Shown here one piece after another: positions 1-64,000 of a stretch of 64,000 bases of DNA. The translations under genes and the position numbers were made by a program. Every line of letters starts with the position of its first letter. The first letter of the stretch is position 1. Below the pieces are notes generated by a model, which worked only from the letters and a program-made list of their open reading frames with translations, was not told the origin of the DNA and made no database searches. Origin of the DNA: Phycisphaerae bacterium (GTDB lineage: Bacteria > Planctomycetota > Phycisphaerae > SM23-33); the NCBI GenBank assembly GCA_016782885.1, contig JADHXQ010000003.1, positions 18,316 through 82,315 of the forward strand, given 5' to 3'.

Positions 1-37
1 GAGGTCGAAGGCGCCGGTATCCTCGCGGCGCCGGGGG

Positions 38-2059
38 TCAACGTCCGGGAGCGCTGATTCCAATTATCTCCGCGAAGAGGCCTTCGTCACTGCCTTTGAC
101 ATATACCACAGTCGAACCGAAGTACTTCCTGACCTGTTCGAAGTCGGGCAAAGCGGAAAAATCGACGAATTCCTTGAACTGGTTGACCACCATCAGCATT
201 GGAAGATTCGGGCCTGTAGATGTCCCCAAGCCAATTTCAATTTTACGCTGCGGGACACCGTTGATGCTATCGGAGCCCTTGACGTTGGGATCACGACGAG
301 GGTTCTTTGCGGCCTCTTTAGCCGCGGCACGCAATTGCGCCCACGACGCGGCGGAAGTAGTCTGCTCGTTCTGGTAGGCATACAGCCCCGCCTGCGCCGG
401 AATGTAGCGTGAAGCATGCTGATACATGGCGTCGGCGCCGATCGCCTCGATGTCTTTGCGCCCCAGGTCGCGAATGGACTGCTCGACGGCCTTGACGGGC
501 CCTACCACGAAATTGTCATCTGCAACCGCAAATGCCGCCACGGGCTCTTGTTTCACCTCCCCGCCCATCGCCATTCCCATCAGGGCCCCAAACAGATTCC
601 CGCCCAGCAGGTAGACGTTACGCTTTCGCAGTTGCCGGCGGAGTCTGGGGTCTCCTCCGGTAATGATAATGTTGTGGATGCGCCCCAACGCGCTATCCAG
701 AACCCTTCCGTTCCGCACTCCGACAGCCACCATCGTCCTGGACGAATCCGGATCGGTATAAGGTTTGGTCAGGCGTGAGGTGATAGTTATCGGACCGGTC
801 AGTTGCCCGAATACTTCCGTGCGGGCATTGACCGGTTCGCCGCCGATCGGCGGTTTGGTGGCTTTCATCGCTGTCTGCACGTACTTGTCGGCGTCTGTAT
901 TTCCGACCTTCCGAACCAGCAGGCATATCTGGTCATACATCTTGCCCATGTCGTAATTCGCGACGACAAAACCAGCCAGTCCCTTTGTCAGCAGGCGTCC
1001 TGGATTCGTGCTCGACATGCCCGGGGTGAGCAGCTTGACAAGGCCCCTGGGCTCACCGTTTATGCCCAGCAGTATCTTCGTCCTGAACTGTTCGTTCTTG
1101 CGCCGGGCAACCTGGACCACCACACCCAGACCAGTCAGCCCATCGGCGCCGAGGTTGCGGATCATCGCGGCGGCTTCGTCGCGACCATCGGCGCCCTGGT
1201 ACTCAAACGTAAACTTGATCAGAGACTTGATGTTGAGGTACATCGCCACGTCGGCCTTTCCGAGCTTGCGCATCGCCTTCCGGTATCCCTCGTCGCCCGA
1301 GAGCGTCCGGCGGTCTTCTCCGCCCATAAGGCCCAGAACTTCCCGCACCAGTTTGAAGTCCGTACTGAAGAACAGCGTGTTTCCCTTGAAGCCGTACATC
1401 GGAACTTCTCCGGTGATCTCGGCGTCATCGTCGGGGCGTTTTTTCCCCGAGGGCAGGAGTACAGAAAACCGCACGCCCCGGACGGTTCTTCGTATGCGCC
1501 TCCCGCCCTCCTCTATCATGCGATTGGTGAGTTTCTCGAACATCGCGCTGGCCGCCTCAGCGTTGTCGCCCATGTCCGCCATGACGATCACCTGCGGAGA
1601 ATTGATTTTGCGTTCCTGATGCCTGAGCACCTTCGGTTTGCCCTCCCCACTGTAATTCTCCCAGTCGAATACGGGAGTCTTGACGGTCTTCTTGCCCATT
1701 CGCATCGCAAACGTCACGCGTCCTTTGGGCCAGGGCAGCGAATCGAGCGAACTTTTTATTCCCGTGCCCTTGAGAGCACTCTTGAGTTCATCCTCAACGA
1801 GTTTGCGGATGTTCTTCTCGGCCGGTTCGATGAACTGGCGCATCGCCGGTTCCTTGTACAAACCGTAAACGCTGGTCTTTTTGAAGTTCGCGATCGTCTC
1901 GGTAACGCTCGGCACGGTTACCATCAGGAAGCAGTCGTCCGGTAGAATCCCGGCGGGGTCCTTGTCGACAGCGAGACCAACCGACGGACCGAACGCCAGA
2001 ACTGTCGAAACAACCACCGTCATCACAACGATACGCACTGCTTTCCCATGGTCAGTCAT
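38..2059 (-). CDS. hypothetical protein with an N-terminal TM/signal segment (673 aa). Its start overlaps the stop of the upstream protease gene by 4 bp, so the two are likely co-transcribed.
   Basis: Long uninterrupted ORF with a hydrophobic N-terminus (VVMTVVVSTVLAFGPSVGLA). ATGA overlap with the 2056..3129 gene. No recognisable catalytic motif. Confidence 0.55.
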   Translation of the reverse strand: MTDHGKAVRIVVMTVVVSTVLAFGPSVGLAVDKDPAGILPDDCFLMVTVPSVTETIANFKKTSVYGLYKEPAMRQFIEPAEKNIRKLVEDELKSALKGTGIKSSLDSLPWPKGRVTFAMRMGKKTVKTPVFDWENYSGEGKPKVLRHQERKINSPQVIVMADMGDNAEAASAMFEKLTNRMIEEGGRRIRRTVRGVRFSVLLPSGKKRPDDDAEITGEVPMYGFKGNTLFFSTDFKLVREVLGLMGGEDRRTLSGDEGYRKAMRKLGKADVAMYLNIKSLIKFTFEYQGADGRDEAAAMIRNLGADGLTGLGVVVQVARRKNEQFRTKILLGINGEPRGLVKLLTPGMSSTNPGRLLTKGLAGFVVANYDMGKMYDQICLLVRKVGNTDADKYVQTAMKATKPPIGGEPVNARTEVFGQLTGPITITSRLTKPYTDPDSSRTMVAVGVRNGRVLDSALGRIHNIIITGGDPRLRRQLRKRNVYLLGGNLFGALMGMAMGGEVKQEPVAAFAVADDNFVVGPVKAVEQSIRDLGRKDIEAIGADAMYQHASRYIPAQAGLYAYQNEQTTSAASWAQLRAAAKEAAKNPRRDPNVKGSDSINGVPQRKIEIGLGTSTGPNLPMLMVVNQFKEFVDFSALPDFEQVRKYFGSTVVYVKGSDEGLFAEIIGISAPGR

Positions 2060-3129
2060 TTTCTGCTCCCGGTCTTTGCTGAGGATTCGCCCGCACTATT
2101 GTCATCGAGCGTCGGTATCTTGCCCTTGGGCGGGGCTTTTCTGCTGAGGCGTCGGGCCGGCTGGAGATAGCGGACACCCGAATTGGGGTTATCTTCGTCG
2201 TATGCGAAGGCTTCGCGATTCTCGATAAAACGCTTTACGACGTCGACCGGGATGGCGAAGTTCAAACCACCGAGGTGGATATACCCCATCGAAGTTACGC
2301 CGATTATCTCGCCCTTCAGGTTGAAAAGCGGTCCGCCGGAGTTGCCCGGGTTGATGTCAGCGGTGGTCTGGATATAAAGCTGCCCCTGGAAATTGCGGTT
2401 CCTGGTCGAGACTATTCCCTGGCTGACCGTACGCGTCAGGCCCATCGGATTACCTATGGCGAAAACCTGGCGCCCGACCGTAACTTCCTTGATATTACCG
2501 AGGTAGGCGTATGCGAACGGTTTGTCGGCTTTTTCGATTTTCAGGAGCGCCAGATCCGCAAACGGATTGAGCGCGATAATCTTGACCTTCTTGTAGTGCT
2601 CCTGCCCGAATCCGCGATCGCCCCGCCGGAAAACCGTGATCTTGATGCGTGTCTCTCCGGCTATCACGTGATAGTTCGTGATCAGGTATCCGTCGGGGCT
2701 GATCAGGAAGCCCGACCCCTGCCCGCCGGGCGAGTTGACCATCACGACCGCCTGTCCGAAAGCTTTTGCCTTGGCCTCGATCGTACCGCCCTTGAGGTCC
2801 GCGGTGCGATATATCCGGCCTTTGACCGCGACCTCTCTGGCCGGACGCGTGTCCGCCCCGCCGGACGGTTGACTCGCCGCGACGCCCTTCAGTATCTGCG
2901 CGACATCGGACCGCCTGAGGCGAACGACCTCCGCCCCGAGATCGACAACCACCATTCGGGCGTCGGACTTGAGTACGCGGCCCTTGATCTCGGCGCCCCC
3001 TTTGAGGATGACACGGTCGGAGGCAAACGCCGCGCCGCACAGGAAAACCACGCCCAGACACGCCGGAAGCAGCCCCATACACACCACTGCCCCGCGACGC
3101 GTCGAATCGAAACAACCCCTTGTTATCAT
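2056..3129 (-). CDS. trypsin-like (S1 family, HtrA/DegP-like catalytic domain) serine protease
   Basis: His (ITNYHVI), Asp (DLALLKI) and Ser (GNSGGPLFN) catalytic-triad motifs appear in the canonical order. N-terminal signal/TM segment. No obvious PDZ domain. Confidence 0.8.
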   Translation of the reverse strand: MITRGCFDSTRRGAVVCMGLLPACLGVVFLCGAAFASDRVILKGGAEIKGRVLKSDARMVVVDLGAEVVRLRRSDVAQILKGVAASQPSGGADTRPAREVAVKGRIYRTADLKGGTIEAKAKAFGQAVVMVNSPGGQGSGFLISPDGYLITNYHVIAGETRIKITVFRRGDRGFGQEHYKKVKIIALNPFADLALLKIEKADKPFAYAYLGNIKEVTVGRQVFAIGNPMGLTRTVSQGIVSTRNRNFQGQLYIQTTADINPGNSGGPLFNLKGEIIGVTSMGYIHLGGLNFAIPVDVVKRFIENREAFAYDEDNPNSGVRYLQPARRLSRKAPPKGKIPTLDDNSAGESSAKTGSRK

Positions 3130-3280
3130 TTCCGACTCCCTTCGCTGGCGTCACATAGCACGTTAGTTTCGCTTCATCGCCTCGGTATCTTCCGGCCTCG
3201 ATCGGCTACATCGTAAGTGTTTGCAATTTATCGCACAAGTGCTTACCTTGATGGAGAATTCCAACCGACAGGAAGCAAAC

Positions 3281-5746
3281 ATGAATCAAGGCAAGAGATA
3301 TTCGATTTTCGCGGTATTGGCAGTTGCGGTGTCACTGGTTTGTTTGTCCGTCTCGCCGTCTTCAACCGCACCGGGGGCAGTCGAAACCAAGCGGTCGGCG
3401 ACGACCGGAAAATCGAGTAATCTCGACCAGTACTACGGTTTTGGTCCGATGGAGATACTCAAGCTCGAGTGGAGCCTGGGCGCCCCCCGGATAACCGACA
3501 TCAATCACGACGGGCTCAACGATATCATCGTGGTCAACAACACCAAGGCCCGCATCGAACTGCTGCTGCAGAAGAAGGGTTTCGACCCGGACGCCAAAGT
3601 GACAGTTGAGGTTCGCAACGACGACGTTAACGATGTTTTCGGCAGGGAGCGCAGGTGGCGGTTCCATCGCGCATCGTATGATCTGGACGTCAGCGCTTCG
3701 GCGGTGGTTGTTGCGGATTTGAATGGCGACGGCAGGGACGACCTGGCCTACAACACGAAGGAAGCACTCTACGTAACGCTCCAGAAAGCCCCGGGCAAAT
3801 CCTCGCCCCCCACGAAAAAACGCCTGAACAAGCCCGCCGCCAGGCCCGGCGAGCCAACGGGCCAAACGCCTGGCGAACCGCAATGGTTGACCGCCAGGCG
3901 CATTTCCATCAGCGGCGGTCTCCATATGCCCCACGCGCTGGCCGGCGGAGACCTCAACGGTGACAAGCGAACAGACCTGGCGTTGCTCGGCGGGAACGGA
4001 ACGTTTGTGCTCCTGCAGTCAGGCGACGGGACAATGGGCCAACCGCGGAAACTCTACTCGTCCAGCGAACGGGCGCGCAAGCTCATGATCGGCGACATTA
4101 ACAACGACGGGCTTGACGACATGGTGGTCCTGACGACTGAAAGCGCCTTTCCCCTGCGAGTTCGGTTCCAGACGCACGATGGTAAGCTCGGTCCGGAAGT
4201 CCGCCTGGCAATGAAGGCGCCGGTCGCCATGGAACTGGTGAAACTGGGCAAGCGGACCTGTCTTGCCACAATCTCCGCCCACAGCGGTCGCGTGCAGATT
4301 TGGGCGTTGGGTCAACATAAGGGGAAAGAAGCCTACCCCGTATTCACCTATCCCCTGCCCTCCGCTGAGTCGGCCGACAAGCGCGACATTGTAACCGCCG
4401 ATGTCGATGGCGACTCACTGAGCGACGTGATTGTCTCCGATCCGTCGGCGGCCGAATTCCTGCTGTATCGAGCGTCGAAAAAAACATCGCTGACCCCGGT
4501 GAAGCGATTTCCCGGTCTGACGGACATGCAGAAGCTTTGCTCCGGTGATATCGACGGTCTCGGTAAGGATTCGATAGTCTCCCTGAGCATCAAGGAGAAA
4601 CTCGTCGCCATAACGCGTTTCGAGTCCGGACGCCTGACGTTTCCCAAGTCCATCTCCGTAAAGGACGAACCGGTCGCAATCGATCTGGCCGACATCGACG
4701 GTGATTCAAAACTCGATTTGCTCTACATTGCCCGCGACAAGAAGGCCGACAAGTTCGTTCTCCGCACGGTCATGAGCGTCGGACGAAAAGACGCCAAACC
4801 CGGAAACCAGGTCGAGCTTTCCCAAGTCGCCGACCGCCCTCTGGACCTCCGCGCCGCGGACATCGACAATGACGGACAATGCGACGCGATTATCATAAAG
4901 TCGTACGGACCGCTGCTGCTGGTGCGCCAGGCGAAGGCGGGAAAGTTCGAGGAGATCGCCAAAGGCGATATTCACTCCGGACTGGTCAACAACGTGCTGG
5001 CCAATTCGATGTCGTTCGGCCCGCTCGGTCCCAAAGGCGCCACCGCCCTGCTGCTGGCACGAAAGAAATTCGCCAGATCCCTCATCTTCGCCTCCAAAGG
5101 CGGATGGCAGGTTGTCGATCAGTACCAGGCGGTCAATCAGCAGAGCAATGTCGTTGCGGCTGCGGCGTGCCGCATGCCCGGAAAAAAAGACATGACCATC
5201 GTGACCTACGACGCCGCACGCGAGCGGCTGGGCATACTCGCACGCAAAGGCGACGGTACATATCGCACCGACAAGGAACTGGAAATCGGGTCCGTAAACG
5301 TCCGCAAGATACTGGCGGGCAATTTCGGAGGCCCCTCGCCCCTGAGCCTGCTGGTCTGCGGGGCTCACAAGCTCATTCGCATACCACTGACCGGTCAGAC
5401 ACACCAGTTGTCGAAGATCGCTTCGTTTGAACCGGATATCAAGTCCGGACGGTATGGCGCGCTGACCGCGGGCGATGTCAATTCCGACAACCGACCCGAC
5501 ATCGTTCTCTGCGAACGGAGAACCCAACACGTGGAAATCCTCACATTCAATCCCCAAGCCAGGCTCGTGGCGGCCACAAAGTTCAAAGTCTTCGAACAGG
5601 CCCAGGCGCCGCGGCGCAACAAGTGGAACAACGAGGAATCCGGCGGTGAACCGAAAACCGCCGTCGTCGGCGACGTGACCGGTGACGGTAAGAACGACCT
5701 GATCCTCCTGGTCCACGACCGCCTCATAATCTATCCTCAGGACTGA
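3281..5746 (+). CDS. FG-GAP/VCBS repeat beta-propeller protein, secreted
   Basis: At least nine Ca-binding-like repeats of the form D-x-(N/D)-x-D-G-x-x-D (DINHDGLNDIIV, DLNGDGRDDLA, DINNDGLDDMVV, DVDGDSLSDVIV, DIDGDSKLDLLY, DIDNDGQCDAII, DVNSDNRPDIVL, DVTGDGKNDLIL). The start is placed at the ATG at 3281, which precedes a signal peptide and has an AGGAAG ribosome-binding site 6 nt upstream. The ORF track begins 60 nt earlier. Confidence 0.75.
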   Translation: MNQGKRYSIFAVLAVAVSLVCLSVSPSSTAPGAVETKRSATTGKSSNLDQYYGFGPMEILKLEWSLGAPRITDINHDGLNDIIVVNNTKARIELLLQKKGFDPDAKVTVEVRNDDVNDVFGRERRWRFHRASYDLDVSASAVVVADLNGDGRDDLAYNTKEALYVTLQKAPGKSSPPTKKRLNKPAARPGEPTGQTPGEPQWLTARRISISGGLHMPHALAGGDLNGDKRTDLALLGGNGTFVLLQSGDGTMGQPRKLYSSSERARKLMIGDINNDGLDDMVVLTTESAFPLRVRFQTHDGKLGPEVRLAMKAPVAMELVKLGKRTCLATISAHSGRVQIWALGQHKGKEAYPVFTYPLPSAESADKRDIVTADVDGDSLSDVIVSDPSAAEFLLYRASKKTSLTPVKRFPGLTDMQKLCSGDIDGLGKDSIVSLSIKEKLVAITRFESGRLTFPKSISVKDEPVAIDLADIDGDSKLDLLYIARDKKADKFVLRTVMSVGRKDAKPGNQVELSQVADRPLDLRAADIDNDGQCDAIIIKSYGPLLLVRQAKAGKFEEIAKGDIHSGLVNNVLANSMSFGPLGPKGATALLLARKKFARSLIFASKGGWQVVDQYQAVNQQSNVVAAAACRMPGKKDMTIVTYDAARERLGILARKGDGTYRTDKELEIGSVNVRKILAGNFGGPSPLSLLVCGAHKLIRIPLTGQTHQLSKIASFEPDIKSGRYGALTAGDVNSDNRPDIVLCERRTQHVEILTFNPQARLVAATKFKVFEQAQAPRRNKWNNEESGGEPKTAVVGDVTGDGKNDLILLVHDRLIIYPQD

Positions 5747-5846
5747 TCGCCGGTCTCGCCCCGGAAAAAATCCCTTTATTTGCGGGCCGGGGTTATGCAT
5801 CATCTCCTAAACTGAAGTGAAGTAACTTCCAAATTGGAGATATCAG

Positions 5847-7424
5847 ATGAAAACTATCGGTATGGCCGCCCTCGTTATCGCCGGTCTGCTCAGTAGTGTC
5901 GCATTGGCCGGAGACTGGCCCGATTGGGGTGGCGGACCGAATCGGAACATGGCCTCGGAGGAAAAGAACATCCCCATGTCGTTCGGGCCGGGCAAACCCA
6001 AAGGCGACAGCCGCCAGATCGACATGTCCACAACTCACAACGTCAAATGGACACTCGTACTCGGCAGCCAGACGTATGGTAACCCGGTGATCTCGGGCGG
6101 AAAAATCATCGTGGGCACAAATGACGGAATGCTCAAGGACGACCGCTTCAAGCGGACCAGGGGCGGGCTGGTGATCTGCTGCGACGCCGAAACGGGCAAG
6201 ATTCTCTGGCAGCTTGTCGTTCCGCGATTCAGAACCAACGACAGAAAGTTCAACTACGACGACCTGAATCTCGGCATCTGCAACTCCGCGGCGATCGAAG
6301 GCGACAGGGCGTATATGGTGTCAAACCGCGGCGACGTGCTCTGCCTGGACATGAACGGACAGGCCGACGGAAACGACGGGGCGTTCAAGGACGAAGGGAA
6401 GTACATGGTCGACGTGGGCAAGAAGCCCGCAAAGATAAACAAGTTCGACGCCGACATCATCTGGCGGTATAACATGATAACCGAACTGCCCATGAACCCG
6501 CAGGACGCTTCGAGCTGCGCGGTGCTCGTGGATGGGGATTTTGTCTACGCGGGCACTTCAAACGGCGTCGACCGCGGACACGTCAAATGCAAATACCCCG
6601 ACGCGCCGAGCGTGATCGTACTGGACAAGAAGACCGGAAGGCTGTTGGCTAAAGACGATGAGAAGACCAGCAGGAACATACTGCACGGACAGTGGTCGTC
6701 ACCGTCGATGGTTACCGTTGGCGGAAAGAAACTGCTCCTCTACGGCTGCGGCGACGGCGTGCTCCATGCGTTCGAGGCCCTGACCAAAACGCCACAGGAC
6801 GGAAAGGTACTCACGCTCAAGGTCGCGTGGAAATACGACTGCAGCCCCAAGGAATACCGGTTCGACACCAAGGGCAAGAAGCGCAAATACGAAAAGAGAC
6901 ACGCCAGCTACAAGAGCGGAAAACGCGGTGGAGGACCATCCGAAATCATCGCCACGCCCAATGTCTATAAGGGGCGAATCTACGTGGCCATCGGGCAGGA
7001 CTCACGCCATGGAATGGGCGACGGGGCGCTGTCGTGCGTCGATGCGGCCACCGGAAAAAGAGTCTGGATATCGAAACTGGTCGACCGGACAATGTCGACC
7101 TGTTCGATCCTGGATTCTCTGCTCTACGTGTCCGACTACACGGGCAACCTGCACTGCTTCGATCCGGACACCGGAAAACGCCATTGGGTCCACGAGACCA
7201 AGTCGCCGCTGTGGAGTTCGACATTCGCGGTTGACGGAAAGGTCTTCCTGGGCACGGAGAACAGTGAACTGTGGGTGCTCAAGGCCGGTAAGGAAAAGAA
7301 AGTACTCAACAAGATACGCCTTCTGGAGAAGATGGCCAACACTCCGACCGTCGCAAACGGCGTGCTGTATATCGCCACGGGACGATACCTCTACGCCATA
7401 GCCTCCGACGACAGGAGCAAATAG
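5847..7424 (+). CDS. PQQ-like repeat beta-propeller protein (BamB/YncE-like), secreted; paralog A of a tandem triplication
   Basis: Signal peptide followed by a DWPxWGG motif, then repeated beta-strand/turn motifs typical of PQQ-enzyme-repeat propellers. About 75% identical to the next two genes. GGAGA ribosome-binding site upstream. Confidence 0.7.
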   Translation: MKTIGMAALVIAGLLSSVALAGDWPDWGGGPNRNMASEEKNIPMSFGPGKPKGDSRQIDMSTTHNVKWTLVLGSQTYGNPVISGGKIIVGTNDGMLKDDRFKRTRGGLVICCDAETGKILWQLVVPRFRTNDRKFNYDDLNLGICNSAAIEGDRAYMVSNRGDVLCLDMNGQADGNDGAFKDEGKYMVDVGKKPAKINKFDADIIWRYNMITELPMNPQDASSCAVLVDGDFVYAGTSNGVDRGHVKCKYPDAPSVIVLDKKTGRLLAKDDEKTSRNILHGQWSSPSMVTVGGKKLLLYGCGDGVLHAFEALTKTPQDGKVLTLKVAWKYDCSPKEYRFDTKGKKRKYEKRHASYKSGKRGGGPSEIIATPNVYKGRIYVAIGQDSRHGMGDGALSCVDAATGKRVWISKLVDRTMSTCSILDSLLYVSDYTGNLHCFDPDTGKRHWVHETKSPLWSSTFAVDGKVFLGTENSELWVLKAGKEKKVLNKIRLLEKMANTPTVANGVLYIATGRYLYAIASDDRSK

Positions 7425-7447
7425 CATCCCAAACCAGGAGAGGTCGC

Positions 7448-9058
7448 ATGCGACTCGCCGATATTCTTGTAACAGTTGCCCTCGGACTGTCGAGCAGCAT
7501 CGCCTCCGCCGAAGACTGGCCCCAGTGGGGATATGGCCCGAGTCGAAACATGGCCTCGGATGCGAGGAATCTGCCCCTTTTGTTCGGACCGGGCAGGCCC
7601 AAAGATGGCAGCCGCCAGATCGATATGTCCACAACCCGCAACGTCAAGTGGGCCCTCGTCCTGGGCAGCCAGACGTACGGTAACCCGGTAATCTCGGGCG
7701 GGAAGATCATCGTTGGCACGAACGACGCGATGCTAAAAGACAACCGTTTCAAGAGGACCCGGGGCGGGCTGGTCATCTGCTGCGACGCCGATACGGGAAA
7801 AAGGCTCTGGCAACTCGTCACACCGCGATTCGAAACAAAGGACAAGAAACTCAACCTGGACCACCTGAACCTCGGCATCTGCAACTCCGCCGCAATCGAA
7901 GGCGACAGGGCATACATCATCTCCAACCGCGGCGAAGTGCTCTGCCTCGACATGAACGGACAGGCCGACGGGAACGACGGACCGTTCCAAGACGAAGGCG
8001 AGTTCATGGTCGCCAAAGGCCGCCCGCCCGCGAAGATCAACAAGTCCGACGCCGACATCATCTGGCGATACGACACGATCACCGCCCTGCCGGTCTGGCC
8101 CCATGACGCGGTGAGCTGTGCCGTGCTGATTCACGGAGATTTCCTATATGCCGGAACTTCAAACGGGGTCGACCTGTCCCATATCAACGTGCCGTATCCC
8201 GATGCGCCAAGCCTGATAGTACTGAACAAGAAAACCGGCAGGCTGCTGGCCAAAGACGACGCGAGAATCGGCAGGCGGATGCTGCACGGGCAGTGGTCAT
8301 CACCGTCCATGGGCCGCGTAAACGGCAAGACACTTATCTTCTACGGCGGAGGCGACGGGCTGCTCTATGCCTTCGAGGCGTTGAGCGAGGCGCCCGGCGG
8401 CGAAAAACCCGCCACGCTCAAGGAAGTATGGCGATACGACTGCAATCCACGCGACTACCGCTTCCGACCGAACGGCGAAAAAATCCTCTACCAGAGACTC
8501 TTCGGACCGGCGAGGAACAATACACGCGGCGAGGGGCCCGGCGAGATCATCGCGACACCTGTGTTCCACAAGGGGCGCCTCTACGTAGCCATCGGCCACG
8601 ACCCGCGCCACGGAACCGGGAAAGGGTGCCTCTCGTGCGTGGACGCCGCCACCGGAAAGAAAATATGGGAATCGCGCGACGTCGAGCGATCGCTGTCGAC
8701 CTGTTCGATCTACAACGGACTACTCTACATCGCCGACTATACGGGCAACGTGCATTGCTTCGATCCGGACACCGGCAAGCGCCACTGGGTCCACCACACC
8801 GACGGGGAATATGGAAAGTGGATCCTCAAGACCAACTCGCCCCTGTGGAGTTCGACGTTCGCGGCCGACGGGAAAGTCTATCTCGGCACGGAAAAGAAAG
8901 AACTGTGGGTCTTCCAGGCCGGAAGAAAAAAGAAGGTCCTCAACAAGATCCGCCTCCTGGAAAAGATGTCCAACACCCCGATCGCGGCAAATGGTATATT
9001 GTATGTCGCCACCGGACGATACCTCTACGCCGTAACCGATGACGCCAAGAGCAGGTAG
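7448..9058 (+). CDS. PQQ-like repeat beta-propeller protein, paralog B
   Basis: Highly similar to 5847..7424 and 9082..10851. A 23-bp spacer before it carries AGGAGA. Confidence 0.7.
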   Translation: MRLADILVTVALGLSSSIASAEDWPQWGYGPSRNMASDARNLPLLFGPGRPKDGSRQIDMSTTRNVKWALVLGSQTYGNPVISGGKIIVGTNDAMLKDNRFKRTRGGLVICCDADTGKRLWQLVTPRFETKDKKLNLDHLNLGICNSAAIEGDRAYIISNRGEVLCLDMNGQADGNDGPFQDEGEFMVAKGRPPAKINKSDADIIWRYDTITALPVWPHDAVSCAVLIHGDFLYAGTSNGVDLSHINVPYPDAPSLIVLNKKTGRLLAKDDARIGRRMLHGQWSSPSMGRVNGKTLIFYGGGDGLLYAFEALSEAPGGEKPATLKEVWRYDCNPRDYRFRPNGEKILYQRLFGPARNNTRGEGPGEIIATPVFHKGRLYVAIGHDPRHGTGKGCLSCVDAATGKKIWESRDVERSLSTCSIYNGLLYIADYTGNVHCFDPDTGKRHWVHHTDGEYGKWILKTNSPLWSSTFAADGKVYLGTEKKELWVFQAGRKKKVLNKIRLLEKMSNTPIAANGILYVATGRYLYAVTDDAKSR

Positions 9059-9081
9059 CGCCCAAAGCCAGGAAAGATTGC

Positions 9082-10851
9082 ATGAGACTCACCTGTGTCC
9101 TCATAACAGTTGCCCTCGCCCTGTCGGGCGATGTCGCTTCGGCGGAAGACTGGCCCCAGTGGGGAGGCCGGCCGGATCGGAACATGGCCTCGGATGCGAG
9201 GAATCTGCCCCTTTTGTTCGGACCGGGCAGGCCCAAAGATGGCAGCCGCCAGATCGATATGTCCACAACCCGCAACGTCAAGTGGGCGATCGTCCTGGGC
9301 AGCCAGACGTACGGTAACCCGGTAGTTTCAGGCGGGAAGCTCATTGTCGGCACGAACGACGCCATGCTCGACGACAGGCGATTCAAGCGGACCCGGGGCG
9401 GAATAGTTATCTGCTGCGACGCCGAAACGGGCAAAACTCTCTGGACGCTCGTCGTACCGCGACACGAAAACAGGGAGGAGGGTTTCTACATGGACCAGAT
9501 GAACCTGGGCATCTGCAACTCGGCTACCATCGAAGGCGACAGGGCGTACGTTGTAACCGGGCGCGGCGAAGTGCTCTGCCTCGACATGAACGGACAGGCC
9601 GACGGAAACGACGGGGCCTTTCAGGACGAAGGTAAGTTCATGGTCCCCAAACGCCACCCGCCCGCGAAACTCAACAAGTCGGACGCTGACATCATCTGGC
9701 GATACGACATGGTCACCGAGTTGCCCGTTCGCCCGCACGACGCGGTAAGCTGCGCCGCGCTGATACACGGCGACTTCATCTACGCCGGCACGTCAAACGG
9801 TCCGGACCTGTCCCACATCAACCTGCCGTATCCCGATGCGGCGAGCCTGATCGTGCTGAACAAGAAAACCGGCAAGCTCGTCGCAAAAGACGAAGAGAAA
9901 ATAGGCAGGCGGATGTTTCACGGGCAGTGGTCCTCCCCGTCCATGGCTCGCGCAGGCGGCAAGATGCTGGTGTTCTACGGCGCCGGCGACGGGCTGATCT
10001 ACGCGTTCGAGGCCTTGAGCGAAGCGCCCGACGGGGACAAGGTCGCCACACTCAAGAAAGTATGGGCCTACGACTGCAACCCCCGCGACTACCGCTTCCG
10101 TCCCAGCGGTAAGAAAATCCTTTACACGCGCCTGACCGGTCCGGCCAGGAACAAGATCCGCGGCGAGGGGCCCAGCGAGATCATCGCAACGCCGGTGTTC
10201 TACAACCGGAGAGTCTATGTAGCCACCGGTCGCGACCCGCACCACGGGACGGGCCCGGGAATGCTGTCGTGCGTGGACGCCGCCACCGGAAAGAAGGTTT
10301 GGGAATCGCGCGACGTCGAGCGGTCGCTGTCGACCTGTTCGATCTACGACTCCCTGCTCTACATCGCCGACCATTCAGGCAACCTGCACTGCTTCGACGC
10401 CGATACCGGAAAGCGGCACTGGGTCCACCGCACCGATCCGGAATACGGAAAATATCCATTCCGGACCAACTCGCCGCTGTGGAGTTCGACATTCGCAGCC
10501 GACGGAAAAATCTATCTCGGCACGGAGAAGAAGGAACTGTGGGTCTTTGAAGCCTCTAAGAAAAAGAAGATACTCAACAAGATTCCCCTCCTGGAAAAGA
10601 TGTCTAACACGCCGATCACCGCAAACGGTATACTGTACGTCACCACCGGACGATACCTTTACGCCGTAACCGGCAAAGCCAAAGTGTCAGCTAACCAGCA
10701 ACCCCTGGGAGTCAATAATGAAATCATCGCTTGTCCGTATTATCGCATTCCTCGCCGTCACAGTCGCCTTCGCCTCGACCGCCCGCACCGCGGATGTCGC
10801 ACACAAGTTCCTCGGCGTGGACAACAAAGCCAACAACCTGATCTACGTTGA
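9082..10851 (+). CDS. PQQ-like repeat beta-propeller protein, paralog C. Its stop codon is lost, giving a ~55-aa C-terminal extension that overlaps the next gene.
   Basis: Paralogs A and B end at ...YAI/V..D..K/R-stop. Here the frame reads through (YAVTGKAKVSANQQ...) for a further 165 nt until 10851. Confidence 0.65.
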   Translation: MRLTCVLITVALALSGDVASAEDWPQWGGRPDRNMASDARNLPLLFGPGRPKDGSRQIDMSTTRNVKWAIVLGSQTYGNPVVSGGKLIVGTNDAMLDDRRFKRTRGGIVICCDAETGKTLWTLVVPRHENREEGFYMDQMNLGICNSATIEGDRAYVVTGRGEVLCLDMNGQADGNDGAFQDEGKFMVPKRHPPAKLNKSDADIIWRYDMVTELPVRPHDAVSCAALIHGDFIYAGTSNGPDLSHINLPYPDAASLIVLNKKTGKLVAKDEEKIGRRMFHGQWSSPSMARAGGKMLVFYGAGDGLIYAFEALSEAPDGDKVATLKKVWAYDCNPRDYRFRPSGKKILYTRLTGPARNKIRGEGPSEIIATPVFYNRRVYVATGRDPHHGTGPGMLSCVDAATGKKVWESRDVERSLSTCSIYDSLLYIADHSGNLHCFDADTGKRHWVHRTDPEYGKYPFRTNSPLWSSTFAADGKIYLGTEKKELWVFEASKKKKILNKIPLLEKMSNTPITANGILYVTTGRYLYAVTGKAKVSANQQPLGVNNEIIACPYYRIPRRHSRLRLDRPHRGCRTQVPRRGQQSQQPDLR

Positions 10852-12214
10852 CCAGACAGACACAAAGAAAAGCTGGACCGCCGCCATCCCCGGCGGGTCG
10901 CGCGATCTGCAGGTCATCGATGGCAATAAGGTCCTCGTCAGCCACGGTAACGGCGCGGGCGAATACGATCTGGCTACGGGCAAGAAGCTATGGGCGATCG
11001 ATTCGTTTACAGGCATCAACTCCGCCCGTCGCCTGGACGACGGAAACACGCTGCTCGGCGGGAGCGGGAAGGGTGGAATAACCATCTACACCGCAGACCG
11101 CACGGGCAAGACGCTCGGCGAGTTGGTCCTCAAGGGCCTGCGGGACCTTCGCCTGATGCGGCGCCTGAAGAACGGAAACATCCTGCTGACCGTCGGCGGA
11201 CCCTATCGGGTTATCGAAGTCGACACCAGGGGGAAGATCGTCTGGCAGGCTAAGATTCCGGGCAAGGGATACAAAGCCGTCCGCCTTCCGTGCGGTAATA
11301 CTTTGGTATCGACAGCCAGCGCCGCGGTGATCGTCGAACTCGACGCAGATGGCAAGATCGTATTCTCGGTGGGCGGAAAGAAGGAACATCCGAATATTCT
11401 GCTGGACTGCTTCTCCGGTTTCGACACACTGCCTAACGGTAACGTGGTCGTCGCCAACTGGCTGGGACACGGTAATATGGGCAAGGGCGGCCAGCACCTC
11501 ATCGAGTTCGATCGCAAGAACAAAGTGGTCTGGACATGGGGCGACAACAAGACAGCAAAGGTGCTCACCAACCTGCTGATCGTGGACGATGTGAAGCAAT
11601 CAACACCCGCCGCCGCCACCCCCGCCGTCGCTGGTGAATGGACCGCCCTGTTCGACGGTAAGACGCTCGAGGGCTGGACCAACCCCTACAAGTGGGGCAA
11701 GGCGTCGGTCGTCGACGGAGAAATCCACCTCACGACCACCAGGTCCAAGTTCTTCCTGACCACCGCCAAACAGTACGCCGACTTCATATTCGAAGTTGAA
11801 GTCAAGATGCCCGAAGGCAAGAGCAACTCCGGATTCATGTTCCGCTGCCACCAGCAGCCCAACAAGGTCTTCGGGTACCAGGCCGAGGTCGACCCGTCAG
11901 ACCGCAAGTGGTCCGGCGGCCTGTACGATGAGGGACGGCGCGGATGGCTTTATCCCGACAAGAAGAAGAAAGAAACGATTGGGGCCTTCCGCAAGAACGC
12001 GGGCGACAGCTTCAAACGCGACGACTGGAACAAGTACCGTATCGAATGCGTCGGTGACAGCCTGAAGATATCCGTCAACGGCGTCCAGACAACCGACTTC
12101 AAGGACTCCACCGACGCCCAGGGATATCTCGCCCTGCAGCATCACGGCGAGAGGGGCAAGATTTACCGATTCAGGAACATCCGCGTAAAGGTCCTCAAAG
12201 CCGCCAAGGAGTAG
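10718..12214 (+). CDS. secreted two-domain protein with an N-terminal beta-propeller-like domain and a C-terminal DUF1080 (3-keto-disaccharide hydrolase-like, LamG fold) domain
   Basis: Signal peptide MKSSLVRIIAFLAVTVAFA with a GGGAG ribosome-binding site 8 nt upstream. The C-terminal region (EWTALFDGKTLEGW...NSGFMFR...GYQAEVD...WNKYRIECVGDSLKISVNGVQT...GYLALQHHG...IRFRNIRVK) matches the DUF1080 signature. Confidence 0.75.
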   Translation: MKSSLVRIIAFLAVTVAFASTARTADVAHKFLGVDNKANNLIYVDQTDTKKSWTAAIPGGSRDLQVIDGNKVLVSHGNGAGEYDLATGKKLWAIDSFTGINSARRLDDGNTLLGGSGKGGITIYTADRTGKTLGELVLKGLRDLRLMRRLKNGNILLTVGGPYRVIEVDTRGKIVWQAKIPGKGYKAVRLPCGNTLVSTASAAVIVELDADGKIVFSVGGKKEHPNILLDCFSGFDTLPNGNVVVANWLGHGNMGKGGQHLIEFDRKNKVVWTWGDNKTAKVLTNLLIVDDVKQSTPAAATPAVAGEWTALFDGKTLEGWTNPYKWGKASVVDGEIHLTTTRSKFFLTTAKQYADFIFEVEVKMPEGKSNSGFMFRCHQQPNKVFGYQAEVDPSDRKWSGGLYDEGRRGWLYPDKKKKETIGAFRKNAGDSFKRDDWNKYRIECVGDSLKISVNGVQTTDFKDSTDAQGYLALQHHGERGKIYRFRNIRVKVLKAAKE

Positions 12215-12217
12215 AAA

Positions 12218-13246
12218 ATGATGAATATTCGCAAGATAGCGATCCCGTGCGTACTCGTAACGTTCGTTTGCCTGTGCGCAGGCCTCGCCGAAGACACCAC
12301 CAAGAACCCGATAGCCATCCGCGCACACAACGTAGTCGTACCGCCGGCGACCGGTCCGGTCAGCGGATTTACCGTCAAGAACCTCCTGGACGCCCCGTAC
12401 ACGGGCAAGGTCACGGTGAAACTCCCCGACGGATGGAAAGCCGACAAGACCCGGTTCGATGTCTCGCTCAAAGCGCGTGAAACGAAACACATCGCATTCG
12501 CGATCGAGAAAGCAGTAGACAGCAAGGTCAATGCGTACCCGTACAAGATCACAGCCGTCGGCAGCGGCAAGACCGTCACGGTCGACCAGAAGGTGATCTG
12601 CGCTACCACGCCATACGTCAAACCGAAGATCGACGGCGATATCTCCGAGTGGTTAAACGATGCAGTCCCCGTAACGTTCATTTGCAAGGACAAGAAGACC
12701 GTTGTCCGGACGTTTTGGAACAAGCGAAACTTCTGCCTCTGCGTCGAAGTGCAGGAGGACAAGTTCATCGCGGACGCAGACGCGATCCAGTTCGCCCTGG
12801 CCTCGGGCAAGGCGTCGACGGGCGATTCCCCAGACGACAAGACCGCCCGGTACGAATTTCTGATCGTCGGCGGGAGGTGCTACCAGTTAGTCAAGCCGGG
12901 AACCCCGCTGGGCGACACCCAAAAAGCTAATCCCCTGCCCGCGGAGACCGTCGCAAAATCCGTGGTGGCCGTCAAGCGGGAAAAAGACATCACGCGATAT
13001 GAAATATCCGTACCGATGCGCCCCATGCAGGAACTCCGGGCCACTACCGGACGCGAGTACCGCTTCTCCGTGCTGGTCCACGACCCCGACTCTACGGGTA
13101 TTCGGGATCTCGCCGAAGCGGCCAGCCCGCTGCCCGGAAGCCGCAACAAGTATGCCTGGTGCAAATGGCCCGGCGCAAAGTGGCCCAGTGAAAAGCCCCT
13201 GCTCGACAGCAAAGTCGAATGGGGCTTCTGTACATCGATACACTGA
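12218..13246 (+). CDS. secreted hypothetical protein, possibly with a CBM9/DOMON-like carbohydrate-binding domain
   Basis: Signal peptide. The KPKIDGDISEWLNDAVPVTF segment resembles the start of CBM9-like domains. It begins 3 nt after the stop of the upstream gene. Confidence 0.5.
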   Translation: MMNIRKIAIPCVLVTFVCLCAGLAEDTTKNPIAIRAHNVVVPPATGPVSGFTVKNLLDAPYTGKVTVKLPDGWKADKTRFDVSLKARETKHIAFAIEKAVDSKVNAYPYKITAVGSGKTVTVDQKVICATTPYVKPKIDGDISEWLNDAVPVTFICKDKKTVVRTFWNKRNFCLCVEVQEDKFIADADAIQFALASGKASTGDSPDDKTARYEFLIVGGRCYQLVKPGTPLGDTQKANPLPAETVAKSVVAVKREKDITRYEISVPMRPMQELRATTGREYRFSVLVHDPDSTGIRDLAEAASPLPGSRNKYAWCKWPGAKWPSEKPLLDSKVEWGFCTSIH

Positions 13247-13324
13247 TCGACTACAGTACTTTTTACAGGCGTTGTTTAGATCGTCCCCCCAGGGCACGTT
13301 AACTTTTTCAGACAGGAGAATGCA

Positions 13325-14374
13325 ATGAATCGTGAAATGAAAGTTCCAGCCAGGTTGGTTTTCGCATTGGTGTTCGCAGCCGTTCTTGTCTCGGGCTGCG
13401 CCGAGCCCTTGAAGTCAGGTCGCGCGGCGAAAAAAGGCGCCATCGTGATTCAGTCGGCGTTGGCGGAGAATGAAGACGCCCTGAAGGCGGGCAAGATCGC
13501 GGCAGAATCGCTCAAGAAGGCCTTGGGCAGCACCGCTCCCAAGGTCGTCCTCGTCACCGACTGTTTCGATGACAAAGCCCTCAAGACCAGCGCCCTCAAG
13601 GGTGTGACCTCCGTATTCTCCAAGGACATTGTCGTGGGTTTCGCCGGGTATGGTTCGTTTACCCAGGGCGGGGCACAGGACACCGATACGGTCGGCGTGC
13701 TGGGAATCGGCGGCGACGGGATCGACGTCCAGATAGCGTTCCAGAAGAACATGGGCGCCAAGGGCCTGTCGTTCGATACCGACAAGGCCAAACTCACCAA
13801 GGTACTGGGAGATGCCGGGCGGACCCTGGCGAAGAAACTGACCCAAAAGGCCGATTCACGCCTGCTGATCGCCATTCCCGACGCCCACTCGCCCAAGAAC
13901 CAGTTGTTCATGGACGGGCTGCAGGAAGTGGTCGGCAAGGACTTCCCGATAACCGGCGGTTCGATCTCCAAGAACGACGGCGAAACGTTCCTCTCCTACC
14001 AGGGCCAGCTCCACAGTGACAGCGCTATCGCGATAATGCTCTCGGGCGATTTCAAGGTCGCGATGGCGGGCAGGCAGGCGAAAACCAACGACGCCGTAAT
14101 CGCCACAGCCAAGGATGGAGCGGCAGAGGCCCTCAAGAACCTCGGCGCCAAGCCGATCGCCATGATCGCCTTCGACTGCGCAGGACGAAAGGGCAAGCTC
14201 GACAACCTCGGAGACGAACTCAAAGCGTTCCAGGGAGTCACGGGCAAGGATATCACGGTGTTCGGAGCCTACTGCGCCGGCGAGTTCGGACCGGCCGATG
14301 TTAAAGAGAAGAAACCCGGCGTCGTATCCAGCGGGATGGGCTGGCACGCCATGATCACGTTCATCGGGCGCTGA
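13325..14374 (+). CDS. lipoprotein, possibly with FIST-like N and C sensory domains
   Basis: Signal peptide ending in the lipobox L-V-S-G-C. Internal segments (VVLVTDCFDD..., GAYCAGEFGP) loosely resemble FIST_N/FIST_C. Confidence 0.45.
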   Translation: MNREMKVPARLVFALVFAAVLVSGCAEPLKSGRAAKKGAIVIQSALAENEDALKAGKIAAESLKKALGSTAPKVVLVTDCFDDKALKTSALKGVTSVFSKDIVVGFAGYGSFTQGGAQDTDTVGVLGIGGDGIDVQIAFQKNMGAKGLSFDTDKAKLTKVLGDAGRTLAKKLTQKADSRLLIAIPDAHSPKNQLFMDGLQEVVGKDFPITGGSISKNDGETFLSYQGQLHSDSAIAIMLSGDFKVAMAGRQAKTNDAVIATAKDGAAEALKNLGAKPIAMIAFDCAGRKGKLDNLGDELKAFQGVTGKDITVFGAYCAGEFGPADVKEKKPGVVSSGMGWHAMITFIGR

Positions 14375-14376
14375 GG

Positions 14377-15387
14377 ATGAACCTGCAATCGCGACGTGAT
14401 TTTCTCAGGACCGTCTCGCTGGCGGGCGCAGTTGTCCTGACCGATTCGGCTTCGGTCAAGGCGGCGCCCCCCGCCGGCGAAACGGTTCGTGCAATCCGCT
14501 ATCGCAGCGCCGCCGATTCGACGGAGCAGGCGGCGATATTCTACGCGCCGGAATCAAAATCCAAAACGCCTGTCCCACTGCTGGTCGGTCTGCACACATG
14601 GAGCGCTAACTACAGGCAGGTCGGCGGGCGATGCCCGTATGGACCATGGTGCATCAAGAACAAGTGGGCGTTTATCGGACCGGACTTCCGCGGATCGAAC
14701 AAGCGCCCGCAGGCCTGCGGGTCGCAACTGGCGGTAGACGACATAATCAGCGCGGTAAAGTACGCCCAAAAAGTCGCCAACATCGATGCTAATCGCATCT
14801 ATCTCATCGGCGCTTCGGGCGGAGGGCATATGGCGATGCTGATGGCCGGGCGGGCTCCGGAAATATGGGCCGGCGTCTCGGCGTGGGCGGGAATATCGGA
14901 CCTCAAGGCATGGCACGCCGAGTGCAAAAAGTCCAAACGCAGATACGCCGGGGAAATCGAGAAATCCTGCGGCGGACCGCCCGGGAAGAGCGACGCGGTG
15001 GACCTCGAATACAAAAACCGCTCACCGCTCACCTGGCTGCATCGGGCAAGAAAGACGGGCGTCCGCCTGGACATCAACGCGGGAATAAACGACGGGCACA
15101 GCGGCTCGGTGCCGATCAGCCATTCCCTGCGAGCGTTCAACGCGGTGGCCGATCCCGCCGACCGCATCTCCGACGCCGATATCGTCCACATGGTCGAAAA
15201 GGCCGAAGTCCCCACGCATCTGCGGAAGAAACTTTCCGATCGAACCTACGGGCCAAAGATACCATTGCTGCGAAAGATATCCGGCCCGGCGCGCATTACG
15301 ATATTCCAGGGCGGACACGAGATCGTACCGACCGCCGCACTGACCTGGTTGTCCCTGCAGAAAAAGTCTGCCCCGAAGCCGAAGTAG
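14377..15387 (+). CDS. Tat-secreted alpha/beta-hydrolase (esterase/peptidase S9-like)
   Basis: Twin-arginine motif SRRDFLR. GxSxG nucleophile elbow LIGASGGGH. It starts 2 nt after the stop of the upstream gene. Confidence 0.65.
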   Translation: MNLQSRRDFLRTVSLAGAVVLTDSASVKAAPPAGETVRAIRYRSAADSTEQAAIFYAPESKSKTPVPLLVGLHTWSANYRQVGGRCPYGPWCIKNKWAFIGPDFRGSNKRPQACGSQLAVDDIISAVKYAQKVANIDANRIYLIGASGGGHMAMLMAGRAPEIWAGVSAWAGISDLKAWHAECKKSKRRYAGEIEKSCGGPPGKSDAVDLEYKNRSPLTWLHRARKTGVRLDINAGINDGHSGSVPISHSLRAFNAVADPADRISDADIVHMVEKAEVPTHLRKKLSDRTYGPKIPLLRKISGPARITIFQGGHEIVPTAALTWLSLQKKSAPKPK

Positions 15388-15393
15388 CTACTG

Positions 15394-17286
15394 TCATTTC
15401 TTTACGGGCGTGATCTTCAGCGTGACCGTCGCTTCGGTCACTGGGGCTTTTAGTGCAATGCCTATTCGCGTCGGGAGCGTCTTGGTCCTGACGTCTTCCT
15501 TGATTTGTTCGGACTTAATATCAAACGCGACGCCGCCGGTGTCGATCTCGACGCGGAGGCTCTGCCCGCCATCGCTGACGATTATCGCGTTACGACCGCT
15601 GCGTTCCCACTTGCCCAGCGTAATCATGGCCGTTTCGAAGGACGTTGGCTTGCTGAAGGCGGCATCATCGCGAACCGTCAGCGACCCCGCGGCCGCACGG
15701 GAATAGACAAACGTCCTGTTTAGTTTGGTTAGCTGCGGTACTCTCTTGGCGTATGCCGAACGGATGTCCAGAACCAGCGTGTCGGCGTCGTCGGTGAATT
15801 TCGTTTTGACGACAACTCCTTTGGCGCCCGACCCGCTCTGCTGGAGCTTACCGGCGATGCGGGGCACGGGATGGCCCAGCGAATTCAGCACGCCGCTGAC
15901 ATAGCGTTTGGAACTGAACGTCCGCGCGGTATACACCTCGGCACCGGGGTCGACGAGTACCGGCGTCTTGCCGGCGACTACCACGTACGATCCGACATCG
16001 TTGTGATTGTGATGCTCGCCATTGTGCCCGCCCTTGAGCGCGACGCCTACGACGCATTTCGACTTGGGCGTCGGGCGACAGATGAGCACGCCGGCCTTGT
16101 CGAACCACGTTCGCACGCCCGGACCGGCGGCGGCATGGCCTCTATGGATGGCGCTGATCGAACTGGGGAATGAGAATATCATCGATATGGGCAATCGCCC
16201 TTTGAAGCTTATCAGCATCTTATCGCCGTCCGGGTCAGCGCCGAGCGAGTATCGGCGCGACAGAAAATGCACCATATCCAACGACGCCCGGGCGCTAACC
16301 GAGCAGTCGGCAAACGCGGGCGACACGCCGTTGATGATTTCGATACGCCGGGGGAACATCGCCGGGGTCCGGACGTTCTGTGCCTCCATCATGTCTATCC
16401 GCCCGCCGGTGGCCTGCCAGATCGTTTCAGCCAACTGCACGTAATTCCCAAACCCGTACGACCAGTAGCCCAGCCCCTCGCTGCAGTATCCGTCGGACGT
16501 GAAACCGGCCAGGAAGCTCTTGGAGTATTTCATCGCCGCCGCCACGTATTTTGCCCGCTCCGCCCGCGATTCGATCGTCGCCAGGGCGGCGCCGGTGACG
16601 CCGGCGAGGCACACCGCGTTCCAGTTGTTCGTGGTCGACATCCACCAGTTCGCCCGCCGTTTACCGCTGACCATCCCCATGTACGGATCGAATATCCGCT
16701 TGCGGAGGTTCTCGTCGATCAGTTTCCGCGTCCTGGCGTCGAGTTTGTCGCCTAGCAGATACCTCGCCGTCGCCAGTTCCCAACCCACATACGAAGACGC
16801 CAGGTCGATGTCGACGGTGCGTCCCTTGAAGTTCGCCAGCGACCTGTCGTGAGCGGGATAAACCCACGTCGGCTCGCTACAGATCGCGGCGATGACCTTC
16901 TGGAGATCGGTGATGAATCGCCCGTGGTTTTCGAGGCACTCAGCCACGGTCAGCAGGCCTATCCGCCCTCGCCGCCGCCCCGCTACCCTCTGCCATCTGT
17001 TCCGATTGCCCGTTCGCGAGAAGTCCAGGTACAGGTCGTCGCTCTGATCCGGCAGAGGCGCGCCGATCAGCTTGGCGGCTGTATCGACGATATCGCGATA
17101 TCCCTCGGTTTTCGCCAGAGCCTTCCAGGCCGTCCGATCGGCGGCCGGTCGCCCGAGACCGGCAGGCTTTGCCGGAAGGAACTCGGCGATGTTGGGCGCC
17201 TCAGCCGCCAACACACCAGCAGACGTAACCGCCAACACCGCCGCCATAATGCCTGTTATCCGTAAGATACGCTTGATCTTCCGCAT
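15394..17286 (-). CDS. heparinase II/III-like polysaccharide lyase family protein, secreted
   Basis: The C-terminal GGHNGEHHNHNDVGSYVV motif is typical of heparinase II/III-like domains. The start is placed at the internal ATG (17286) that precedes the signal peptide MRKIKRILRITGIMAAVLAVTSAGVLA. The ORF track extends it to 17388. Confidence 0.6.
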   Translation of the reverse strand: MRKIKRILRITGIMAAVLAVTSAGVLAAEAPNIAEFLPAKPAGLGRPAADRTAWKALAKTEGYRDIVDTAAKLIGAPLPDQSDDLYLDFSRTGNRNRWQRVAGRRRGRIGLLTVAECLENHGRFITDLQKVIAAICSEPTWVYPAHDRSLANFKGRTVDIDLASSYVGWELATARYLLGDKLDARTRKLIDENLRKRIFDPYMGMVSGKRRANWWMSTTNNWNAVCLAGVTGAALATIESRAERAKYVAAAMKYSKSFLAGFTSDGYCSEGLGYWSYGFGNYVQLAETIWQATGGRIDMMEAQNVRTPAMFPRRIEIINGVSPAFADCSVSARASLDMVHFLSRRYSLGADPDGDKMLISFKGRLPISMIFSFPSSISAIHRGHAAAGPGVRTWFDKAGVLICRPTPKSKCVVGVALKGGHNGEHHNHNDVGSYVVVAGKTPVLVDPGAEVYTARTFSSKRYVSGVLNSLGHPVPRIAGKLQQSGSGAKGVVVKTKFTDDADTLVLDIRSAYAKRVPQLTKLNRTFVYSRAAAGSLTVRDDAAFSKPTSFETAMITLGKWERSGRNAIIVSDGGQSLRVEIDTGGVAFDIKSEQIKEDVRTKTLPTRIGIALKAPVTEATVTLKITPVKK

Positions 17287-17361
17287 TTCTGTGTCTCCCG
17301 GTAAGCCCGCAGCGGACCTCTGAGATGATAATAGCCATTTTCCCCGCAGGAGCAAGACTAC

Positions 17362-17410
17362 CATTGCCAATGCGTTATCTGTTATCATAGGTACATTGCA
17401 ATTGCAATAG
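17362..17410. promoter_or_regulatory. ATTGC(N)AAT palindromic motifs in a divergent promoter region
   Basis: cattgccaatg at 17362..17372 and cattgcaattgcaat at 17394..17408, where ATTGCAAT is a perfect palindrome. They lie in the 144-bp AT-richer gap between divergently transcribed genes with starts at 17286 and 17431. Confidence 0.25.
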
Positions 17411-17430
17411 TATAGATTGGGAGTTGAGCT

Positions 17431-20229
17431 ATGATTGCTTGTAGGTTTATGCTGCTGTCATTGGCGACGTTGGTCATGCTGGTCTCGACCGGGAAGGCAG
17501 CCCCTGTTGCTTCGAATACCGCGACGGTGTCGATCTCGGCGCGAGGACCGCTGGCCGCGGGCGCCCTGGGCGAAAACGCCGCAATACACACCAACCGAAC
17601 CTACACGTTCACCAAAGTGCCCAAATTCCTGCAAGGGCTGAAGTTCACCTCGCATCAGCATAATGCCCCTGCGCGTTATACATGCAGCATTAAAACGGCC
17701 GGACGCCTGTATCTCTGCCTGCAGAAACCGTTGACACCCAAGGCGGTCAAACTCACCGGCGACTGGAAGCAGTGCGGAAAGATGGACACCGTTATCAACG
17801 GGAAGAACTATCCGTGGACGGTCTTCAGCATCGACGCCGGGACCGGCCAGACGCTGGCCCTCCCGGCGTCCGACAGGTGGGGCGCCGTTATCGCCGTCGG
17901 AAAGATCGACAACCTCAAAACCGCACCCGCCCGGACCCGCCGTCCCGCGGCCAGAAAATCGGCGCCCGCAAACGACGAATACGGATACCTGCAAAACGAT
18001 ATCAGCAACCGAAAATGGTTCGACCGCATCGCCGATCAGGCCCTTGCCAAAGAAGCATTGATACTGGAATCAGACCGCACTCCGCTCGACGTAGTGCTGC
18101 GGCGAACAGAGGCGCTTGCGACGCGAATCTCCTCGATGGACGGTGCCCCGGATATCACCAGACTCGTCACCGAACTCAAGAGCCTGCGGTCCGAAGCCCC
18201 CGGTCGCGAACTGTTCGACAAGGTCTGCAAACTCCGCCGCAAAATCGCGTTTTCCAACCCGCTGCTGAATTTCGACAAGCTGCTGTTCATCACGCGCCGA
18301 GACCCGGGCGGACCGTTCCACATGTGCGACCAGTTCTACGGCTGCAACGCCAAACCCGGCGGCGGACTGTACGTCCTTTCCGACCCGTTTGGCGCCGAAC
18401 CGAAAGTAACGAACCTGCTGGAAAACTCCGTGGTCCAATCAGGCCGCCTGAAAGGCCAAAAGCTAACCGGCGGTTCGTTCCTCTCGCCCGAACTCTCTTA
18501 CGACGGTAAGACGATCATGTTCGCCTGGACGCAGGCCAAAGCAAAGAAGACCTACACCTGGGGACCCGAGATCAGCTATCATATTTTCAAGTGCAACGCC
18601 GACGGAAGCGGTCTGGTGCAGATCACCGACGGCGACGCCGACGACTTCGACCCGTGCTTCCTGCCCGGCGGGCGGATCGCTTTCATCTCGCTGCGCCGAG
18701 GCGGATACCTTCGTTGCGGACGCCACTGCCCCGTTTACACGATGTTCTCGATGAAGCCCGACGGCTCGGACATCGCCCCGCTGAGCCACCACGAAACGCA
18801 CGAATGGCACCCAAGCGTCGACAACGACGGAATGATCGTCTACACGCGATGGGACTACATCGACCGCGACACCAACGTCGCGCACCATATATGGATATCG
18901 TATCCCGACGGGCGCGACCCGCGGAGCATGCACGGCAACTATCCCATAGACCGCAAGAAACGCCCGTGGATGGAAATGGAAATCCGGGCGATTCCCGGCT
19001 CGCACAGATACGTCGCCGTCACCGGAGCGCATCACGGTAACGCGATCGGCTCGCTTGTGCTGATCGATCAGCGCATCGAAGACGACAACGCCATGAGCCA
19101 GGTCAAACGCCTCACGCCCGAGGCGCCCTTCCCCGAATCGGAAACCAACACCAAAACAGGCATGCGATACGGTACGCCCTGGCCCCTCAACAAAGATTTT
19201 TATCTCTGCGTCCACGATCCGGCCGCCAGGAACCGCGGAATCCACCTGATCGACCGATTCGGTAACCGCGAGTTGATCTACCGAGACCCGTCGATACCGT
19301 GCCTGAGCCCCATCCCGCTGAGGGCGCGACCAAAACCGCCGGTCATCCCCGACCAGACGCAAGATTCCCGCCCGGCCACCGTGGCGGTTATGAACGTATA
19401 CGATGCAGACTTCGAGTGGCCTAAGGATACGAAGATCAAGTCGCTGCGAATCATACAACTGCTTCCGAAATCCACCGCCCCGCCGAACAAGCCTCGAATC
19501 GGGGTAGCCGCCCAAACCAACGCGCGCGCGGTGCTCGGCGACGTACCGGTAGAAGCTGACGGTAGCTGCTACTTCGAGGCCCCGGTCGGAATCCCCATCT
19601 ACTTCCAGGCCCTCGACGCCCGCGGTCTGGCGGTCCAGTCGATGCGGTCATTGACTTACGTTCATCCCGGCGAGCGTCTGACCTGCCTGGGATGCCACGA
19701 ACGCAAGCTCGCCACCCCCAAGGCCAACAAAGCCCCGAGAATGCCGCTGGCGATGAAACGTACGCCATCGAAGATACGCCCTGAAGTCGACGGAGCCAAC
19801 CCGTTCAACTATCCGCGACTCGTCCAACCGGTGCTCGATAAGCATTGCGTAAAATGTCACACCGAGAATAACGCCAAGAAGGACAAGAAGAAAACCGCCC
19901 CCGACCTTCGTAATACCATCACGCGAAACAACGGGTGGACCCAATCGTATGTCTCGCTGGCGAGCAAGTACGGATTCTACTTCCACGTCACCAACGGTTC
20001 GATCAAGAGCGGCGTACACGGCGGGAGCAGATCCATCCCCGGTAAGTTCGGAGCAAAGGCCTCGAAACTCTTCGAGATGCTCGAAAAGGGGCACCACAAG
20101 CTCAAGCTGCCGCCCAAAGACCTCTACCGCCTGACGCTCTGGATCGACTGCAACTCGGAGTTCTACGGCGCCTACTACGACACGCAAAAACAAGCAGCCG
20201 GTGAAATAGTACTCCCCGACCTCCAATAG
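17431..20229 (+). CDS. family member 1: secreted beta-propeller protein with two CxxCH motifs (putative c-type heme) and an N-terminal beta-sandwich module of unknown type
   Basis: Signal peptide. Conserved core blocks include DPCFLPGGRIAFIS, HETHEWHPSVDNDGMIVYTRWDYIDRD and two CxxCH motifs (CLGCHERK; HCVKCHTENNAKKDKK). The N-terminal ~170 aa are homologous to the N-terminus of member 4. Confidence 0.7.
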   Translation: MIACRFMLLSLATLVMLVSTGKAAPVASNTATVSISARGPLAAGALGENAAIHTNRTYTFTKVPKFLQGLKFTSHQHNAPARYTCSIKTAGRLYLCLQKPLTPKAVKLTGDWKQCGKMDTVINGKNYPWTVFSIDAGTGQTLALPASDRWGAVIAVGKIDNLKTAPARTRRPAARKSAPANDEYGYLQNDISNRKWFDRIADQALAKEALILESDRTPLDVVLRRTEALATRISSMDGAPDITRLVTELKSLRSEAPGRELFDKVCKLRRKIAFSNPLLNFDKLLFITRRDPGGPFHMCDQFYGCNAKPGGGLYVLSDPFGAEPKVTNLLENSVVQSGRLKGQKLTGGSFLSPELSYDGKTIMFAWTQAKAKKTYTWGPEISYHIFKCNADGSGLVQITDGDADDFDPCFLPGGRIAFISLRRGGYLRCGRHCPVYTMFSMKPDGSDIAPLSHHETHEWHPSVDNDGMIVYTRWDYIDRDTNVAHHIWISYPDGRDPRSMHGNYPIDRKKRPWMEMEIRAIPGSHRYVAVTGAHHGNAIGSLVLIDQRIEDDNAMSQVKRLTPEAPFPESETNTKTGMRYGTPWPLNKDFYLCVHDPAARNRGIHLIDRFGNRELIYRDPSIPCLSPIPLRARPKPPVIPDQTQDSRPATVAVMNVYDADFEWPKDTKIKSLRIIQLLPKSTAPPNKPRIGVAAQTNARAVLGDVPVEADGSCYFEAPVGIPIYFQALDARGLAVQSMRSLTYVHPGERLTCLGCHERKLATPKANKAPRMPLAMKRTPSKIRPEVDGANPFNYPRLVQPVLDKHCVKCHTENNAKKDKKKTAPDLRNTITRNNGWTQSYVSLASKYGFYFHVTNGSIKSGVHGGSRSIPGKFGAKASKLFEMLEKGHHKLKLPPKDLYRLTLWIDCNSEFYGAYYDTQKQAAGEIVLPDLQ

Positions 20230-20279
20230 CCACCACAAACCAAAACCCACAGCTACCTCATTCGAAAGCAAGAGAATAT

Positions 20280-22607
20280 ATGTACACGGTCCCTGTCATG
20301 CATCACAGAGAGGCTATCGCCCTGGCTTTACTTGCAGCCGCCGTAATGCTGCTCCAGCCCGCCCGGGTCGCCGACGCAAAACGGCCGAAAGCCGGGAAGA
20401 GCGTTCCGCAAGCGCGACACAACGCGGCGATCAAAGACAATCCGCTGATGAACTTCAAGAAGCTCCTGTTCGTCAAGCGGTTCAAGTTCCAGTCGAACCA
20501 CTACTACACCGACTACATCAACGGGTGCAGGAAATTCGGGGGCAACCTGTGCGTCCTGGACATGAAAAGCGGAGATGTAATCGACCTCTGCCCTGAAATG
20601 AAGGAAGGCATCTTCGGACGATTCGACCTGCACTTCGACGCCAGGAAGATAGTGTTCGCCTGGAAGAAACAGCTCGGAGAAGGCTTCCGCCTGTACGAGA
20701 TCGGCATCGACCCCGCGACAGGCAAACGATCCGGAAAAATCCGCCAGGTCACCTTCCCCGCCGACAATGAAGAACAACTGCACAAACTCTACAAGCTCGG
20801 TTACCACCACGGCACCGACGACATGGACCCGTGTTATCTGCCCGACGGCGGCGTGCTCTTCATCTCGACGCGATGCCAATACGGGATCCTCTGTAATGGC
20901 GCAGACGTTCTGACCACCACGCTGCTTTACCGCGTCGACGCCGACGGTAAGAACATGCAGAAGCTCACCAACTCAGCGGTCAGCGAAGCCACGCCGTCGA
21001 TCCTCAACGACGGGCGAATCATGTACACGCGTTGGGAATACGTCGACAAGGGCGCGGTGGCCAACAAGTGCTTGTGGGCGGTCCGACCCGACGGGACCGG
21101 GCAGGTCGAAATCTACGGAAACGCCATCACACTGCCCCCTACGTTCCACCAGGGAAGAGCGATACCCGGTACAAACACCAAGTTCGTTTTCCTGGGCGTA
21201 CCGCACTACCCGCAAAACGGCGTGGGTACGGTTATCCGCATCGACATGACCAAGAACATCCGCACCCGCGAACCGATGACATACATCACCCCCGACGTCG
21301 ACATCCGAGGCGAGGGCGGGTTCTGGCACGATCGCAACTCCAAGTGGGGCGCAAGACGCCTGTTCAAGGAACCGTTCCCGCTGAGCGAAAACCTCTTCCT
21401 GGTCTCCATGAACGTCGACAAGAACTGGAAGCACCCCACCGCCTGGGATATCTGCCTGCTCGACGAATCCGGAGACACCGCGCTGATCCACTCAGATCCG
21501 GATATCGGCCTGTTCCAGCCCATCCCGCTCCGTCCTCGAAAAACACCGCCCATCCTGAAAGGATCTCTCGATCCGAAGCTGGCCAGGCAGAATCTCGCAC
21601 GCTGTGTAGTGACCGACATATACCACGGCATGGAAAATACCCCGCGAGGTTCAATAAAGTACATCCGCATTAACGAACAGGTTCCGCGCCCTTGGGCCGC
21701 ACGACGCAGATGGGGCGGGGACTGCTACGACCAGCAGCACGCCGTTATCAGCAAAGACACCAACCTCGCACTGCGCGTCCAGGTCGGGGTGGTCCCGGTA
21801 GAAAAAGACGGTTCGGCTCACTTCACAGTACCGGCAGACCGGAACATCTTCTTCCAGGCGCTCGATGAAAACTACATGGAAGTGCAACGCGAACGAACGT
21901 GCGTTAACTATCGCCCGGGCGAGTCGCGATCGTGTATCGGATGCCACGAAACGCCAAACGACATCGTCGCGGCGAAAACCAGCGTTGTGATCGCCCTGAA
22001 ACGCCCGCCCTCCAAGCCCGGTCCGCAACCGGGCGAAAAGTCCGGGGCGCGACCCATTGACTACGCCGTAGACGTCCAGCCGGTGCTCGACAAGCACTGC
22101 ATCAAGTGTCACGGCCCCAAGGACGGCAAGAAACCCAAGGGCGGCCTGGACCTGTCGGGAACGCTGACGAGCCTGTTCAGCATCTCGTATGAAAACCTTC
22201 TCCGCGAGCGACGAAGGGGCAAGGGTCGCAGGCGATTCGACCTGTTCCCCACGATCGGCGAGAACCATCCAAAGGCCGGGAACATTAAATACCTGCCCGC
22301 GAGATCGCTCGGTTCACACGCAAGCATCCTGATCGCCATGCACTCGAGGGGAAAGGTCAAACTCAAGGACCCCAAAGCCGCCGAGATCGCCGCCAAACTC
22401 GCCAAGGTACACGAGAAAGGGAAAGTCAACCTGCCGCTCGAAGACATGATCCGCCTGACGACATGGGTGGATGCCAACGGGCAATACTACGGAACCTACT
22501 ACGGGCGAAAGAACCTGAAGTACAAGGACCATCCGAATTTCCGCCCGGTCCCAACGTTCGAAAACGCAAGATCAACCACCGCCCCACTACCCGAAGACAA
22601 GAGATAA
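20280..22607 (+). CDS. family member 2: core-only beta-propeller/di-CxxCH protein with no N-terminal lectin module
   Basis: The signal peptide leads directly into the core (NPLMNFKKLLFVKRFKFQSNHYYTD...). CIGCHETP and HCIKCHGPKDGKKPKGGLDLSG are present. Its core is about 80% identical to member 3. Confidence 0.75.
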   Translation: MYTVPVMHHREAIALALLAAAVMLLQPARVADAKRPKAGKSVPQARHNAAIKDNPLMNFKKLLFVKRFKFQSNHYYTDYINGCRKFGGNLCVLDMKSGDVIDLCPEMKEGIFGRFDLHFDARKIVFAWKKQLGEGFRLYEIGIDPATGKRSGKIRQVTFPADNEEQLHKLYKLGYHHGTDDMDPCYLPDGGVLFISTRCQYGILCNGADVLTTTLLYRVDADGKNMQKLTNSAVSEATPSILNDGRIMYTRWEYVDKGAVANKCLWAVRPDGTGQVEIYGNAITLPPTFHQGRAIPGTNTKFVFLGVPHYPQNGVGTVIRIDMTKNIRTREPMTYITPDVDIRGEGGFWHDRNSKWGARRLFKEPFPLSENLFLVSMNVDKNWKHPTAWDICLLDESGDTALIHSDPDIGLFQPIPLRPRKTPPILKGSLDPKLARQNLARCVVTDIYHGMENTPRGSIKYIRINEQVPRPWAARRRWGGDCYDQQHAVISKDTNLALRVQVGVVPVEKDGSAHFTVPADRNIFFQALDENYMEVQRERTCVNYRPGESRSCIGCHETPNDIVAAKTSVVIALKRPPSKPGPQPGEKSGARPIDYAVDVQPVLDKHCIKCHGPKDGKKPKGGLDLSGTLTSLFSISYENLLRERRRGKGRRRFDLFPTIGENHPKAGNIKYLPARSLGSHASILIAMHSRGKVKLKDPKAAEIAAKLAKVHEKGKVNLPLEDMIRLTTWVDANGQYYGTYYGRKNLKYKDHPNFRPVPTFENARSTTAPLPEDKR

Positions 22608-22642
22608 ACCACGCCAGAAAAGCCCCACAGGAGCAACAACCG

Positions 22643-25600
22643 ATGTCCAAGACAACGATCAGACATATTACCCCACTCGTATTCGTGGTCGTCATTGGCG
22701 CCATGTTCACCGGCGCTGTGGGCGCCGACTACGTCAAAAAGGCCACCTGGGTCGAGTCCATGATCGCCACGCGCGAGGCGATGGTCGGAAAACGCCCCCC
22801 TTCCAAGGCTCCGACCGGCCTGCCGAATCTGGCGAAAGACTCATACACTATCGCCGCGTGGATTTGCACCAAAAGCGGCGGGACGATCTTCGCCAAATGC
22901 CAGCCGAACAGGGGCTGGCAGCGCTTCGGTAAGACCCTTTTCGTCGCCGGCGGGCGAGTCAACATGGATGTACACTCGGCTGGCGTATTCCGAGGAACTT
23001 CAAATGTAGCCGACGGAAAATGGCATCACGTGGCGGTGGCCGGAACGAAAAAGGGACAGACAATCTACGTCGACGGAAAAGCCGAAGCCAAAGGCAATCT
23101 CCGCGGCGATTACGATCCCAAGGGCGCCGTGGGAAAGATCGGGTATACCTCGCCGAACTTCCCGGGGCGAAACTCGTACTTCACCGGCCTGATCGACGAT
23201 ATGCGAATATACAACCGGGCGCTGGGCGAAAAGGAACTCAAGGGCGTCATGACCAAACCCCACTCGCTCGGAGCCAACGGCCTGGCGGGACACTGGCCTT
23301 TCGACTCAGGCGTCCTGGATGCATCGGGCAACAACAACCACGCAACGAGCATGAAAGGCGCCAAGCTCTCTAACGGAAAGATCGGCAGGGCGTTGGACCT
23401 CAACGGGCAGGTTAAGATCCTCCTGGCCGCTCCCGGGCAGAAGCAGAACCCCAACATCCCAATCTGGTCGTTTCTGAGAAAAGCATTCACCGACGACGCG
23501 GCTCGCAATGAAATGACCTGGGAAATCCAGGACGGTATCTGGCGGAACGATTGGAAACCAGGCGATTACGCCGCACTGGCCAAACGCTATGCGACGGCTT
23601 CTCACCGCTCACCGAAACACGCCGAACAGGCCGCAAAACTCGCCAAGGGCGTAGAAGACGCCTCCGCCTTGGCGAAAGTCCGCCAGGCGTACCTGCGATC
23701 GCGAGCCTACGAAAGCGTTATGGAGAAACTCAAGGAACTCGATATCGTCGGCCTGCGGAGAATGCTGGCCAATCTGGCCAAAACGGGCGCAAAGATCGAC
23801 AAGAATCTCGCCCGACTCGATGCGATCGAAACCAGGGCGGTCAAGATGGCCGACACCGAGATCACTCCCGAAGCGATGATCGCGTTCAAAAGGGAAGTTC
23901 AGCAGATCCGCTACGACGCGCTGATAAAGGGCAACCCGCTGATGGATTTCGAGAAGCTCCTGTTCGTCAAGCGATTCAAGTACCAGTCGAACCACTACTA
24001 CACCGACTTCATCAACGGTTGCAGCAAGTTCGGCGGGAATCTGTGCGTCCTGGACCTCAAGAGCGGCGACGTTATCGACCTCATCCCGGAAATGAAGGAA
24101 GGCATCTTCGGACGATTCGACCTGCACTTCAACGCCGACAGAATCGTCTTCGCCTGGAAGGCCGAACGCGAAGAGGGCTTCCGCATCTACGAGGTCCCCA
24201 TCGATCCGAAGACGGGCAAGCGAACCGGCAATGTACGCCAGGTCCTCGCTGCACCGCACAACGAGAAGGATATTCAGAAGAAATACCGAGTCGGTTATCA
24301 CCACGGCACCGACGACATGAACCCGGTCTACCTGCCCGACGGAGGAATAGTGTTCATCTCGTCGCGATGCCAGTACGGCATCCTCTGCGACGGGCCCGAC
24401 ATCTTCTGCACCACGCTGCTTTACCGAATCGACGCCGACGGTAATAACCTGCAGAAGCTCACAAACTCCGCAGTCAGCGAAGCCACTCCCACCATCCTCA
24501 ACGACGGGCGGATCATGTACACCCGCTGGGAGTACCTCGACAAGGGCTCGGTCACCAACAAGTGCCTCTGGGCGGTCCGACCCGACGGTACCGGGCAGGC
24601 CGAAATCTACGGAAGCGACATCGCATACCCCGCATCGTTCCACCAGGGACGGGCGATTCCCGGAACGAACACCAAGTTCGTGTTCCTGGGCGTACCGCAC
24701 TATCCGCAGAACGGCGTGGGCACGGTTATCCGCATCGACATGACCAAGAACATCCGCACCCGCGAGCCGATGACCTACATCACCCCCGACGTAGACGTAC
24801 GCGGACAGGGCGGGTTCTGGCACGATCGTGAAGGCAAGTGGGGCCCCCACCGCCTGTTCAAAGAGCCCTTCCCGCTGAGCGAAGAGTTCTTCCTGGTCTC
24901 GATGAACGTCGAAAAGAACTGGAAGCACCCCACCGCCTGGGACATCTGCCTGCTCAGCGAATCGGGCGACACCGCCGTGATCCACTCGGACCCGGAGATC
25001 GGCGTGTTCCAGCCCATCCCGCTGAAGAAACGCAAAATGCCCGCCATCCTCAAAGGCGCCCTCAACCCCGAGTTGGCGAAAAAGGGCCTGGCGGTCTGCG
25101 TCGTAACCGACATCTACCACGGAATGGAAGACACACCCCGCGGATCGATCAAGTACATCCGCATCAACGAGCAGGTCCCGCGTCCCTGGGCGTCACGCAG
25201 GCGTTGGGGCGGCGACACCTCCGACCAGCAGCACGTGACGATCACGGGCGCAACCCACCTGGGGCTCAAGATCCAGGTCGGCGTGGTCCCGGTCGAGAAA
25301 GACGGATCGGCCCACTTCTACGTGCCGGCCGACAAAAACGTCTTCTTCCAGGCGCTGGATGAAAACTACATGGAAGTGCAGCGTGAACGGACGTGCGTGA
25401 ACTATCGTCCCGGCGAGTCGCGGTCGTGCATGGGCTGCCACGAAACGCCCAACGAGATCGTATCGGCCAGGCAGAAGGTCGTAACCGCCCTGAAGCGCAA
25501 GCCCTCATCGCCCGGACCGCAGCCGGGTGAGAAGTCAGGTTCAAAGCCGCTGTACTATCCCATCGACGTCCAGCCGGTGCTCGACAAGCACTGCATCAAG

Positions 25601-26074
25601 TGCCACAGCCCAAAGGACGGCAAGAAGCCCAAAGCCGATCTGGACCTGTCGGGCACGATGACAACGCTCTTCAGCGTATCCTACGAAAACCTCCTGAAGC
25701 GAAGGAGATACGGTCTGTTCCCAATGATCCGCGAGAACCATCCCAAAGCCGGCAATACGCATTATCTACCGGCAAGATCGCTCGGTTCGCACGCGAGCCT
25801 GCTGATCGCCATGCACTCCAAGGGCAAGGTCAAACTCAAGGACCCCAAACTGGCCGAAGATGCGAAAAAACTCGCAAAGGTGCATGAGAAGGTGAACCTC
25901 CCGCCGGAGGACATGGTCCGCCTGTCGACCTGGGTCGACTCCAACGGACAATACTACGGCAGCTACTACGGACGGCGGAACCTGAAGTACAAGGACCATC
26001 CGAACTTCCGCCCGATCCCGACATTCGAGAGCGCAAGATCGACCACCGCCCCCCTGCCCGAAGACCAGAGATAG
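22643..26074 (+). CDS. family member 3: LamG/concanavalin-like N-terminal domain plus the beta-propeller/di-CxxCH core
   Basis: The start is placed at the ATG at 22643, which has an AGGAG ribosome-binding site and a signal peptide MSKTTIRHITPLVFVVVIGAMFTGAVGA. The N-terminus has LamG-like features (DGKWHHVAV...TIYVDGK...IDDMRIYNRAL). CMGCHETP and HCIKCHSPKDGKKPKADLDLSG are present. Confidence 0.75.
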   Translation: MSKTTIRHITPLVFVVVIGAMFTGAVGADYVKKATWVESMIATREAMVGKRPPSKAPTGLPNLAKDSYTIAAWICTKSGGTIFAKCQPNRGWQRFGKTLFVAGGRVNMDVHSAGVFRGTSNVADGKWHHVAVAGTKKGQTIYVDGKAEAKGNLRGDYDPKGAVGKIGYTSPNFPGRNSYFTGLIDDMRIYNRALGEKELKGVMTKPHSLGANGLAGHWPFDSGVLDASGNNNHATSMKGAKLSNGKIGRALDLNGQVKILLAAPGQKQNPNIPIWSFLRKAFTDDAARNEMTWEIQDGIWRNDWKPGDYAALAKRYATASHRSPKHAEQAAKLAKGVEDASALAKVRQAYLRSRAYESVMEKLKELDIVGLRRMLANLAKTGAKIDKNLARLDAIETRAVKMADTEITPEAMIAFKREVQQIRYDALIKGNPLMDFEKLLFVKRFKYQSNHYYTDFINGCSKFGGNLCVLDLKSGDVIDLIPEMKEGIFGRFDLHFNADRIVFAWKAEREEGFRIYEVPIDPKTGKRTGNVRQVLAAPHNEKDIQKKYRVGYHHGTDDMNPVYLPDGGIVFISSRCQYGILCDGPDIFCTTLLYRIDADGNNLQKLTNSAVSEATPTILNDGRIMYTRWEYLDKGSVTNKCLWAVRPDGTGQAEIYGSDIAYPASFHQGRAIPGTNTKFVFLGVPHYPQNGVGTVIRIDMTKNIRTREPMTYITPDVDVRGQGGFWHDREGKWGPHRLFKEPFPLSEEFFLVSMNVEKNWKHPTAWDICLLSESGDTAVIHSDPEIGVFQPIPLKKRKMPAILKGALNPELAKKGLAVCVVTDIYHGMEDTPRGSIKYIRINEQVPRPWASRRRWGGDTSDQQHVTITGATHLGLKIQVGVVPVEKDGSAHFYVPADKNVFFQALDENYMEVQRERTCVNYRPGESRSCMGCHETPNEIVSARQKVVTALKRKPSSPGPQPGEKSGSKPLYYPIDVQPVLDKHCIKCHSPKDGKKPKADLDLSGTMTTLFSVSYENLLKRRRYGLFPMIRENHPKAGNTHYLPARSLGSHASLLIAMHSKGKVKLKDPKLAEDAKKLAKVHEKVNLPPEDMVRLSTWVDSNGQYYGSYYGRRNLKYKDHPNFRPIPTFESARSTTAPLPEDQR

Positions 26075-26082
26075 TTCGGGTG

Positions 26083-27165
26083 CTAATGGGCCCGGAGAAG
26101 GTCCAGCATTTTGCGGTCCAGTTTGTGGTTTTTGTAGTCTTCGTACTTGACGTCCGTTCGCCCGGAGTCGAGCAGGCCGAACGAGCCTCGGAAATTCCAC
26201 AGCGCCCATCCGAAGTCCGCTTCGGCCCATAGTTCAAGGAGATCGGTCATCCATCGCAGCACCACATCGTGAGGAGTGTATTTGTACGCCCCCCACTCGC
26301 CCACGTGTACGCCCACGCCGGCGGCTGCGAGCTTCTTCCAGGGCTTGATGCGGTTGTCATAAATCCACTGTCGCCCTTCGACGATATCCTTCTTGCCCTG
26401 GCGCCGTTTGAGAGGCCAGGTCGGCGGAGAGCCCCAGTCCTTCCTGCCGGCCCATCCGGCCTTGTAGTGCGAGACCTTGAATGAATCGTACCCGCGAGTG
26501 CTCTGGGCGACGCGGTCCTTGGCTAGTTCCCAGACGGGGTCGCGACCCCATTGGAGACCGTCGGAGATGACGAGGCGAGTCGGATCGATCTTGCGAATGG
26601 CTGCGATGGCGACCTTGGCAGCGGCGGCGTAAGTTTTGGAATCGATTTTGGCAGGCTCGTTCACCAGACCGAAGCTGAGGCGTTTGGACGGGATACCGCG
26701 ATAGCGCTTTGCAAATGCTGCCCACTGGAAGGCAAACTGCTTCTGTGCCTCGGGGTCCTTCCAAAGGTTCAGCTTCTCCGGCGGATGGGCCACAGTGTAG
26801 CCCGGCGCCCGGTGAAGGTTCAGCGATACATGCACGCCGTACTTCTTTCCGAACTCGACGGCCTGGTCGATGTGGGCGAGTATCTTCTCGTCCAGTTTGT
26901 AAGGGTCGGCCGCGCCGGTCCAACAGCGGTAGTCCATCGGCAGGCGGACGAAATCGAAGCCCCAGTCGCTAAGCCACTGAAAATCCGTCTCGACGAACTT
27001 GCGATTCTTGCCCTTGTTGAACTTTTCAAGGAGATTGAATCCTCGCCACCTGGGCAGTTTTGCATGGAGTGCTTTGGCGGCGGTCGGAGCCTTGGCCTGG
27101 GCGAAAACTCCGGCGCCGACCACGACCGCCCCGGCGGCTGACTGGACAAACTCTCGCCTGTTCAT
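26083..27165 (-). CDS. glycoside hydrolase family 5 (cellulase-like), Tat-secreted
   Basis: N-terminal NRREFVQSAAGAVVVGAG. Catalytic acid/base motif LVNEP and nucleophile motif VGEWG at typical GH5 spacing. Confidence 0.75.
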   Translation of the reverse strand: MNRREFVQSAAGAVVVGAGVFAQAKAPTAAKALHAKLPRWRGFNLLEKFNKGKNRKFVETDFQWLSDWGFDFVRLPMDYRCWTGAADPYKLDEKILAHIDQAVEFGKKYGVHVSLNLHRAPGYTVAHPPEKLNLWKDPEAQKQFAFQWAAFAKRYRGIPSKRLSFGLVNEPAKIDSKTYAAAAKVAIAAIRKIDPTRLVISDGLQWGRDPVWELAKDRVAQSTRGYDSFKVSHYKAGWAGRKDWGSPPTWPLKRRQGKKDIVEGRQWIYDNRIKPWKKLAAAGVGVHVGEWGAYKYTPHDVVLRWMTDLLELWAEADFGWALWNFRGSFGLLDSGRTDVKYEDYKNHKLDRKMLDLLRAH

Positions 27166-27185
27166 AAACGTCTCCTTCTTGTCCG

Positions 27186-29051
27186 CTACTCCCCGCCGCT
27201 CAAGTACGCCTCGATGGCCTGGATGAAATCGCCACCGTATTGCAGCAGTTTCTGGTCGCCCACACCGGTGATGTTTCGCATTTCGACCGGCGTGGTCGGC
27301 GTGTAGTGGGCCATCTCACGCAGCGTGCGGTCCGAGAAAATGATGAACGGGGCGAGATTTCGCTCCTGTGCGAGGCCCCGCCTTACCGTCCGCAACTGCT
27401 CGAAAAGCTCGCGGTCGAAATCGGTAATCTGCTGTTTGATCTGCTTGGCCTGTTTGCGGCGGGTCCGCGCGGGTTTGGGCACTTCGCGCTGGCGGAGAAC
27501 CTGGAACTCCCTCCGCCCGAACAGCACTTCTCGCCCCGCGGCGGTCAGGTGGAGCACGGGATACTCCCCGTCGGTTCGCACCACGCATCCCTGCGCCGTC
27601 AGATCGTCTATGATCCCCCGCCAGTACTGCTTGTCGCGGTCGGACCCGGCGCCATACGTTTTGAGCTGGTCGTGTTTCAGGTCGCGGATCTTCTGCGTGT
27701 TGGCGCCCATAACGACATCGGTAACATGGACGGCGCCAAACCGCTGTCCGGTCCGCATGATCGCCGACATGACGATCTGTGCCTCTCTGGTCGCATCAAT
27801 GCGGTCGACCGTGCCCGAGCAAACGTCGCATCCGGTGCAACCGCCGGCATCGAGCGTCTGGCCGAAATAACCGAGTATCTGGCTGCGGCGGCAGACGTTG
27901 ACCGTGGCGAAGTTCACCATCTCGTTGAGCTTGCCCGATGCGGTGGCACGCTGGGCGTCATCTTCCATCTGGTTGATGAAGTAGCGTATCTTTGGGATGT
28001 CGCCCCGCGAGTAGTACAGCACGCAGTGTGCCGGTTCTCCGTCGCGCCCGGACCGCCCGGTCTCCTGGTAATAACCTTCCATGTTCTTGGGCAGGTCGGC
28101 GTGGATCACAAACCGCACGTTGGACTTGTCAATCCCCATACCGAACGCCACCGTCGCGACAATCACCGTCACGTCGTCGCGATTGAAAGCCTCCTGGTTG
28201 GCCTTGCGGACTTCGTCTTCAAGCCCCGCGTGGTAAGGACGGGCGTTCACGCCGTTGCGCACCAACTCGCGGGCTGTCTCCTCGACCGATTTGCGGGTGG
28301 TTCGGTAGATGATCCCCGCCTCGTCCTTCCGGTCGGACAGGAAGGTGAGTATCTGGTCGTCCACGTCGCCTTTGGGCACTACCTGGTACGAGAGATTGGG
28401 ACGGTTAAACGACGCCCGCGTAACGTGCGGATCGCGCAGGGTGAGCCTGTCGATAATATCGTCCTGAACGCGCGGGGTGGCGGTGGCGGTGAATGCGGCC
28501 ACCGGAGAATCGCCGAATTCAGACACGATCCGCGAAAGCGAGAGGTAGTCCGGTCTGAAATCGTGCCCCCACTCGCTTATGCAGTGTGCCTCGTCGACGG
28601 CGAAGAGGCTGATTGGCACGGTTTTCAGGACGTCGAGAAAGCCCGGCGCAGCGAACCGCTCGGGCGCCACGTACAGCAGATCGAGTTTCCCGGCCGACAA
28701 CTCTCGCGAGACGCGCGTCCGCTCGGCGGAGTCCAAGGAACTGTTGAGGAACTCGGCGGCCAGACCGTTGACCTTCGCCGCATCGACCTGGTCCTTCATC
28801 AGCGAGATCAGCGGACTTATCACCACGCACGTGCCGTCGAGCAGGTACGCGGGCAACTGGTAGCACAACGACTTGCCCCCGCCAGTCGGCATGACGGCGA
28901 AGACGTCCCGCCCGGAGACGATCGCCCGAACGATATCCTCCTGGTTATCCCGAAAACCGTGAAACCCAAAGACGTTACTCAAAGCTTTGGTAAAATCGTT
29001 TTCGCCGTTCTCTGTTTGCGATGAATCAGTCATAACGCTCCAGCACAACAC
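27186..29051 (-). CDS. recQ: ATP-dependent DNA helicase RecQ
   Basis: FGFHGFRDNQEDIV...VMPTGGGKSLCYQLPA (Walker A), DEAHCISEWGHDFRPDY (DEAH box), zinc-binding C-x-C region and a C-terminal HRDC-like region. Confidence 0.9.
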   Translation of the reverse strand: MLCWSVMTDSSQTENGENDFTKALSNVFGFHGFRDNQEDIVRAIVSGRDVFAVMPTGGGKSLCYQLPAYLLDGTCVVISPLISLMKDQVDAAKVNGLAAEFLNSSLDSAERTRVSRELSAGKLDLLYVAPERFAAPGFLDVLKTVPISLFAVDEAHCISEWGHDFRPDYLSLSRIVSEFGDSPVAAFTATATPRVQDDIIDRLTLRDPHVTRASFNRPNLSYQVVPKGDVDDQILTFLSDRKDEAGIIYRTTRKSVEETARELVRNGVNARPYHAGLEDEVRKANQEAFNRDDVTVIVATVAFGMGIDKSNVRFVIHADLPKNMEGYYQETGRSGRDGEPAHCVLYYSRGDIPKIRYFINQMEDDAQRATASGKLNEMVNFATVNVCRRSQILGYFGQTLDAGGCTGCDVCSGTVDRIDATREAQIVMSAIMRTGQRFGAVHVTDVVMGANTQKIRDLKHDQLKTYGAGSDRDKQYWRGIIDDLTAQGCVVRTDGEYPVLHLTAAGREVLFGRREFQVLRQREVPKPARTRRKQAKQIKQQITDFDRELFEQLRTVRRGLAQERNLAPFIIFSDRTLREMAHYTPTTPVEMRNITGVGDQKLLQYGGDFIQAIEAYLSGGE

Positions 29052-29222
29052 CCTAACGCCATACGAACATTGGATATTTTACACACTCGGCGCCCCGCCG
29101 CAAGCACAAATCCGGAACAACTCGGCGTGATTTTTTTTCGATGCTGCCGAGTTGGCGGTTGTTCTGTAGAATGGGAGAATGAAGAATGAGGGCTGAGACA
29201 AGACCACAGCAGGAGACCCATC

Positions 29223-30416
29223 ATGAAGACAACTCATCTGAAATCTGCGACCGGGGCGGGCGTGATCACCGCATGGATGTTTCTGGCGGCGGTGACGGTT
29301 GATATATCAACTGGCGACAAGAAGCCCCCCGCCATGCCGCGCGGGTACACGATTCCGACGATAGACCTCTCCGCCCAGACCCATCGCCAGGTGATCGTCG
29401 ACCGCGAGGAGGGTCAATATCTGGGCCATCCGACGACCGTGCTGCTCGAGGATAACAAGACGATGATCTGTGTCTACCCCAAGGGCCACGGGCGCGGCGC
29501 GATCGTCATGAAACGCAGCACGGATGCGGGCAAGACCTGGTCTGAGCGCCTCAAGACGCCCAAGACCTGGGCGACCAGCAAAGAAGTGCCCACCCTCCAC
29601 CGCGTGATCGACGCCAAGGGCGTAAAGCGACTGATCATGTTCTCGGGGCTCTATCCCTGCCGGATGGCGGTCTCGGAAGATGACGGAAAGACGTGGAGCG
29701 AGCTGAAACCGCTTGGCGACTGGGGCGGTATCGTCTGCATGGGCGACGTGATGGCGCTCAAGAAGCCCGGATGCTACATGGCGATGTTCCACGACGACGG
29801 GCGATTCTTCACGAAGCCACCAAAGCGTTACAAACCGCGGAGAATGACCGTCTACACAACATTCTCGACCGATGGCGGGCTCACGTGGAGTTTTCCAACA
29901 GAGATCTTCCATCGATCGGATGTCGGTCTGTGCGAGCCGGGCATGATCCGCAGCCCTGACGGCAAGCAGATCGCCGCGCTGTTTCGCGAGAACTACCGCG
30001 TGCGAAACTGTCACGTTATCTTCTCGGACGACGAGGGCAAAACGTGGACGGCTCCGCGCGAACTGCCCGCGTCGTTCACCGGCGACCGCCACAAGCTTCG
30101 CTACGCGCCGGACGGGCGCCTGATCGCGACGTTCCGCGACAAGACGCTACAATCGCCGACGCCGGGAGATTGGGTAATGTGGGTCGGACGCTACGAGGAC
30201 ATCGTCAAAGGCCTCCCAGGCCAATACCGCGTGCGCCTGATGGACAACAAACGCGGTTCGGACTGCGCCTACCCGGGCCTGGAACTCCTGAGCGACGGTA
30301 CGTTTGTGGCGACCACGTACGGGCACTGGACCGCGGGGCAGAAACCGTACATCGTTTCGGTGCGATTCAAACTTGCCGAAATTGACGCCTTGGCACGCAA
30401 GCAGGCACCCAACTGA
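29223..30416 (+). CDS. BNR/Asp-box repeat protein (sialidase / GH33-like)
   Basis: Four Asp-box motifs S-x-D-x-G-x-T-W (STDAGKTWS, SEDDGKTWS, STDGGLTWS, SDDEGKTWT). N-terminal signal/TM segment. Confidence 0.7.
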   Translation: MKTTHLKSATGAGVITAWMFLAAVTVDISTGDKKPPAMPRGYTIPTIDLSAQTHRQVIVDREEGQYLGHPTTVLLEDNKTMICVYPKGHGRGAIVMKRSTDAGKTWSERLKTPKTWATSKEVPTLHRVIDAKGVKRLIMFSGLYPCRMAVSEDDGKTWSELKPLGDWGGIVCMGDVMALKKPGCYMAMFHDDGRFFTKPPKRYKPRRMTVYTTFSTDGGLTWSFPTEIFHRSDVGLCEPGMIRSPDGKQIAALFRENYRVRNCHVIFSDDEGKTWTAPRELPASFTGDRHKLRYAPDGRLIATFRDKTLQSPTPGDWVMWVGRYEDIVKGLPGQYRVRLMDNKRGSDCAYPGLELLSDGTFVATTYGHWTAGQKPYIVSVRFKLAEIDALARKQAPN

Positions 30417-30421
30417 AGCGA

Positions 30422-31051
30422 TCAGTGAGGATGTTCTTCCTTGATGTGGGCGAGTTGGTTCTTGATCGCGGCGATCTGCTCGGCCCGCGTCTCGCGCGAG
30501 GCCAGCGGATCGAACTTGAAGTATATCGCGGTGGCAGTCCCGATTGCCTCGTAGGCGTTACGACGGGTATCGGCGTCGGTATCACCCAGTGCTTCCACGA
30601 GCGAATTAATGGCTGCGGGGTTATGCAGGCGTTTGAGCCCTATTCCCGCCCCGGCCCGCGCCTTTGGGTCTTCGTCCTTCAGGAGGATATCGGTCAGCAG
30701 GCGATAATCTGCTTTCTCGAAATTGCCCAGTTCCGCGGCGGCCCTGCCGCGAAGCACACCGCTTTTGTTCCTGGCGACAATTTGCTCCAGTTTCCACCGA
30801 CTAACTTCGTCGGTCCTGCTTCCAATCGCACGTATCGCCGCTATGGCGACTCGCGGTTCGACATCGCCGACAAGTTTGGCGAGGGTTTCGAGAGACTCAC
30901 TGTCACTTCTACCGACCAACTCGCCTACAGCCCTCAGGCGTTCATGCATCTCGGGGGATTTCGGATCGGCATGAGCCGGCCACCACAGCACAACTAACCC
31001 GGCGACCAGGGCAAAAAAGGTAAGCAGTCCCACTCTAATTATTGGGGTCAT
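30422..31051 (-). CDS. HEAT (PBS-lyase-type) repeat protein with an N-terminal TM anchor
   Basis: Repeated alpha-helical HEAT-like units (VRWKLEQIVARNKSGVLRGRAAAELG..., PKARAGAGIGLKRL..., TDADTRRNAYEAIG). Confidence 0.55.
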   Translation of the reverse strand: MTPIIRVGLLTFFALVAGLVVLWWPAHADPKSPEMHERLRAVGELVGRSDSESLETLAKLVGDVEPRVAIAAIRAIGSRTDEVSRWKLEQIVARNKSGVLRGRAAAELGNFEKADYRLLTDILLKDEDPKARAGAGIGLKRLHNPAAINSLVEALGDTDADTRRNAYEAIGTATAIYFKFDPLASRETRAEQIAAIKNQLAHIKEEHPH

Positions 31052-31071
31052 AGTGGTTGCACCTGTCTCCC

Positions 31072-32100
31072 CTAGGGAGCCCAGAGTCCCGCGGGTACGT
31101 TAACTGTGTACTCGTCGTATTCATACTGCAACTGCTCGCGAGTCATCGACCTGACGCTTCCGTCGACCGTCACGAAATTGGCATGGTCGAAGTGGCGGGT
31201 CCGCAGGAATCCATTTTTGTCCTCGTTGCTGCTACCGAATTCGTCAGTGCGGTATCCCTGCCTGTTCACTTTGGCAACATCTTTGGTATACTCCACGAGC
31301 ATCAACTGCCCGGGGCGGGGAGCAGCGTTGGCGACCGCGTCGCTCATAGCATAAGAAGCTTTCTGGAACCCCACTGTATAGTCATCCCACTTCCTGGTGT
31401 ACCTCGGGCCCGACTGAAAACGCATGACAAAAATATTGGGATCGGGAGCAGGAGTGGCTTCTGCCGATGCACTGGCTCCTTCCAGCCCCGCTTCGACCCG
31501 GTTGCGCCAATCCGCAGACCCGTCGTCAAGGCACAACCAGTGTACGCTGGCGCAACCGTGTGTGGCATCGATGATCATCGACTCAAACGTGGCGACACCA
31601 CCACCGTACGTCACCCGCATCATGGCACATTCACTACCGACCTGGATAAGCGCCTGGCCCTCCTCAGCCGTTATTCCATGGGCGCTGCTGCTGCATCTGA
31701 CCTGTACGTCCTCGAATGAACTGCCCGTTTCCAGAATCTCCTTTATGTTCGAGAAGCGCACGTCGCTACCCTGCTTCTGCACCAGGTAGAGGTCTTCAAG
31801 GTCGGGCAAATTTTCGGGTTCGGCCTCAGAATCAGCATCGGGGTCCGACGGACAGGTCAGGACGCCACCCAAACCGCGATTCATCAGGAACCAACGCCAC
31901 CCCGACGGATAGGGACGCTGACCGGGAGCCGAGTTAATCCCCTGGGCCATCTCCTTGAGATTATTCCTGCAGGCGGTCGCCCGGGTGTGTTCCCGAAAGT
32001 TCTCGAACGTCGGAATCAGCAGCATCACTAACAGCACAAGAACTGCAAGAACAACAAGAAGTTCTACAAGAGTAAAACCGTATCTTCCGAGATTGTTCAT
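31072..32100 (-). CDS. DUF1559 protein with a prepilin-type N-terminal cleavage/methylation motif
   Basis: N-terminus GFTLVELLVVLAVLVLLV. C-terminal H-x9-DG-like motif RHFDHANFVTVDGSVRS. The start is placed at the ATG at 32100 (MNNLGRYGFTL...). Confidence 0.75.
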   Translation of the reverse strand: MNNLGRYGFTLVELLVVLAVLVLLVMLLIPTFENFREHTRATACRNNLKEMAQGINSAPGQRPYPSGWRWFLMNRGLGGVLTCPSDPDADSEAEPENLPDLEDLYLVQKQGSDVRFSNIKEILETGSSFEDVQVRCSSSAHGITAEEGQALIQVGSECAMMRVTYGGGVATFESMIIDATHGCASVHWLCLDDGSADWRNRVEAGLEGASASAEATPAPDPNIFVMRFQSGPRYTRKWDDYTVGFQKASYAMSDAVANAAPRPGQLMLVEYTKDVAKVNRQGYRTDEFGSSNEDKNGFLRTRHFDHANFVTVDGSVRSMTREQLQYEYDEYTVNVPAGLWAP

Positions 32101-32184
32101 GTCTTGCACCAAAACCCTGCCGCACACAACAATGCAACTACCCAACTCTCATAATGATATCAAACTCGACGGAGAACACAATAT

Positions 32185-33642
32185 TCACTTGTTGCGTTTG
32201 GTTCTGGACGGCCTGTGCGAACCGGGATGCCGGCCCCACTGGGCTGCTTTGTCCGAATCGTAGTTGGGATTCTTCTTCGGTAGGCGGGCGTTTACGGATT
32301 TCCGCCATGCGCTGAGTTTCTGCTGGAGTTCCTTGACCTTGCCGGGCATCCTGGCGGACAGATCGTTGGACTCGCCTATATCGTCTTTGAGATTGTACAA
32401 CTCGAAGCGGCTTGGCCCGGTGTCGAAAAACTCGATCAGCTTCCAGTGCCCCTGTCGAATCGCGCCGGCCGGCGTCGAATGATGGTACACCGGATAATGC
32501 CAGTAAACCGCGTCGCGCGTGAGCTTACCGCCGCGGTCCAGGAGCGGTGCGATGCTCTCGCCGTCCAGCACGTGATCGACCGGTCGCCTGGCGCCGGCGA
32601 TGTCCAGGAACGTCGGATAGAAGTCAACGCTGGTGACCGGCTCGCCGCAGGTGGCGCCCGCTTTTACTTTTCCAGGCCAGCGGACGATCAGCGGTTCGCG
32701 GATGCCCCCCTCGTAGAGCGTGCCCTTTTCGTCGCGGAGCGGTGCGTTGGTCGTGACGATCGGACCGATCTTCCTGAAATGCCGCCTCAGTCCGCCATTG
32801 TCGGAGAAGAATACCACCACGGTATTGTCGGCGAGTTTGAGTTCGTCGAGTTTGTCGAGGATGCCCCCCACGCTGTCGTCAACGTGTTCGATCATGGCCG
32901 CGTAGGTCGGGTTGTTGACGCCTCTGGGCGGTTTGGTTTTTTTCTCGTACTTGGCGATGAGTTTTTTGCGGGCCTGAAGCGGAATATGCACAGCGTAATG
33001 CATCACATACAGGAAGAACGGGCGGTCCCTGTTGGCTTCGATGAACTTGACGCCGCGAGCGGTAATCGCTTCGGCGAGGTAGTCATCTTTGGTCAACTTG
33101 ATATTCGGCGTGGTGGAGTTGCCGAAGTGCCTTCCCCCGCCGGCGACGACCATAGTATCGAAGCCCTGCGCGTCGGGCAGGCGCCCCTTACCGCCGAGAT
33201 GCCACTTGCCAAACGCGCCGCACGCATATCCGGCGGACTTCAGTGTTTCGGCCAGCGTTACCGATTTCAGTGGCAGGTACTGCTGGCGGTTGATCGGGAC
33301 GGTGAGTTTCTCGAACGGGCGCCAGTGTCCCGGGATGAAGTCGATTATCCCCACACGGGCGGGATACTGTCCCGATACGATGCTCGCTCGCGTCGGTGAG
33401 CATACCGGGCAGGCGGCGTAAGCGTCGGTGAACCGCATACCCTGGGCGGCAAGGCGGTCGATGTTGGGAGTCTCGTTGAACTTGTTCCCGTAGCACCCGA
33501 CGTCAGACCAGCCAAGATCGTCGATCAGGAAGAACACGAAGTTAGGCTTGCGCGCGGCGGTCTTGGCCTTTGCGCCAGATTCGATCGCCAGCGCAAGAGC
33601 GCCGGCGCCAATCGCCTTGAGAAACTCTCGCCTGTTTTTCAT
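32185..33642 (-). CDS. sulfatase (formylglycine-dependent arylsulfatase family), Tat signal
   Basis: CSPTRASIVSG is the C-x-P-x-R formylglycine motif. Metal-binding FFLIDDLGWSD follows a twin-arginine leader MKNRREFLKAIGAGALA. The start is placed at the internal ATG at 33642. Confidence 0.85.
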   Translation of the reverse strand: MKNRREFLKAIGAGALALAIESGAKAKTAARKPNFVFFLIDDLGWSDVGCYGNKFNETPNIDRLAAQGMRFTDAYAACPVCSPTRASIVSGQYPARVGIIDFIPGHWRPFEKLTVPINRQQYLPLKSVTLAETLKSAGYACGAFGKWHLGGKGRLPDAQGFDTMVVAGGGRHFGNSTTPNIKLTKDDYLAEAITARGVKFIEANRDRPFFLYVMHYAVHIPLQARKKLIAKYEKKTKPPRGVNNPTYAAMIEHVDDSVGGILDKLDELKLADNTVVVFFSDNGGLRRHFRKIGPIVTTNAPLRDEKGTLYEGGIREPLIVRWPGKVKAGATCGEPVTSVDFYPTFLDIAGARRPVDHVLDGESIAPLLDRGGKLTRDAVYWHYPVYHHSTPAGAIRQGHWKLIEFFDTGPSRFELYNLKDDIGESNDLSARMPGKVKELQQKLSAWRKSVNARLPKKNPNYDSDKAAQWGRHPGSHRPSRTKRNK

Positions 33643-33650
33643 AGCGTCAA

Positions 33651-36572
33651 TTACTCGACCGAAGGCATCACCAGCCCGCCTCGGGCCTGTTTTTCGGTCT
33701 CCAGGTATGCGCCGTAGAAGTTCGTGTTGCAGTCGATCCACAGCGTGATGCGGTAAAGCTCTTCGGGGGTGAGTTTCAGGTCGTGGTGCCCTTTGGGGCC
33801 GGTCAGGTGCGCCAGCAGCCTGGAGGCCTTGGCGCCGATCTTGCCCGGAACCGAACGAGAGTTACCGTTCTTGAAGAGCGCTCCGTTTCCGCCCGACTTG
33901 CCCCATCCGTATTTGTGGAGCGTCTCGAACGCCTTGGACCAACCGCCTCGCCCGAACTGCTTGCCGGAAAGGTTGGGAGCCTTTTTCTTCGCATTCTTCA
34001 CGTGGCATGGGAGGCACTTCTTGTCGATCACGGGCTGGACAAGGCGAGGGAACGTCAGCGGGAACGAACCTTCGACGTCAGGCTTGATCTTCGACGGAGG
34101 CCGCTTCAACGCCTGAGCCACCGTCATCTTTCTCTTCGCGCCGGACATGCGCAGCTTGGGCTCGTGGCAGCCCTGGCAGGCGAGCTGTTCGCTTTCGTGA
34201 ACGTAGGTGTTTGACTTCATCGACTGGATGGCCTGTCCCTGGGCATCGAGGGCCTGGAAGTAGATCGGAACACCGACCGGGGCTTCGAAGTATACGCTTC
34301 CGTCGGACTCGACGGGCACGGTCCCCAGCACACCGCGAGCCAGCGACTGTGCGGCAAGTCCGATCGCCGGTTGATTGGCGTTGTGGGTGGCCTTGGGGAA
34401 CAGTTGCACAATACGCATGGAAGTCACTTTCGCCCCTTCAGGCCACTTGAAATCGCTGTCGTAAATGTTCATCACCGAAATAGTGGCCGGACGCTTGGGC
34501 ATCAGGGCCTTGTCCTCGACCGCCTGGGTAGTCATTGACGGAATGATCCTCGGTTTGGTTCGCGGACGAAGCGGGATCGGGTCGAGGCACGGTACGCTCG
34601 GATCGCGATAGAGTATCTCCCTGTTACCGAAGCTGTCCATCAGGCACAGCGCGTAATGCCTCTGTCCCGGATCGTAGACGCACAGGTAGTAGTCTTCGCT
34701 GAGAGGCCAGGGCTGGCCGTAAACTTCACCGCCGTTGTTCCTGCCTCTGCCCAGGGCAATACCGGGGATCTTCTCGGATTCAGTGAGTTGCACGTCGGGC
34801 GTGATTCGTTTGAGCTGGCTCATGGCGTTGTCGTCCGGGATCTGGTGGTCGATGAGCACCATCGATCCGTAGTTCTGCCCGTGGTGCGGCGCCGAGACGC
34901 CGATGTAACGGTGCGATCCGGGGATGGCGCGGTTCGCCAACTCCATCCACGGGCGCATTTCGCGCCTGATGGGATAGTTTCCGTGGTAGCTTCTGGCGTC
35001 GCGCCCGTCAGGATACGTCACCCATATATGGTGGGCGATGTCGCTGTCGCGGTCCACATAGTCCCATCGCGAATAGACGATCATCCCGTTGTTGTCGACG
35101 CTGGGATGCCACTCGTTGGTCTCGTGATAGCTGATGGGGATAATGTCGCTCCCGTCGTCCCTCATCGTGTGGAGCGTGTAGGTCGGCACGGGGCGCCCGT
35201 GACATCGCCCGAACCCGCCGCGGCGTTCGGAAATAAACACTATCCTCCCGCTCGGCAGGAAGCACGGGTCGAAATCGTTGGTCTTCCCGTCGGTCAGTTG
35301 CGTCAGGTTGACCGGCTTGCCGGGTGCTATGTTGGCTTTGAATATGTGATACGTGCTCTGCTCGGACCACTTGTACTTCGTGTTGAGAGCCTCGGTCCAC
35401 GCGAACAGGATGGTCTTTGCGTCGTAGCTCAACTCGAGCGACATGTGCGAACCTTCGGCCAGGGTCTTGCCCTTGAGGCGCCCGTTCCGGATCTTCTCTC
35501 CCTTCAGAAGGTCGCGAGCGACAGGCTTGTCGCTGAAGGCGTTTTCAAGGACGTAGATGCTCCCGCCCTTCCTGGCGTGAAAACCGAAGTACTGGTCGCA
35601 CATGTGCCCGTGCGTCTTGTGGTGCGTGGCGAAAATGATCTTGTCGAAATTGACCAGGGGATTCGAAAACGCGATCTGTCTGCGGACCTTGCAGATCTCG
35701 GCGAACAGTTTCTTGCGTGCGTCCGCGTCGTCAACCGGAACCTGGGCGGCCTGCGTTTTGAATCCCGCCAACTGCGCAGAGTGTTTCGACAGGTCCGGGG
35801 CGTCTTTCATCTTCTTGATATCTTCGAGAAGCGCCGCAGTTCTCCTCAGGACCACGTCTACCGGGTCGCGGTCTTCCATAAACAGGAGAGCAGGCTTGCG
35901 GAACACTTCCGCCGCCAGGCGGTCGTAATGATCTCCGCCGGCTTTGCGAACCCTGAGACGACCGGCGATCAGACCGAATTCATCGTCCAGGGAACCGCCC
36001 GGCGCACGCGAGTGCGATCGGGAGCGGGAAGCGGATTTGCGGGCCTTGGAGAGAGTCGGAAGCTTCGTTTTGCCCGCCTCGATCTTACCGGCGACCACAA
36101 CCGCTCCCCACTTGCCCGCCGAGCCGATAGCAAACTTCTGACCGTTCGTAAAATCACACTGGAAAACCGTCCAGGAGTTGCTTCCATTGGCGTCGCCGCC
36201 GGTCATCTTACCGGCCTCTTTCCACTCACCGGGCGCCTTGAGACTGGCCGGGGTCAGACCGTCGGTCAGGCAGACGTACATTCGCCCGCCGACCTTGACG
36301 GAACCCGAAACGCTCACGGACTCCTTGTGCGGGTGCGAGATGTAATTGAGACCCTGGAGACATTTGGGGACTTTCGTGAAAGCGTAATCGCGATTGGAGT
36401 TGACCAGCGCCCGTTCACCCATCTTTCCGGCGGCCAGTTTCTTGTTGCCCTGCACGGTGATTTCAGCGTGCGAGCAGGCGACTTCGGCCTGCACAAACAG
36501 CAACGGGGCAAGCCCCAGCAGTACGGCCGATATGACGATCAGTTTCCACTGGTTAATCCTGAGATAACTCAT
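33651..36572 (-). CDS. family member 4: N-terminal beta-sandwich (like member 1) plus the beta-propeller/di-CxxCH core
   Basis: The start is placed at the ATG at 36572, which has an AGGAGA ribosome-binding site and a signal peptide MSYLRINQWKLIVISAVLLGLAPLLFVQA. CQGCHEPK and KCLPCHVKNAKKKAPNLSG are present. It ends 8 bp before the sulfatase gene on the same strand. Confidence 0.7.
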   Translation of the reverse strand: MSYLRINQWKLIVISAVLLGLAPLLFVQAEVACSHAEITVQGNKKLAAGKMGERALVNSNRDYAFTKVPKCLQGLNYISHPHKESVSVSGSVKVGGRMYVCLTDGLTPASLKAPGEWKEAGKMTGGDANGSNSWTVFQCDFTNGQKFAIGSAGKWGAVVVAGKIEAGKTKLPTLSKARKSASRSRSHSRAPGGSLDDEFGLIAGRLRVRKAGGDHYDRLAAEVFRKPALLFMEDRDPVDVVLRRTAALLEDIKKMKDAPDLSKHSAQLAGFKTQAAQVPVDDADARKKLFAEICKVRRQIAFSNPLVNFDKIIFATHHKTHGHMCDQYFGFHARKGGSIYVLENAFSDKPVARDLLKGEKIRNGRLKGKTLAEGSHMSLELSYDAKTILFAWTEALNTKYKWSEQSTYHIFKANIAPGKPVNLTQLTDGKTNDFDPCFLPSGRIVFISERRGGFGRCHGRPVPTYTLHTMRDDGSDIIPISYHETNEWHPSVDNNGMIVYSRWDYVDRDSDIAHHIWVTYPDGRDARSYHGNYPIRREMRPWMELANRAIPGSHRYIGVSAPHHGQNYGSMVLIDHQIPDDNAMSQLKRITPDVQLTESEKIPGIALGRGRNNGGEVYGQPWPLSEDYYLCVYDPGQRHYALCLMDSFGNREILYRDPSVPCLDPIPLRPRTKPRIIPSMTTQAVEDKALMPKRPATISVMNIYDSDFKWPEGAKVTSMRIVQLFPKATHNANQPAIGLAAQSLARGVLGTVPVESDGSVYFEAPVGVPIYFQALDAQGQAIQSMKSNTYVHESEQLACQGCHEPKLRMSGAKRKMTVAQALKRPPSKIKPDVEGSFPLTFPRLVQPVIDKKCLPCHVKNAKKKAPNLSGKQFGRGGWSKAFETLHKYGWGKSGGNGALFKNGNSRSVPGKIGAKASRLLAHLTGPKGHHDLKLTPEELYRITLWIDCNTNFYGAYLETEKQARGGLVMPSVE

Positions 36573-36808
36573 GCATGACTCTCCTGGTAGGTTCGGTTCG
36601 CATAATAACAAGCGTATTATACTCCTATCATAACGTTTATTGAAACCTATTCCTTGCCTGTTACTGTAATATCGCCCGTTCTGGGAATACAGAATAGGGA
36701 ATACGGAGTCTTGCGAAACGTTACACTATGCGTATGATGCACGGACTGTCGAAAGACGAATAAACAACCGTAGCCCATTCGGACTGCACTGCACAAGGAG
36801 ACTCACCC

Positions 36809-37840
36809 ATGAAGCGTATCGTATTATCTCTGATCGCCGCAATCACGCTGACCTCGACCATCACCAGTATCTCCATGGCGGCCCCCAAAAAGGCTCCCGC
36901 CGCCCCGCCGAAACCGCCGGTCCTGGACCCGTCCAAAGTGGACAAATACACCGGCGAATATGCCGGCGAGTTTGTGGTCGACGGGAAGAAAGGCGAAGGG
37001 CTCGCCCAGGTCATCGCCGAAGGCAAAGGGCAATACCGCGCCGTGCTGATGCGCGGTCTGTGGAAAACCGCCAAGGACGCCAGGCAGGTTCGCATCGAAC
37101 TGACCGGAAAAGTCGACGCCGACGGGAACGTTCCGCTGGAAGGCAAGGGGTGGAAAGGCACGCTGATCGGGCGTAAAACTCTTGTCGCCAAAGCGGACAA
37201 AGGCTCGTTCGATGGCAAGTGGACCGTCCGCAAGAGCCCCACGCTCGCCGCCAAACCGCCCAAGGGCGCCATCGTCCTCCTGCCGTTTGAGCCCGCCAAA
37301 GAGCCCAATATGGACGAATGGGCCAACAAGAAATGGATCCCCCTGACCAACGGCGCGATGCGGGTCGGGCGAGGATCGAACTTCACCAACCGAAAGTTCG
37401 GATCGGTCACACTGCACATCGAGTTCCGCTGCCCCTACGAACCGACCAGGCGCGGACAGGGACGCGGAAACAGCGGCGTGTATCTCCAGAAACGCTACGA
37501 AGTGCAGGTGCTCGAATCGTTCGGGCTGGCGAGCAAGTCAAACGATTGCGGTTCAATCTACAAAGTGGCGAACACCAAAATCAACGCCTGCCTGCCCCCG
37601 CTGCAGTGGCAGACGTACGACATAGAATTCAGCAACGCGGTGATCGGACCCGACGGGAAAGCCAAGACCCCTCCGATGATGTCCGTCAAGCACAATGGTA
37701 TCGAGACGCACAAAGACCAGGTGCTGCCCGGAAAGACAACCGCAGCGGCCGCCAGCGGACTGACCGTCAAGGACTCGCTGATGCTGCAGGACCACGGTAA
37801 CAAGGTCGAGTATCGGAACATCTGGATCGTGGAAAAATGA
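36809..37840 (+). CDS. secreted DUF1080 (3-keto-disaccharide hydrolase-like) domain protein
   Basis: Signal peptide. The C-terminal half matches DUF1080 (RKFGSVTLHIEFR...NSGVYLQKRYEVQVLES...WQTYDIEF...PMMSVKHNGIETH...LMLQDHGNKVEYRNIWI). Confidence 0.75.
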   Translation: MKRIVLSLIAAITLTSTITSISMAAPKKAPAAPPKPPVLDPSKVDKYTGEYAGEFVVDGKKGEGLAQVIAEGKGQYRAVLMRGLWKTAKDARQVRIELTGKVDADGNVPLEGKGWKGTLIGRKTLVAKADKGSFDGKWTVRKSPTLAAKPPKGAIVLLPFEPAKEPNMDEWANKKWIPLTNGAMRVGRGSNFTNRKFGSVTLHIEFRCPYEPTRRGQGRGNSGVYLQKRYEVQVLESFGLASKSNDCGSIYKVANTKINACLPPLQWQTYDIEFSNAVIGPDGKAKTPPMMSVKHNGIETHKDQVLPGKTTAAAASGLTVKDSLMLQDHGNKVEYRNIWIVEK

Positions 37841-37892
37841 CGCATCCGGTGAAAACCGGCAAATAGAATACCGCCGCACGAGGAGAACTATC

Positions 37893-39389
37893 ATGATTCG
37901 CAGAATACGCCTGTCCGTGATGTTCCTTATTCTCACTGCCGCTTCGATGAATGTCTGTCTCAGCGCCGATAAGACCGCGGATGGATGGCCCGGATGGCGA
38001 GGGGCTAATCGTGACGGCAAATCAAGCGACTCCGGGCTGCTGAAAAGCTGGCCCGAAGACGGGCCCGGGCGGCTCTGGTCGCTGTCGGGCATAGGCACCG
38101 GTTACTCCAGCGTGTCGGCAGGCGGCGGGATGATCTATACCGCCGGGCACAAGGGCGGGCAGTTGTATCTGACGGCGGTCGGTATGGACGGTAAGGTCAA
38201 GTGGAGCAAGGGTGTAACGTCCGCCACCGGTAAGGGGCCCAAAGGGGCTCGCGCCACACCCACCTACGATGGCGGTAATTTGTACATGGAGTCGGGCGAC
38301 GGCGTCGTCGGGTGCTACGACGCAAAGACCGGCAGGCAGAAATGGACGCATGAATTCAAGGAGTTCGGCGGGCGCACGCCGGGATGGGCGTTCTCCGAAT
38401 CGGTGCTGATCGTCGGTAATCTGGCGATAGTCAGCCCCGGTGGCACGAACTTCATGGTCGCGTTCAACAAAACCACCGGCGCGGTGGTTTGGAAGTCGGG
38501 GCAGTACGGTTCGGCGCACTATTGTTCGCCGATCTACGTGGTCTACCTCGACGTCCCGATGATCATCAACGGAGGCCGCAACGGACTGATCGGCGTCAGC
38601 GCAAAGACCGGAAAGATTCTCTGGACGCAGGATTTCGCCACGGGCAACACCGCCAACTGCCCCACACCGGCGTTCTCGGACGGATATGTGTTCTGGTCGG
38701 TCGGTTACGGTAAGGGTGCAATCTGCGTGAAACTGTCGGTCTCGGGTACTCGCGTGTCAGCCGCCACCGCATGGAAAACCCGCGACATGGTCTGTCACCA
38801 CGGCGGATACGTTATCCTTGACGGATATATTTACGGTAATCACAGCGGAGGATGGACCTGCCTGGACCTCAAGACCGGACGCAAGCAATGGTACGAGCGA
38901 GGTGTGGGCAAAGGTTCGCTATGCTACGCCGACGGTATGCTGTATACATTCGGTGAAAAGGGCGGAAAAGCCGGTCTGGCCGCGGTATCGCCAAAGGGCT
39001 TCGAGCTTACGGGCACGGTCTCAGTCAGAGGAAGCGGACCAAGCTGGGCTCATCCGGTGGTCACCGGCGGAAGGCTCTACCTGCGATACGACGACAACCT
39101 CTACTGCTTCGATGTAAAGGACCCGGCGAAATTTGTCGCAAAACTCCCCGTCGCCATCAAAACGCTGACAACGAAAGACCCAATTGTCAGAACCAAACCC
39201 AAGCCCCCAGCCGCCACCGACGCCAATACAAAAGCTGCAAGGCAACTCAAACTGGCCGAAGCATATCTCATCGCCGGTCTGAAAGCCAAAGCCGCAGACA
39301 TACTGAAGAAACTCGTCGCCGATTTCCCGAACACCAAAGCCGCCAAGGCGGCAACAAAGAAACTCCAGGAACTCACCGGCGGAAAATAA
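37893..39389 (+). CDS. PQQ-like repeat beta-propeller protein (BamB-family-like), secreted
   Basis: Signal peptide followed by a WPGWRGANRDGKS motif, then repeated propeller-blade motifs. Confidence 0.65.
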   Translation: MIRRIRLSVMFLILTAASMNVCLSADKTADGWPGWRGANRDGKSSDSGLLKSWPEDGPGRLWSLSGIGTGYSSVSAGGGMIYTAGHKGGQLYLTAVGMDGKVKWSKGVTSATGKGPKGARATPTYDGGNLYMESGDGVVGCYDAKTGRQKWTHEFKEFGGRTPGWAFSESVLIVGNLAIVSPGGTNFMVAFNKTTGAVVWKSGQYGSAHYCSPIYVVYLDVPMIINGGRNGLIGVSAKTGKILWTQDFATGNTANCPTPAFSDGYVFWSVGYGKGAICVKLSVSGTRVSAATAWKTRDMVCHHGGYVILDGYIYGNHSGGWTCLDLKTGRKQWYERGVGKGSLCYADGMLYTFGEKGGKAGLAAVSPKGFELTGTVSVRGSGPSWAHPVVTGGRLYLRYDDNLYCFDVKDPAKFVAKLPVAIKTLTTKDPIVRTKPKPPAATDANTKAARQLKLAEAYLIAGLKAKAADILKKLVADFPNTKAAKAATKKLQELTGGK

Positions 39390-39576
39390 GCTTTGACTGC
39401 CGAAGCAACACACGCGATCGGTAGAACAGTGTGGAGAAAACCGAACAGTTCAGGCGTCTGCCCGCAAAACACCGGCCAGACCGGACCGCTCGGATGTCGA
39501 GGCGTTTTGGAACTATGCGGCCGGAACAATAACGCCTTGCTGAACGCAAACGAATCGGCCGCGGGAGCGTAACACC

Positions 39577-40236
39577 ATGAAGACCATGAAGATCCTCGTA
39601 CTTGCGGCAGTTCTGACGGGGCTGGCCGGTGGAGCACTGGCCGCTAAGGACGGCAACAAAGGGCGACGCAGGGGAAGGAAACCCCAAGAGAGTCTCCTGG
39701 AGGAGCTTGTCCGCGAATGCAAACTCACCGACAAGCAGCAAACCGCCGTTAAGGAGAAGATCAAGGCCCGCGACGCCGCACTGGCGGCCTGGGATAAAAC
39801 CAACGCCGAGAAAGTCCAAGCCGCCGAAACCGCCGCCAAAGACGCCCGCGGCAAGCAGGACGCCGATGCAAAGAAAACTACCGGCGCCCAACTCCGAGAG
39901 TTGAAGAACGCGCGCAATGAGGCGGGCGCCCAAACAACCGCCGCTGTCATGGCGGTGCTGACGCCCAAGCAGAAGACCGACTGGGATACCTACCAACTCT
40001 ACAAGTCCACCATCGCCCGCTACCGCAAAGCCGAACTGACCGAAGAGCAACTGGCCAGGGTCAAGCTCGCCTGCGCCGCGGCCGCAAAAGAGATCGGCGA
40101 ACTCGACGACAGCGACTCCAAATACAAGAAGGTCGCAGGCCAGATCAACAAGCAGCTCCGGTGGGCCATCGACGTGCTCGTACTGACACCCCCGCAGCGC
40201 GAAGCTCTCGCCAGGAAACCAGCGCCAAAGAAGTAA
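39577..40236 (+). CDS. periplasmic LTXXQ-motif (Spy/CpxP-like) protein
   Basis: Signal peptide. Repeated LT(D/P/E)xQ motifs (LTDKQQ, LTPKQK, LTEEQL, LTPPQREAL). Lys/Ala-rich helical composition. Confidence 0.55.
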   Translation: MKTMKILVLAAVLTGLAGGALAAKDGNKGRRRGRKPQESLLEELVRECKLTDKQQTAVKEKIKARDAALAAWDKTNAEKVQAAETAAKDARGKQDADAKKTTGAQLRELKNARNEAGAQTTAAVMAVLTPKQKTDWDTYQLYKSTIARYRKAELTEEQLARVKLACAAAAKEIGELDDSDSKYKKVAGQINKQLRWAIDVLVLTPPQREALARKPAPKK

Positions 40237-40240
40237 GGAG

Positions 40241-40398
40241 ATAGCTATCAGCTTTTAGCTATCAGCTAACGGCAACAGCAACAGCGACGACTAACCGCGA
40301 ACGGCAACAGTTTTTGGTCATTGGTTGTTAGTCGTTGGTCGTTGGCTGATAGCTGATAGCTAAAAGCTGATAGCTGATAGCTAAAAGCTGATAGCTGC
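40241..40398. repeat. large imperfect palindrome (long hairpin) between convergent genes; probable bidirectional terminator or palindromic repeat element
   Basis: The left arm gatagctatcagcttttagctatcagctaacggcaacagcaacagcgacgactaac pairs with the right arm gttagtcgttggtcgttggctgatagctgatagctaaaagctgatagct. The right arm carries a tandem duplication of gctgatagctaaaa. Confidence 0.6.
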
Positions 40399-40402
40399 CG
40401 TC

Positions 40403-41407
40403 TCACGGCCGCCATGCTTTGGGATGCAAACGCGGGCTGATTTCCAGTGGTGTGGCGGTCTTTACCGATCCGTCAGACAGCAGGTAGTTGACCTTGTCGA
40501 AGTGCCGGGCGCTCTGCAGCAGCAGTCCCTCTGACTCCAGCGGAATGTCGACGTCGACCATCGACTCCTGGTAGTCCACCAGCACTATGCAACCGCCGCC
40601 CGTTGAATATTGGAACGCGTAGGTGTTGATTCCGTAATTGGTCAACCTCTCGCCCCAGTTTGCCAGGGTGAACGACTGTCCGCGAGCGTCCTGCATCCTT
40701 CCGTTTCCGGTAAGAGAGGGCTCACCGTTATACCATATCTGGTTCATGTTGGGGCACGTGTTGATACGATCGGGCCAACCGGGACCATGATTGGGTCCCC
40801 ATGCAGGCACGCACCCGACCGTGTCTTCTCTCAGATCCTTGAAGATATATATCCGACCCGAATCGTAAATGCGTCCACTGCCGTCAGAGTCAACCCAGCC
40901 ATTGAAGTTCATCAGCGCGTACTGCCCGTTGCTGTTCGTATCGTCCTGCATCATGTACTCGGTGTAAGGCCCTTGCGAGTTGCGCCCACGCCTGGATTTG
41001 TAGCAGTTGCCATCTCCTATCGTGTCCAGCGGGTAATGCCCGTTCGGGCTGACGTATTCGACAGTCACCAACGACCCTGATACGGAAGACTGCTTGACCT
41101 CATCCTCGGGACATTGGAACAACTCAAGCTCCGTCACAACGTTGTTGGGAACGCTCGGCCACATCAGGCCCGTTGGATATAAACCGGCCGAATCCTTAGC
41201 CCCGGTGGAAAGGACACCCTCGCCGGATGTCGCGGTATCGCTGGCCAGAACGAAGCCTTGCCAGAGGCGATTGAGATTATTGCGACACTGCGTGGCGCGG
41301 TATATGGACATCACGGGGGTGAACGAGGGAATCAGCAGTACCGCCAGGAGTGCGATCAGCACGACCACCACAAGCAATTCGATCAATGTAAATGCGCCGC
41401 GTCTCAT
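40403..41407 (-). CDS. DUF1559 protein with a prepilin-type N-terminal cleavage/methylation motif
   Basis: N-terminus MRRGAFTLIELLVVVVLIALLAVLLIPSF. C-terminal HFDKVNYLLSDGSVKT, the H-x9-DG motif. Confidence 0.8.
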   Translation of the reverse strand: MRRGAFTLIELLVVVVLIALLAVLLIPSFTPVMSIYRATQCRNNLNRLWQGFVLASDTATSGEGVLSTGAKDSAGLYPTGLMWPSVPNNVVTELELFQCPEDEVKQSSVSGSLVTVEYVSPNGHYPLDTIGDGNCYKSRRGRNSQGPYTEYMMQDDTNSNGQYALMNFNGWVDSDGSGRIYDSGRIYIFKDLREDTVGCVPAWGPNHGPGWPDRINTCPNMNQIWYNGEPSLTGNGRMQDARGQSFTLANWGERLTNYGINTYAFQYSTGGGCIVLVDYQESMVDVDIPLESEGLLLQSARHFDKVNYLLSDGSVKTATPLEISPRLHPKAWRP

Positions 41408-41427
41408 GAGTAATTCCTCGAACGACT

Positions 41428-42156
41428 CTACCGCATGCCTCTCCGCTCAGGGTGCCAGTCTTTGCCCAGGATATCCTGCGGACGCATGACCAACTTCGCA
41501 CCCGCGGCGGCGTAAGCATCTCGCACTCGCCAACTCTGCTTCCACCGTTGGATCAGGTCGCGCCAACCGGGACCGTCCTTGGGATCGCGGTCCCTGGATA
41601 TCCTGACCCCAAACTTCCGCAGCAGGCCTTTCATCGCGATCAGCTTGGTCTCCCTGCTGGCGCCGTGCTCCGCCCGGTCCAGAAGCGCAACGATCGCTTT
41701 GGGATCGTCGCATCTGACCAGCCCGCGAAGAGCGGCCTGGCGAACCTTCTCCTCGGGCTCTTTCTTGACTATTTCGATCAGATCGGCGGTCGCGGTATTG
41801 TCGGCGTACAGGCCCATAACGTCAACCGCAATCGCCCGGACACCGGCGTTGGCGTCTTTAGTGCTCTTGCGGACAACTTCGCGGTGCTCAGGTTTCAGAA
41901 AGTGCGACAGACCCGCCAGCGCCTCGCGCCGAACTTTCGGCGACGGATCGGAAGCGGCCCGTGACAACATCTCGCCCGCACCCGGGGAACGATTGACCGC
42001 AATCTCACGAATCGCGTCGATACGCTGTGAAGGATCCCCGCTGGATACGTCGGGCGAACCGGCGGGAAGATACCTGACGGCGATCAGCGCGATAAGAACC
42101 ACCGCCACCACAACTGCCGCTACAGCCTTTCCGGAAATCCCATACATTGTCACCAC
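41428..42156 (-). CDS. HEAT (PBS-lyase-type) repeat protein with an N-terminal TM anchor
   Basis: Repeats such as PKVRREALAGLSHF, AGVRAIAVDVMG and EKVRQAALRGLVRCDDP. N-terminal hydrophobic helix. Confidence 0.6.
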   Translation of the reverse strand: MVTMYGISGKAVAAVVVAVVLIALIAVRYLPAGSPDVSSGDPSQRIDAIREIAVNRSPGAGEMLSRAASDPSPKVRREALAGLSHFLKPEHREVVRKSTKDANAGVRAIAVDVMGLYADNTATADLIEIVKKEPEEKVRQAALRGLVRCDDPKAIVALLDRAEHGASRETKLIAMKGLLRKFGVRISRDRDPKDGPGWRDLIQRWKQSWRVRDAYAAAGAKLVMRPQDILGKDWHPERRGMR

Positions 42157-42290
42157 AACTCACAATGAAAACTGTACAGCAGGACACCCCCGTAAACCCT
42201 GCCGCCATACTCACATTTCATTTTAGACTTATCCTGCAGCCGGTTCAATCAGAAAACGCCTTTCTCTATATCGGGAATCCGGGACCAGTA

Positions 42291-43400
42291 TTAAAGGAAA
42301 TAGTTCAACAGCGTATCGGAACCGACGCGTGTTTCGGTCGCGTCTGGCAGCGAGAAGCGTCCGGCCAGTTTGGCGATATCTAAGGCGGGCAGCGCCTGGG
42401 AAGCTGCCTGGCGGCCCGCGGTTTGCGGCGAGACGAATACGAGCAGCTCATCGGCCAGACCGGATTCAATGAAGTTCGACAACACTCTGGCGCCGCCTTC
42501 GACCAGGAGGTTCGTGTATTGTCGGCGGCCTAGTTCGTCCAGGAGCGCCGCGATATCCACTCCGGCGTCGCAAGCGGGCAGTTCGAGCAGTTCTGCGCCG
42601 GCAGCCGACAAGGCGCCGGCGGCTCGCATCTCGGCACCGGTGATAGTAGCAACGATAACGGGCGTCTCGGCGGCGGTTGCGATCAGTTGGGAATCGGCGG
42701 GCAATCGCAGGTGCGAGTCGAGCACGATACGCGTCAAAGGCCCGCGGTCCCTTGGCCTGCCGCTTCGGTCGGTCAACAGCGGATCGTCCGCCAGCACCGT
42801 CGAAATACCCACAAGGACCCCGTCGCACCACGAACGTATCTCATGCACGCGCCGGCGCGATTCGGGGCAACTGACCCACCGCCCGCAACCGGGCGCCAGC
42901 GCGAGGTATCCGTCGGAAGTTTGCGCCCACTTGCAGATGACCCACGGGCGCTTGGTCTTGCGGAGTTTGCAGTAGGCCCGCAGCAGATGCTCGGCCTGTC
43001 GCCCGCGGACGCCCACGTCGACCTGCACGCCGGCGCGGCGGAGCGTCTCGATTCCGCCCCCTGACACTTGCTCATCGGGATCGACCATGGCGAGAACCAC
43101 GCGGGCGATCCCGGCGGCGATAATCGCGTCGGTGCATGGCGGGGTCTTGCCCTGGTGGCTGCACGGCTCGAGCGTCACGTACATCGTGGCGCCGGTGATA
43201 TCGACACCGTTCCGCCGCGCCGCGGCGATGGCGTTGACCTCGGCGTGCGGACCCCCGAACCGCTCGTGGTATCCGCGCCCCAGTTCGAGGTCCCCGCGAG
43301 CGATCACCGCGCCGACCATCGGGTTGGGCTCGACCGCCCCGCGCCCTGAGGCGGCGATTTCCAGGGCGATATTCATAAAGTGCGCGTCAAAATCTGCCAT
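42291..43400 (-). CDS. ribD: bifunctional riboflavin biosynthesis protein RibD (pyrimidine deaminase/reductase)
   Basis: CMP/dCMP-deaminase zinc motif HAE...PCSHQGKTPPC, followed by a reductase domain. Confidence 0.85.
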   Translation of the reverse strand: MADFDAHFMNIALEIAASGRGAVEPNPMVGAVIARGDLELGRGYHERFGGPHAEVNAIAAARRNGVDITGATMYVTLEPCSHQGKTPPCTDAIIAAGIARVVLAMVDPDEQVSGGGIETLRRAGVQVDVGVRGRQAEHLLRAYCKLRKTKRPWVICKWAQTSDGYLALAPGCGRWVSCPESRRRVHEIRSWCDGVLVGISTVLADDPLLTDRSGRPRDRGPLTRIVLDSHLRLPADSQLIATAAETPVIVATITGAEMRAAGALSAAGAELLELPACDAGVDIAALLDELGRRQYTNLLVEGGARVLSNFIESGLADELLVFVSPQTAGRQAASQALPALDIAKLAGRFSLPDATETRVGSDTLLNYFL

Positions 43401-43459
43401 GGGAGCATTATATAGATATCAGTGCAAATGGCGAGGGCGTGCGGTAGGATGAAAGCGAT

Positions 43460-44734
43460 ATGCTACGCAGATTCTGCCTCTACGGATTCGTCAAGAATCA
43501 GAAATACTTCGAGCCGTTCCTGTATCTGGCGCTGCTCGACAAGCTCTCGTTCGCCGGCGTGGGAATGCTGATCGGATTTCGCGAACTGTGCGTAGTAGTG
43601 ATGGAGGTCCCCAGCGGAGCGGTCGCCGACGTGCTCGGGCGGCGGCGGGCAATGATCGTCAGCCACGCCTGCTATATCGCCGCGTTCGTGACGTTCGCCC
43701 TGGCCGCCGAAGCGTGGTGGTTGTTCGCCGCGATGTTCCTCTTCAGCATCGGGGAGGCGTTTCGCACTGGCACGCACAAGGCGATGATCTTCGCGTGGTT
43801 GGCCCGTGAGGGTCGCAGCGACGAGAAGACCAGCATATACGGACAGACGCGCAGTTGGAGCCAACTCGGTTCGGCGCTGAGCATTGCTATCGGCGCGACC
43901 CTGGTGTTCGCCACGCAGCGATACGATATCGTCTTCCTGCTGAGCACCGTGCCCTATGCGATCAACATCGCCAACTTTCTGAGTTATCCCGACGACCTCG
44001 ACGCCGCGCGGAGCGGCGGCGTCAAACCGGGGCAGATGCTGCAAACAATGGTCCGGGCGGTGCGCCAGGCGCTGGGTAATCGTCCGCTGAGGCGGGCGCT
44101 GGCAGAGGCGATGACCTTCAACGGCCTGCATAAATCATCGAAGGACTGGCTTGGCCCGCTGCTGCATGTTGTCGCATTGCAGATCCCGCTCTTTGCTTTC
44201 CTGACCGACCGGCGGCGCGAGGCGATTCTCATTGGAGGCGTTTACATAGTGCTGCATATCCTCAGCAGTTACGCCTCGCGGCACGCTAATCTGATTGTGC
44301 GGCAGGCCGGATCGACGCGGCGCGGGAGCAGACTGCTTTGGTGGATTAACCTTGCGGTATTCCTGCTGCTCGGCGCCGGGGTTCTCGCGGGGTTCGGGGC
44401 GGTCGCCGTCGTCGCATTCGTCGCGCTGGCTGTGCTTCAGAATTTCTGGCGTCCGATCATCGTCGGGCGCGTCGCCGAATACGCGGACGAATCACAGACC
44501 GCGACGATACTCAGTATCGAATCGCAGACCAAAACGCTGTTCACCGCAGTGGCCGCTCCGCTGCTGGGGTGGACTATCGGAATGATGAGCCGGGAATTGC
44601 GGTTCCTGCCCCTGGCGATTCTCGGTGTCATAATCACAGGCATAATGCTGGCTACAGATAAGAACGATGAACGATCGCCCCCACCCGGACAAAAAAGGGA
44701 AACCGCTCGGAAAACCCCGCCTCCAACGACCTGA
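43460..44734 (+). CDS. MFS transporter
   Basis: About 12 predicted hydrophobic helices. MFS-like motif in loop 2-3 (GAVADVLGRRRAM). Confidence 0.65.
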   Translation: MLRRFCLYGFVKNQKYFEPFLYLALLDKLSFAGVGMLIGFRELCVVVMEVPSGAVADVLGRRRAMIVSHACYIAAFVTFALAAEAWWLFAAMFLFSIGEAFRTGTHKAMIFAWLAREGRSDEKTSIYGQTRSWSQLGSALSIAIGATLVFATQRYDIVFLLSTVPYAINIANFLSYPDDLDAARSGGVKPGQMLQTMVRAVRQALGNRPLRRALAEAMTFNGLHKSSKDWLGPLLHVVALQIPLFAFLTDRRREAILIGGVYIVLHILSSYASRHANLIVRQAGSTRRGSRLLWWINLAVFLLLGAGVLAGFGAVAVVAFVALAVLQNFWRPIIVGRVAEYADESQTATILSIESQTKTLFTAVAAPLLGWTIGMMSRELRFLPLAILGVIITGIMLATDKNDERSPPPGQKRETARKTPPPTT

Positions 44735-44755
44735 GTAAACACCAGACACGTCAAC

Positions 44756-44828
44756 CACGCCCGACAGGATTCGAACCTGTAACCCTCGGTTCCGAAGACC
44801 GATGCGCTATCCATTGCGCCACGGGCGC
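44756..44828 (-). tRNA. tRNA-Arg (anticodon UCG)
   Basis: The reverse complement folds as a cloverleaf. The acceptor stem is GCGCCCG paired with CGGGCGU. The D-arm is GCGCAATGGATAGCGC. The anticodon stem-loop is TCGGT-CTTCGGA-ACCGA. The T-arm is ACAGGTTCGAATCCTGT. The discriminator is G. CCA is not encoded. Confidence 0.85.
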
Positions 44829-44891
44829 GTGGGCAACATTATCACGACGAGTCATCCTACCGTCACCGGACCGTTTTGCAAGCGTTTTGCG

Positions 44892-47800
44892 TTAGTGAGG
44901 TTTCGCCACGCCGTCGGAGGTATTGATTATCCGCTGTCCGTCGGGCCCGAAGGTCACTGACGGGAGGATCTTCCCATTGGCGTCCTTCGGCAGGCGGGAT
45001 TCCGTGCTCGGGAATTCGTCCTGGCGGTATGCGCGGTTGACTATCGGCGCGGTGGCCATCCGCGGGCGGTAAGGCGACTGGGCGTACACGTCCGTGATCG
45101 TCACGTCAGACGGCGGGTAGTTCGATCGCGCGAACATCGGGTCTTTCGGATCGGGATCGGCCATCGCGCGGAGTTCCTGCTCGCCGCGATACGGGCACAG
45201 CAGGTCCACCCACATGATCAGCTTCAGCGCGCTGAGCGAATCGACCTTGACCTTGTTGTGCTTACCGCTCATCGCATTGGCGACCAGTTTGGACTTGTAC
45301 GAAAGCGTCGTCATCGGAGCGATGGTTTTGTATGTCTCAGGCCGCCACGGCAGGGGTTGGGCCAGGATCGTACCTGCCGCCCCGCCGCTGCAATCCCTGA
45401 CGAAACTGCCCCCCCGCCGCTTCTTACCGAGCACCAGCGTCACGTACGGTTCGGGGAATACGCCCATGTCTTTGCTCGCCCGGAGTGTCATATCGAGCTT
45501 TTCGCGTCCCTTGCCCTTGCCCTGGTGACATTTTCCGCAATTCTTGTCGAGTATCGGCTGGATGTCGCGCTCGTATCCGAAGCTGTAGCCCGCGCCCCAG
45601 GGATACGCAGTGAGCCTGGATGGGGCGCCCTTCATCGCCGGGCCCGAACGGGCGGTCGGGGCGAGATCCTGGTCTTCATGGCAGCCGACACAACCCCTGA
45701 CCTCACCGGGCATGACATTGGTGAACGACCGCATGGTCTGCAGCGTGCGATGGTGCTCGTCGAGCAGTTGAAAATGCAGCGACCGGCACGGAGGGGCCTC
45801 GAAATAGACCGACCCGTCTTTCTTGATCGGCACGGTTCCCAGAACGTGCTTGACCCCGTCATTCACCGCCAGCGACACCACCGGTCCGACGTGCAGGTGC
45901 GGCTGGGCCCGGGGATGGTCGACGTCCTGAAGCTTCTTGCCCAGCGTGGCGGTGTTCCAGTCGAGCTGGATTACCCGGAGGTATTTGGCCTTGTCTTTCA
46001 GTATCTTCGGCGCGCCCTGGTAGACGTCGGCGCAGAAGAACACGCCGGGCCTGATCTCGGCGCGGTCCTTCTGGGCGCCCGCCCAGGCGACGCGGTCGGG
46101 AATCACCGGCGGGACTTTGCGAGAGCGGATGGGCAGACCGTAGAGGGCATGAAACGCACTTTCGTAGATCAATTCGCGATTCCCGTAGACGTCCATCAGG
46201 AAGAGCTTGAATTTGCTCGACCGCCCGCTCGCGCGTGCCGAGACCAGAAACACTTCCTCGCTGAGCGGGTAAGGCGACTTGTAACCTCGGTAGGCGCCCG
46301 ATGTGTGGTATTTGGCGGTCTCGGGGCGTTCGGCCGGCCCGTTACCCACCTCGCACCACGGGACGTCCCAGGTGACCTTGGTCAGCCCGTCGGGATAGTT
46401 GCGCCCCTTCTTTGGATCGACGATCCCGATGCTGCCCCAGTAGACGTTGTGGTGTCCCTGCCCGGAGAACATCGCGCGCCCCGAGCCTGGTATCACACGG
46501 GCCTCGACGAGCATGTCCGGCCAGTAGCTCTGATTACCCCAGAACGCGTTTGTGCCCGTACCGTCGGGGTTGACCGTCCACAAGCTCTGGATGCGCATCA
46601 GTTCCTTGTCGGTGTATTCCCAGCGAGTGTAGAGAATCTGCCCGTTTGGCATGAGAGCGGGGGTGTATTCCGGCTCGTTTCCGCCGGAGATCAGGTAGAT
46701 ATTCTTCCCGTCGGCGTCGCAGCGGGCGACTACCGTGCTCGGATGCCCCACAGTGCAGCGGGCGTGGCTGGCGCCGCGGTTGGATACGAACACGATGTGC
46801 CCCGAGGGCATGTAGATAGGATCGAGGTCGTCGTAGCTGCCCGAAGTCAGTTGCCTGGGGGCGGTGGTCGAAGCGTCCAGCGATGTCTCGTACAGGTGGA
46901 ATGTCCGATCGCTCTTCGGGCGGAAGCAGAACAGCACTCTCTTACCGTCGAACGACAGGTCGGGGCGCCAGTACCAGCCCGCCGGGAGCTTGTCGGTGAG
47001 TTTGCGGAGCTTGCCCGCGGGGCTCAGACCGTCGAGCACCAGCAGGCGGACGCAGTTCAACTGGGCCTGCGGATAGACGCGATGCATCGATTCATGCGGG
47101 TACCGCTCGGGAACGTCGACGAACAGCATGCTCGAGAAGTCCACCAGCGGGTCGGCGAACATGATCTTACGCTTTGCCTGGCGAACGGCGAAATAGAGTT
47201 CTTCGCAGACCTTCGTATCCACCTTTGCGGGCAGACTGTTGAGTTTCTTCTCCAGTGCGTCGAGCGTCGCGAGGTCGGCGGTCAGTTTCGGAGGCTTGGC
47301 GGTTTCGGCGAGCCTTGCGGCGATATCTCTGGCCCATACGATCTCCTGGATCGCTCGTTGGGCCGGCGGCTTGCCTTCGGCCTGGAACAACCATTCGGCG
47401 TGGAGTTGGGCTTTGGCCTCTTCGGCGGTCAGGCTGCGGGTCTCGGGTTCAACCGGTCCGGTTCTCGGGGCAGGCGGTAGCGAGGGGGCTTTTGCGAGCG
47501 GTTTCTGGCGTCGAATCTGCTCGGAGATATACACATCCTTGCCGCCAATCATTGCGATCCGGGCGTCGGCCCAATCCGCGTGGTCGCCGGTGAATCCCTT
47601 GATCGACACGTCGGTTATCAGTTCGAGCTTTCGGGCCTTGGACAGGTCGACCGAGACGGCGAGGGGCTCATCGCCGGGCTTGAGTATCTTCGATCGATAC
47701 CGCTCCCTGCCGTCGGTCCTGACGATGAAAACAACCGACCCGCCGGCGGCGCGGGTGGGCCCGTTGAGGTCGGCGCCTACCTGGCATTTAAACAATTTGC

Positions 47801-48029
47801 AGCCCTTGCCCAATTCGATGACGGTCAGGCTGTTGGCGTGCGTGCCCAGCCCGCGTTTAAACGTTTTCGATCCGATCCGCATCGGTTGGGACATGAAGCT
47901 CTTGTCCAGTTGGAGAGTCCGGTGGTCCTGGCGGTGTGCGACAACCTTGAACGGCGCGGGGTCCGCTGCATCGGCAGCGATGCTCGCGACAAGGAGCAGA
48001 CCAAGACAAATGTATCGCAGCATGTCCAT
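44892..48029 (-). CDS. family member 5: NPCBM-like N-terminal domain plus the beta-propeller/di-CxxCH core
   Basis: Signal peptide MDMLRYICLGLLLVASIAADA. NPCBM hallmarks GLGTHANS...GSVVFIV...GDHADWADARI. Core motifs CVGCHEDQ and NCGKCHQGKGKGREKLDMT. Confidence 0.75.
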   Translation of the reverse strand: MDMLRYICLGLLLVASIAADAADPAPFKVVAHRQDHRTLQLDKSFMSQPMRIGSKTFKRGLGTHANSLTVIELGKGCKLFKCQVGADLNGPTRAAGGSVVFIVRTDGRERYRSKILKPGDEPLAVSVDLSKARKLELITDVSIKGFTGDHADWADARIAMIGGKDVYISEQIRRQKPLAKAPSLPPAPRTGPVEPETRSLTAEEAKAQLHAEWLFQAEGKPPAQRAIQEIVWARDIAARLAETAKPPKLTADLATLDALEKKLNSLPAKVDTKVCEELYFAVRQAKRKIMFADPLVDFSSMLFVDVPERYPHESMHRVYPQAQLNCVRLLVLDGLSPAGKLRKLTDKLPAGWYWRPDLSFDGKRVLFCFRPKSDRTFHLYETSLDASTTAPRQLTSGSYDDLDPIYMPSGHIVFVSNRGASHARCTVGHPSTVVARCDADGKNIYLISGGNEPEYTPALMPNGQILYTRWEYTDKELMRIQSLWTVNPDGTGTNAFWGNQSYWPDMLVEARVIPGSGRAMFSGQGHHNVYWGSIGIVDPKKGRNYPDGLTKVTWDVPWCEVGNGPAERPETAKYHTSGAYRGYKSPYPLSEEVFLVSARASGRSSKFKLFLMDVYGNRELIYESAFHALYGLPIRSRKVPPVIPDRVAWAGAQKDRAEIRPGVFFCADVYQGAPKILKDKAKYLRVIQLDWNTATLGKKLQDVDHPRAQPHLHVGPVVSLAVNDGVKHVLGTVPIKKDGSVYFEAPPCRSLHFQLLDEHHRTLQTMRSFTNVMPGEVRGCVGCHEDQDLAPTARSGPAMKGAPSRLTAYPWGAGYSFGYERDIQPILDKNCGKCHQGKGKGREKLDMTLRASKDMGVFPEPYVTLVLGKKRRGGSFVRDCSGGAAGTILAQPLPWRPETYKTIAPMTTLSYKSKLVANAMSGKHNKVKVDSLSALKLIMWVDLLCPYRGEQELRAMADPDPKDPMFARSNYPPSDVTITDVYAQSPYRPRMATAPIVNRAYRQDEFPSTESRLPKDANGKILPSVTFGPDGQRIINTSDGVAKPH

Positions 48030-48266
48030 TCTCCTCTTTCCAACCGGTTCGCTATAGTATCATACCATAGCATAATCGGCCCGGTTCAACAATTCGGATA
48101 ATCAATTCAACAGCATCGAACCGGTGCTGCGATGAGTTGTGGTAATTGGCGATGACATAGGGCATGATATTGACAGCGGCGGCGAACATTCTCGGCACAG
48201 AAAGGGAATCGGCATGAACCACAAGTTCGGACATGACCTGATACGGCGCTACGAGAGAAAACACAT

Positions 48267-49298
48267 GTGAGACGCATAATGAAAAAATCAGTATTGCCCG
48301 CGATCGCGATGTCGTGTCTGATCGGTGCGAGTTTCTGCGCCGATCGACCGGCTTACAGCGTCACCGAAACCGACAACGATATCCGCATCGACACGCCCGG
48401 TCTCCATGCCGCCGTCCGAAAGAAGGGATACGTCTCCGGCGTGGCGGCAGGATCGCTGATCGATAAGAAAACCGGCTTCGGCGATCCGGGCTACGGACTG
48501 GACATCGCCGACTGGATCATGGAACCCGGAAGCGACAAGGCCTACCGCGACCGCCTGGATAAGGAACTGATCTACAATTACGGTAATGCCTATCACGGGC
48601 GGCGGGCGAAGCGGTCCATCGAAGGCCCGCAGATATGCACCAAGGCGCGCGAGCTGAAGCCCGAGATCATTCGCGGAAAGGATTTCGTGGCGATCCGCCA
48701 GAAGTATCGCTATCGCACATCCGCTCCGGGCAAGAACGCCGGTTCGACGTGGGCGCAACTGCTGGTCTTCCCCGCGGGCAAGCGGTACTTCCTGTCGATG
48801 GACCGGATAGACTCCGTCAACGATTCGCCCGCGATGTTCCTGCGAATCGACATGCCGGGGCACGTCAAGCACAAGAACGGCGACACGTTTGCCAACATTT
48901 ACCTTAGCTATCACGGGACGATTGGCGCCTCTGAGTTCGCCAAAAACTTCGCACCCGACGAGAAGTTCAACTACCGTCGCGACAGCGTTAAGGAAGTCCC
49001 AAAGCGGTTCATCCGCGCGATACAGCTTCGCGACGCCAAGACGGGCAAGAAAGGCCCGTGGCTGGCGGGTATGACGCTCGACCCGTCGGTAGTCCACGAA
49101 GCGTGGTGCCACCAGCGCGGGTACATCTGCATGATCCTGGAGTTCGGCGGGCGGCCGATCAAGGCTGGGCAATCGTTCAGCGCAGCGCACATCGTGGGCT
49201 ACTTCGATTCGATCGAAGAGATGAACAAGGTCTACGACCTCCACAAAGGCCACACCACCCTGACCGCCAGCGACAAAGGCTGGAAGCTAGCCAGGTAA
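48267..49298 (+). CDS. secreted hypothetical protein
   Basis: Signal peptide MKKSVLPAIAMSCLIGASFCA. No recognisable motif. Confidence 0.5.
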   Translation: MRRIMKKSVLPAIAMSCLIGASFCADRPAYSVTETDNDIRIDTPGLHAAVRKKGYVSGVAAGSLIDKKTGFGDPGYGLDIADWIMEPGSDKAYRDRLDKELIYNYGNAYHGRRAKRSIEGPQICTKARELKPEIIRGKDFVAIRQKYRYRTSAPGKNAGSTWAQLLVFPAGKRYFLSMDRIDSVNDSPAMFLRIDMPGHVKHKNGDTFANIYLSYHGTIGASEFAKNFAPDEKFNYRRDSVKEVPKRFIRAIQLRDAKTGKKGPWLAGMTLDPSVVHEAWCHQRGYICMILEFGGRPIKAGQSFSAAHIVGYFDSIEEMNKVYDLHKGHTTLTASDKGWKLAR

Positions 49299-49483
49299 CC
49301 GCCACAGGCCCGGGCGCATCACCCAAAACCACCGCCCAATTCCGCAAGCAAACCCATAAAGCAGCCTGTCCCCTTTTATTCTTGTTTCAACGACTCATCC
49401 TGAGCCCCTCAGCCGCCAAATCCAGTCGCTGAAATATCAAAAAACGACTAAACTGTTATGTTTGCTTCGCAAGGTACTTTCAC

Positions 49484-51148
49484 TTGTGGGCGATCTGGGG
49501 CATAATCTTGTGCGTGGGCGAAAACAGGACACAAAAAACGCAAGAAACACATGACCAGCGGCATTTCTTCCGCGGGGCGACGGTTATCGCGGTCTTGACG
49601 ATGCTGTCGCGAATATGCGGGCTGGTGCGGGAAGCGGCTATCAGTGCACTGGGCGCCACCCAAACGATGGGCGCGTTCCGCGTTGCGTTTTCGATTCCGA
49701 ATCTCTTTCGGAGACTCTTCGGCGAGGGCGCGGTGGCGGCGGCGTTCGTACCGATATTCACCGAGACCGCCCAAAAGGAAGGTTGGGACAAGGCCCGGGC
49801 CGTACTGGCGAATGTCGCGGGCCTGCTGGCTGTGCTGCTGGGCGCTATCGTTGTCATCGGCGAACTTATCCTGCTGGGTGTTCTCATGTTCGCCCCGCAA
49901 ACCGCACTGGACGCCCAGCACATGGGCCTGACGGTTCAACTGACGATGATCGTCCTGCCGTTTATGCTGACGATCTGCCTGCTTGCGATAGGCTCTGCCG
50001 CACTGAACTGCAAAGGACATTTCGCCTACCCCGCCTTCGCACCGATAATGCTGAACCTCTTCCTTATTGCAGCGGCGATGCTGGTCCACTACTTCGATCT
50101 GGGCCAAAACCGCGCGGGTCTGCACCTCCTGTGCGTATCGGTTCTGGCGGCCGGGGTGACCCAGCTTGTCGGCGTTATCTGGCTGCTCAAGCGGTTCGAC
50201 CTGGCTGCGATGCTTACGCTTCGCCCCGTGCTCGCGCCGAGCCGCCAGGTCGCGGCGCTGGCGCTTCCGATGCTCATCCCGCTCGGTATAATGCAGTTCA
50301 GCGCGTTTTTCGATCGGATTTACGCCCACATCCTCTCGGGCGGGGTGCTGGGCGCCGGCGTGGTGACCTGGTTCGAAAACGCCAACCGCCTCTACCAGTT
50401 TCCCATGGCGATTCTGGGGATATCGCTGGCGACCGCGGTATTCCCGCTGCTGTCCCGCCACGCCGCCGACGACGACCTCGATGGGCTCCGCAACACGGTA
50501 AACCGGGCGCTGCGATTGAGCCTGTTCATGGGCATACCGGCCGGTGCGGCGCTGTTCGTACTGGCCGAACCCACGATGGCTTTGATATTCCGCCGGGGCA
50601 AATTCCTCACCCCCGACGCCATCCAGGCCGCGTGGATCCTCCGAATGTACTGCCTGGGAATGTGGGCGTACTTCTGCAACCATATCCTGCTGCGGGCGTT
50701 CTTCGCGCAGAAAGACACGCGCACGCCCCTTCGGGTCTCTGTGATGCTCGCCGCTTTGAACGTGGCGATGGTGTGCGGACTGGTGTTCACCCCGCTCAAA
50801 GGCGGCGCGATGGGCCTGGCGACCGCGATCACCGCGAGCATAAGCACGCTGGTATTCACCCGAATCCTCAGGTTGCGCTGGGGGCGAATCGGCCTGACGA
50901 ACATCATCTCCTCGCTGGTGAGAATCCTTATCGCCTCGATCGCAATGTGCGCCGCAATCATCGGCACAATGGCTATGATGATGGGACCGCTGGATACCGC
51001 AACCAACACCCAGGCCGGGCTGACGCTGCTTGTATGTATTCCGGCGGGGATTATTGTATTCCTGGCGATCGCCTATGCACTAAGATGCACCGAACTCGGT
51101 GAACTCTGGGACGCCATAACTCACCGATCCGCAAAGAACGATAAATAA
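49484..51148 (+). CDS. murJ: lipid II flippase MurJ (MviN)
   Basis: LSRICGLVREAAISALGATQTMGAFRVAFSIPNLFRRLFGEGAVAAAFVPIF matches the conserved MurJ N-terminal block. Multiple TM helices follow. The exact start is uncertain because an in-frame GTG at 49514 is also possible. Confidence 0.8.
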   Translation: MWAIWGIILCVGENRTQKTQETHDQRHFFRGATVIAVLTMLSRICGLVREAAISALGATQTMGAFRVAFSIPNLFRRLFGEGAVAAAFVPIFTETAQKEGWDKARAVLANVAGLLAVLLGAIVVIGELILLGVLMFAPQTALDAQHMGLTVQLTMIVLPFMLTICLLAIGSAALNCKGHFAYPAFAPIMLNLFLIAAAMLVHYFDLGQNRAGLHLLCVSVLAAGVTQLVGVIWLLKRFDLAAMLTLRPVLAPSRQVAALALPMLIPLGIMQFSAFFDRIYAHILSGGVLGAGVVTWFENANRLYQFPMAILGISLATAVFPLLSRHAADDDLDGLRNTVNRALRLSLFMGIPAGAALFVLAEPTMALIFRRGKFLTPDAIQAAWILRMYCLGMWAYFCNHILLRAFFAQKDTRTPLRVSVMLAALNVAMVCGLVFTPLKGGAMGLATAITASISTLVFTRILRLRWGRIGLTNIISSLVRILIASIAMCAAIIGTMAMMMGPLDTATNTQAGLTLLVCIPAGIIVFLAIAYALRCTELGELWDAITHRSAKNDK

Positions 51149-51159
51149 AGCACAAAACA

Positions 51160-52296
51160 ATGGAAACCCAGATACCCCTGCCATCCGAATACACCCGCGC
51201 CGAAACCTCCGAACTCTCCAACCGCATCGCCGCACGCAAGGAACAGCTCGGAGCGAAGCTGTGTGTTCTCGGACATCACTACCAGCGCGACGAAGTGATC
51301 CGGTTCGCCGACTTCACCGGCGACAGCCTCGAACTCTCGCAACTGGCGGCCGGACAGAGCGGCGCGGAGTTCATCGTCTTCTGCGGAGTTCACTTCATGG
51401 CCGAGTCGGCGGATATCCTCTCGAGCCCCGGACAACAAGTCATCCTTCCGAATCTCCACGCCGGTTGCGCGATGGCGGAGATGGCGGACGTTGAAGACGT
51501 CGCCGCCGCCATCGAAGAAGTATCCGCCCTGACCGGAGCAGCGGTGATACCGGTCTCGTACGTCAACTCGACGGCCGACATCAAGGCGCTAACCGCACGG
51601 GCAGGAGGCGCCTGCTGCACATCGAGCAATGTGCGAAACGTCTTTGAATGGGCTCTGCGCCCCGCCGCCGAGGGCGGCGCCGGAGCGGAAAAAGTATTCT
51701 GTATACCCGATCAGCACCTCGGGAGGAATACCGCGATCGCCATGAGCCGCCGAGAGGATGAATGCCGCCTTTACGACCCCCACCTGCCCAACGGCGGACT
51801 GAGCGCCACGGACGTCGAACGGGCAACGTTTATACTCTGGAAAGGGCACTGCTACGTCCACCAGCTTTTCCGCCCCGAACACGTTACCGCCGTCCGGAAA
51901 GCCCACCGGGATATCCGCGTGATCGTGCATCCCGAATGCCCCCGTGAAGTAGTCGAACTGGCCGACGCGGAGGGCAGCACGTCGCAGATAATCACCGCCA
52001 TCGAAGCGGCCGAAGCAGGCAGCAAGTGGGCGATAGGCACCGAGTCGAACCTCGTCAATCGCCTCGCCAAACGTCACAAAGACAAGTTCATCTGCGTGCT
52101 GAACCAGGCCGGCGCCGCCTGCACCCAGATGTGCCGCATCGACCTGCCCCACCTCCTGTGGGCCCTCGACGGTATCGCGTCGGGACAGATCGTAAACCGC
52201 ATAACCGTCCCCCCCGAAACCGCCGCGGACGCACGAACAGCACTGCAGCGAATGATCGACATAAAGGCCGTGACTTCGGTTACGAGAAACCTATAG
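51160..52296 (+). CDS. nadA: quinolinate synthase NadA
   Basis: LCVLGHHYQRDEVIRFADFTGDSLELSQ...FIVFCGVHFMAESADIL and later conserved Cys residues. Confidence 0.85.
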   Translation: METQIPLPSEYTRAETSELSNRIAARKEQLGAKLCVLGHHYQRDEVIRFADFTGDSLELSQLAAGQSGAEFIVFCGVHFMAESADILSSPGQQVILPNLHAGCAMAEMADVEDVAAAIEEVSALTGAAVIPVSYVNSTADIKALTARAGGACCTSSNVRNVFEWALRPAAEGGAGAEKVFCIPDQHLGRNTAIAMSRREDECRLYDPHLPNGGLSATDVERATFILWKGHCYVHQLFRPEHVTAVRKAHRDIRVIVHPECPREVVELADAEGSTSQIITAIEAAEAGSKWAIGTESNLVNRLAKRHKDKFICVLNQAGAACTQMCRIDLPHLLWALDGIASGQIVNRITVPPETAADARTALQRMIDIKAVTSVTRNL

Positions 52297-52304
52297 CCAA
52301 CAGA

Positions 52305-54437
52305 ATGCGAGCGAAAGGAATCCCAATTCTCCGGCAAAGCTTCATAAGCCGTTTTTCGCATAGAGGAAACCTCCAGTTGCGAAGAATAATTGTCATCTTG
52401 TCAGGCATCGCAATCATCGCGTTGCTCGCCTTGGTCTTTGGACATGGTGTGTTTTGGGGAACCCGGGGCGCCATTGATGTGGTTTATCCCATCGACGGAT
52501 CGATCTTTCCTCCGGACCTTGTAGCCCCGACGTTTCTCTGGCGCGACAAAGACTCAGAAGCGAATCACTGGTCCATAGAAGTCGCCGGCGAGCAGGGCAG
52601 CGAGCCTCTGCGGTTCTACTGCGAGGGCGATCCCCCTCCGCCGGGCGAAATCGACAAGAGGTGCATTTCCGAAACGAACGAAATATATATACCGTACATC
52701 AAGGACGGACCCGTGCATAGTTGGACACCCAACGACAAAACATGGAAGCGCATCCAGCAGCGGTGCGGTGAGTCCGGGGCGACTGTTACGATCGTGGGCT
52801 ATCGCGACCAGAAACACAATGCCCTCTCCAGAGGGCGGATATCCATTTCCGTATCGAAGGATCCCGTGGGGGCGTCCATCTTCTATCGTGACGTACCGAT
52901 AATGCCCACGGAAGTTGAACACGATGTTTTCAAGGCCTTGATCAAGGAGGCGCTTCCGCTGATCTCCTGGCGCTTGCGAGATATTTCGAAACCGAAAAGC
53001 CGCGTCGTCATGACAGACATGCCAAGCTGCGCCAATTGCCACACGTTTTCCAGCGACGGAAAGATTCTGGGCATGGACGTTGACGGTCCGGATGGCGACA
53101 AGGGCGCCTATGCCTTCGCGCCGATAAAAAAGAAGATGGTGATCGAGAACAAGGACCTGATCACCTGGAATTCATTCCAGGATAAATTCGAGGGACACAA
53201 GACCATCGGTTTCATGTCCCAGGTTTCACCGGACGGGCGGTATGTCGCCACGACGGTCAATGAGTCCATTCATTTTGTGAATTTCCCGGACTACAAGTTC
53301 GTGCAGGTCTTCTATCCGACACGCGGTATCCTGGCGTATTACTCGCGCCGCACCGGGCGGATAGAAGCTCTTAAAGGCGCTGACAACCCCGAGTACGTTC
53401 ACTGCAATCCGACCTGGAGTCCGGATAATAAGTATCTTGTTTTCGCGCGGGCAAAGGCAAAAACAGCCTATATTGGAGGCGCCGCGCTCGCCAGGTGCGC
53501 CAACGACCCCAGGGAACGCCAGATTCAATACGACCTCTATCGAATTCCTTTCAACGACGGGAGGGGAGGGACGCCGGAACCTGTCCCGGGAGCGTCGAAA
53601 AACGGCATGAGCAATTCCTTTCCCAGGATATCCCCCGACGGGCGATGGCTCGTGTTCGTCAAGTGCCGCAACGGACTGCTCATGCGCCCCGACAGCCGCC
53701 TTTGGATCGTTCCAACCGCCGGCGGACAGGCCAGGGAGATGCGATGCAACACCTCGCTGATGAATTCGTGGCACAGTTTTTCGCCCAACGGCCGATGGAT
53801 GGTCTTTTCCTCCAAGACTAACACGCCATATACCCAGATGTTCCTCACGCACATCGACAAGCAGGGACGCGACAGCCCCGCCGTCCTGATACCCAACAGC
53901 ACGGCGGCAAACAGGGCGGTCAACCTGCCCGAGTTCGTCAACATCGCCTCTGACGAACTGATCGATATCGACATACCGGTTGTCGATTGGCGCAGGCCCC
54001 TCAACCGCGGAAACGATTTACTTAGAAGGGGCAAGCTCAAAGAGGCTCTCGAACAGTTCAGGGAAGCCCTTCATATTGATCCGAAACAGGCCCAAGCGCA
54101 CTTCCACGCGGGCCTCGCCCTCGACAAACTGAAGTTTCGCGATGAAGCTGTCAGGCATTACACCAAGACCATTGAACTGAATCCAAAACACGCTCCGGCT
54201 TACAACAATTTAGGCATCGTGCTGGGCCGACAGGGAAAATTCGAACAGGCGATAGAGTATTTCCGCAAAGCCATCGCCGCCGATCCGGTGCTTCATTCCG
54301 CTCACGGTAATTTGGGAAAGGCCCTGATGCACCTGGGTAAAGTCGATCAGGCCGTTCACCATTTTCGCAGGGCCCTCGAAATCGAACCCACATCCGCCAG
54401 CGCCCGCATTAATCTTAAGCATGCATTGCGCAAATGA
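52305..54437 (+). CDS. membrane-anchored TolB/PD40-like beta-propeller protein with C-terminal TPR repeats
   Basis: The start is placed at the ATG at 52305, 8 nt after the nadA stop. The ORF track extends upstream into nadA. TM helix IIVILSGIAIIALLALVF. PD40-like SPDGR(Y/W) repeats. Three or four C-terminal TPR units (AYNNLGIVLGRQGKFEQAIEYFRKAI...). Confidence 0.65.
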   Translation: MRAKGIPILRQSFISRFSHRGNLQLRRIIVILSGIAIIALLALVFGHGVFWGTRGAIDVVYPIDGSIFPPDLVAPTFLWRDKDSEANHWSIEVAGEQGSEPLRFYCEGDPPPPGEIDKRCISETNEIYIPYIKDGPVHSWTPNDKTWKRIQQRCGESGATVTIVGYRDQKHNALSRGRISISVSKDPVGASIFYRDVPIMPTEVEHDVFKALIKEALPLISWRLRDISKPKSRVVMTDMPSCANCHTFSSDGKILGMDVDGPDGDKGAYAFAPIKKKMVIENKDLITWNSFQDKFEGHKTIGFMSQVSPDGRYVATTVNESIHFVNFPDYKFVQVFYPTRGILAYYSRRTGRIEALKGADNPEYVHCNPTWSPDNKYLVFARAKAKTAYIGGAALARCANDPRERQIQYDLYRIPFNDGRGGTPEPVPGASKNGMSNSFPRISPDGRWLVFVKCRNGLLMRPDSRLWIVPTAGGQAREMRCNTSLMNSWHSFSPNGRWMVFSSKTNTPYTQMFLTHIDKQGRDSPAVLIPNSTAANRAVNLPEFVNIASDELIDIDIPVVDWRRPLNRGNDLLRRGKLKEALEQFREALHIDPKQAQAHFHAGLALDKLKFRDEAVRHYTKTIELNPKHAPAYNNLGIVLGRQGKFEQAIEYFRKAIAADPVLHSAHGNLGKALMHLGKVDQAVHHFRRALEIEPTSASARINLKHALRK

Positions 54438-54449
54438 AGAACATGTAAG

Positions 54450-55478
54450 CTAAACTTGGCGGGACCGGCGTCTGCGTCTGGCAAGGACGCCCGCGGCTCC
54501 AAACACCAGCAGCATAACCGTTGTCGGTTCCGGTACGACTACGTCGGAGGCTACGAAGTCCATGCCCTCGACGTCGCCCAAGCCGGATATCCGGCCAAGA
54601 AACGTATTGTTGCCATCTTCCAGCGTCACCAGGGCGAACTTGTCGTTGTAGTCATTAAAGGCGACCATGCGGCCGGCTTCATGGTCCCAGGCCATCGCCT
54701 CGAATTTGACCGAACCGCCCATGTTATTGTCAACCACTTCGATGATGTCGGCGGTGGCCGGGTCGACCCGGTAGAGGTGGTCGTCATCGTTGTCGGTAAC
54801 GTACAGGTTGCCCCAATCGTCAAACGCCATATCCTCACCGCTTTCCACCTTTTCGCCCAGCCCGCTGATCGTGCCGATATCCGTGATCACGGCGCCGGTG
54901 TTCGGATTGATGATGAACAGACGGTCGGTAGTGCTGTCGTGGTTGTCGCGGAGCAGGGCGTACAGGACGCCCGCACCGGGGCTGAATGAAAGGCCGGTAA
55001 TGTTGTCGTTGCTGTCATCGAACCTCACGCCCATCTGCCCGATTACCGTCACGACGTTGGGCCCGGTGGTGCTCGCGGCGTTTGTGTCGAACTTCATCAG
55101 CACCGGCTCTTCGATACCGGTCCTGCGAAGGTCATGGTTGCTGGCCATGTATGCCACACCGTCTGAATCGAGACCGACGGCCTCAATGTGCGGGCCGACA
55201 TCCCTGAGCCTGCCGCCGTAACTGTACTTCAGCTTACCGTACGAGGTAAATCCCGACAACGTGCTGTAACTGTCTAAGGAAAAGAGTTCGCCATCGTTCT
55301 CGTCCACGCCCCAGAGCTTCATATCCGCCGAGGCGGTTGCGGTGGAGATCGACACAACCAGCGCGCAGATTAGAAGCAAAACAGCGCGCAAGTGGGGGCG
55401 GGTAATGGGTTCATTGGAAGTGCTACGGATTGTCTTTTTTCTGTCGATCACTTTCTGCCTCCTTGGGCTGAAGGACAT
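54450..55478 (-). CDS. PEP-CTERM sorting-domain protein with a beta-propeller-like ectodomain
   Basis: The C-terminus VPEPTTVMLLVFGAAGVLARRRRRSRQV is the PEP motif followed by a TM helix and an Arg-rich tail. N-terminal signal peptide. Confidence 0.8.
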   Translation of the reverse strand: MSFSPRRQKVIDRKKTIRSTSNEPITRPHLRAVLLLICALVVSISTATASADMKLWGVDENDGELFSLDSYSTLSGFTSYGKLKYSYGGRLRDVGPHIEAVGLDSDGVAYMASNHDLRRTGIEEPVLMKFDTNAASTTGPNVVTVIGQMGVRFDDSNDNITGLSFSPGAGVLYALLRDNHDSTTDRLFIINPNTGAVITDIGTISGLGEKVESGEDMAFDDWGNLYVTDNDDDHLYRVDPATADIIEVVDNNMGGSVKFEAMAWDHEAGRMVAFNDYNDKFALVTLEDGNNTFLGRISGLGDVEGMDFVASDVVVPEPTTVMLLVFGAAGVLARRRRRSRQV

Positions 55479-55747
55479 CCCGGTTCAGGTTGTCTGCATT
55501 TGGACCTCAACGCGAGGCACAATGCGACTTCTCAGTCAATTGGACATTACGATTCAAAAACTCCCCGTGCGGCGATGCGCGAATTTTTTTTTCCTCGCTG
55601 CTGTGACAGCGCGTGTGGCGGTCTGCTGCAGTGCATCATGGTTGCGAATTCGAATATCGAACAAGGGGTACGGAAGACACCGTGAAGTTGCTATAATGTC
55701 GTTCAGAGTTGGAATAGTTTTGAATCCCCGATTAGGACTTATCCGCC

Positions 55748-58700
55748 ATGAATCGCCGATTGACGCTTATGCTGCTTGCGTTTTCACTCATCGTGTCCTT
55801 TATCGCCGCCGCCGGCGCCGCGGACCCCGCCTGGTACGCAAAAAAGAGCACCTGGCGCGAAACACTGAAGACTTCGCTATACAACAAAACCAAGGGTATC
55901 GCGGCGGAAAAGGCTCGCCCCGTCGCCAGACCGTCCAAAGGCTTCAAACCTTTCGTGACGAAGGCGCTCAAGGGCGGAATGGCGCCGCTGAAAATCTCCG
56001 TACCGATCACCGGCGAGAAGGACCTGATCCTCGTGGCGGCCGACGGCGGCGACGGGATCGGTTGCGATCACTCGACATGGGCCGACGCGAAGCTGATCGG
56101 CGCGGCGGGCAAGGTCACATGGCTCGATACGATCAGACCGAAGGCGGTCAGTGTCGGATACGGTAATCTCCAAATCAAATCCAACGAAAAACGCCGGCCC
56201 GCGATCATCGGAAACCAGAAGTTTCCCCGCTACATCTGGGCTCACGCGGTCAGCACGCTTCACTACGAAATCGGTGGAAAATACGTACGGTTCGAGGCGA
56301 GCGTCGGCGTGGACCGGCGAGAACATCGCAACGCGGGCAGCGTCTCCTTCATCGTAACCAACGACCGCAAATCCATACCCAGGGGCGCCAAATCATCTTC
56401 CATGGCGCTGACCAGTCCGCTCTGGGGCGCACTGCTGCGGGACTTCCCCGAAAGTCAGGGGCTCATGGTCCTCAACGATTGGCTCAGGCAGGACAGCCTC
56501 GGGATCGAAGACGAAGCGGGCAAGTTCAAGGAACCCGCGGCAGCCGCACTGAAAGCGGCGGCCGATACGCTGGCGTACGTAAACAAGTCGGGCCCGCAGA
56601 CCAAACTCGCCGCAGAACTTGCGTCCCTGACCAGGAAGCACACAGCCGCAACCGATGACCAGTGGCGCGACATCTACATGGTGACCAAACAACTCCGGCG
56701 CCGCATTATCCTTTCGCATCCGGCGCTCGACTTCGAAAGAATCCTCATCAACCGCAATCCGCCCACGCTGTACTCTCACAATGGCGACCAGCATCTAGGG
56801 CGTCACAGCCGCGTCGGAAAAGGACTGGCGATCCTGACCGGCTGGAAGACCGACAACCTCAAAGCCACGCCCATGCTGAAGGCGGGCAAGCTGCCCGACG
56901 GCGCCGTTCGCAACCCCGACCTCCACTACGACGCCGAGAAGGTCGCCTTCGCCTTCTGCGACCACACGCGCCAGGGCCAGAAGCGATACTTCCTCTACGA
57001 AGCCGCCATCGACGGCTCGTGGGTGCGCCAATTGACGGGCACGAAACGCGACAAGTTCAACACGTGGGACAATCGCGCCACGGTGATCATCGAGGACAAC
57101 GACCCGTGCTACCTTCCCGATGACAATCTCGTCTTCATCACCACGCGCTGCCAGTCGTTCGGGCGCTGCCACGGCGGGCGCTACAACCCCGCATGGACCC
57201 TTCACCGCTGCGACAAGAACGGCGACAACATCAAGCAGTTGTCGTTCGGCAATGAAAACGAGTACGAACCGTCAGTGCTCAATGACGGGCGGATCGTCTT
57301 CACGCGATGGGAATACACCAACCGCCACGAGATGTTCTTCCACATGCTCTGGGCCTGCCGCCCCGACGGAACGAACGTAACGCACTTCTTCGGAAACGAC
57401 ATGCTCCACCCGATGATGATGGTCGAAGCGACCGCCATTCCCGGAACGCATCGCGTGATGACCACCGCCCAGGGACACCACAGCTACAACACCGGAACGA
57501 CCATCGTTCTCGACACCAACATCGGCGAAAACACCGAAAAGGCGATCACCCACCTGACGCCCGAGACGCCGTATTCCGAATCGCCGGGCGGCGGGTGGCC
57601 CAAGCCGCATTACTCTCACCCCCACCCGCTGACCGAGGACCTGTTCCTGGCCTCGAGGGCAAACCACAACGTGCATCCGCAGGGCAGGACGCCCCCGCCG
57701 GCCGACCGGGCGATATACCTGGTCGACCCGGCAGGCGGGCGCGAGCTGATCTACGAAGACCCGGACGTCGCGTCGTTTTCGCCGATCCCCATCCGCAAAC
57801 GCAAGCGCCCGCCGGTCATGCCGACAATGGTCCGACCCGACGCGCCGGACTACGGAACGGTATTCCTCCAGAACGCCTATCTCACCCGAAAGGAAAACGA
57901 TCCCAAAGGCATCATCAAGCCGGGCATGATCAAGGCTATCCGCGTCATCGCCATCGGCGTCCAACCACGGGCCGGACGTTCCGCATTACATATGCGCGTT
58001 CACGTTGAAATCCCCAGGAAAGTTATCGGAACCGTTCCGGTAGACGCAACCGGTTCGGCGTACTTCAAAGTACCGGCGAGAACGTCCCTGCAGGTCCAGA
58101 CGCTCGACGAAAACGGTATGGCCATCCTCACCGAAAAAAGCCTCTTCTACCTCCAGCCCGGAGAGAACAGGAGCTGCGTCGGATGCCACGAACCCGAAGG
58201 GTCCAGCCCGATCGTAAGCGCGATGGCCAAGCTCCGGCGACTCAGGCCAGTGGACCTCAAACCGGCCGCTGGTCCTGCTTACGAAGGCGGATTGAGCTTC
58301 ATGCGAACCGTCCAACCGGTGCTCGACCGCTACTGCATCAAGTGCCACGGTCTGGGCGAAGGCAAGGACCCCAAGAGCGAGAAGATCAAGCTGATCCACG
58401 ACGGGCAACTGACCTGGCCGCAATCGTACAAGGAACTGTTCGCACGCGGAGACCACCGCGTCGGCGACAAGGGATACATGCACGGGAACAAGAACCACCA
58501 GCCCGAAGACAGGAACATCAGCAAACCGCGCCGATTCTTCGCCTTCAGCAACAAGGTCGCACACATGCTCGTGAAGAATCACGGCAAGTGCAATATGGAC
58601 AGAGACAGCTACATGCGGATCATCGAGTGGATGGACGTCAACGCGCAGTGCTACGGCGACCTGTTCCCCTACAAACTCGAAGAACGCAGAATCGACGCCA

Positions 58701-59053
58701 AGGCCATGACCGCACTGCGGGCATACGTCAAGGAACTCTTCGGCGCCAAGATTGCCGCCCAGCCCGACCGCGCACTGATCAATACAGTCCAGATCGACGA
58801 ATCTCGCATCCTTATGGCGCCCCTGGCGACCCAGACCGGCGGATGGGGCCAGATCCCCGGATACGCCTCGAAAGACGATCCGAAGTACAAGAAGATGGCC
58901 GATCTCGTCGACAAGTGCATCGTAAGGAATCGTAACGAGAACACGCGAGGATGGCAGCCCACACTCGACGCCGGCGGTGGAGAGAAATGGGTGATGGAAG
59001 ATCGGGCGAAACTCATCAGCGGCCTGAAGGGCGCGACGCCCAAGTCGAAATAG
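55748..59053 (+). CDS. family member 6: permuted/partial NPCBM-like N-terminal region plus the beta-propeller/di-CxxCH core
   Basis: Signal peptide. GDGIGCDHSTWADAKL (NPCBM C-half motif) lies upstream of IWAHAVS...GSVSFIV (NPCBM N-half motifs). Core motifs CVGCHEPE and YCIKCHGLGEGKDPKSEKIKL. Confidence 0.75.
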   Translation: MNRRLTLMLLAFSLIVSFIAAAGAADPAWYAKKSTWRETLKTSLYNKTKGIAAEKARPVARPSKGFKPFVTKALKGGMAPLKISVPITGEKDLILVAADGGDGIGCDHSTWADAKLIGAAGKVTWLDTIRPKAVSVGYGNLQIKSNEKRRPAIIGNQKFPRYIWAHAVSTLHYEIGGKYVRFEASVGVDRREHRNAGSVSFIVTNDRKSIPRGAKSSSMALTSPLWGALLRDFPESQGLMVLNDWLRQDSLGIEDEAGKFKEPAAAALKAAADTLAYVNKSGPQTKLAAELASLTRKHTAATDDQWRDIYMVTKQLRRRIILSHPALDFERILINRNPPTLYSHNGDQHLGRHSRVGKGLAILTGWKTDNLKATPMLKAGKLPDGAVRNPDLHYDAEKVAFAFCDHTRQGQKRYFLYEAAIDGSWVRQLTGTKRDKFNTWDNRATVIIEDNDPCYLPDDNLVFITTRCQSFGRCHGGRYNPAWTLHRCDKNGDNIKQLSFGNENEYEPSVLNDGRIVFTRWEYTNRHEMFFHMLWACRPDGTNVTHFFGNDMLHPMMMVEATAIPGTHRVMTTAQGHHSYNTGTTIVLDTNIGENTEKAITHLTPETPYSESPGGGWPKPHYSHPHPLTEDLFLASRANHNVHPQGRTPPPADRAIYLVDPAGGRELIYEDPDVASFSPIPIRKRKRPPVMPTMVRPDAPDYGTVFLQNAYLTRKENDPKGIIKPGMIKAIRVIAIGVQPRAGRSALHMRVHVEIPRKVIGTVPVDATGSAYFKVPARTSLQVQTLDENGMAILTEKSLFYLQPGENRSCVGCHEPEGSSPIVSAMAKLRRLRPVDLKPAAGPAYEGGLSFMRTVQPVLDRYCIKCHGLGEGKDPKSEKIKLIHDGQLTWPQSYKELFARGDHRVGDKGYMHGNKNHQPEDRNISKPRRFFAFSNKVAHMLVKNHGKCNMDRDSYMRIIEWMDVNAQCYGDLFPYKLEERRIDAKAMTALRAYVKELFGAKIAAQPDRALINTVQIDESRILMAPLATQTGGWGQIPGYASKDDPKYKKMADLVDKCIVRNRNENTRGWQPTLDAGGGEKWVMEDRAKLISGLKGATPKSK

Positions 59054-59103
59054 GCGACAGCAGCCAATAAAGAGACGCATCCAACAAGGCCCCGAGGCCC
59101 ATG

Positions 59104-60342
59104 TGGGGTCAGAGCTTCGTTAGTCTTTAAGGTGATAGAAATACAATAGAACTCTTTGTATTAAATGCGGATAGCGGATGCAAAAGATCTTTTAAGGACT
59201 AACGAAGCTCTGACCCCAAGTTTTTCGATTGACGTTGAGATTGGGATTTGTTAGTTTTTCGGGTATGGCTAGACCTCTGAGAATACAGTTTCCTGGCGCC
59301 TTGTATCATGTCATGTCGCGGGGCAATGAGAAGCAACCGATCGTTCTTGACGACATCGACCGGGCCAAACGCGTCGATTGGTTGCGGCGGACGGTGGAGA
59401 TTTACGGGTGGCGGCTTCATGCGTTCGCGCTGATGACGAATCACGATCACCTGTTCGTCGAGACGCCCGAACCGAATCTGTCTGCCGGGATGCAGTATCT
59501 CGGCGGCAGCTACACGAGCTATTTCAATTGGCGCTACAAACGCAGCGGGCATCTGTTTCAAGGCCGCTTCAAGGCCCATCTAGTTCAGACCGAGGGTTAC
59601 TTCCGCGAAGTCAGCCGCTACATCCATCTGAACCCCGTGCGTGCCGGACTCGTCGCCCGCCCGCAAGATTACAACTGGAGCAGCTATCCCGGCTACGCCC
59701 AATCGCGGCGGGCCGTGGCGTGGGTCTGCTACGATCGCGTGTTGTCTGAGTTCGGATGCGATCCGGGCGACGCCAGGCGGGCCTATAACCGCTTCGTTCG
59801 CCACGGAATAAACACCCCGCCGCCTTCGCCGCTAGCCAAACCGGTCAGCGGATTGCTTGTCGGATCCGAAGCGTTTGTGGCGAAAATGCGTGGGATGCTC
59901 CAGAATCGCCCCGACGACGCCTCCCTACCCCAACTGCGCGAAATGCAGTTGCAGTCGCGTCCGGAATTGCAGCGGATAGTCGCCGCAGTCGCCGAGAAAT
60001 TCGGCAGCGACCCAGCCGACTGGCGTGCGGACAAACGAGTCAACGACGCCAGCCGCGCACTAGCGGCGTACCTCGCCAGACGACGCTTCGGATATTCGGG
60101 CAATCAGGTGGCCGAAGCGTTGGGATATCGAAGCGGCAGTTCGGTGTCGAGCGCTGTCGCCCGAATCGATTCAGCAGGTCCAGCACTCAGGAAAACCGCC
60201 GAAAAGATCGAACGAGAGCTTATGGGGTCAGAGCTTGGTTAGTCCTTAAGAAGCTGGCGGCTCGATACAAGTCCTTTGTGTGTAGGCCAATAGAGGATAC
60301 AGACAGACCCTTGAGGACTAACCAAGCTCTGACCCCATAAGC
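59104..60342 (+). mobile_element. IS200/IS605-like (or REP-associated) element consisting of a Y1 HUH transposase gene bracketed by two related long hairpin elements
   Basis: Upstream hairpin: 22-bp perfect stem 59104..59125 / 59197..59218 with a ~71-nt loop. Downstream hairpin: 28-bp perfect stem 60217..60245 / 60315..60342 with a ~69-nt loop. The two stems are nearly identical in sequence and lie in the same orientation. Confidence 0.65.
59265..60242 (+). CDS. tnpA: IS200-like Y1 (HUH) transposase with a C-terminal DnaA-C-like helix-turn-helix domain
   Basis: HVMSRGN, the HuH motif NHDHLFVE and the catalytic-Tyr region YIHLNPVRAGL. The C-terminal ALAAYLARRRFGYSGNQVAEALGYRSGSSVSSAVARI resembles the DnaA C-terminal HTH. 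The start is placed at the ATG at 59265. Confidence 0.75.
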   Translation: MARPLRIQFPGALYHVMSRGNEKQPIVLDDIDRAKRVDWLRRTVEIYGWRLHAFALMTNHDHLFVETPEPNLSAGMQYLGGSYTSYFNWRYKRSGHLFQGRFKAHLVQTEGYFREVSRYIHLNPVRAGLVARPQDYNWSSYPGYAQSRRAVAWVCYDRVLSEFGCDPGDARRAYNRFVRHGINTPPPSPLAKPVSGLLVGSEAFVAKMRGMLQNRPDDASLPQLREMQLQSRPELQRIVAAVAEKFGSDPADWRADKRVNDASRALAAYLARRRFGYSGNQVAEALGYRSGSSVSSAVARIDSAGPALRKTAEKIERELMGSELG

Positions 60343-60346
60343 TCAT

Positions 60347-61621
60347 CTACCGACTGCGGCGCAATTGACCGAACGCGATTCCGATCAGACCGCAGAGGCC
60401 CCCGCCTACCCCGGCGATCAGGTAGATCAGCGGAGGACCCCACGATGCACCCAGCGACTCGCTGACCAGGAATGCGTTGCCCAAAAGCCCCGTCGCCAGC
60501 AGCGAAAGCGACGTGCATCCGACGAACGTCAGGTTGATCAGAGAGAACACGCGCCCGTGCATCGCGTGGGGCACCTTCTCATGGATCAGCGTGGTGCGGC
60601 TGATCTGGATGAGCGGTATCCAGATACCGTGGAACGCGTGCGCACATAACAGCAGCGGGAAACTCCGGATCCAGAAGAACGGGATAAACGTCACGCCGTC
60701 CATCACCATGCCGATCAGGATCAGCCTGCCCTTGGGCCAGCGCCTCCCCCACCTGGCGACGATGACCGAACCGAGCAGCCAACCGGCGCCCAGCACGGCG
60801 TGGAATATCGCGACCTGACGCGCCCCCAGACCGCAGGTCTTGAAAATCAGCAGATTGCTGCCGATGATCGCCGGACCCATGATGAAGAAGTTGTCCACCG
60901 CCGTTATGAACAGCAGCCCGCGAAGCAGGCCCGACCGGCGAGCATAACCGAGCGCCTCCCGCACATCATGCCACGTGCCCATCTTCCGGCGGACGCCCGG
61001 GCCGCCCCTCCCCGCCGCGATGCCCAGCAGAAGCCCGAACGATACCACGAACGTCGCCCCGTCGACCCAATACAGGTTTACGATACGCGTAATCTCCGGA
61101 CCGATGTCCCCGCGCGCCAAGGCCGCCTTCGTCGAGGCCTCGTTTATCCCCAGCAACAGGGCGACACCAAGCGATCCGACAATCATCGCCATCTGCGCCG
61201 ACATCTGAAACCACGCGTTGACGCGAGTAAGCGATCGCCCCTCAGCCAAAAGCGGAAGCAGCGCGTCGCGGGCCGGATTGAACGCCGTGGACACCGTCGC
61301 CAGACAAAACGCCACGCACCCAACCAGCGGCCAGGACAGATAACCCCACGTCGCCGCAAAAGGAAGCGTAACGACCAGTACCGCCCGAATGATATCGGCC
61401 ACCAGCATCAACCGTTTTTTGCGCACGCGGTCGACCAGCGCGCCGGAAAACGGGCCTATCAGCAGGAACGGAAGGAAGTTCAGGAGCATGACGACCCCCG
61501 TCTTCATGGCCGCATCCTCGCCGCCGATCAACAGGATAAGAAACGGAAGCGTCACCATGAAGAACGCGTCGCCAACCTGGCTGACAAACTGCCCGATCCA
61601 GAGTAATACGAGGTTCTTCAT
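60347..61621 (-). CDS. MFS transporter
   Basis: Twelve hydrophobic segments. MFS signature region GALVDRVRKKRLML. Confidence 0.7.
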   Translation of the reverse strand: MKNLVLLWIGQFVSQVGDAFFMVTLPFLILLIGGEDAAMKTGVVMLLNFLPFLLIGPFSGALVDRVRKKRLMLVADIIRAVLVVTLPFAATWGYLSWPLVGCVAFCLATVSTAFNPARDALLPLLAEGRSLTRVNAWFQMSAQMAMIVGSLGVALLLGINEASTKAALARGDIGPEITRIVNLYWVDGATFVVSFGLLLGIAAGRGGPGVRRKMGTWHDVREALGYARRSGLLRGLLFITAVDNFFIMGPAIIGSNLLIFKTCGLGARQVAIFHAVLGAGWLLGSVIVARWGRRWPKGRLILIGMVMDGVTFIPFFWIRSFPLLLCAHAFHGIWIPLIQISRTTLIHEKVPHAMHGRVFSLINLTFVGCTSLSLLATGLLGNAFLVSESLGASWGPPLIYLIAGVGGGLCGLIGIAFGQLRRSR

Positions 61622-61867
61622 CCAGCCAACTGTCCTTTCGCACGTCCGGACATGATAGGGTTTTGCCTCGATTGGGACAATAAACCAGCGATTTGTTGAG
61701 ATGCCTTGCGTGCGACATAAAAGGGTGGCGGGTTAGGCAAAGGCCACAACAACGTCTTGAGCCACGGATTCCCGCGGATAGCACGGATGTGTTACGGCAA
61801 CGGCAACAACAACGGCTTGAGCCACGGAAAACACGGAAAGCACGGATATCCCCGGAATTGCAGGGGT

Positions 61868-63193
61868 TTACTTCTTCAGCATGATGTCCTTGAACTGGAC
61901 CTTCATCGGCGGGCCCGGGTGGACTTGCAGGGCGATGATACCGTCTAGGGCGGCTTTGCCCTTCTGGTGGTCGATGGCCTCGCACATCACGACGCCGTTG
62001 ATCATCAGCGTCATTTTCGGTCCCTTGGCGATGATGCGATACTCGTTCCAGCCGTTGAGCTTGACGCCCTTGAGCAGTTCGCCCGGGTCGCCGATCTTCG
62101 TGACCGTCTTCTTGCCCTTTTCGTCGATGACCGTCCGCGTGCCTCGCCCCGCCACCTTGCCGCGAGCGTGAGCGAACACGCATCCGGTCCACGTGCCGGC
62201 GGCGTCCATGTCGGCCTGGTATCCGAACGTGTCCCAATCCGGTCGGCGCTGGCTGCGAAACTGGATTCCCGAGTTTCCGCCGACCAGCTTGTACTTCAAC
62301 CGCAGTTCGAAGTCGCCCGGCTTGCCGCCCTTCCAGATCAGGTAGTTGCACTTCTTGCAGGGCTTCTCGCGCGTGGTCTGCGAGGTGATCGCGCCGTCCT
62401 CGACGTACCACCAGTTGGGCTTGGCGTCCCAACCGGTGAGATCCTTACCGTTGAACAACGAGACGAAACCGGCGGTATCGTCTGCTTTCGCCGTTTCGGA
62501 AGCGGTCAAACCAAAGGCCTTCAACACCCCTCTTGCCATCATGGCATTACCCAGGGCATTCATATGCACGCCATCGCTTGTCAGTTGCTTTCCCTTCGGC
62601 GCGTCTTTCGGGAATTTCTTCAGCGCCTCCCGCATGTCGGTATTGAGATCGGCCAGCAGGCACTTCTTATCCCTGGCCAGTTGCTTCAGGAACGCGTTGT
62701 AAGGCAGCAGCTTCTGGTTCAGAGCGTTGGACTGATCTTCCCTGATCATGGTCGAGGTGAGAATCATGACTTTTACTCCCGCGGCCTGGGCGCGGGTTAC
62801 GATCTCGGTGATGTTATTCTTGTACGGCTCGAGCGCCACGCCTCTGGCGCCGTGCCACACATCGTTCACTCCGCAGCTCAGGGTCATCCAGTCGGGCTTG
62901 TGTTTGAGAACGTCTTTTTCCAGGCGCGCCAGCATCTGGTTGGACTTGTGCCCGCTGACGCCCGCGAAAACACCGGTGACCTCCAGGCCCTGCTTATTCA
63001 GCGCGCTGAGAACCAGTTGGCAGTAACCTCCCTTTCTGCGCCCGGCGGCCGTGATGGAATCGCCCAGGAAGGCGATCTTCTGCCCCTTGGCCACAGCAAT
63101 CTTGCCCGACGACTTGTCTTCCGCCTGCAGCGGGAATGATGAACAACAAATCATCAGAACAACGCACGCCAGTACAAAATACTTTGTTTTCAC
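61868..63193 (-). CDS. secreted two-domain protein with an N-terminal SGNH/GDSL hydrolase domain and a C-terminal DUF1080 domain
   Basis: Signal peptide. Block I FLGDSIT (catalytic Ser) and block V DGVHMN (catalytic His). C-terminal DUF1080 motifs (NSGIQFR, GYQADMD, WNEYRIIAKG...INGVVM, IALQVHPG, VQFKDIMLK). Confidence 0.75.
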   Translation of the reverse strand: MKTKYFVLACVVLMICCSSFPLQAEDKSSGKIAVAKGQKIAFLGDSITAAGRRKGGYCQLVLSALNKQGLEVTGVFAGVSGHKSNQMLARLEKDVLKHKPDWMTLSCGVNDVWHGARGVALEPYKNNITEIVTRAQAAGVKVMILTSTMIREDQSNALNQKLLPYNAFLKQLARDKKCLLADLNTDMREALKKFPKDAPKGKQLTSDGVHMNALGNAMMARGVLKAFGLTASETAKADDTAGFVSLFNGKDLTGWDAKPNWWYVEDGAITSQTTREKPCKKCNYLIWKGGKPGDFELRLKYKLVGGNSGIQFRSQRRPDWDTFGYQADMDAAGTWTGCVFAHARGKVAGRGTRTVIDEKGKKTVTKIGDPGELLKGVKLNGWNEYRIIAKGPKMTLMINGVVMCEAIDHQKGKAALDGIIALQVHPGPPMKVQFKDIMLKK

Positions 63194-63249
63194 AAGAGAC
63201 TCCTTTAGTAATTCAGTGGTAACCGTGATGCAGATAAGGGGCTTAATCC

Positions 63250-63588
63250 TTGAGTATACCCTCTTTTTTCTCCTTTAGGAACCCATTTCAAATATCTGTA
63301 CAATCGGGGACAGTCGGAGTCGTATTGACTGGCGCTTTACGACTAAACTGGTACTTCGTACATGTCCGTCAATACTTGCAGGATGCGGGATTCCTCGACG
63401 AAGCGGAAAAGAAGAAACTCACGGACGGCGTCTACGGCTTTTTTAGCGGGGAAGGGTCACATCCAGGCATCTCCAAGCAGAGTACGGCGCGAGTTTGCAT
63501 GCACATCCTCTGGGCTTTCTCGTATTACCTACTTGAGAAATTCAAACACTGGAAAGCTACTTATGAAAAAAATCAACAGGCAGTTTAG
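63250..63588 (+). CDS. hypothetical small protein in a lower-GC segment
   Basis: ORF only. The composition differs from the rest of the window. Confidence 0.25.
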   Translation: MSIPSFFSFRNPFQISVQSGTVGVVLTGALRLNWYFVHVRQYLQDAGFLDEAEKKKLTDGVYGFFSGEGSHPGISKQSTARVCMHILWAFSYYLLEKFKHWKATYEKNQQAV

Positions 63589-63616
63589 TCCCGACAAGCC
63601 TGCATTGTCACCGTAG

Positions 63617-63892
63617 TCATTTCTCGTACCAAGCGGACGCATGGAGTCGACTACTGGGGATGGCCTCGTCTATGATCGGATGTTTTGCCACGGCGGGAAG
63701 CTTCTGGAAGTGCGTGAGGCAGGTTGTCATGAACTCGCGCCAGTGTTCCTCAGTCATATGATCCGCGGCCAATATAGCAAAGAGGCCTGCTAGATTAACG
63801 AAGGCAGACGGTATATGTACGCTCTGGCAACGCTTCCCAAGTGCGTCAGGCTTGACCTCATACCTGAACGATTCAGGCACGTCACTCAACAC
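63617..63892 (-). CDS. hypothetical small protein in a lower-GC segment
   Basis: ORF only. Confidence 0.25.
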   Translation of the reverse strand: MLSDVPESFRYEVKPDALGKRCQSVHIPSAFVNLAGLFAILAADHMTEEHWREFMTTCLTHFQKLPAVAKHPIIDEAIPSSRLHASAWYEK

Positions 63893-64000
63893 TTTGTTGC
63901 TGTTTTGGACATGGCAAATGGGATGTTTTATCTGAGGAGGAGACTTGTAGTCATAGTGAAGGCTCTCTGTGGGAATGGCCTCCTGTCCGGAAATTTGAAA

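Follow-up and report, generated by a model that had tools for sequence, protein, structure and literature searches.

NPCBM/NEW2 domains usually accompany the catalytic module of a glycoside hydrolase or glycopeptidase, a context that is typical rather than strictly defining. Member 5, encoded by a Phycisphaerae bacterium within the window (the whole 64-kb stretch of DNA that was analysed), raises the question of what such a module does at the N-terminus of a protein with a propeller and two haem c motifs, and whether the protein belongs to the nitrogen cycle or to carbohydrate metabolism.

Gene, export signal and neighbourhood

The Member 5 gene occupies 44892..48029 on the minus strand in the list of open reading frames and encodes 1045 aa when read from its first ATG, the numbering followed here. 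A Shine-Dalgarno sequence, GAGGAG, read directly at 48031..48036 (minus strand), lies only 1 nt from the first ATG (48029) but 7 nt from the second (48023). Because of this spacing, and because public assemblies call the gene as a 1043-aa product with NPCBM and HZS_alpha, translation likely starts at the second ATG and yields 1043 aa. Approximately the first 22 residues (47964..48029, minus strand) form a signal peptide of the Sec type without a lipobox, with a putative cleavage site between MDMLRYICLGLLLVASIAADA and ADP; residues 1-21 have a pLDDT below 50 in the AF2 model. Member 5 is thus probably a Sec-exported protein, either secreted or periplasmic. A 740-aa antisense frame (45258..47480, plus strand) and other overlapping frames were set aside as shadow ORFs in a GC-rich gene; the frame on the minus strand is the one with about 1700 homologues (1681, the best 89% identical).

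Downstream of Member 5, ARAGORN identified a tRNA-Arg(TCG) gene at 44755..44829 on the same, minus strand. The sequence-only reading had placed such a gene 64 bp beyond the stop codon; the tRNA-Arg is present there, although the gap is 62 nt. A functional link between the two genes was considered and rejected: the gap holds a promoter-like site of its own (44866..44838), and outside the closest relatives (locus L003 and, 8 kb away, L001) the two genes are no longer neighbours. The tRNA is an incidental neighbour outside the system. It stands among other housekeeping neighbours, namely ribD, an MFS transporter gene, murJ and nadA, while searches against Pfam, NCBIfam and PDB sequences returned nothing for a conserved divergent neighbour of 343 aa (48267..49298). 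None of the neighbours of Member 5 was found to contain a domain of the CCP/MauG or HzsBC kind.

The NPCBM/CBM51 module

Residues 27-167 (47529..47951, minus strand) form an NPCBM/NEW2 domain, that is, a CBM51 beta-sandwich. A canonical NPCBM module at this end had been proposed from the sequence, and a Pfam search bears it out far above chance: PF08305 matches residues 33-158 (47556..47933) with E=4.4e-29; its 101.7 bits exceed the gathering score of 23.9, and the match spans profile positions 14-136 of 137 (123/137). The three segments cited in that proposal are present as FKRGLGTHANS (residues 57-67), GSVVFIV (97-103) and GDHADWADARI (148-158), and include the hallmark motifs GLGTH (60-64) and DHADWADA (149-156). 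The predicted structure of the N-terminal region has a pLDDT of about 90, and its NPCBM part superposes on four independent CBM51 structures at 1.3-1.7 A. Furthermore, the module is retained in 15 orthologues, in which G60-L61-G62, H64, G148-D149-H150, D152-W153-A154 and A156 are invariant and the motif positions T63, A151 and D155 vary. That the resemblance arose by chance, or is a decayed remnant that does not fold, has a negligible probability, being refuted by the search statistics, the model confidence, the superposition and this conservation. When the NPCBM region alone served as query, the matches were limited to ten small proteins that consist of a stand-alone NPCBM and are about 40% identical to it.

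Characterised CBM51 members bind galactose, blood-group A/B antigens or GlcNAc. Solved CBM51 modules come from Clostridium perfringens (GH95, GH98 and ZmpB) and Streptococcus pneumoniae (GH98), under PDB entries 2VMG/2VMI, 2VNG, 7JS4/7JRL and 2YGL. The modules of these two organisms, which are gut Firmicutes, are carried by glycoside hydrolases or an M60 glycopeptidase, whereas the partner in Member 5 is a dihaem propeller protein of an environmental Phycisphaerae bacterium, with sugar binding and specificity that are predicted. Neither Pfam nor NCBIfam detects a glycoside hydrolase or peptidase domain in Member 5; the partner of its NPCBM is a core related to HzsA, the alpha subunit of hydrazine synthase. 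Member 5 carries a genuine galactose-type carbohydrate-binding module of the NPCBM/CBM51 class, which would be expected to bind carbohydrate.

The haem propeller core

The proposed junction of the module to a propeller/di-CxxCH core holds as well, in that the remainder of Member 5 contains an HZS_alpha middle domain, a PD40 repeat and two CxxCH motifs. Starting at about residue 193, this core is built from a helical bundle, a six-bladed TolB-like propeller, the HZS_alpha middle domain and both haem motifs (all coordinates below are on the minus strand). The four-helix bundle (residues 202-291, 47157..47426; AF2 secondary structure) lies within the conserved core and has no aligned counterpart in HzsA, as the family profile meets 5c2v_A only from profile position 292. 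It is followed by the beta-propeller of the TolB/PD40 type (residues ~300-660, 46050..47132), in which Cys425 (46755..46757) is invariant family-wide, in all five alignments, and may possibly belong to a haem site. The HZS_alpha middle domain (residues 681-785, 45675..45989) matches PF18582 with E=2.1e-20 and 73.5 bits against a gathering score of 26.6. At its end lies haem c motif 1, CVGCH (residues 780-784, 45678..45692), which is followed by a near-invariant Glu785 and aligns with the alpha-I motif CSGCH of HzsA. Motif 2, CGKCH (residues 831-835, 45525..45539), aligns with the alpha-II motif CAMCH and falls in the C-terminal helical haem domain with its extended tail (residues 797-1045, 44895..45641), as delimited by the AF2 model and conservation. 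This domain also holds the near-invariant His924, which may be the distal ligand of haem 2. In the propeller and middle domain, conservation is strong even among very distant members at H312, R418, C425, R469, W470, Y472, D489, H526, D538, D757 and E776. Judging from its two CxxCH motifs, Member 5 is predicted to be occupied by haem.

Comparison with hydrazine synthase

HzsA of Kuenenia stuttgartiensis (PDB 5C2V chain A) shares with Member 5 the beta-propeller, the HZS_alpha middle domain and the C-terminal haem domain. Foldseek aligns the two with E=7.5e-27 and a target TM of 0.59 over 829 columns, and profile comparison with 5c2v_A gives E=7e-30, with both CxxCH motifs at homologous positions (alpha-I and alpha-II). 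However, the identity is just 15-16%; Member 5 adds the N-terminal helical bundle and the CBM51 module, and it comes from a paralogue-rich family of non-anammox PVC bacteria. In the haem alpha-I site of HzsA, Tyr591 (His587 + 4) is the proximal ligand, while His587 and Cys303 bind Zn (PMC12758564). By contrast, Member 5 reads CVGCHEDQD, a canonical CxxCH-E motif without a Tyr ligand at +4, and none of the six paralogues in the window has a Tyr at +1 to +6; the Tyr ligation and Zn site specific to HzsA are therefore not expected in Member 5. It scores only 36.1 bits against the cut-off of 800 for the NCBIfam hydrazine_alpha equivalog (NF052339), and the window contains neither an hzsB/hzsC (beta-gamma)-like gene nor another protein with at least two CxxCH motifs. 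The low equivalog score, the missing Tyr ligand and the lack of a beta-gamma partner gene in the window rule out Member 5 as a hydrazine synthase.

A broader alternative is a nitrogen-cycle enzyme with HzsA-like chemistry, acting in the turnover or detoxification of hydroxylamine, NO or hydrazine, with the NPCBM serving only to anchor it to an extracellular polymer or the envelope. The whole-core fold and profile homology and the two homologous haem motifs favour this idea, as does the suggestion that hzs-like genes belong to a wider family whose members use other substrates (PMC10732223). It nevertheless appears improbable: the three observations that exclude hydrazine synthase itself also count against it, non-anammox homologues do not conserve key residues of hydrazine synthase (PMC12758564), and a dedicated N-oxide enzyme is hard to square with the presence of six divergent paralogues within 64 kb and of family clusters bearing sugar-binding modules in their thousands.

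Module exchange within a large family

Sequence comparison assigns Member 5 to the PF18582-containing 'HzsA-related protein' family of Planctomycetota, Verrucomicrobiota and Kiritimatiellia. It is 50-89% identical to many proteins from metagenome-assembled genomes, some of them named HzsA-related or HZS_alpha proteins (P0085 and P0116 among the 1681 homologues bear the name 'HzsA-related protein'), and shares with such proteins PF18582 and both haem motifs. Clustered at 50% identity, the core family numbers 5265 clusters when the threshold is E<=1e-3 and 1336 when it is E<=1e-30. Published homologues (PMC12758564, PMC10732223) were chosen for co-location with beta-gamma-like genes and fall into clades I-IV, whereas Member 5 and its paralogues stand alone and carry sugar-binding modules, on which both papers are silent. 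No family member has an experimentally established function (PMC12758564), and none was found in the literature searched.

Between module and core lies a short helix with a Pro-rich linker (residues 168-192, 47454..47528, minus strand), where the pLDDT dips to 56 at residues 181-190. Identity among homologues is 18-88% in the linker versus 70-92% in the core, and the homology of P0018, P0021 and P0030 to Member 5 begins at residues 193-194. Such alignments mark the linker as the breakpoint at which homologues swap N-terminal modules, and the interchangeable modules found on the core family include Laminin_G_3, F5/8C, NPCBM, GH2_N and malectin.

The window holds six divergent paralogues of the core. 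Member 5 is not alone among them in bearing an NPCBM: one is also present in the sixth paralogue, Member 6 (1101 aa, 55748..59053, plus strand), which has the same core. The NPCBM of Member 6 appears to be circularly permuted, with the C-terminal half at residues 65-126 and the N-terminal half at residues 141-206. Foldseek did not place CBM51 among the top 50 matches of the Member 6 model, as expected for a permuted domain with an aligner that depends on sequence order. Member 6 is 100% identical to NCBI MBL7218674.1, a 'NPCBM/NEW2 domain-containing protein [Phycisphaerae bacterium]'.

Some family members sit among sulfatase and glycosidase genes. A sulfatase lies within the flanks of 9 of the 44 GTDB loci, a crude count that, made without a background control, does not amount to evidence of enrichment. 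A GH43 domain in P0050 was considered as a catalytic fusion and rejected, being a faint match only in a gene that adjoins a ribosomal operon. Peptidase_S9/abhydrolase domains occur in one distant representative of the family.

Proposed function

The reading considered most probable, at roughly 55%, is that Member 5 is a glycan-targeted haem redox protein, one of many paralogues in a polysaccharide-degrading repertoire, and not a nitrogen-cycle enzyme. The CBM51 beta-sandwich, tethered to the HzsA-related core by the flexible Pro-rich linker, would fix Member 5 to a glycan or glycoconjugate whose sugars most likely have the galactose configuration. Haem 1, which would sit where propeller and middle domain meet, as it does in HzsA, would then carry out a redox reaction on this glycan, on one of its substituents or on a fragment released from it, and haem 2 would pass electrons to or from periplasmic carriers.

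Several observations run against a glycan role, including the housekeeping surroundings of Member 5, the ribosomal operon next to P0050 and the small share of loci with a flanking sulfatase. The CBM could also serve only as an anchor to the envelope glycans of the cell itself.

A less likely alternative, though one with better prospects than nitrogen chemistry, is a non-enzymatic glycan-binding cytochrome, used at the surface or in the periplasm for electron transfer, or else for glycan capture and adhesion, in which the haems would be conductive or structural and the propeller a binding platform. The conserved polar and aromatic residues of the propeller and middle domain, together with one Cys, look more like an active site. 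Moreover, the homologous haem alpha-I of HzsA is one of its two proposed active-site haems (PMC12607021).

In Foldseek, the propeller of Member 5 also resembles those of S9 peptidases (E around 1e-8 to 1e-7), which, with the Peptidase_S9/abhydrolase domains of the distant representative, would fit an S9/TolB-propeller type of peptidase or hydrolase that acts on glycoproteins and uses the CBM for targeting. This is very improbable: Pfam and NCBIfam find no alpha/beta-hydrolase or other peptidase catalytic domain in Member 5, the S9 likeness is confined to the non-catalytic propeller, and what stays invariant is the pair of haem motifs.

The preferred glycan-targeted redox role would have functional parallels among known enzymes. 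Galactose oxidase (CBM32 with a kelch propeller) follows a like logic, combining a sugar-binding module, a propeller/catalytic domain and a built-in electron-transfer cofactor, and it appears among the Foldseek matches of Member 5 (9g8h, 1gof) at a TM of about 0.16-0.18. Cellobiose dehydrogenase and PQQ pyranose dehydrogenase combine a catalytic domain with a cytochrome and a CBM. The likeness is a functional analogy only, as the catalytic parts are not homologous and the cofactors differ: a Cu-radical, or FAD or PQQ with cytochrome b, versus two c-type haems predicted in Member 5.

Implications

The combination of NPCBM with HZS_alpha is already machine-annotated in public databases, while the present interpretation was not found in the literature searched. 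Published ideas on the numerous non-anammox homologues of hydrazine synthase concern nitrogen chemistry only. The swappable sugar-binding fusions and the occasional placement among sulfatase and glycosidase genes hint at glycans instead and offer a concrete lead for a very large family. Behind a still wider reading stand the thousands of clusters, the many paralogues per genome and the interchangeable CBM51, CBM32, LamG, malectin and GH2_N modules. Tentatively, the stand-alone HzsA-related proteins of PVC bacteria might constitute an unrecognised class of haem-c-dependent, carbohydrate-active redox enzymes, an oxygen-free 'auxiliary activity' of which Member 5 would be the CBM51-targeted form and from which anammox HzsA may have descended. 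The lead towards glycans bears on the degradation of sulfated polysaccharides by Phycisphaerae, Kiritimatiellia and Verrucomicrobiota in anoxic settings, as well as on the evolutionary origin of the key anammox enzyme.

Domain architecture of Member 5

Member 5, listed among the open reading frames (ORFs) of the window as a minus-strand ORF of 1045 amino acids (44892..48029), carries at its N-terminus an NPCBM/NEW2 module (Pfam PF08305), which the sequence-only reading had recognized from three hallmark peptides, FKRGLGTHANS (aa 57-67), GSVVFIV (aa 97-103), and GDHADWADARI (aa 148-158). A search with the Pfam NPCBM profile matches aa 33-158 significantly (E=4.4e-29; 101.7 bits, gathering score 23.9) and spans 123 of 137 profile positions. 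Over the region for which that reading had proposed structure prediction (residues ~30-170), the AlphaFold2 model (76 aligned homologues; mean pLDDT 89.2, pTM 0.83) forms a beta-sandwich at aa 27-167. The module is a bona fide CBM51 fold, and it is fused to a propeller core: the protein also has a single PD40 repeat, the HZS_alpha middle domain (aa 681-785, E=2.1e-20), and a pair of CxxCH motifs, CVGCH (aa 780-784) and CGKCH (aa 831-835). The earlier observation is confirmed and its interpretation supported.

Ahead of the sandwich, the model has a low-confidence signal peptide of predicted Sec type (aa 1-22); behind it, a short helix and a poorly ordered Pro-rich linker (aa 168-200) lead into a bundle of four helices (aa 202-291). 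The beta-propeller (aa ~300-660) comes next, then a beta-rich middle domain that closes with haem motif 1 (aa 662-790), and finally a helical C-terminal domain that contains haem motif 2 and runs out into an extended tail (aa 797-1045). Among Member 5 orthologues, the NPCBM is 54-89% identical with invariant hallmark residues and the linker falls as low as 18%, a sequence pattern consistent with a functional module that is flexibly tethered.

The start codon of Member 5 is ambiguous (48021..48036, minus strand). Translation probably begins at the second ATG at 48023, because the Shine-Dalgarno sequence GAGGAG (48036..48031, minus strand) leaves a 7-nt spacing to it but a spacing of just 1 nt to the first ATG, and because public assemblies call a 1043-aa product from the second ATG; for the latter reason the 1045-aa sequence is absent from the protein collection. 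A tRNA-Arg(TCG) gene (44755..44829, same strand) does lie downstream, although 62 nt rather than the proposed 64 bp after the stop codon. The surroundings are otherwise largely housekeeping in nature (ribD, an MFS transporter, murJ, and nadA), together with a divergent gene for a 343-aa exported protein (48267..49298, plus strand) that has no match in Pfam, NCBIfam, or PDB sequence searches. This protein is 88-91% conserved, adjoining the Member 5 orthologue at one GTDB-genome locus (L004) and lying 4 kb away at another (L001).

Relation to hydrazine synthase

The best whole-model Foldseek match of Member 5 is the hydrazine synthase alpha subunit HzsA (5c2v_A; E=7.5e-27, target TM 0.59, 829 columns), which the family profile also matches (E=7e-30). 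Haem motifs 1 (CVGCH) and 2 (CGKCH) align with haem alpha-I (CSGCH) and haem alpha-II (CAMCH) of HzsA, respectively, and the core is HzsA-like, its two attachment motifs for haem c being conserved. Nevertheless, Member 5 is not a hydrazine synthase. Its score for the NCBIfam hydrazine_alpha equivalog is 36 bits, where the cut-off is 800. In HzsA, the haem alpha-I site is unusual in that the iron is ligated by Tyr591, four residues past the motif His, and zinc is held by His587 and Cys303 (PMC12758564); in Member 5 the residues after motif 1 are EDQD, and a Tyr within six residues is missing from all six window paralogues. A domain scan of the window proteins found no beta-gamma-like composition, and no window protein besides the six paralogues has at least two CxxCH motifs.

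Several propeller and middle-domain residues are invariant (H312, R418, C425, R469, W470, Y472, D489, H526, D538, D757, and E776). Cys425, in the propeller (46755..46757, minus strand), is retained in every family alignment as strictly as the haem motifs, including in representatives ~25% identical, and may serve, by analogy with HzsA Cys303, as a ligand at the haem site or of a metal. The near-invariant His924 lies 89 residues past the motif His, compared with 84 for its HzsA counterpart.

Window paralogues and a permuted NPCBM

Within 64 kb lie six divergent paralogues that share 25-31% identity with Member 5: 17431..20229, 20280..22607, and 22463..26074 (plus strand, in tandem, the last with an N-terminal Laminin_G_3), 33651..36611 (minus), Member 5 (minus), and Member 6 (55748..59053, plus). 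Each carries a signal peptide and exactly two CxxCH motifs, at a spacing of 51-55 residues; none seen in the window bears HEAT repeats. An N-terminal domain of ~200 aa that lacks a Pfam match is common to Members 1 and 4. The ORF at 22463..26074 shares 145 nt with the paralogue before it, and its first ~60 residues are non-conserved; its true start is probably the Met ahead of the signal peptide, at ~22646 (MSKTTIRHITPLVFVV…).

Member 6 contains a circularly permuted NPCBM (aa 59-212), in which BLASTP against Member 5 places the C-terminal half (DHSTWADA) at aa 65-126, ahead of the N-terminal half at aa 141-206. In native order the Pfam match splits into two stretches, whereas a construct with the halves put back in the usual order (aa 127-212 + 59-126) gives a single match, to positions 8-136, at 94.6 bits. 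AlphaFold2 predicts a single confident beta domain at aa 65-210; Foldseek, which depends on sequence order, did not confirm the CBM51 fold on this model. The permutation is kept in dozens of Member 6 orthologues. Member 6, publicly named 'NPCBM/NEW2 domain-containing protein', is 100% identical to MBL7218674.1 from a Phycisphaerae MAG, and public contigs share the gene order of the window. Directly downstream lies a gene for an IS200/Y1-transposase-like domain fused to a DnaA C-terminal helix-turn-helix domain (59229..60242, plus strand), also found in public assemblies.

Family size and module exchange

A word-indexed search returned 1681 homologues of Member 5 (top identity 89%), some named 'HzsA-related protein' by NCBI, and the core (aa 190-1045) retrieved 5265 clusters (50% identity) at E<=1e-3 and 1336 at E<=1e-30. 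The nearest genomes are Phycisphaerae/Phycisphaerales MAGs (84-88% identity); Victivallales, Kiritimatiellia, and Verrucomicrobiota MAGs have cores 64-70% identical and different N-termini. Among the best 120 of the 1681, N-terminal Pfam domains include NPCBM, Laminin_G_3, both together, Bac_rhamnosid_N, GH2_N, and F5/8C. Scanning 86 representatives (76 chosen for N-terminal extensions of at least 90 aa, 10 added by hand) detected Laminin_G_3 (13), F5/8 type C (11), Mala_s_1-like (4), NPCBM (3), DUF7402 (2), HEAT (2), and single cases of GH2_N, malectin, CBM_AftD, Golvesin_C, and S9/alpha-beta hydrolase. Swaps were compared between Member 6 and the homologues P0294/P0296, and between Member 5 and P0018/P0021. 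Member 6, with NPCBM, shares 88% identity from aa 267 to the end with P0294, which carries F5/8C (CBM32); Member 5, also with NPCBM, shares 70% identity from aa 193 with P0018, which carries a rhamnosidase-N-like sandwich. The sugar-binding modules are interchangeable, their exchange being clean and in some cases recent; this is the main comparative result.

Gene neighbourhoods

Other window paralogues adjoin heparinase II/III-like, GH5, sulfatase, and BNR/sialidase-like genes, DUF1080/3-keto-disaccharide-hydrolase domains, PQQ_2 propellers, and an FG-GAP protein. In other genomes, five sulfatases, a GH5, and one more sulfatase form a same-strand run that includes an NPCBM + LamG + HZS_alpha gene; one NPCBM-HZS orthologue comes after sulfatase, GH106, and GH78 genes and before an HZS_alpha + HEAT gene, another lies near GH53 and ThuA, and one homologue adjoins a ribosomal operon. 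Sulfatases flank 9 of 44 loci, a crude count without background control. Given such mixed settings, housekeeping ones included, the neighbourhood evidence for a glycan link is suggestive but anecdotal, and domain fusion is the stronger argument.

Directly after Member 5 orthologues elsewhere, or facing in one case, lies a gene for an HZS_alpha + HEAT-repeat protein of 1240-1330 aa (L045 13241..17239; L046 10617..14615; L048 13203..17159; P0004 locus 13354..17073). At L045, besides sulfatase, GH106, and GH78 genes, there is a gene for a 1021-aa HZS_alpha protein with a formylglycine-generating-enzyme-like (FGE-sulfatase) domain (22485..23159, running off the locus). The window has five PQQ_2/BamB-like propeller paralogues (5847..12214 and 37893..39389, plus strand), three in tandem with near-identical N-termini (…SAEDWPQWGG…) and one fused to a DUF1080 domain; none of the five contains CxxCH, and PQQ_2 genes adjoin HZS_alpha family members in other genomes too. 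Next to the gene pair of the sulfatase and Member 4 are two prepilin-type N-terminal cleavage/methylation proteins (31072..32145 and 40403..41407, minus strand) of a sort typical for PVC bacteria; one of them has an H-X9-DG motif at its C-terminus.

Proposed function

Two papers treat genes resembling hzs beyond anammox bacteria as a broader family without assigned function that does not conserve the key HZS residues (PMC12758564, PMC10732223). Neither mentions carbohydrate-binding modules (CBMs), and the literature searched yielded no link between an HzsA homologue and a glycan; the NPCBM + HZS_alpha architecture, already machine-annotated in databases for the same gene, is uninterpreted there. 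Published precedent exists for a non-glycosidase catalytic domain whose CBMs indicate glycoconjugate substrates. Member 5 is a modular exoprotein in which a CBM has been appended to an uncharacterised dihaem HzsA-like core. The CBM would tie it to a glycan, haem 1 would be the reactive centre at the propeller/middle-domain interface as in HzsA, and haem 2 would pass electrons on, with His924 as candidate distal ligand. We place this reading, a glycan-targeted haem redox protein, slightly above even odds (about 0.55). More speculatively, since ThuA, AP_endonuc_2, and 3-keto-disaccharide-hydrolase-type genes co-occur, such proteins may take part in oxidative glycoside cleavage or serve as electron acceptors for it.

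Follow-up and report, generated by a model that had tools for sequence, protein, structure and literature searches.

A unit of 1241 bp, measured across its outermost repeat arms at positions 59104-60344 of the window (the whole 64-kb stretch of DNA that was analysed), is in all likelihood a TIRtron, that is, a single-copy TIRYT gene (RAYT Group 1, TnpAY1 subclass 2.1.2) with a dimer of its cognate TIR on either side, each dimer forming a non-autonomous, REPIN/MITE-like mobile hairpin. Hairpins of this kind are dispersed in mostly gene-free copies, the complete unit recurs in unrelated contexts, and the orthologous site is variable among relatives. These sequence comparisons suggest that the hairpins are mobile and REPIN-like, and that they are probably partners moved by the tyrosine-transposase-like protein. 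In annotation, the gene is best named a Group 1 RAYT/TIRYT flanked by TIR dimers rather than an IS200 copy.

Layout of the locus

The unit lies within the complete intergenic interval 59054-60346 (1293 nt in the window, no strand assigned), between two convergent neighbours, an NPCBM/HZS_alpha gene with its stop at 59053 and an MFS gene with its stop at 60347. The TIRYT/Group 1 RAYT gene itself, called from the open reading frame together with domain and motif evidence, occupies 59265-60242 on the plus strand and encodes 325 aa; the N-terminus read from 59265, MARPLRIQF, is conserved. Its GC content is 60.1%, compared with 59.2% for the host. The 3' end of the reading frame, ATG GGG TCA GAG CTT GGT TAG, encodes MGSELG followed by the stop and falls inside the downstream hairpin arm, as the first-pass annotation had observed; the last 8 codons and the stop are encoded by the 5' arm of that hairpin.

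The two flanking hairpins

The upstream TIR dimer (59104-59218, no strand assigned) pairs the arms 59104-59130 and 59192-59218, which bear the foot TGGGGTCAGAGC, are 27 nt long and 96% complementary, and form 22 perfect base pairs counted inward from the foot in an inverted-repeat search. The downstream dimer (60216-60344, likewise without strand) has the same orientation as the upstream one and is built from arms 60216-60250 and 60310-60344, which are 35 nt long and 97% complementary, with 31 perfect base pairs counted from the outer end; its stem runs 7 bp outward past the TGGGG foot. The spacer between the extended arms is 61 nt in the upstream hairpin, where it is AT-rich (31% GC), and 59 nt in the downstream one, and about 70 nt separate the perfect stems. 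The first-pass annotation had described nearly identical inverted repeats on either side of the gene, with stems of 22 bp upstream and 28 bp downstream and loops of about 70 nt. Both palindromes were found where it had placed them, and the upstream stem and the loops, when measured between the perfect stems, agree with its figures; the downstream stem had been underestimated.

The arm sequence of the window is TGGGGTCAGAGCTTSGTTAGTC. Its 21-mer GGGGTCAGAGCTTSGTTAGTC occurs four times in the 64-kb window, each time at a hairpin arm, against 0.01 copies expected by chance; the remaining 63 kb hold no further copy of the arm sequence, and the 21-mer had no exact match in genome and metagenome contig collections that do not include the source genome. 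All four arms begin with TGGGGTCAG and thus carry the GGGGWSAS of the TIRYT repeats, a class motif that is fitted by the opening GGGGTCAG of the window repeats. The foot TGGGGTCAGAGC contains no GTAG/GTRG REP head, and a self-palindromic single arm of the REP type was not found in the window repeats. In fact, a single arm folds no better than its shuffles (MFE 0 to -2.2 kcal/mol), and the hairpin needs two inverted arms. As complete dimers, both hairpins reach folding z-scores of about -10 against shuffles on either strand. A match to the Rfam family MIR1511, obtained on both strands at 41 bits against a gathering score of 100, was rejected as an artefact of the long hairpin. Neither a sigma-70-like promoter nor a T-tract terminator was found in or around the two hairpins.

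One stem position distinguishes the two hairpins (C/G), and the partner arm carries the compensating change. Furthermore, their loops are homologous in the same orientation, with an alignment score of 2 against -10.3 +/- 3.8 for shuffles; 4 of 2000 shuffles score as high or higher, and in the opposite orientation the loops score -11. Based on the compensated stem change and the same-orientation loop homology, the two hairpins are direct copies of one element of about 115 nt, in which the arms were conserved while the spacer drifted.

The protein

The Y1-HUH core comprises aa 1-140, with NHDH at 59-62, FQ at 98-99, SRYIHLNP containing Y119, and SS at 139-140, and is matched by Pfam Y1_Tnp at 39 bits (cut-off 23). 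In an alignment of 20 homologs of 60-100% identity, H60, H62 and Y119 are invariant, as are 88 columns overall, and the motifs NH[D/E]HLF, HLFQGRF, SRYIHLNP and WSSY are found throughout. The initial description of the gene product as a HuH and Tyr transposase is borne out by this score and by the three invariant residues. The NCBIfam model REP_Tyr_transpos, an equivalog of the classical REP-associated RAYTs, gives 70.5 bits and thus stays under its cut-off of 80, and a sequence search of the PDB returned a marginal match to TnpAREP 4ER8 around the Tyr motif (E = 0.055). Among the key motifs tabulated for subclass 2.1 (Table 1 of PMC6006769), FQ (98-99), YIHLNP (119-124) and SS (139-140) are present. 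The middle residue of the HuH motif is acidic, NHDH here and NH[DE]H in the clade, where NHVH or NH[YF]H are listed (PMC6006769). An acidic residue in place of a hydrophobic one at this position could mean altered or lost catalysis.

After the core follow a linker and, at about aa 230-320, an HTH resembling DnaA domain IV. Against its cut-off of 31.5 bits, Bac_DnaA_C falls short at 28.8 bits here and reaches 35.9 bits in the 75%-identical homolog of contig L089. In an AlphaFold prediction based on 20 close homologs, the N-terminal half was poorly modelled (pLDDT <50), and the C-terminal domain alone was used, in which about 90 residues (~230-322) reach pLDDT 80-87. This domain can be superposed on domain IV of E. 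coli DnaA in its complex with a DnaA box (1J1V) with a TM score of 0.83 and an rmsd of 1.7 A over 92 columns, and on the M. tuberculosis DnaA-DBD (3PVP) with a TM score of 0.75. By BLASTP, the C-terminal region is 39% identical over 70 aa to domain IV of a genuine DnaA from a related Phycisphaerae contig. The predicted fold and this match to a real DnaA uphold the earlier proposal of a DnaA-like HTH at the C-terminus. The DnaA signature GGRDHTTV is replaced by GYRS(G/H)(S/G)(S/G)V, a substitution that fits a changed DNA specificity.

Relatives carrying the gene together with hairpins

The protein family has more than 7,300 matches, the nearest of them in MAGs of Phycisphaerae and Pirellulales. 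The identical protein was found in 10 assemblies, always at one locus and in the same intact arrangement; a query with the MFS neighbour, an approach not biased toward the element, gave one contig, which is among those 10 assemblies and has the same arrangement. The identical locus in 10 assemblies gives no sign of ongoing activity.

In relatives of 75-80% identity, the hairpin-gene-hairpin unit occurs in unrelated neighbourhoods. It lies between two methyltransferase genes and 1.6 kb from dnaA in L012, beside a gene for peptidase C25 in L015, where a transketolase gene is located about 2 kb upstream, and between PfkB and DUF5077 genes in the P0006 contig. The arms of these relatives retain TGGGGTCAGAGC and continue inward as CTCA[A/T]TAGTCATTAAGG and GCCGTTAGACACTAGG, and the loops at this level of identity span 17-35 nt only. 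An extra solo hairpin lies 1-1.4 kb from the unit in both L012 (8877-8961) and L015 (8418-8501). Proximity to dnaA was seen at 2 independent loci only, a number too small to support targeting of the origin, and this idea was set aside.

More distant relatives were sampled through 80 metagenome loci of 35-71% identity, fetched via conserved peptides. About 50 of the 80 have GGGGTCAG/C repeats at the gene ends, and the layout in most of the loci is TIR-gene-TIR, with a repeat at 50-100 nt on the upstream side of the gene and an inverted copy at 10-80 nt on the downstream side. Both gene ends carry a full dimer in the window clade (at least 75% identity) and in L031, an acidobacterium (Ca. Acidoferrum) whose 34%-identical Y1 gene sits in a hairpin-gene-hairpin layout and has no detectable DnaA_C domain. 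Metagenome contigs of about 1.2 kb were considered as collapsed IS copies and rejected, the contig ends not matching the repeat feet.

Variation at the orthologous site

Syntenic relatives of the site between the NPCBM/HZS_alpha and MFS genes were found via the MFS neighbour protein, and four states were observed. The site is empty in L222 (MFS 88% identical), where 19 nt separate the two stop codons; this spacer has no similarity to the window flanks. In L223-L225 (MFS 81%), the interval of 169 nt contains one perfect 82-nt palindrome, and the L223 palindrome has the same arm as the gene-flanking hairpins of L015, both having been recovered from the same three samples. In L219 (MFS 85%), a decayed GGGTCAGTAGC palindrome is nested within a palindrome of foot GGGGCAGAGCC in an interval of 333 nt. 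The window (MFS 100%) has the full hairpin-gene-hairpin unit in its 1293 nt. At one and the same orthologous site, both the gene unit and solo hairpins are gained and lost. This comparison with relatives had been proposed by the first-pass annotation, along with the alternative that a hairpin sequence occurring nowhere else and an intact locus in all relatives would speak for a domesticated, non-mobile gene; with the site empty in L222 and other contents in L223 and L219, relatives vary at this locus and that alternative does not hold.

Dispersal of solo hairpins and pairing of their stems

Genomes, one per species, were scanned for the pattern TGGGGTCAGAGC-N45-75-GCTCTGACCCCA, from which the 91-nt spacing of the window itself is excluded. 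The scan returned at least 119 hairpin-bearing blocks of 8 kb, and the listed blocks come from Beta- and Gammaproteobacteria, Acidobacteriota, Planctomycetota and a few other phyla. Among the matches listed, 116 of the 119 blocks carry no Y1 gene by tblastn and by a profile search of all ORFs, a Y1 ORF being found in L031, L089 and L137 only. A single genome may hold many copies: at least 12 hairpins were counted in the betaproteobacterial MAG CAVTHP01, at least 8 hairpin-bearing blocks in each of JBGAMF01 and JALYSS01, and at least 3 hairpins in the Phycisphaerales MAG JABGPF01. Furthermore, the genome that holds the 75%-identical gene of L089 also contains L039, a solo hairpin whose arm is the one seen in the gene-flanking pair of L089. 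The gene-free blocks and the solo copies in L039, L012, L015 and L223 support the earlier suggestion that the hairpins may represent a REP/BIME-like family.

The 144 distinct hairpins have a median perfect stem of 21 bp. At stem positions 13-21, which are free in the search pattern, 83-93% of the pairs are Watson-Crick, with all four pair types at each position, and the outside flanks tend toward AAW on the left and WTT on the right. In hairpins with the 12-nt foot TGGGGTCAGAGC, therefore, the inner stems differ by lineage while pairing is kept.

Proposed mechanism and alternative explanations

The established chemistry of Y1-HUH enzymes (IS608, ISDra2, TnpAREP) suggests how the hairpins could be moved. 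The two inverted arms would pair on single-stranded or extruded DNA, and the HTH domain would read the conserved duplex foot, perhaps together with a TTAG(T/A)C box that follows 5 bp inward of it. A single strand would then be nicked by the HUH/Tyr119 centre just outside the foot, where the flanks tend to read AAW^TGGGG...CCCCA^WTT (nicks at the carets). Hairpins may be excised or copied in this way and reinserted in trans, chiefly where genes are sparse, for example in the spacers of convergent gene pairs, and the gene itself would move rarely, along with its flanking hairpins.

That the 1241-bp unit is instead an autonomous IS is unlikely. The outermost arms would then be its TIRs, the transposase its own and not domesticated, and the solo hairpins MITE derivatives that arose by internal deletion. 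Such an element would account for the simple TIR-gene-TIR layout of the more distant relatives, for the unit in unrelated contexts and for the existence of an empty orthologous site, and Group 1 is slightly IS-like, being one of the two RAYT groups that come closest to IS elements (6% duplicates, 1.2% on plasmids; PMC5581495). However, every assembly with the identical protein has a single locus, the GC content of the gene equals that of the host, and hairpins far outnumber genes in the blocks listed. Members of the family are also seldom found on plasmids (28 of 72,556 records, all at <60% identity), and the hairpin pattern was not found in viral contigs. Moreover, the ends in the window clade are full dimers, whose inner feet face the gene, and not a simple TIR pair.

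Less probable still is the explanation that the hairpins are structural or regulatory elements of the host, such as terminators, mRNA stabilisers or nucleoid-protein sites, lying beside a decayed transposase relic that does not move them. Secondary roles of a structural or regulatory kind are known for classical REPs, and the position of both hairpins at gene ends between convergent genes, the atypical middle residue of the HUH motif (D/E) and the invariance of the locus across assemblies are in line with such a role. Yet conservation of the 12-nt foot reaches across phyla, and its coupling to the same protein family persists among members of only 34% identity. The protein is clearly constrained (the 88 invariant columns in 20 homologs) and its ORF intact, and presence or absence varies at one orthologous site. 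The T-tract signature of a terminator was not found at the hairpins, and the two-strand symmetry of the palindrome favours an element that is recognised as DNA.

The TIRtron reading can be extended, tentatively and with a little less than even confidence, to the whole protein group. Group 1 RAYTs would then not be "REP-less" but would drive pan-bacterial REPIN-like hairpins, whose common feature is a universal duplex foot of 12 nt, TGGGGTCAGAGC, with AAW/WTT often added on its outer side, and whose inner stems are free and co-varying; the DnaA-IV HTH would have been retargeted to the foot, and the four states of the orthologous site would be snapshots of a life cycle. If this is true, a captured DnaA domain-IV HTH gives a Y1-HUH enzyme an address in double-stranded DNA. 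Group 1 is the largest and most widespread RAYT group (Bertels, Gallie and Rainey 2017; PMC5581495), yet the literature searched holds no experimental study or biochemical data on any TIRYT, and in it TIRYTs are mentioned in PMC3733652, PMC5581495 and PMC6006769 only. The locus and its relatives define a substrate, consisting of an invariant 12-nt foot, a stem free in sequence but paired, and a spacer of variable length, and the series of empty site, solo hairpin, relics and full unit documents turnover. Two questions are thereby made testable, namely how a Y1-HUH enzyme uses an added domain that binds double-stranded DNA, and whether REPIN-like "replicators" exist outside the GTAG REPs.

Comparison with known systems

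The IS200/IS605 elements (IS608, ISDra2) share with the window locus the Y1-HUH core (Y1_Tnp) and presumably a hairpin-guided chemistry on single-stranded DNA. These elements have asymmetric ends with short, imperfect subterminal hairpins and no TIRs, encode a transposase of about 150 aa with a Y---Q motif, and are multicopy, often with tnpB. The window locus shows none of these traits and differs in its protein of 325 aa with YIHLNP, its symmetric palindromic ends and its one locus per assembly. The first-pass annotation was right that the long loops are atypical for IS200/IS605; the hairpins are, however, dimers of TIRs of the TIRYT class and not odd subterminal hairpins.

The REPIN-RAYT systems (Groups 2/3; E. 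coli TnpAREP 4ER8; P. fluorescens SBW25, PMC3116915) resemble the locus in having a single-copy gene amid cognate repeats, a mobile unit made of two inverted repeats and a spacer that forms a hairpin of about 100 nt with dispersed, extragenic copies, and a Y motif of the YIxxNP type. In contrast to these systems, the window repeats have no GTAG/GTRG head, a single arm is no palindrome, and the protein carries the extra DnaA-IV HTH and scores below the NCBIfam REP_Tyr_transpos cut-off.

The closest correspondence is with the TIRYTs and TIRtrons of Di Nocera, De Gregorio and Rocco (2013), which are RAYT-like genes with long flanking TIRs (PMC3733652). Their TIRs have the common motif GGGGWSAS, the 3' TIR may overlap the gene (the "3'ov" cases), and TIR families are moderately abundant, occurring as singles, dimers or groups; hosts include R. 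baltica (Planctomycetes), S. maltophilia and Acidobacteria (PMC3733652). Quentin, Siguier, Chandler and Fichant (2018) equated the TIRYTs with TnpAY1 subclass 2.1, which is Group 1 of Bertels; subclass 2.1 has the motifs NHVH or NH[YF]H, W[EQ] or FQ, YIELNP or Y[IV]HLNP, and SS, and subgroup 2.1.2 a C-terminal HTH tail (Bac_DnaA_C, HTH_23 or HTH_28) (PMC6006769). The 16-mers flanking Group 1 genes occur about 12 times per replicon (PMC5581495).

Apart from the Asp/Glu middle residue of the HUH motif, all testable features of the window locus agree with the TIRYT class. The shared features are a RAYT-like Y1 protein longer than the classical RAYTs with a C-terminal HTH of the Bac_DnaA_C type, the FQ, Y[IV]HLNP and SS motifs, GGGGWSAS repeats, a 3' repeat that overlaps the gene end, and repeats at times multiplied in the genome, as seen in the relatives here (L039 with L089, L223 with L015, and L012). 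It differs from the class as described in having a complete dimer, or hairpin, at each end instead of a single TIR, NH[D/E]H in place of NHVH or NH[YF]H, and a motif that extends to 12 nt (TGGGGTCAGAGC) and is common to solo hairpins of several phyla. REPIN-like hairpins are present here, whereas Quentin et al. reported REP-like sequences to be absent near subclass 2.1 genes (PMC6006769). In conclusion, the locus is most probably a TIRtron and belongs to a class already described, so that it represents a well-preserved new example and no new element type; to the known class it adds a foot extended to 12 nt, a hairpin dimer at either end and an orthologous site observed in four states, without opening a new category.

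Hairpin arrangements and neighbouring genes

At the orthologous site, the spacer between the convergent NPCBM/HZS_alpha and MFS genes, one relative (L219) carries palindromes nested one in another (7303-7488). The outer arms are 35 nt long and 89% complementary, with a foot that lacks the T (GGGGCAGAGCC), and they enclose a decayed inner palindrome of 58 nt (GGGTCAGTAGC), an arrangement which suggests that one hairpin was inserted into the loop of another. In another relative (L223), an 11-nt sequence, CTTGCGGCTTA, occurs twice as a direct repeat at approximately 7262-7390 in minus strand view, the intervening segment consisting of 22 nt, a solo palindrome of 82 nt and 2 nt. Its first copy makes up the 3' side of a stem resembling a terminator. 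The repeat could be the footprint of an insertion into a terminator, or else a coincidence. A pair of nested or overlapping hairpins was also found in L137 (6720-6843), 3 kb downstream of a full TIRYT-like gene.

Downstream of a 74%-identical homolog in L019, three arms, TTAACGTCTAA[C/A]TGCGCTCTGACCCCATTTGTTCCC, stand in tandem and in the same orientation at 1011-1110 with no inverted partner, indicating that arms can multiply also as direct repeats. A Gemmatimonadaceae MAG (L023, 7593-7679) has, in place of a hairpin, tandem copies of the 12-mer GCTCTGACCCCA alone. In three assemblies (L010, L016 and L017) the contig ends fall inside the downstream hairpin, evidence that short-read assembly is broken by such palindromes.

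The non-redundant DNA covered, about 1.4 Mb in all, has a genuine dnaA gene within 2 kb of a hairpin at two independent loci (L012, 6949-8388; L070, 4239-5312), against about 0.35 expected; given the DnaA-like HTH of the transposase this proximity is suggestive, but statistically weak. The neighbour of the window element (55748-59053) encodes a protein of 1101 aa with NPCBM and hydrazine-synthase-alpha-middle (HZS_alpha) domains, and another HZS_alpha-domain gene (20150-20936) lies near the element of L015; these neighbours look like paralogous members of a secreted-protein family in these Phycisphaerae.

Transposase variants

In L137 the full gene is accompanied, 1.2 kb further upstream, by a second, partial TIRYT-like ORF (1144-1497). 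In Ca. Acidoferrum (L031), a Y1 ORF of 241 aa with 34% identity (3646-4590) lies between two GGGGTCAGAGC hairpins, with more arms at 63, 2861 and 2907; no DnaA_C domain was detectable in this ORF. In the window protein the HUH motif reads N-H-D-H (residues 59-62, 59439-59450), and NH[D/E]H clade-wide, so that its middle residue is acidic, whereas HUH enzymes normally have a hydrophobic residue there.
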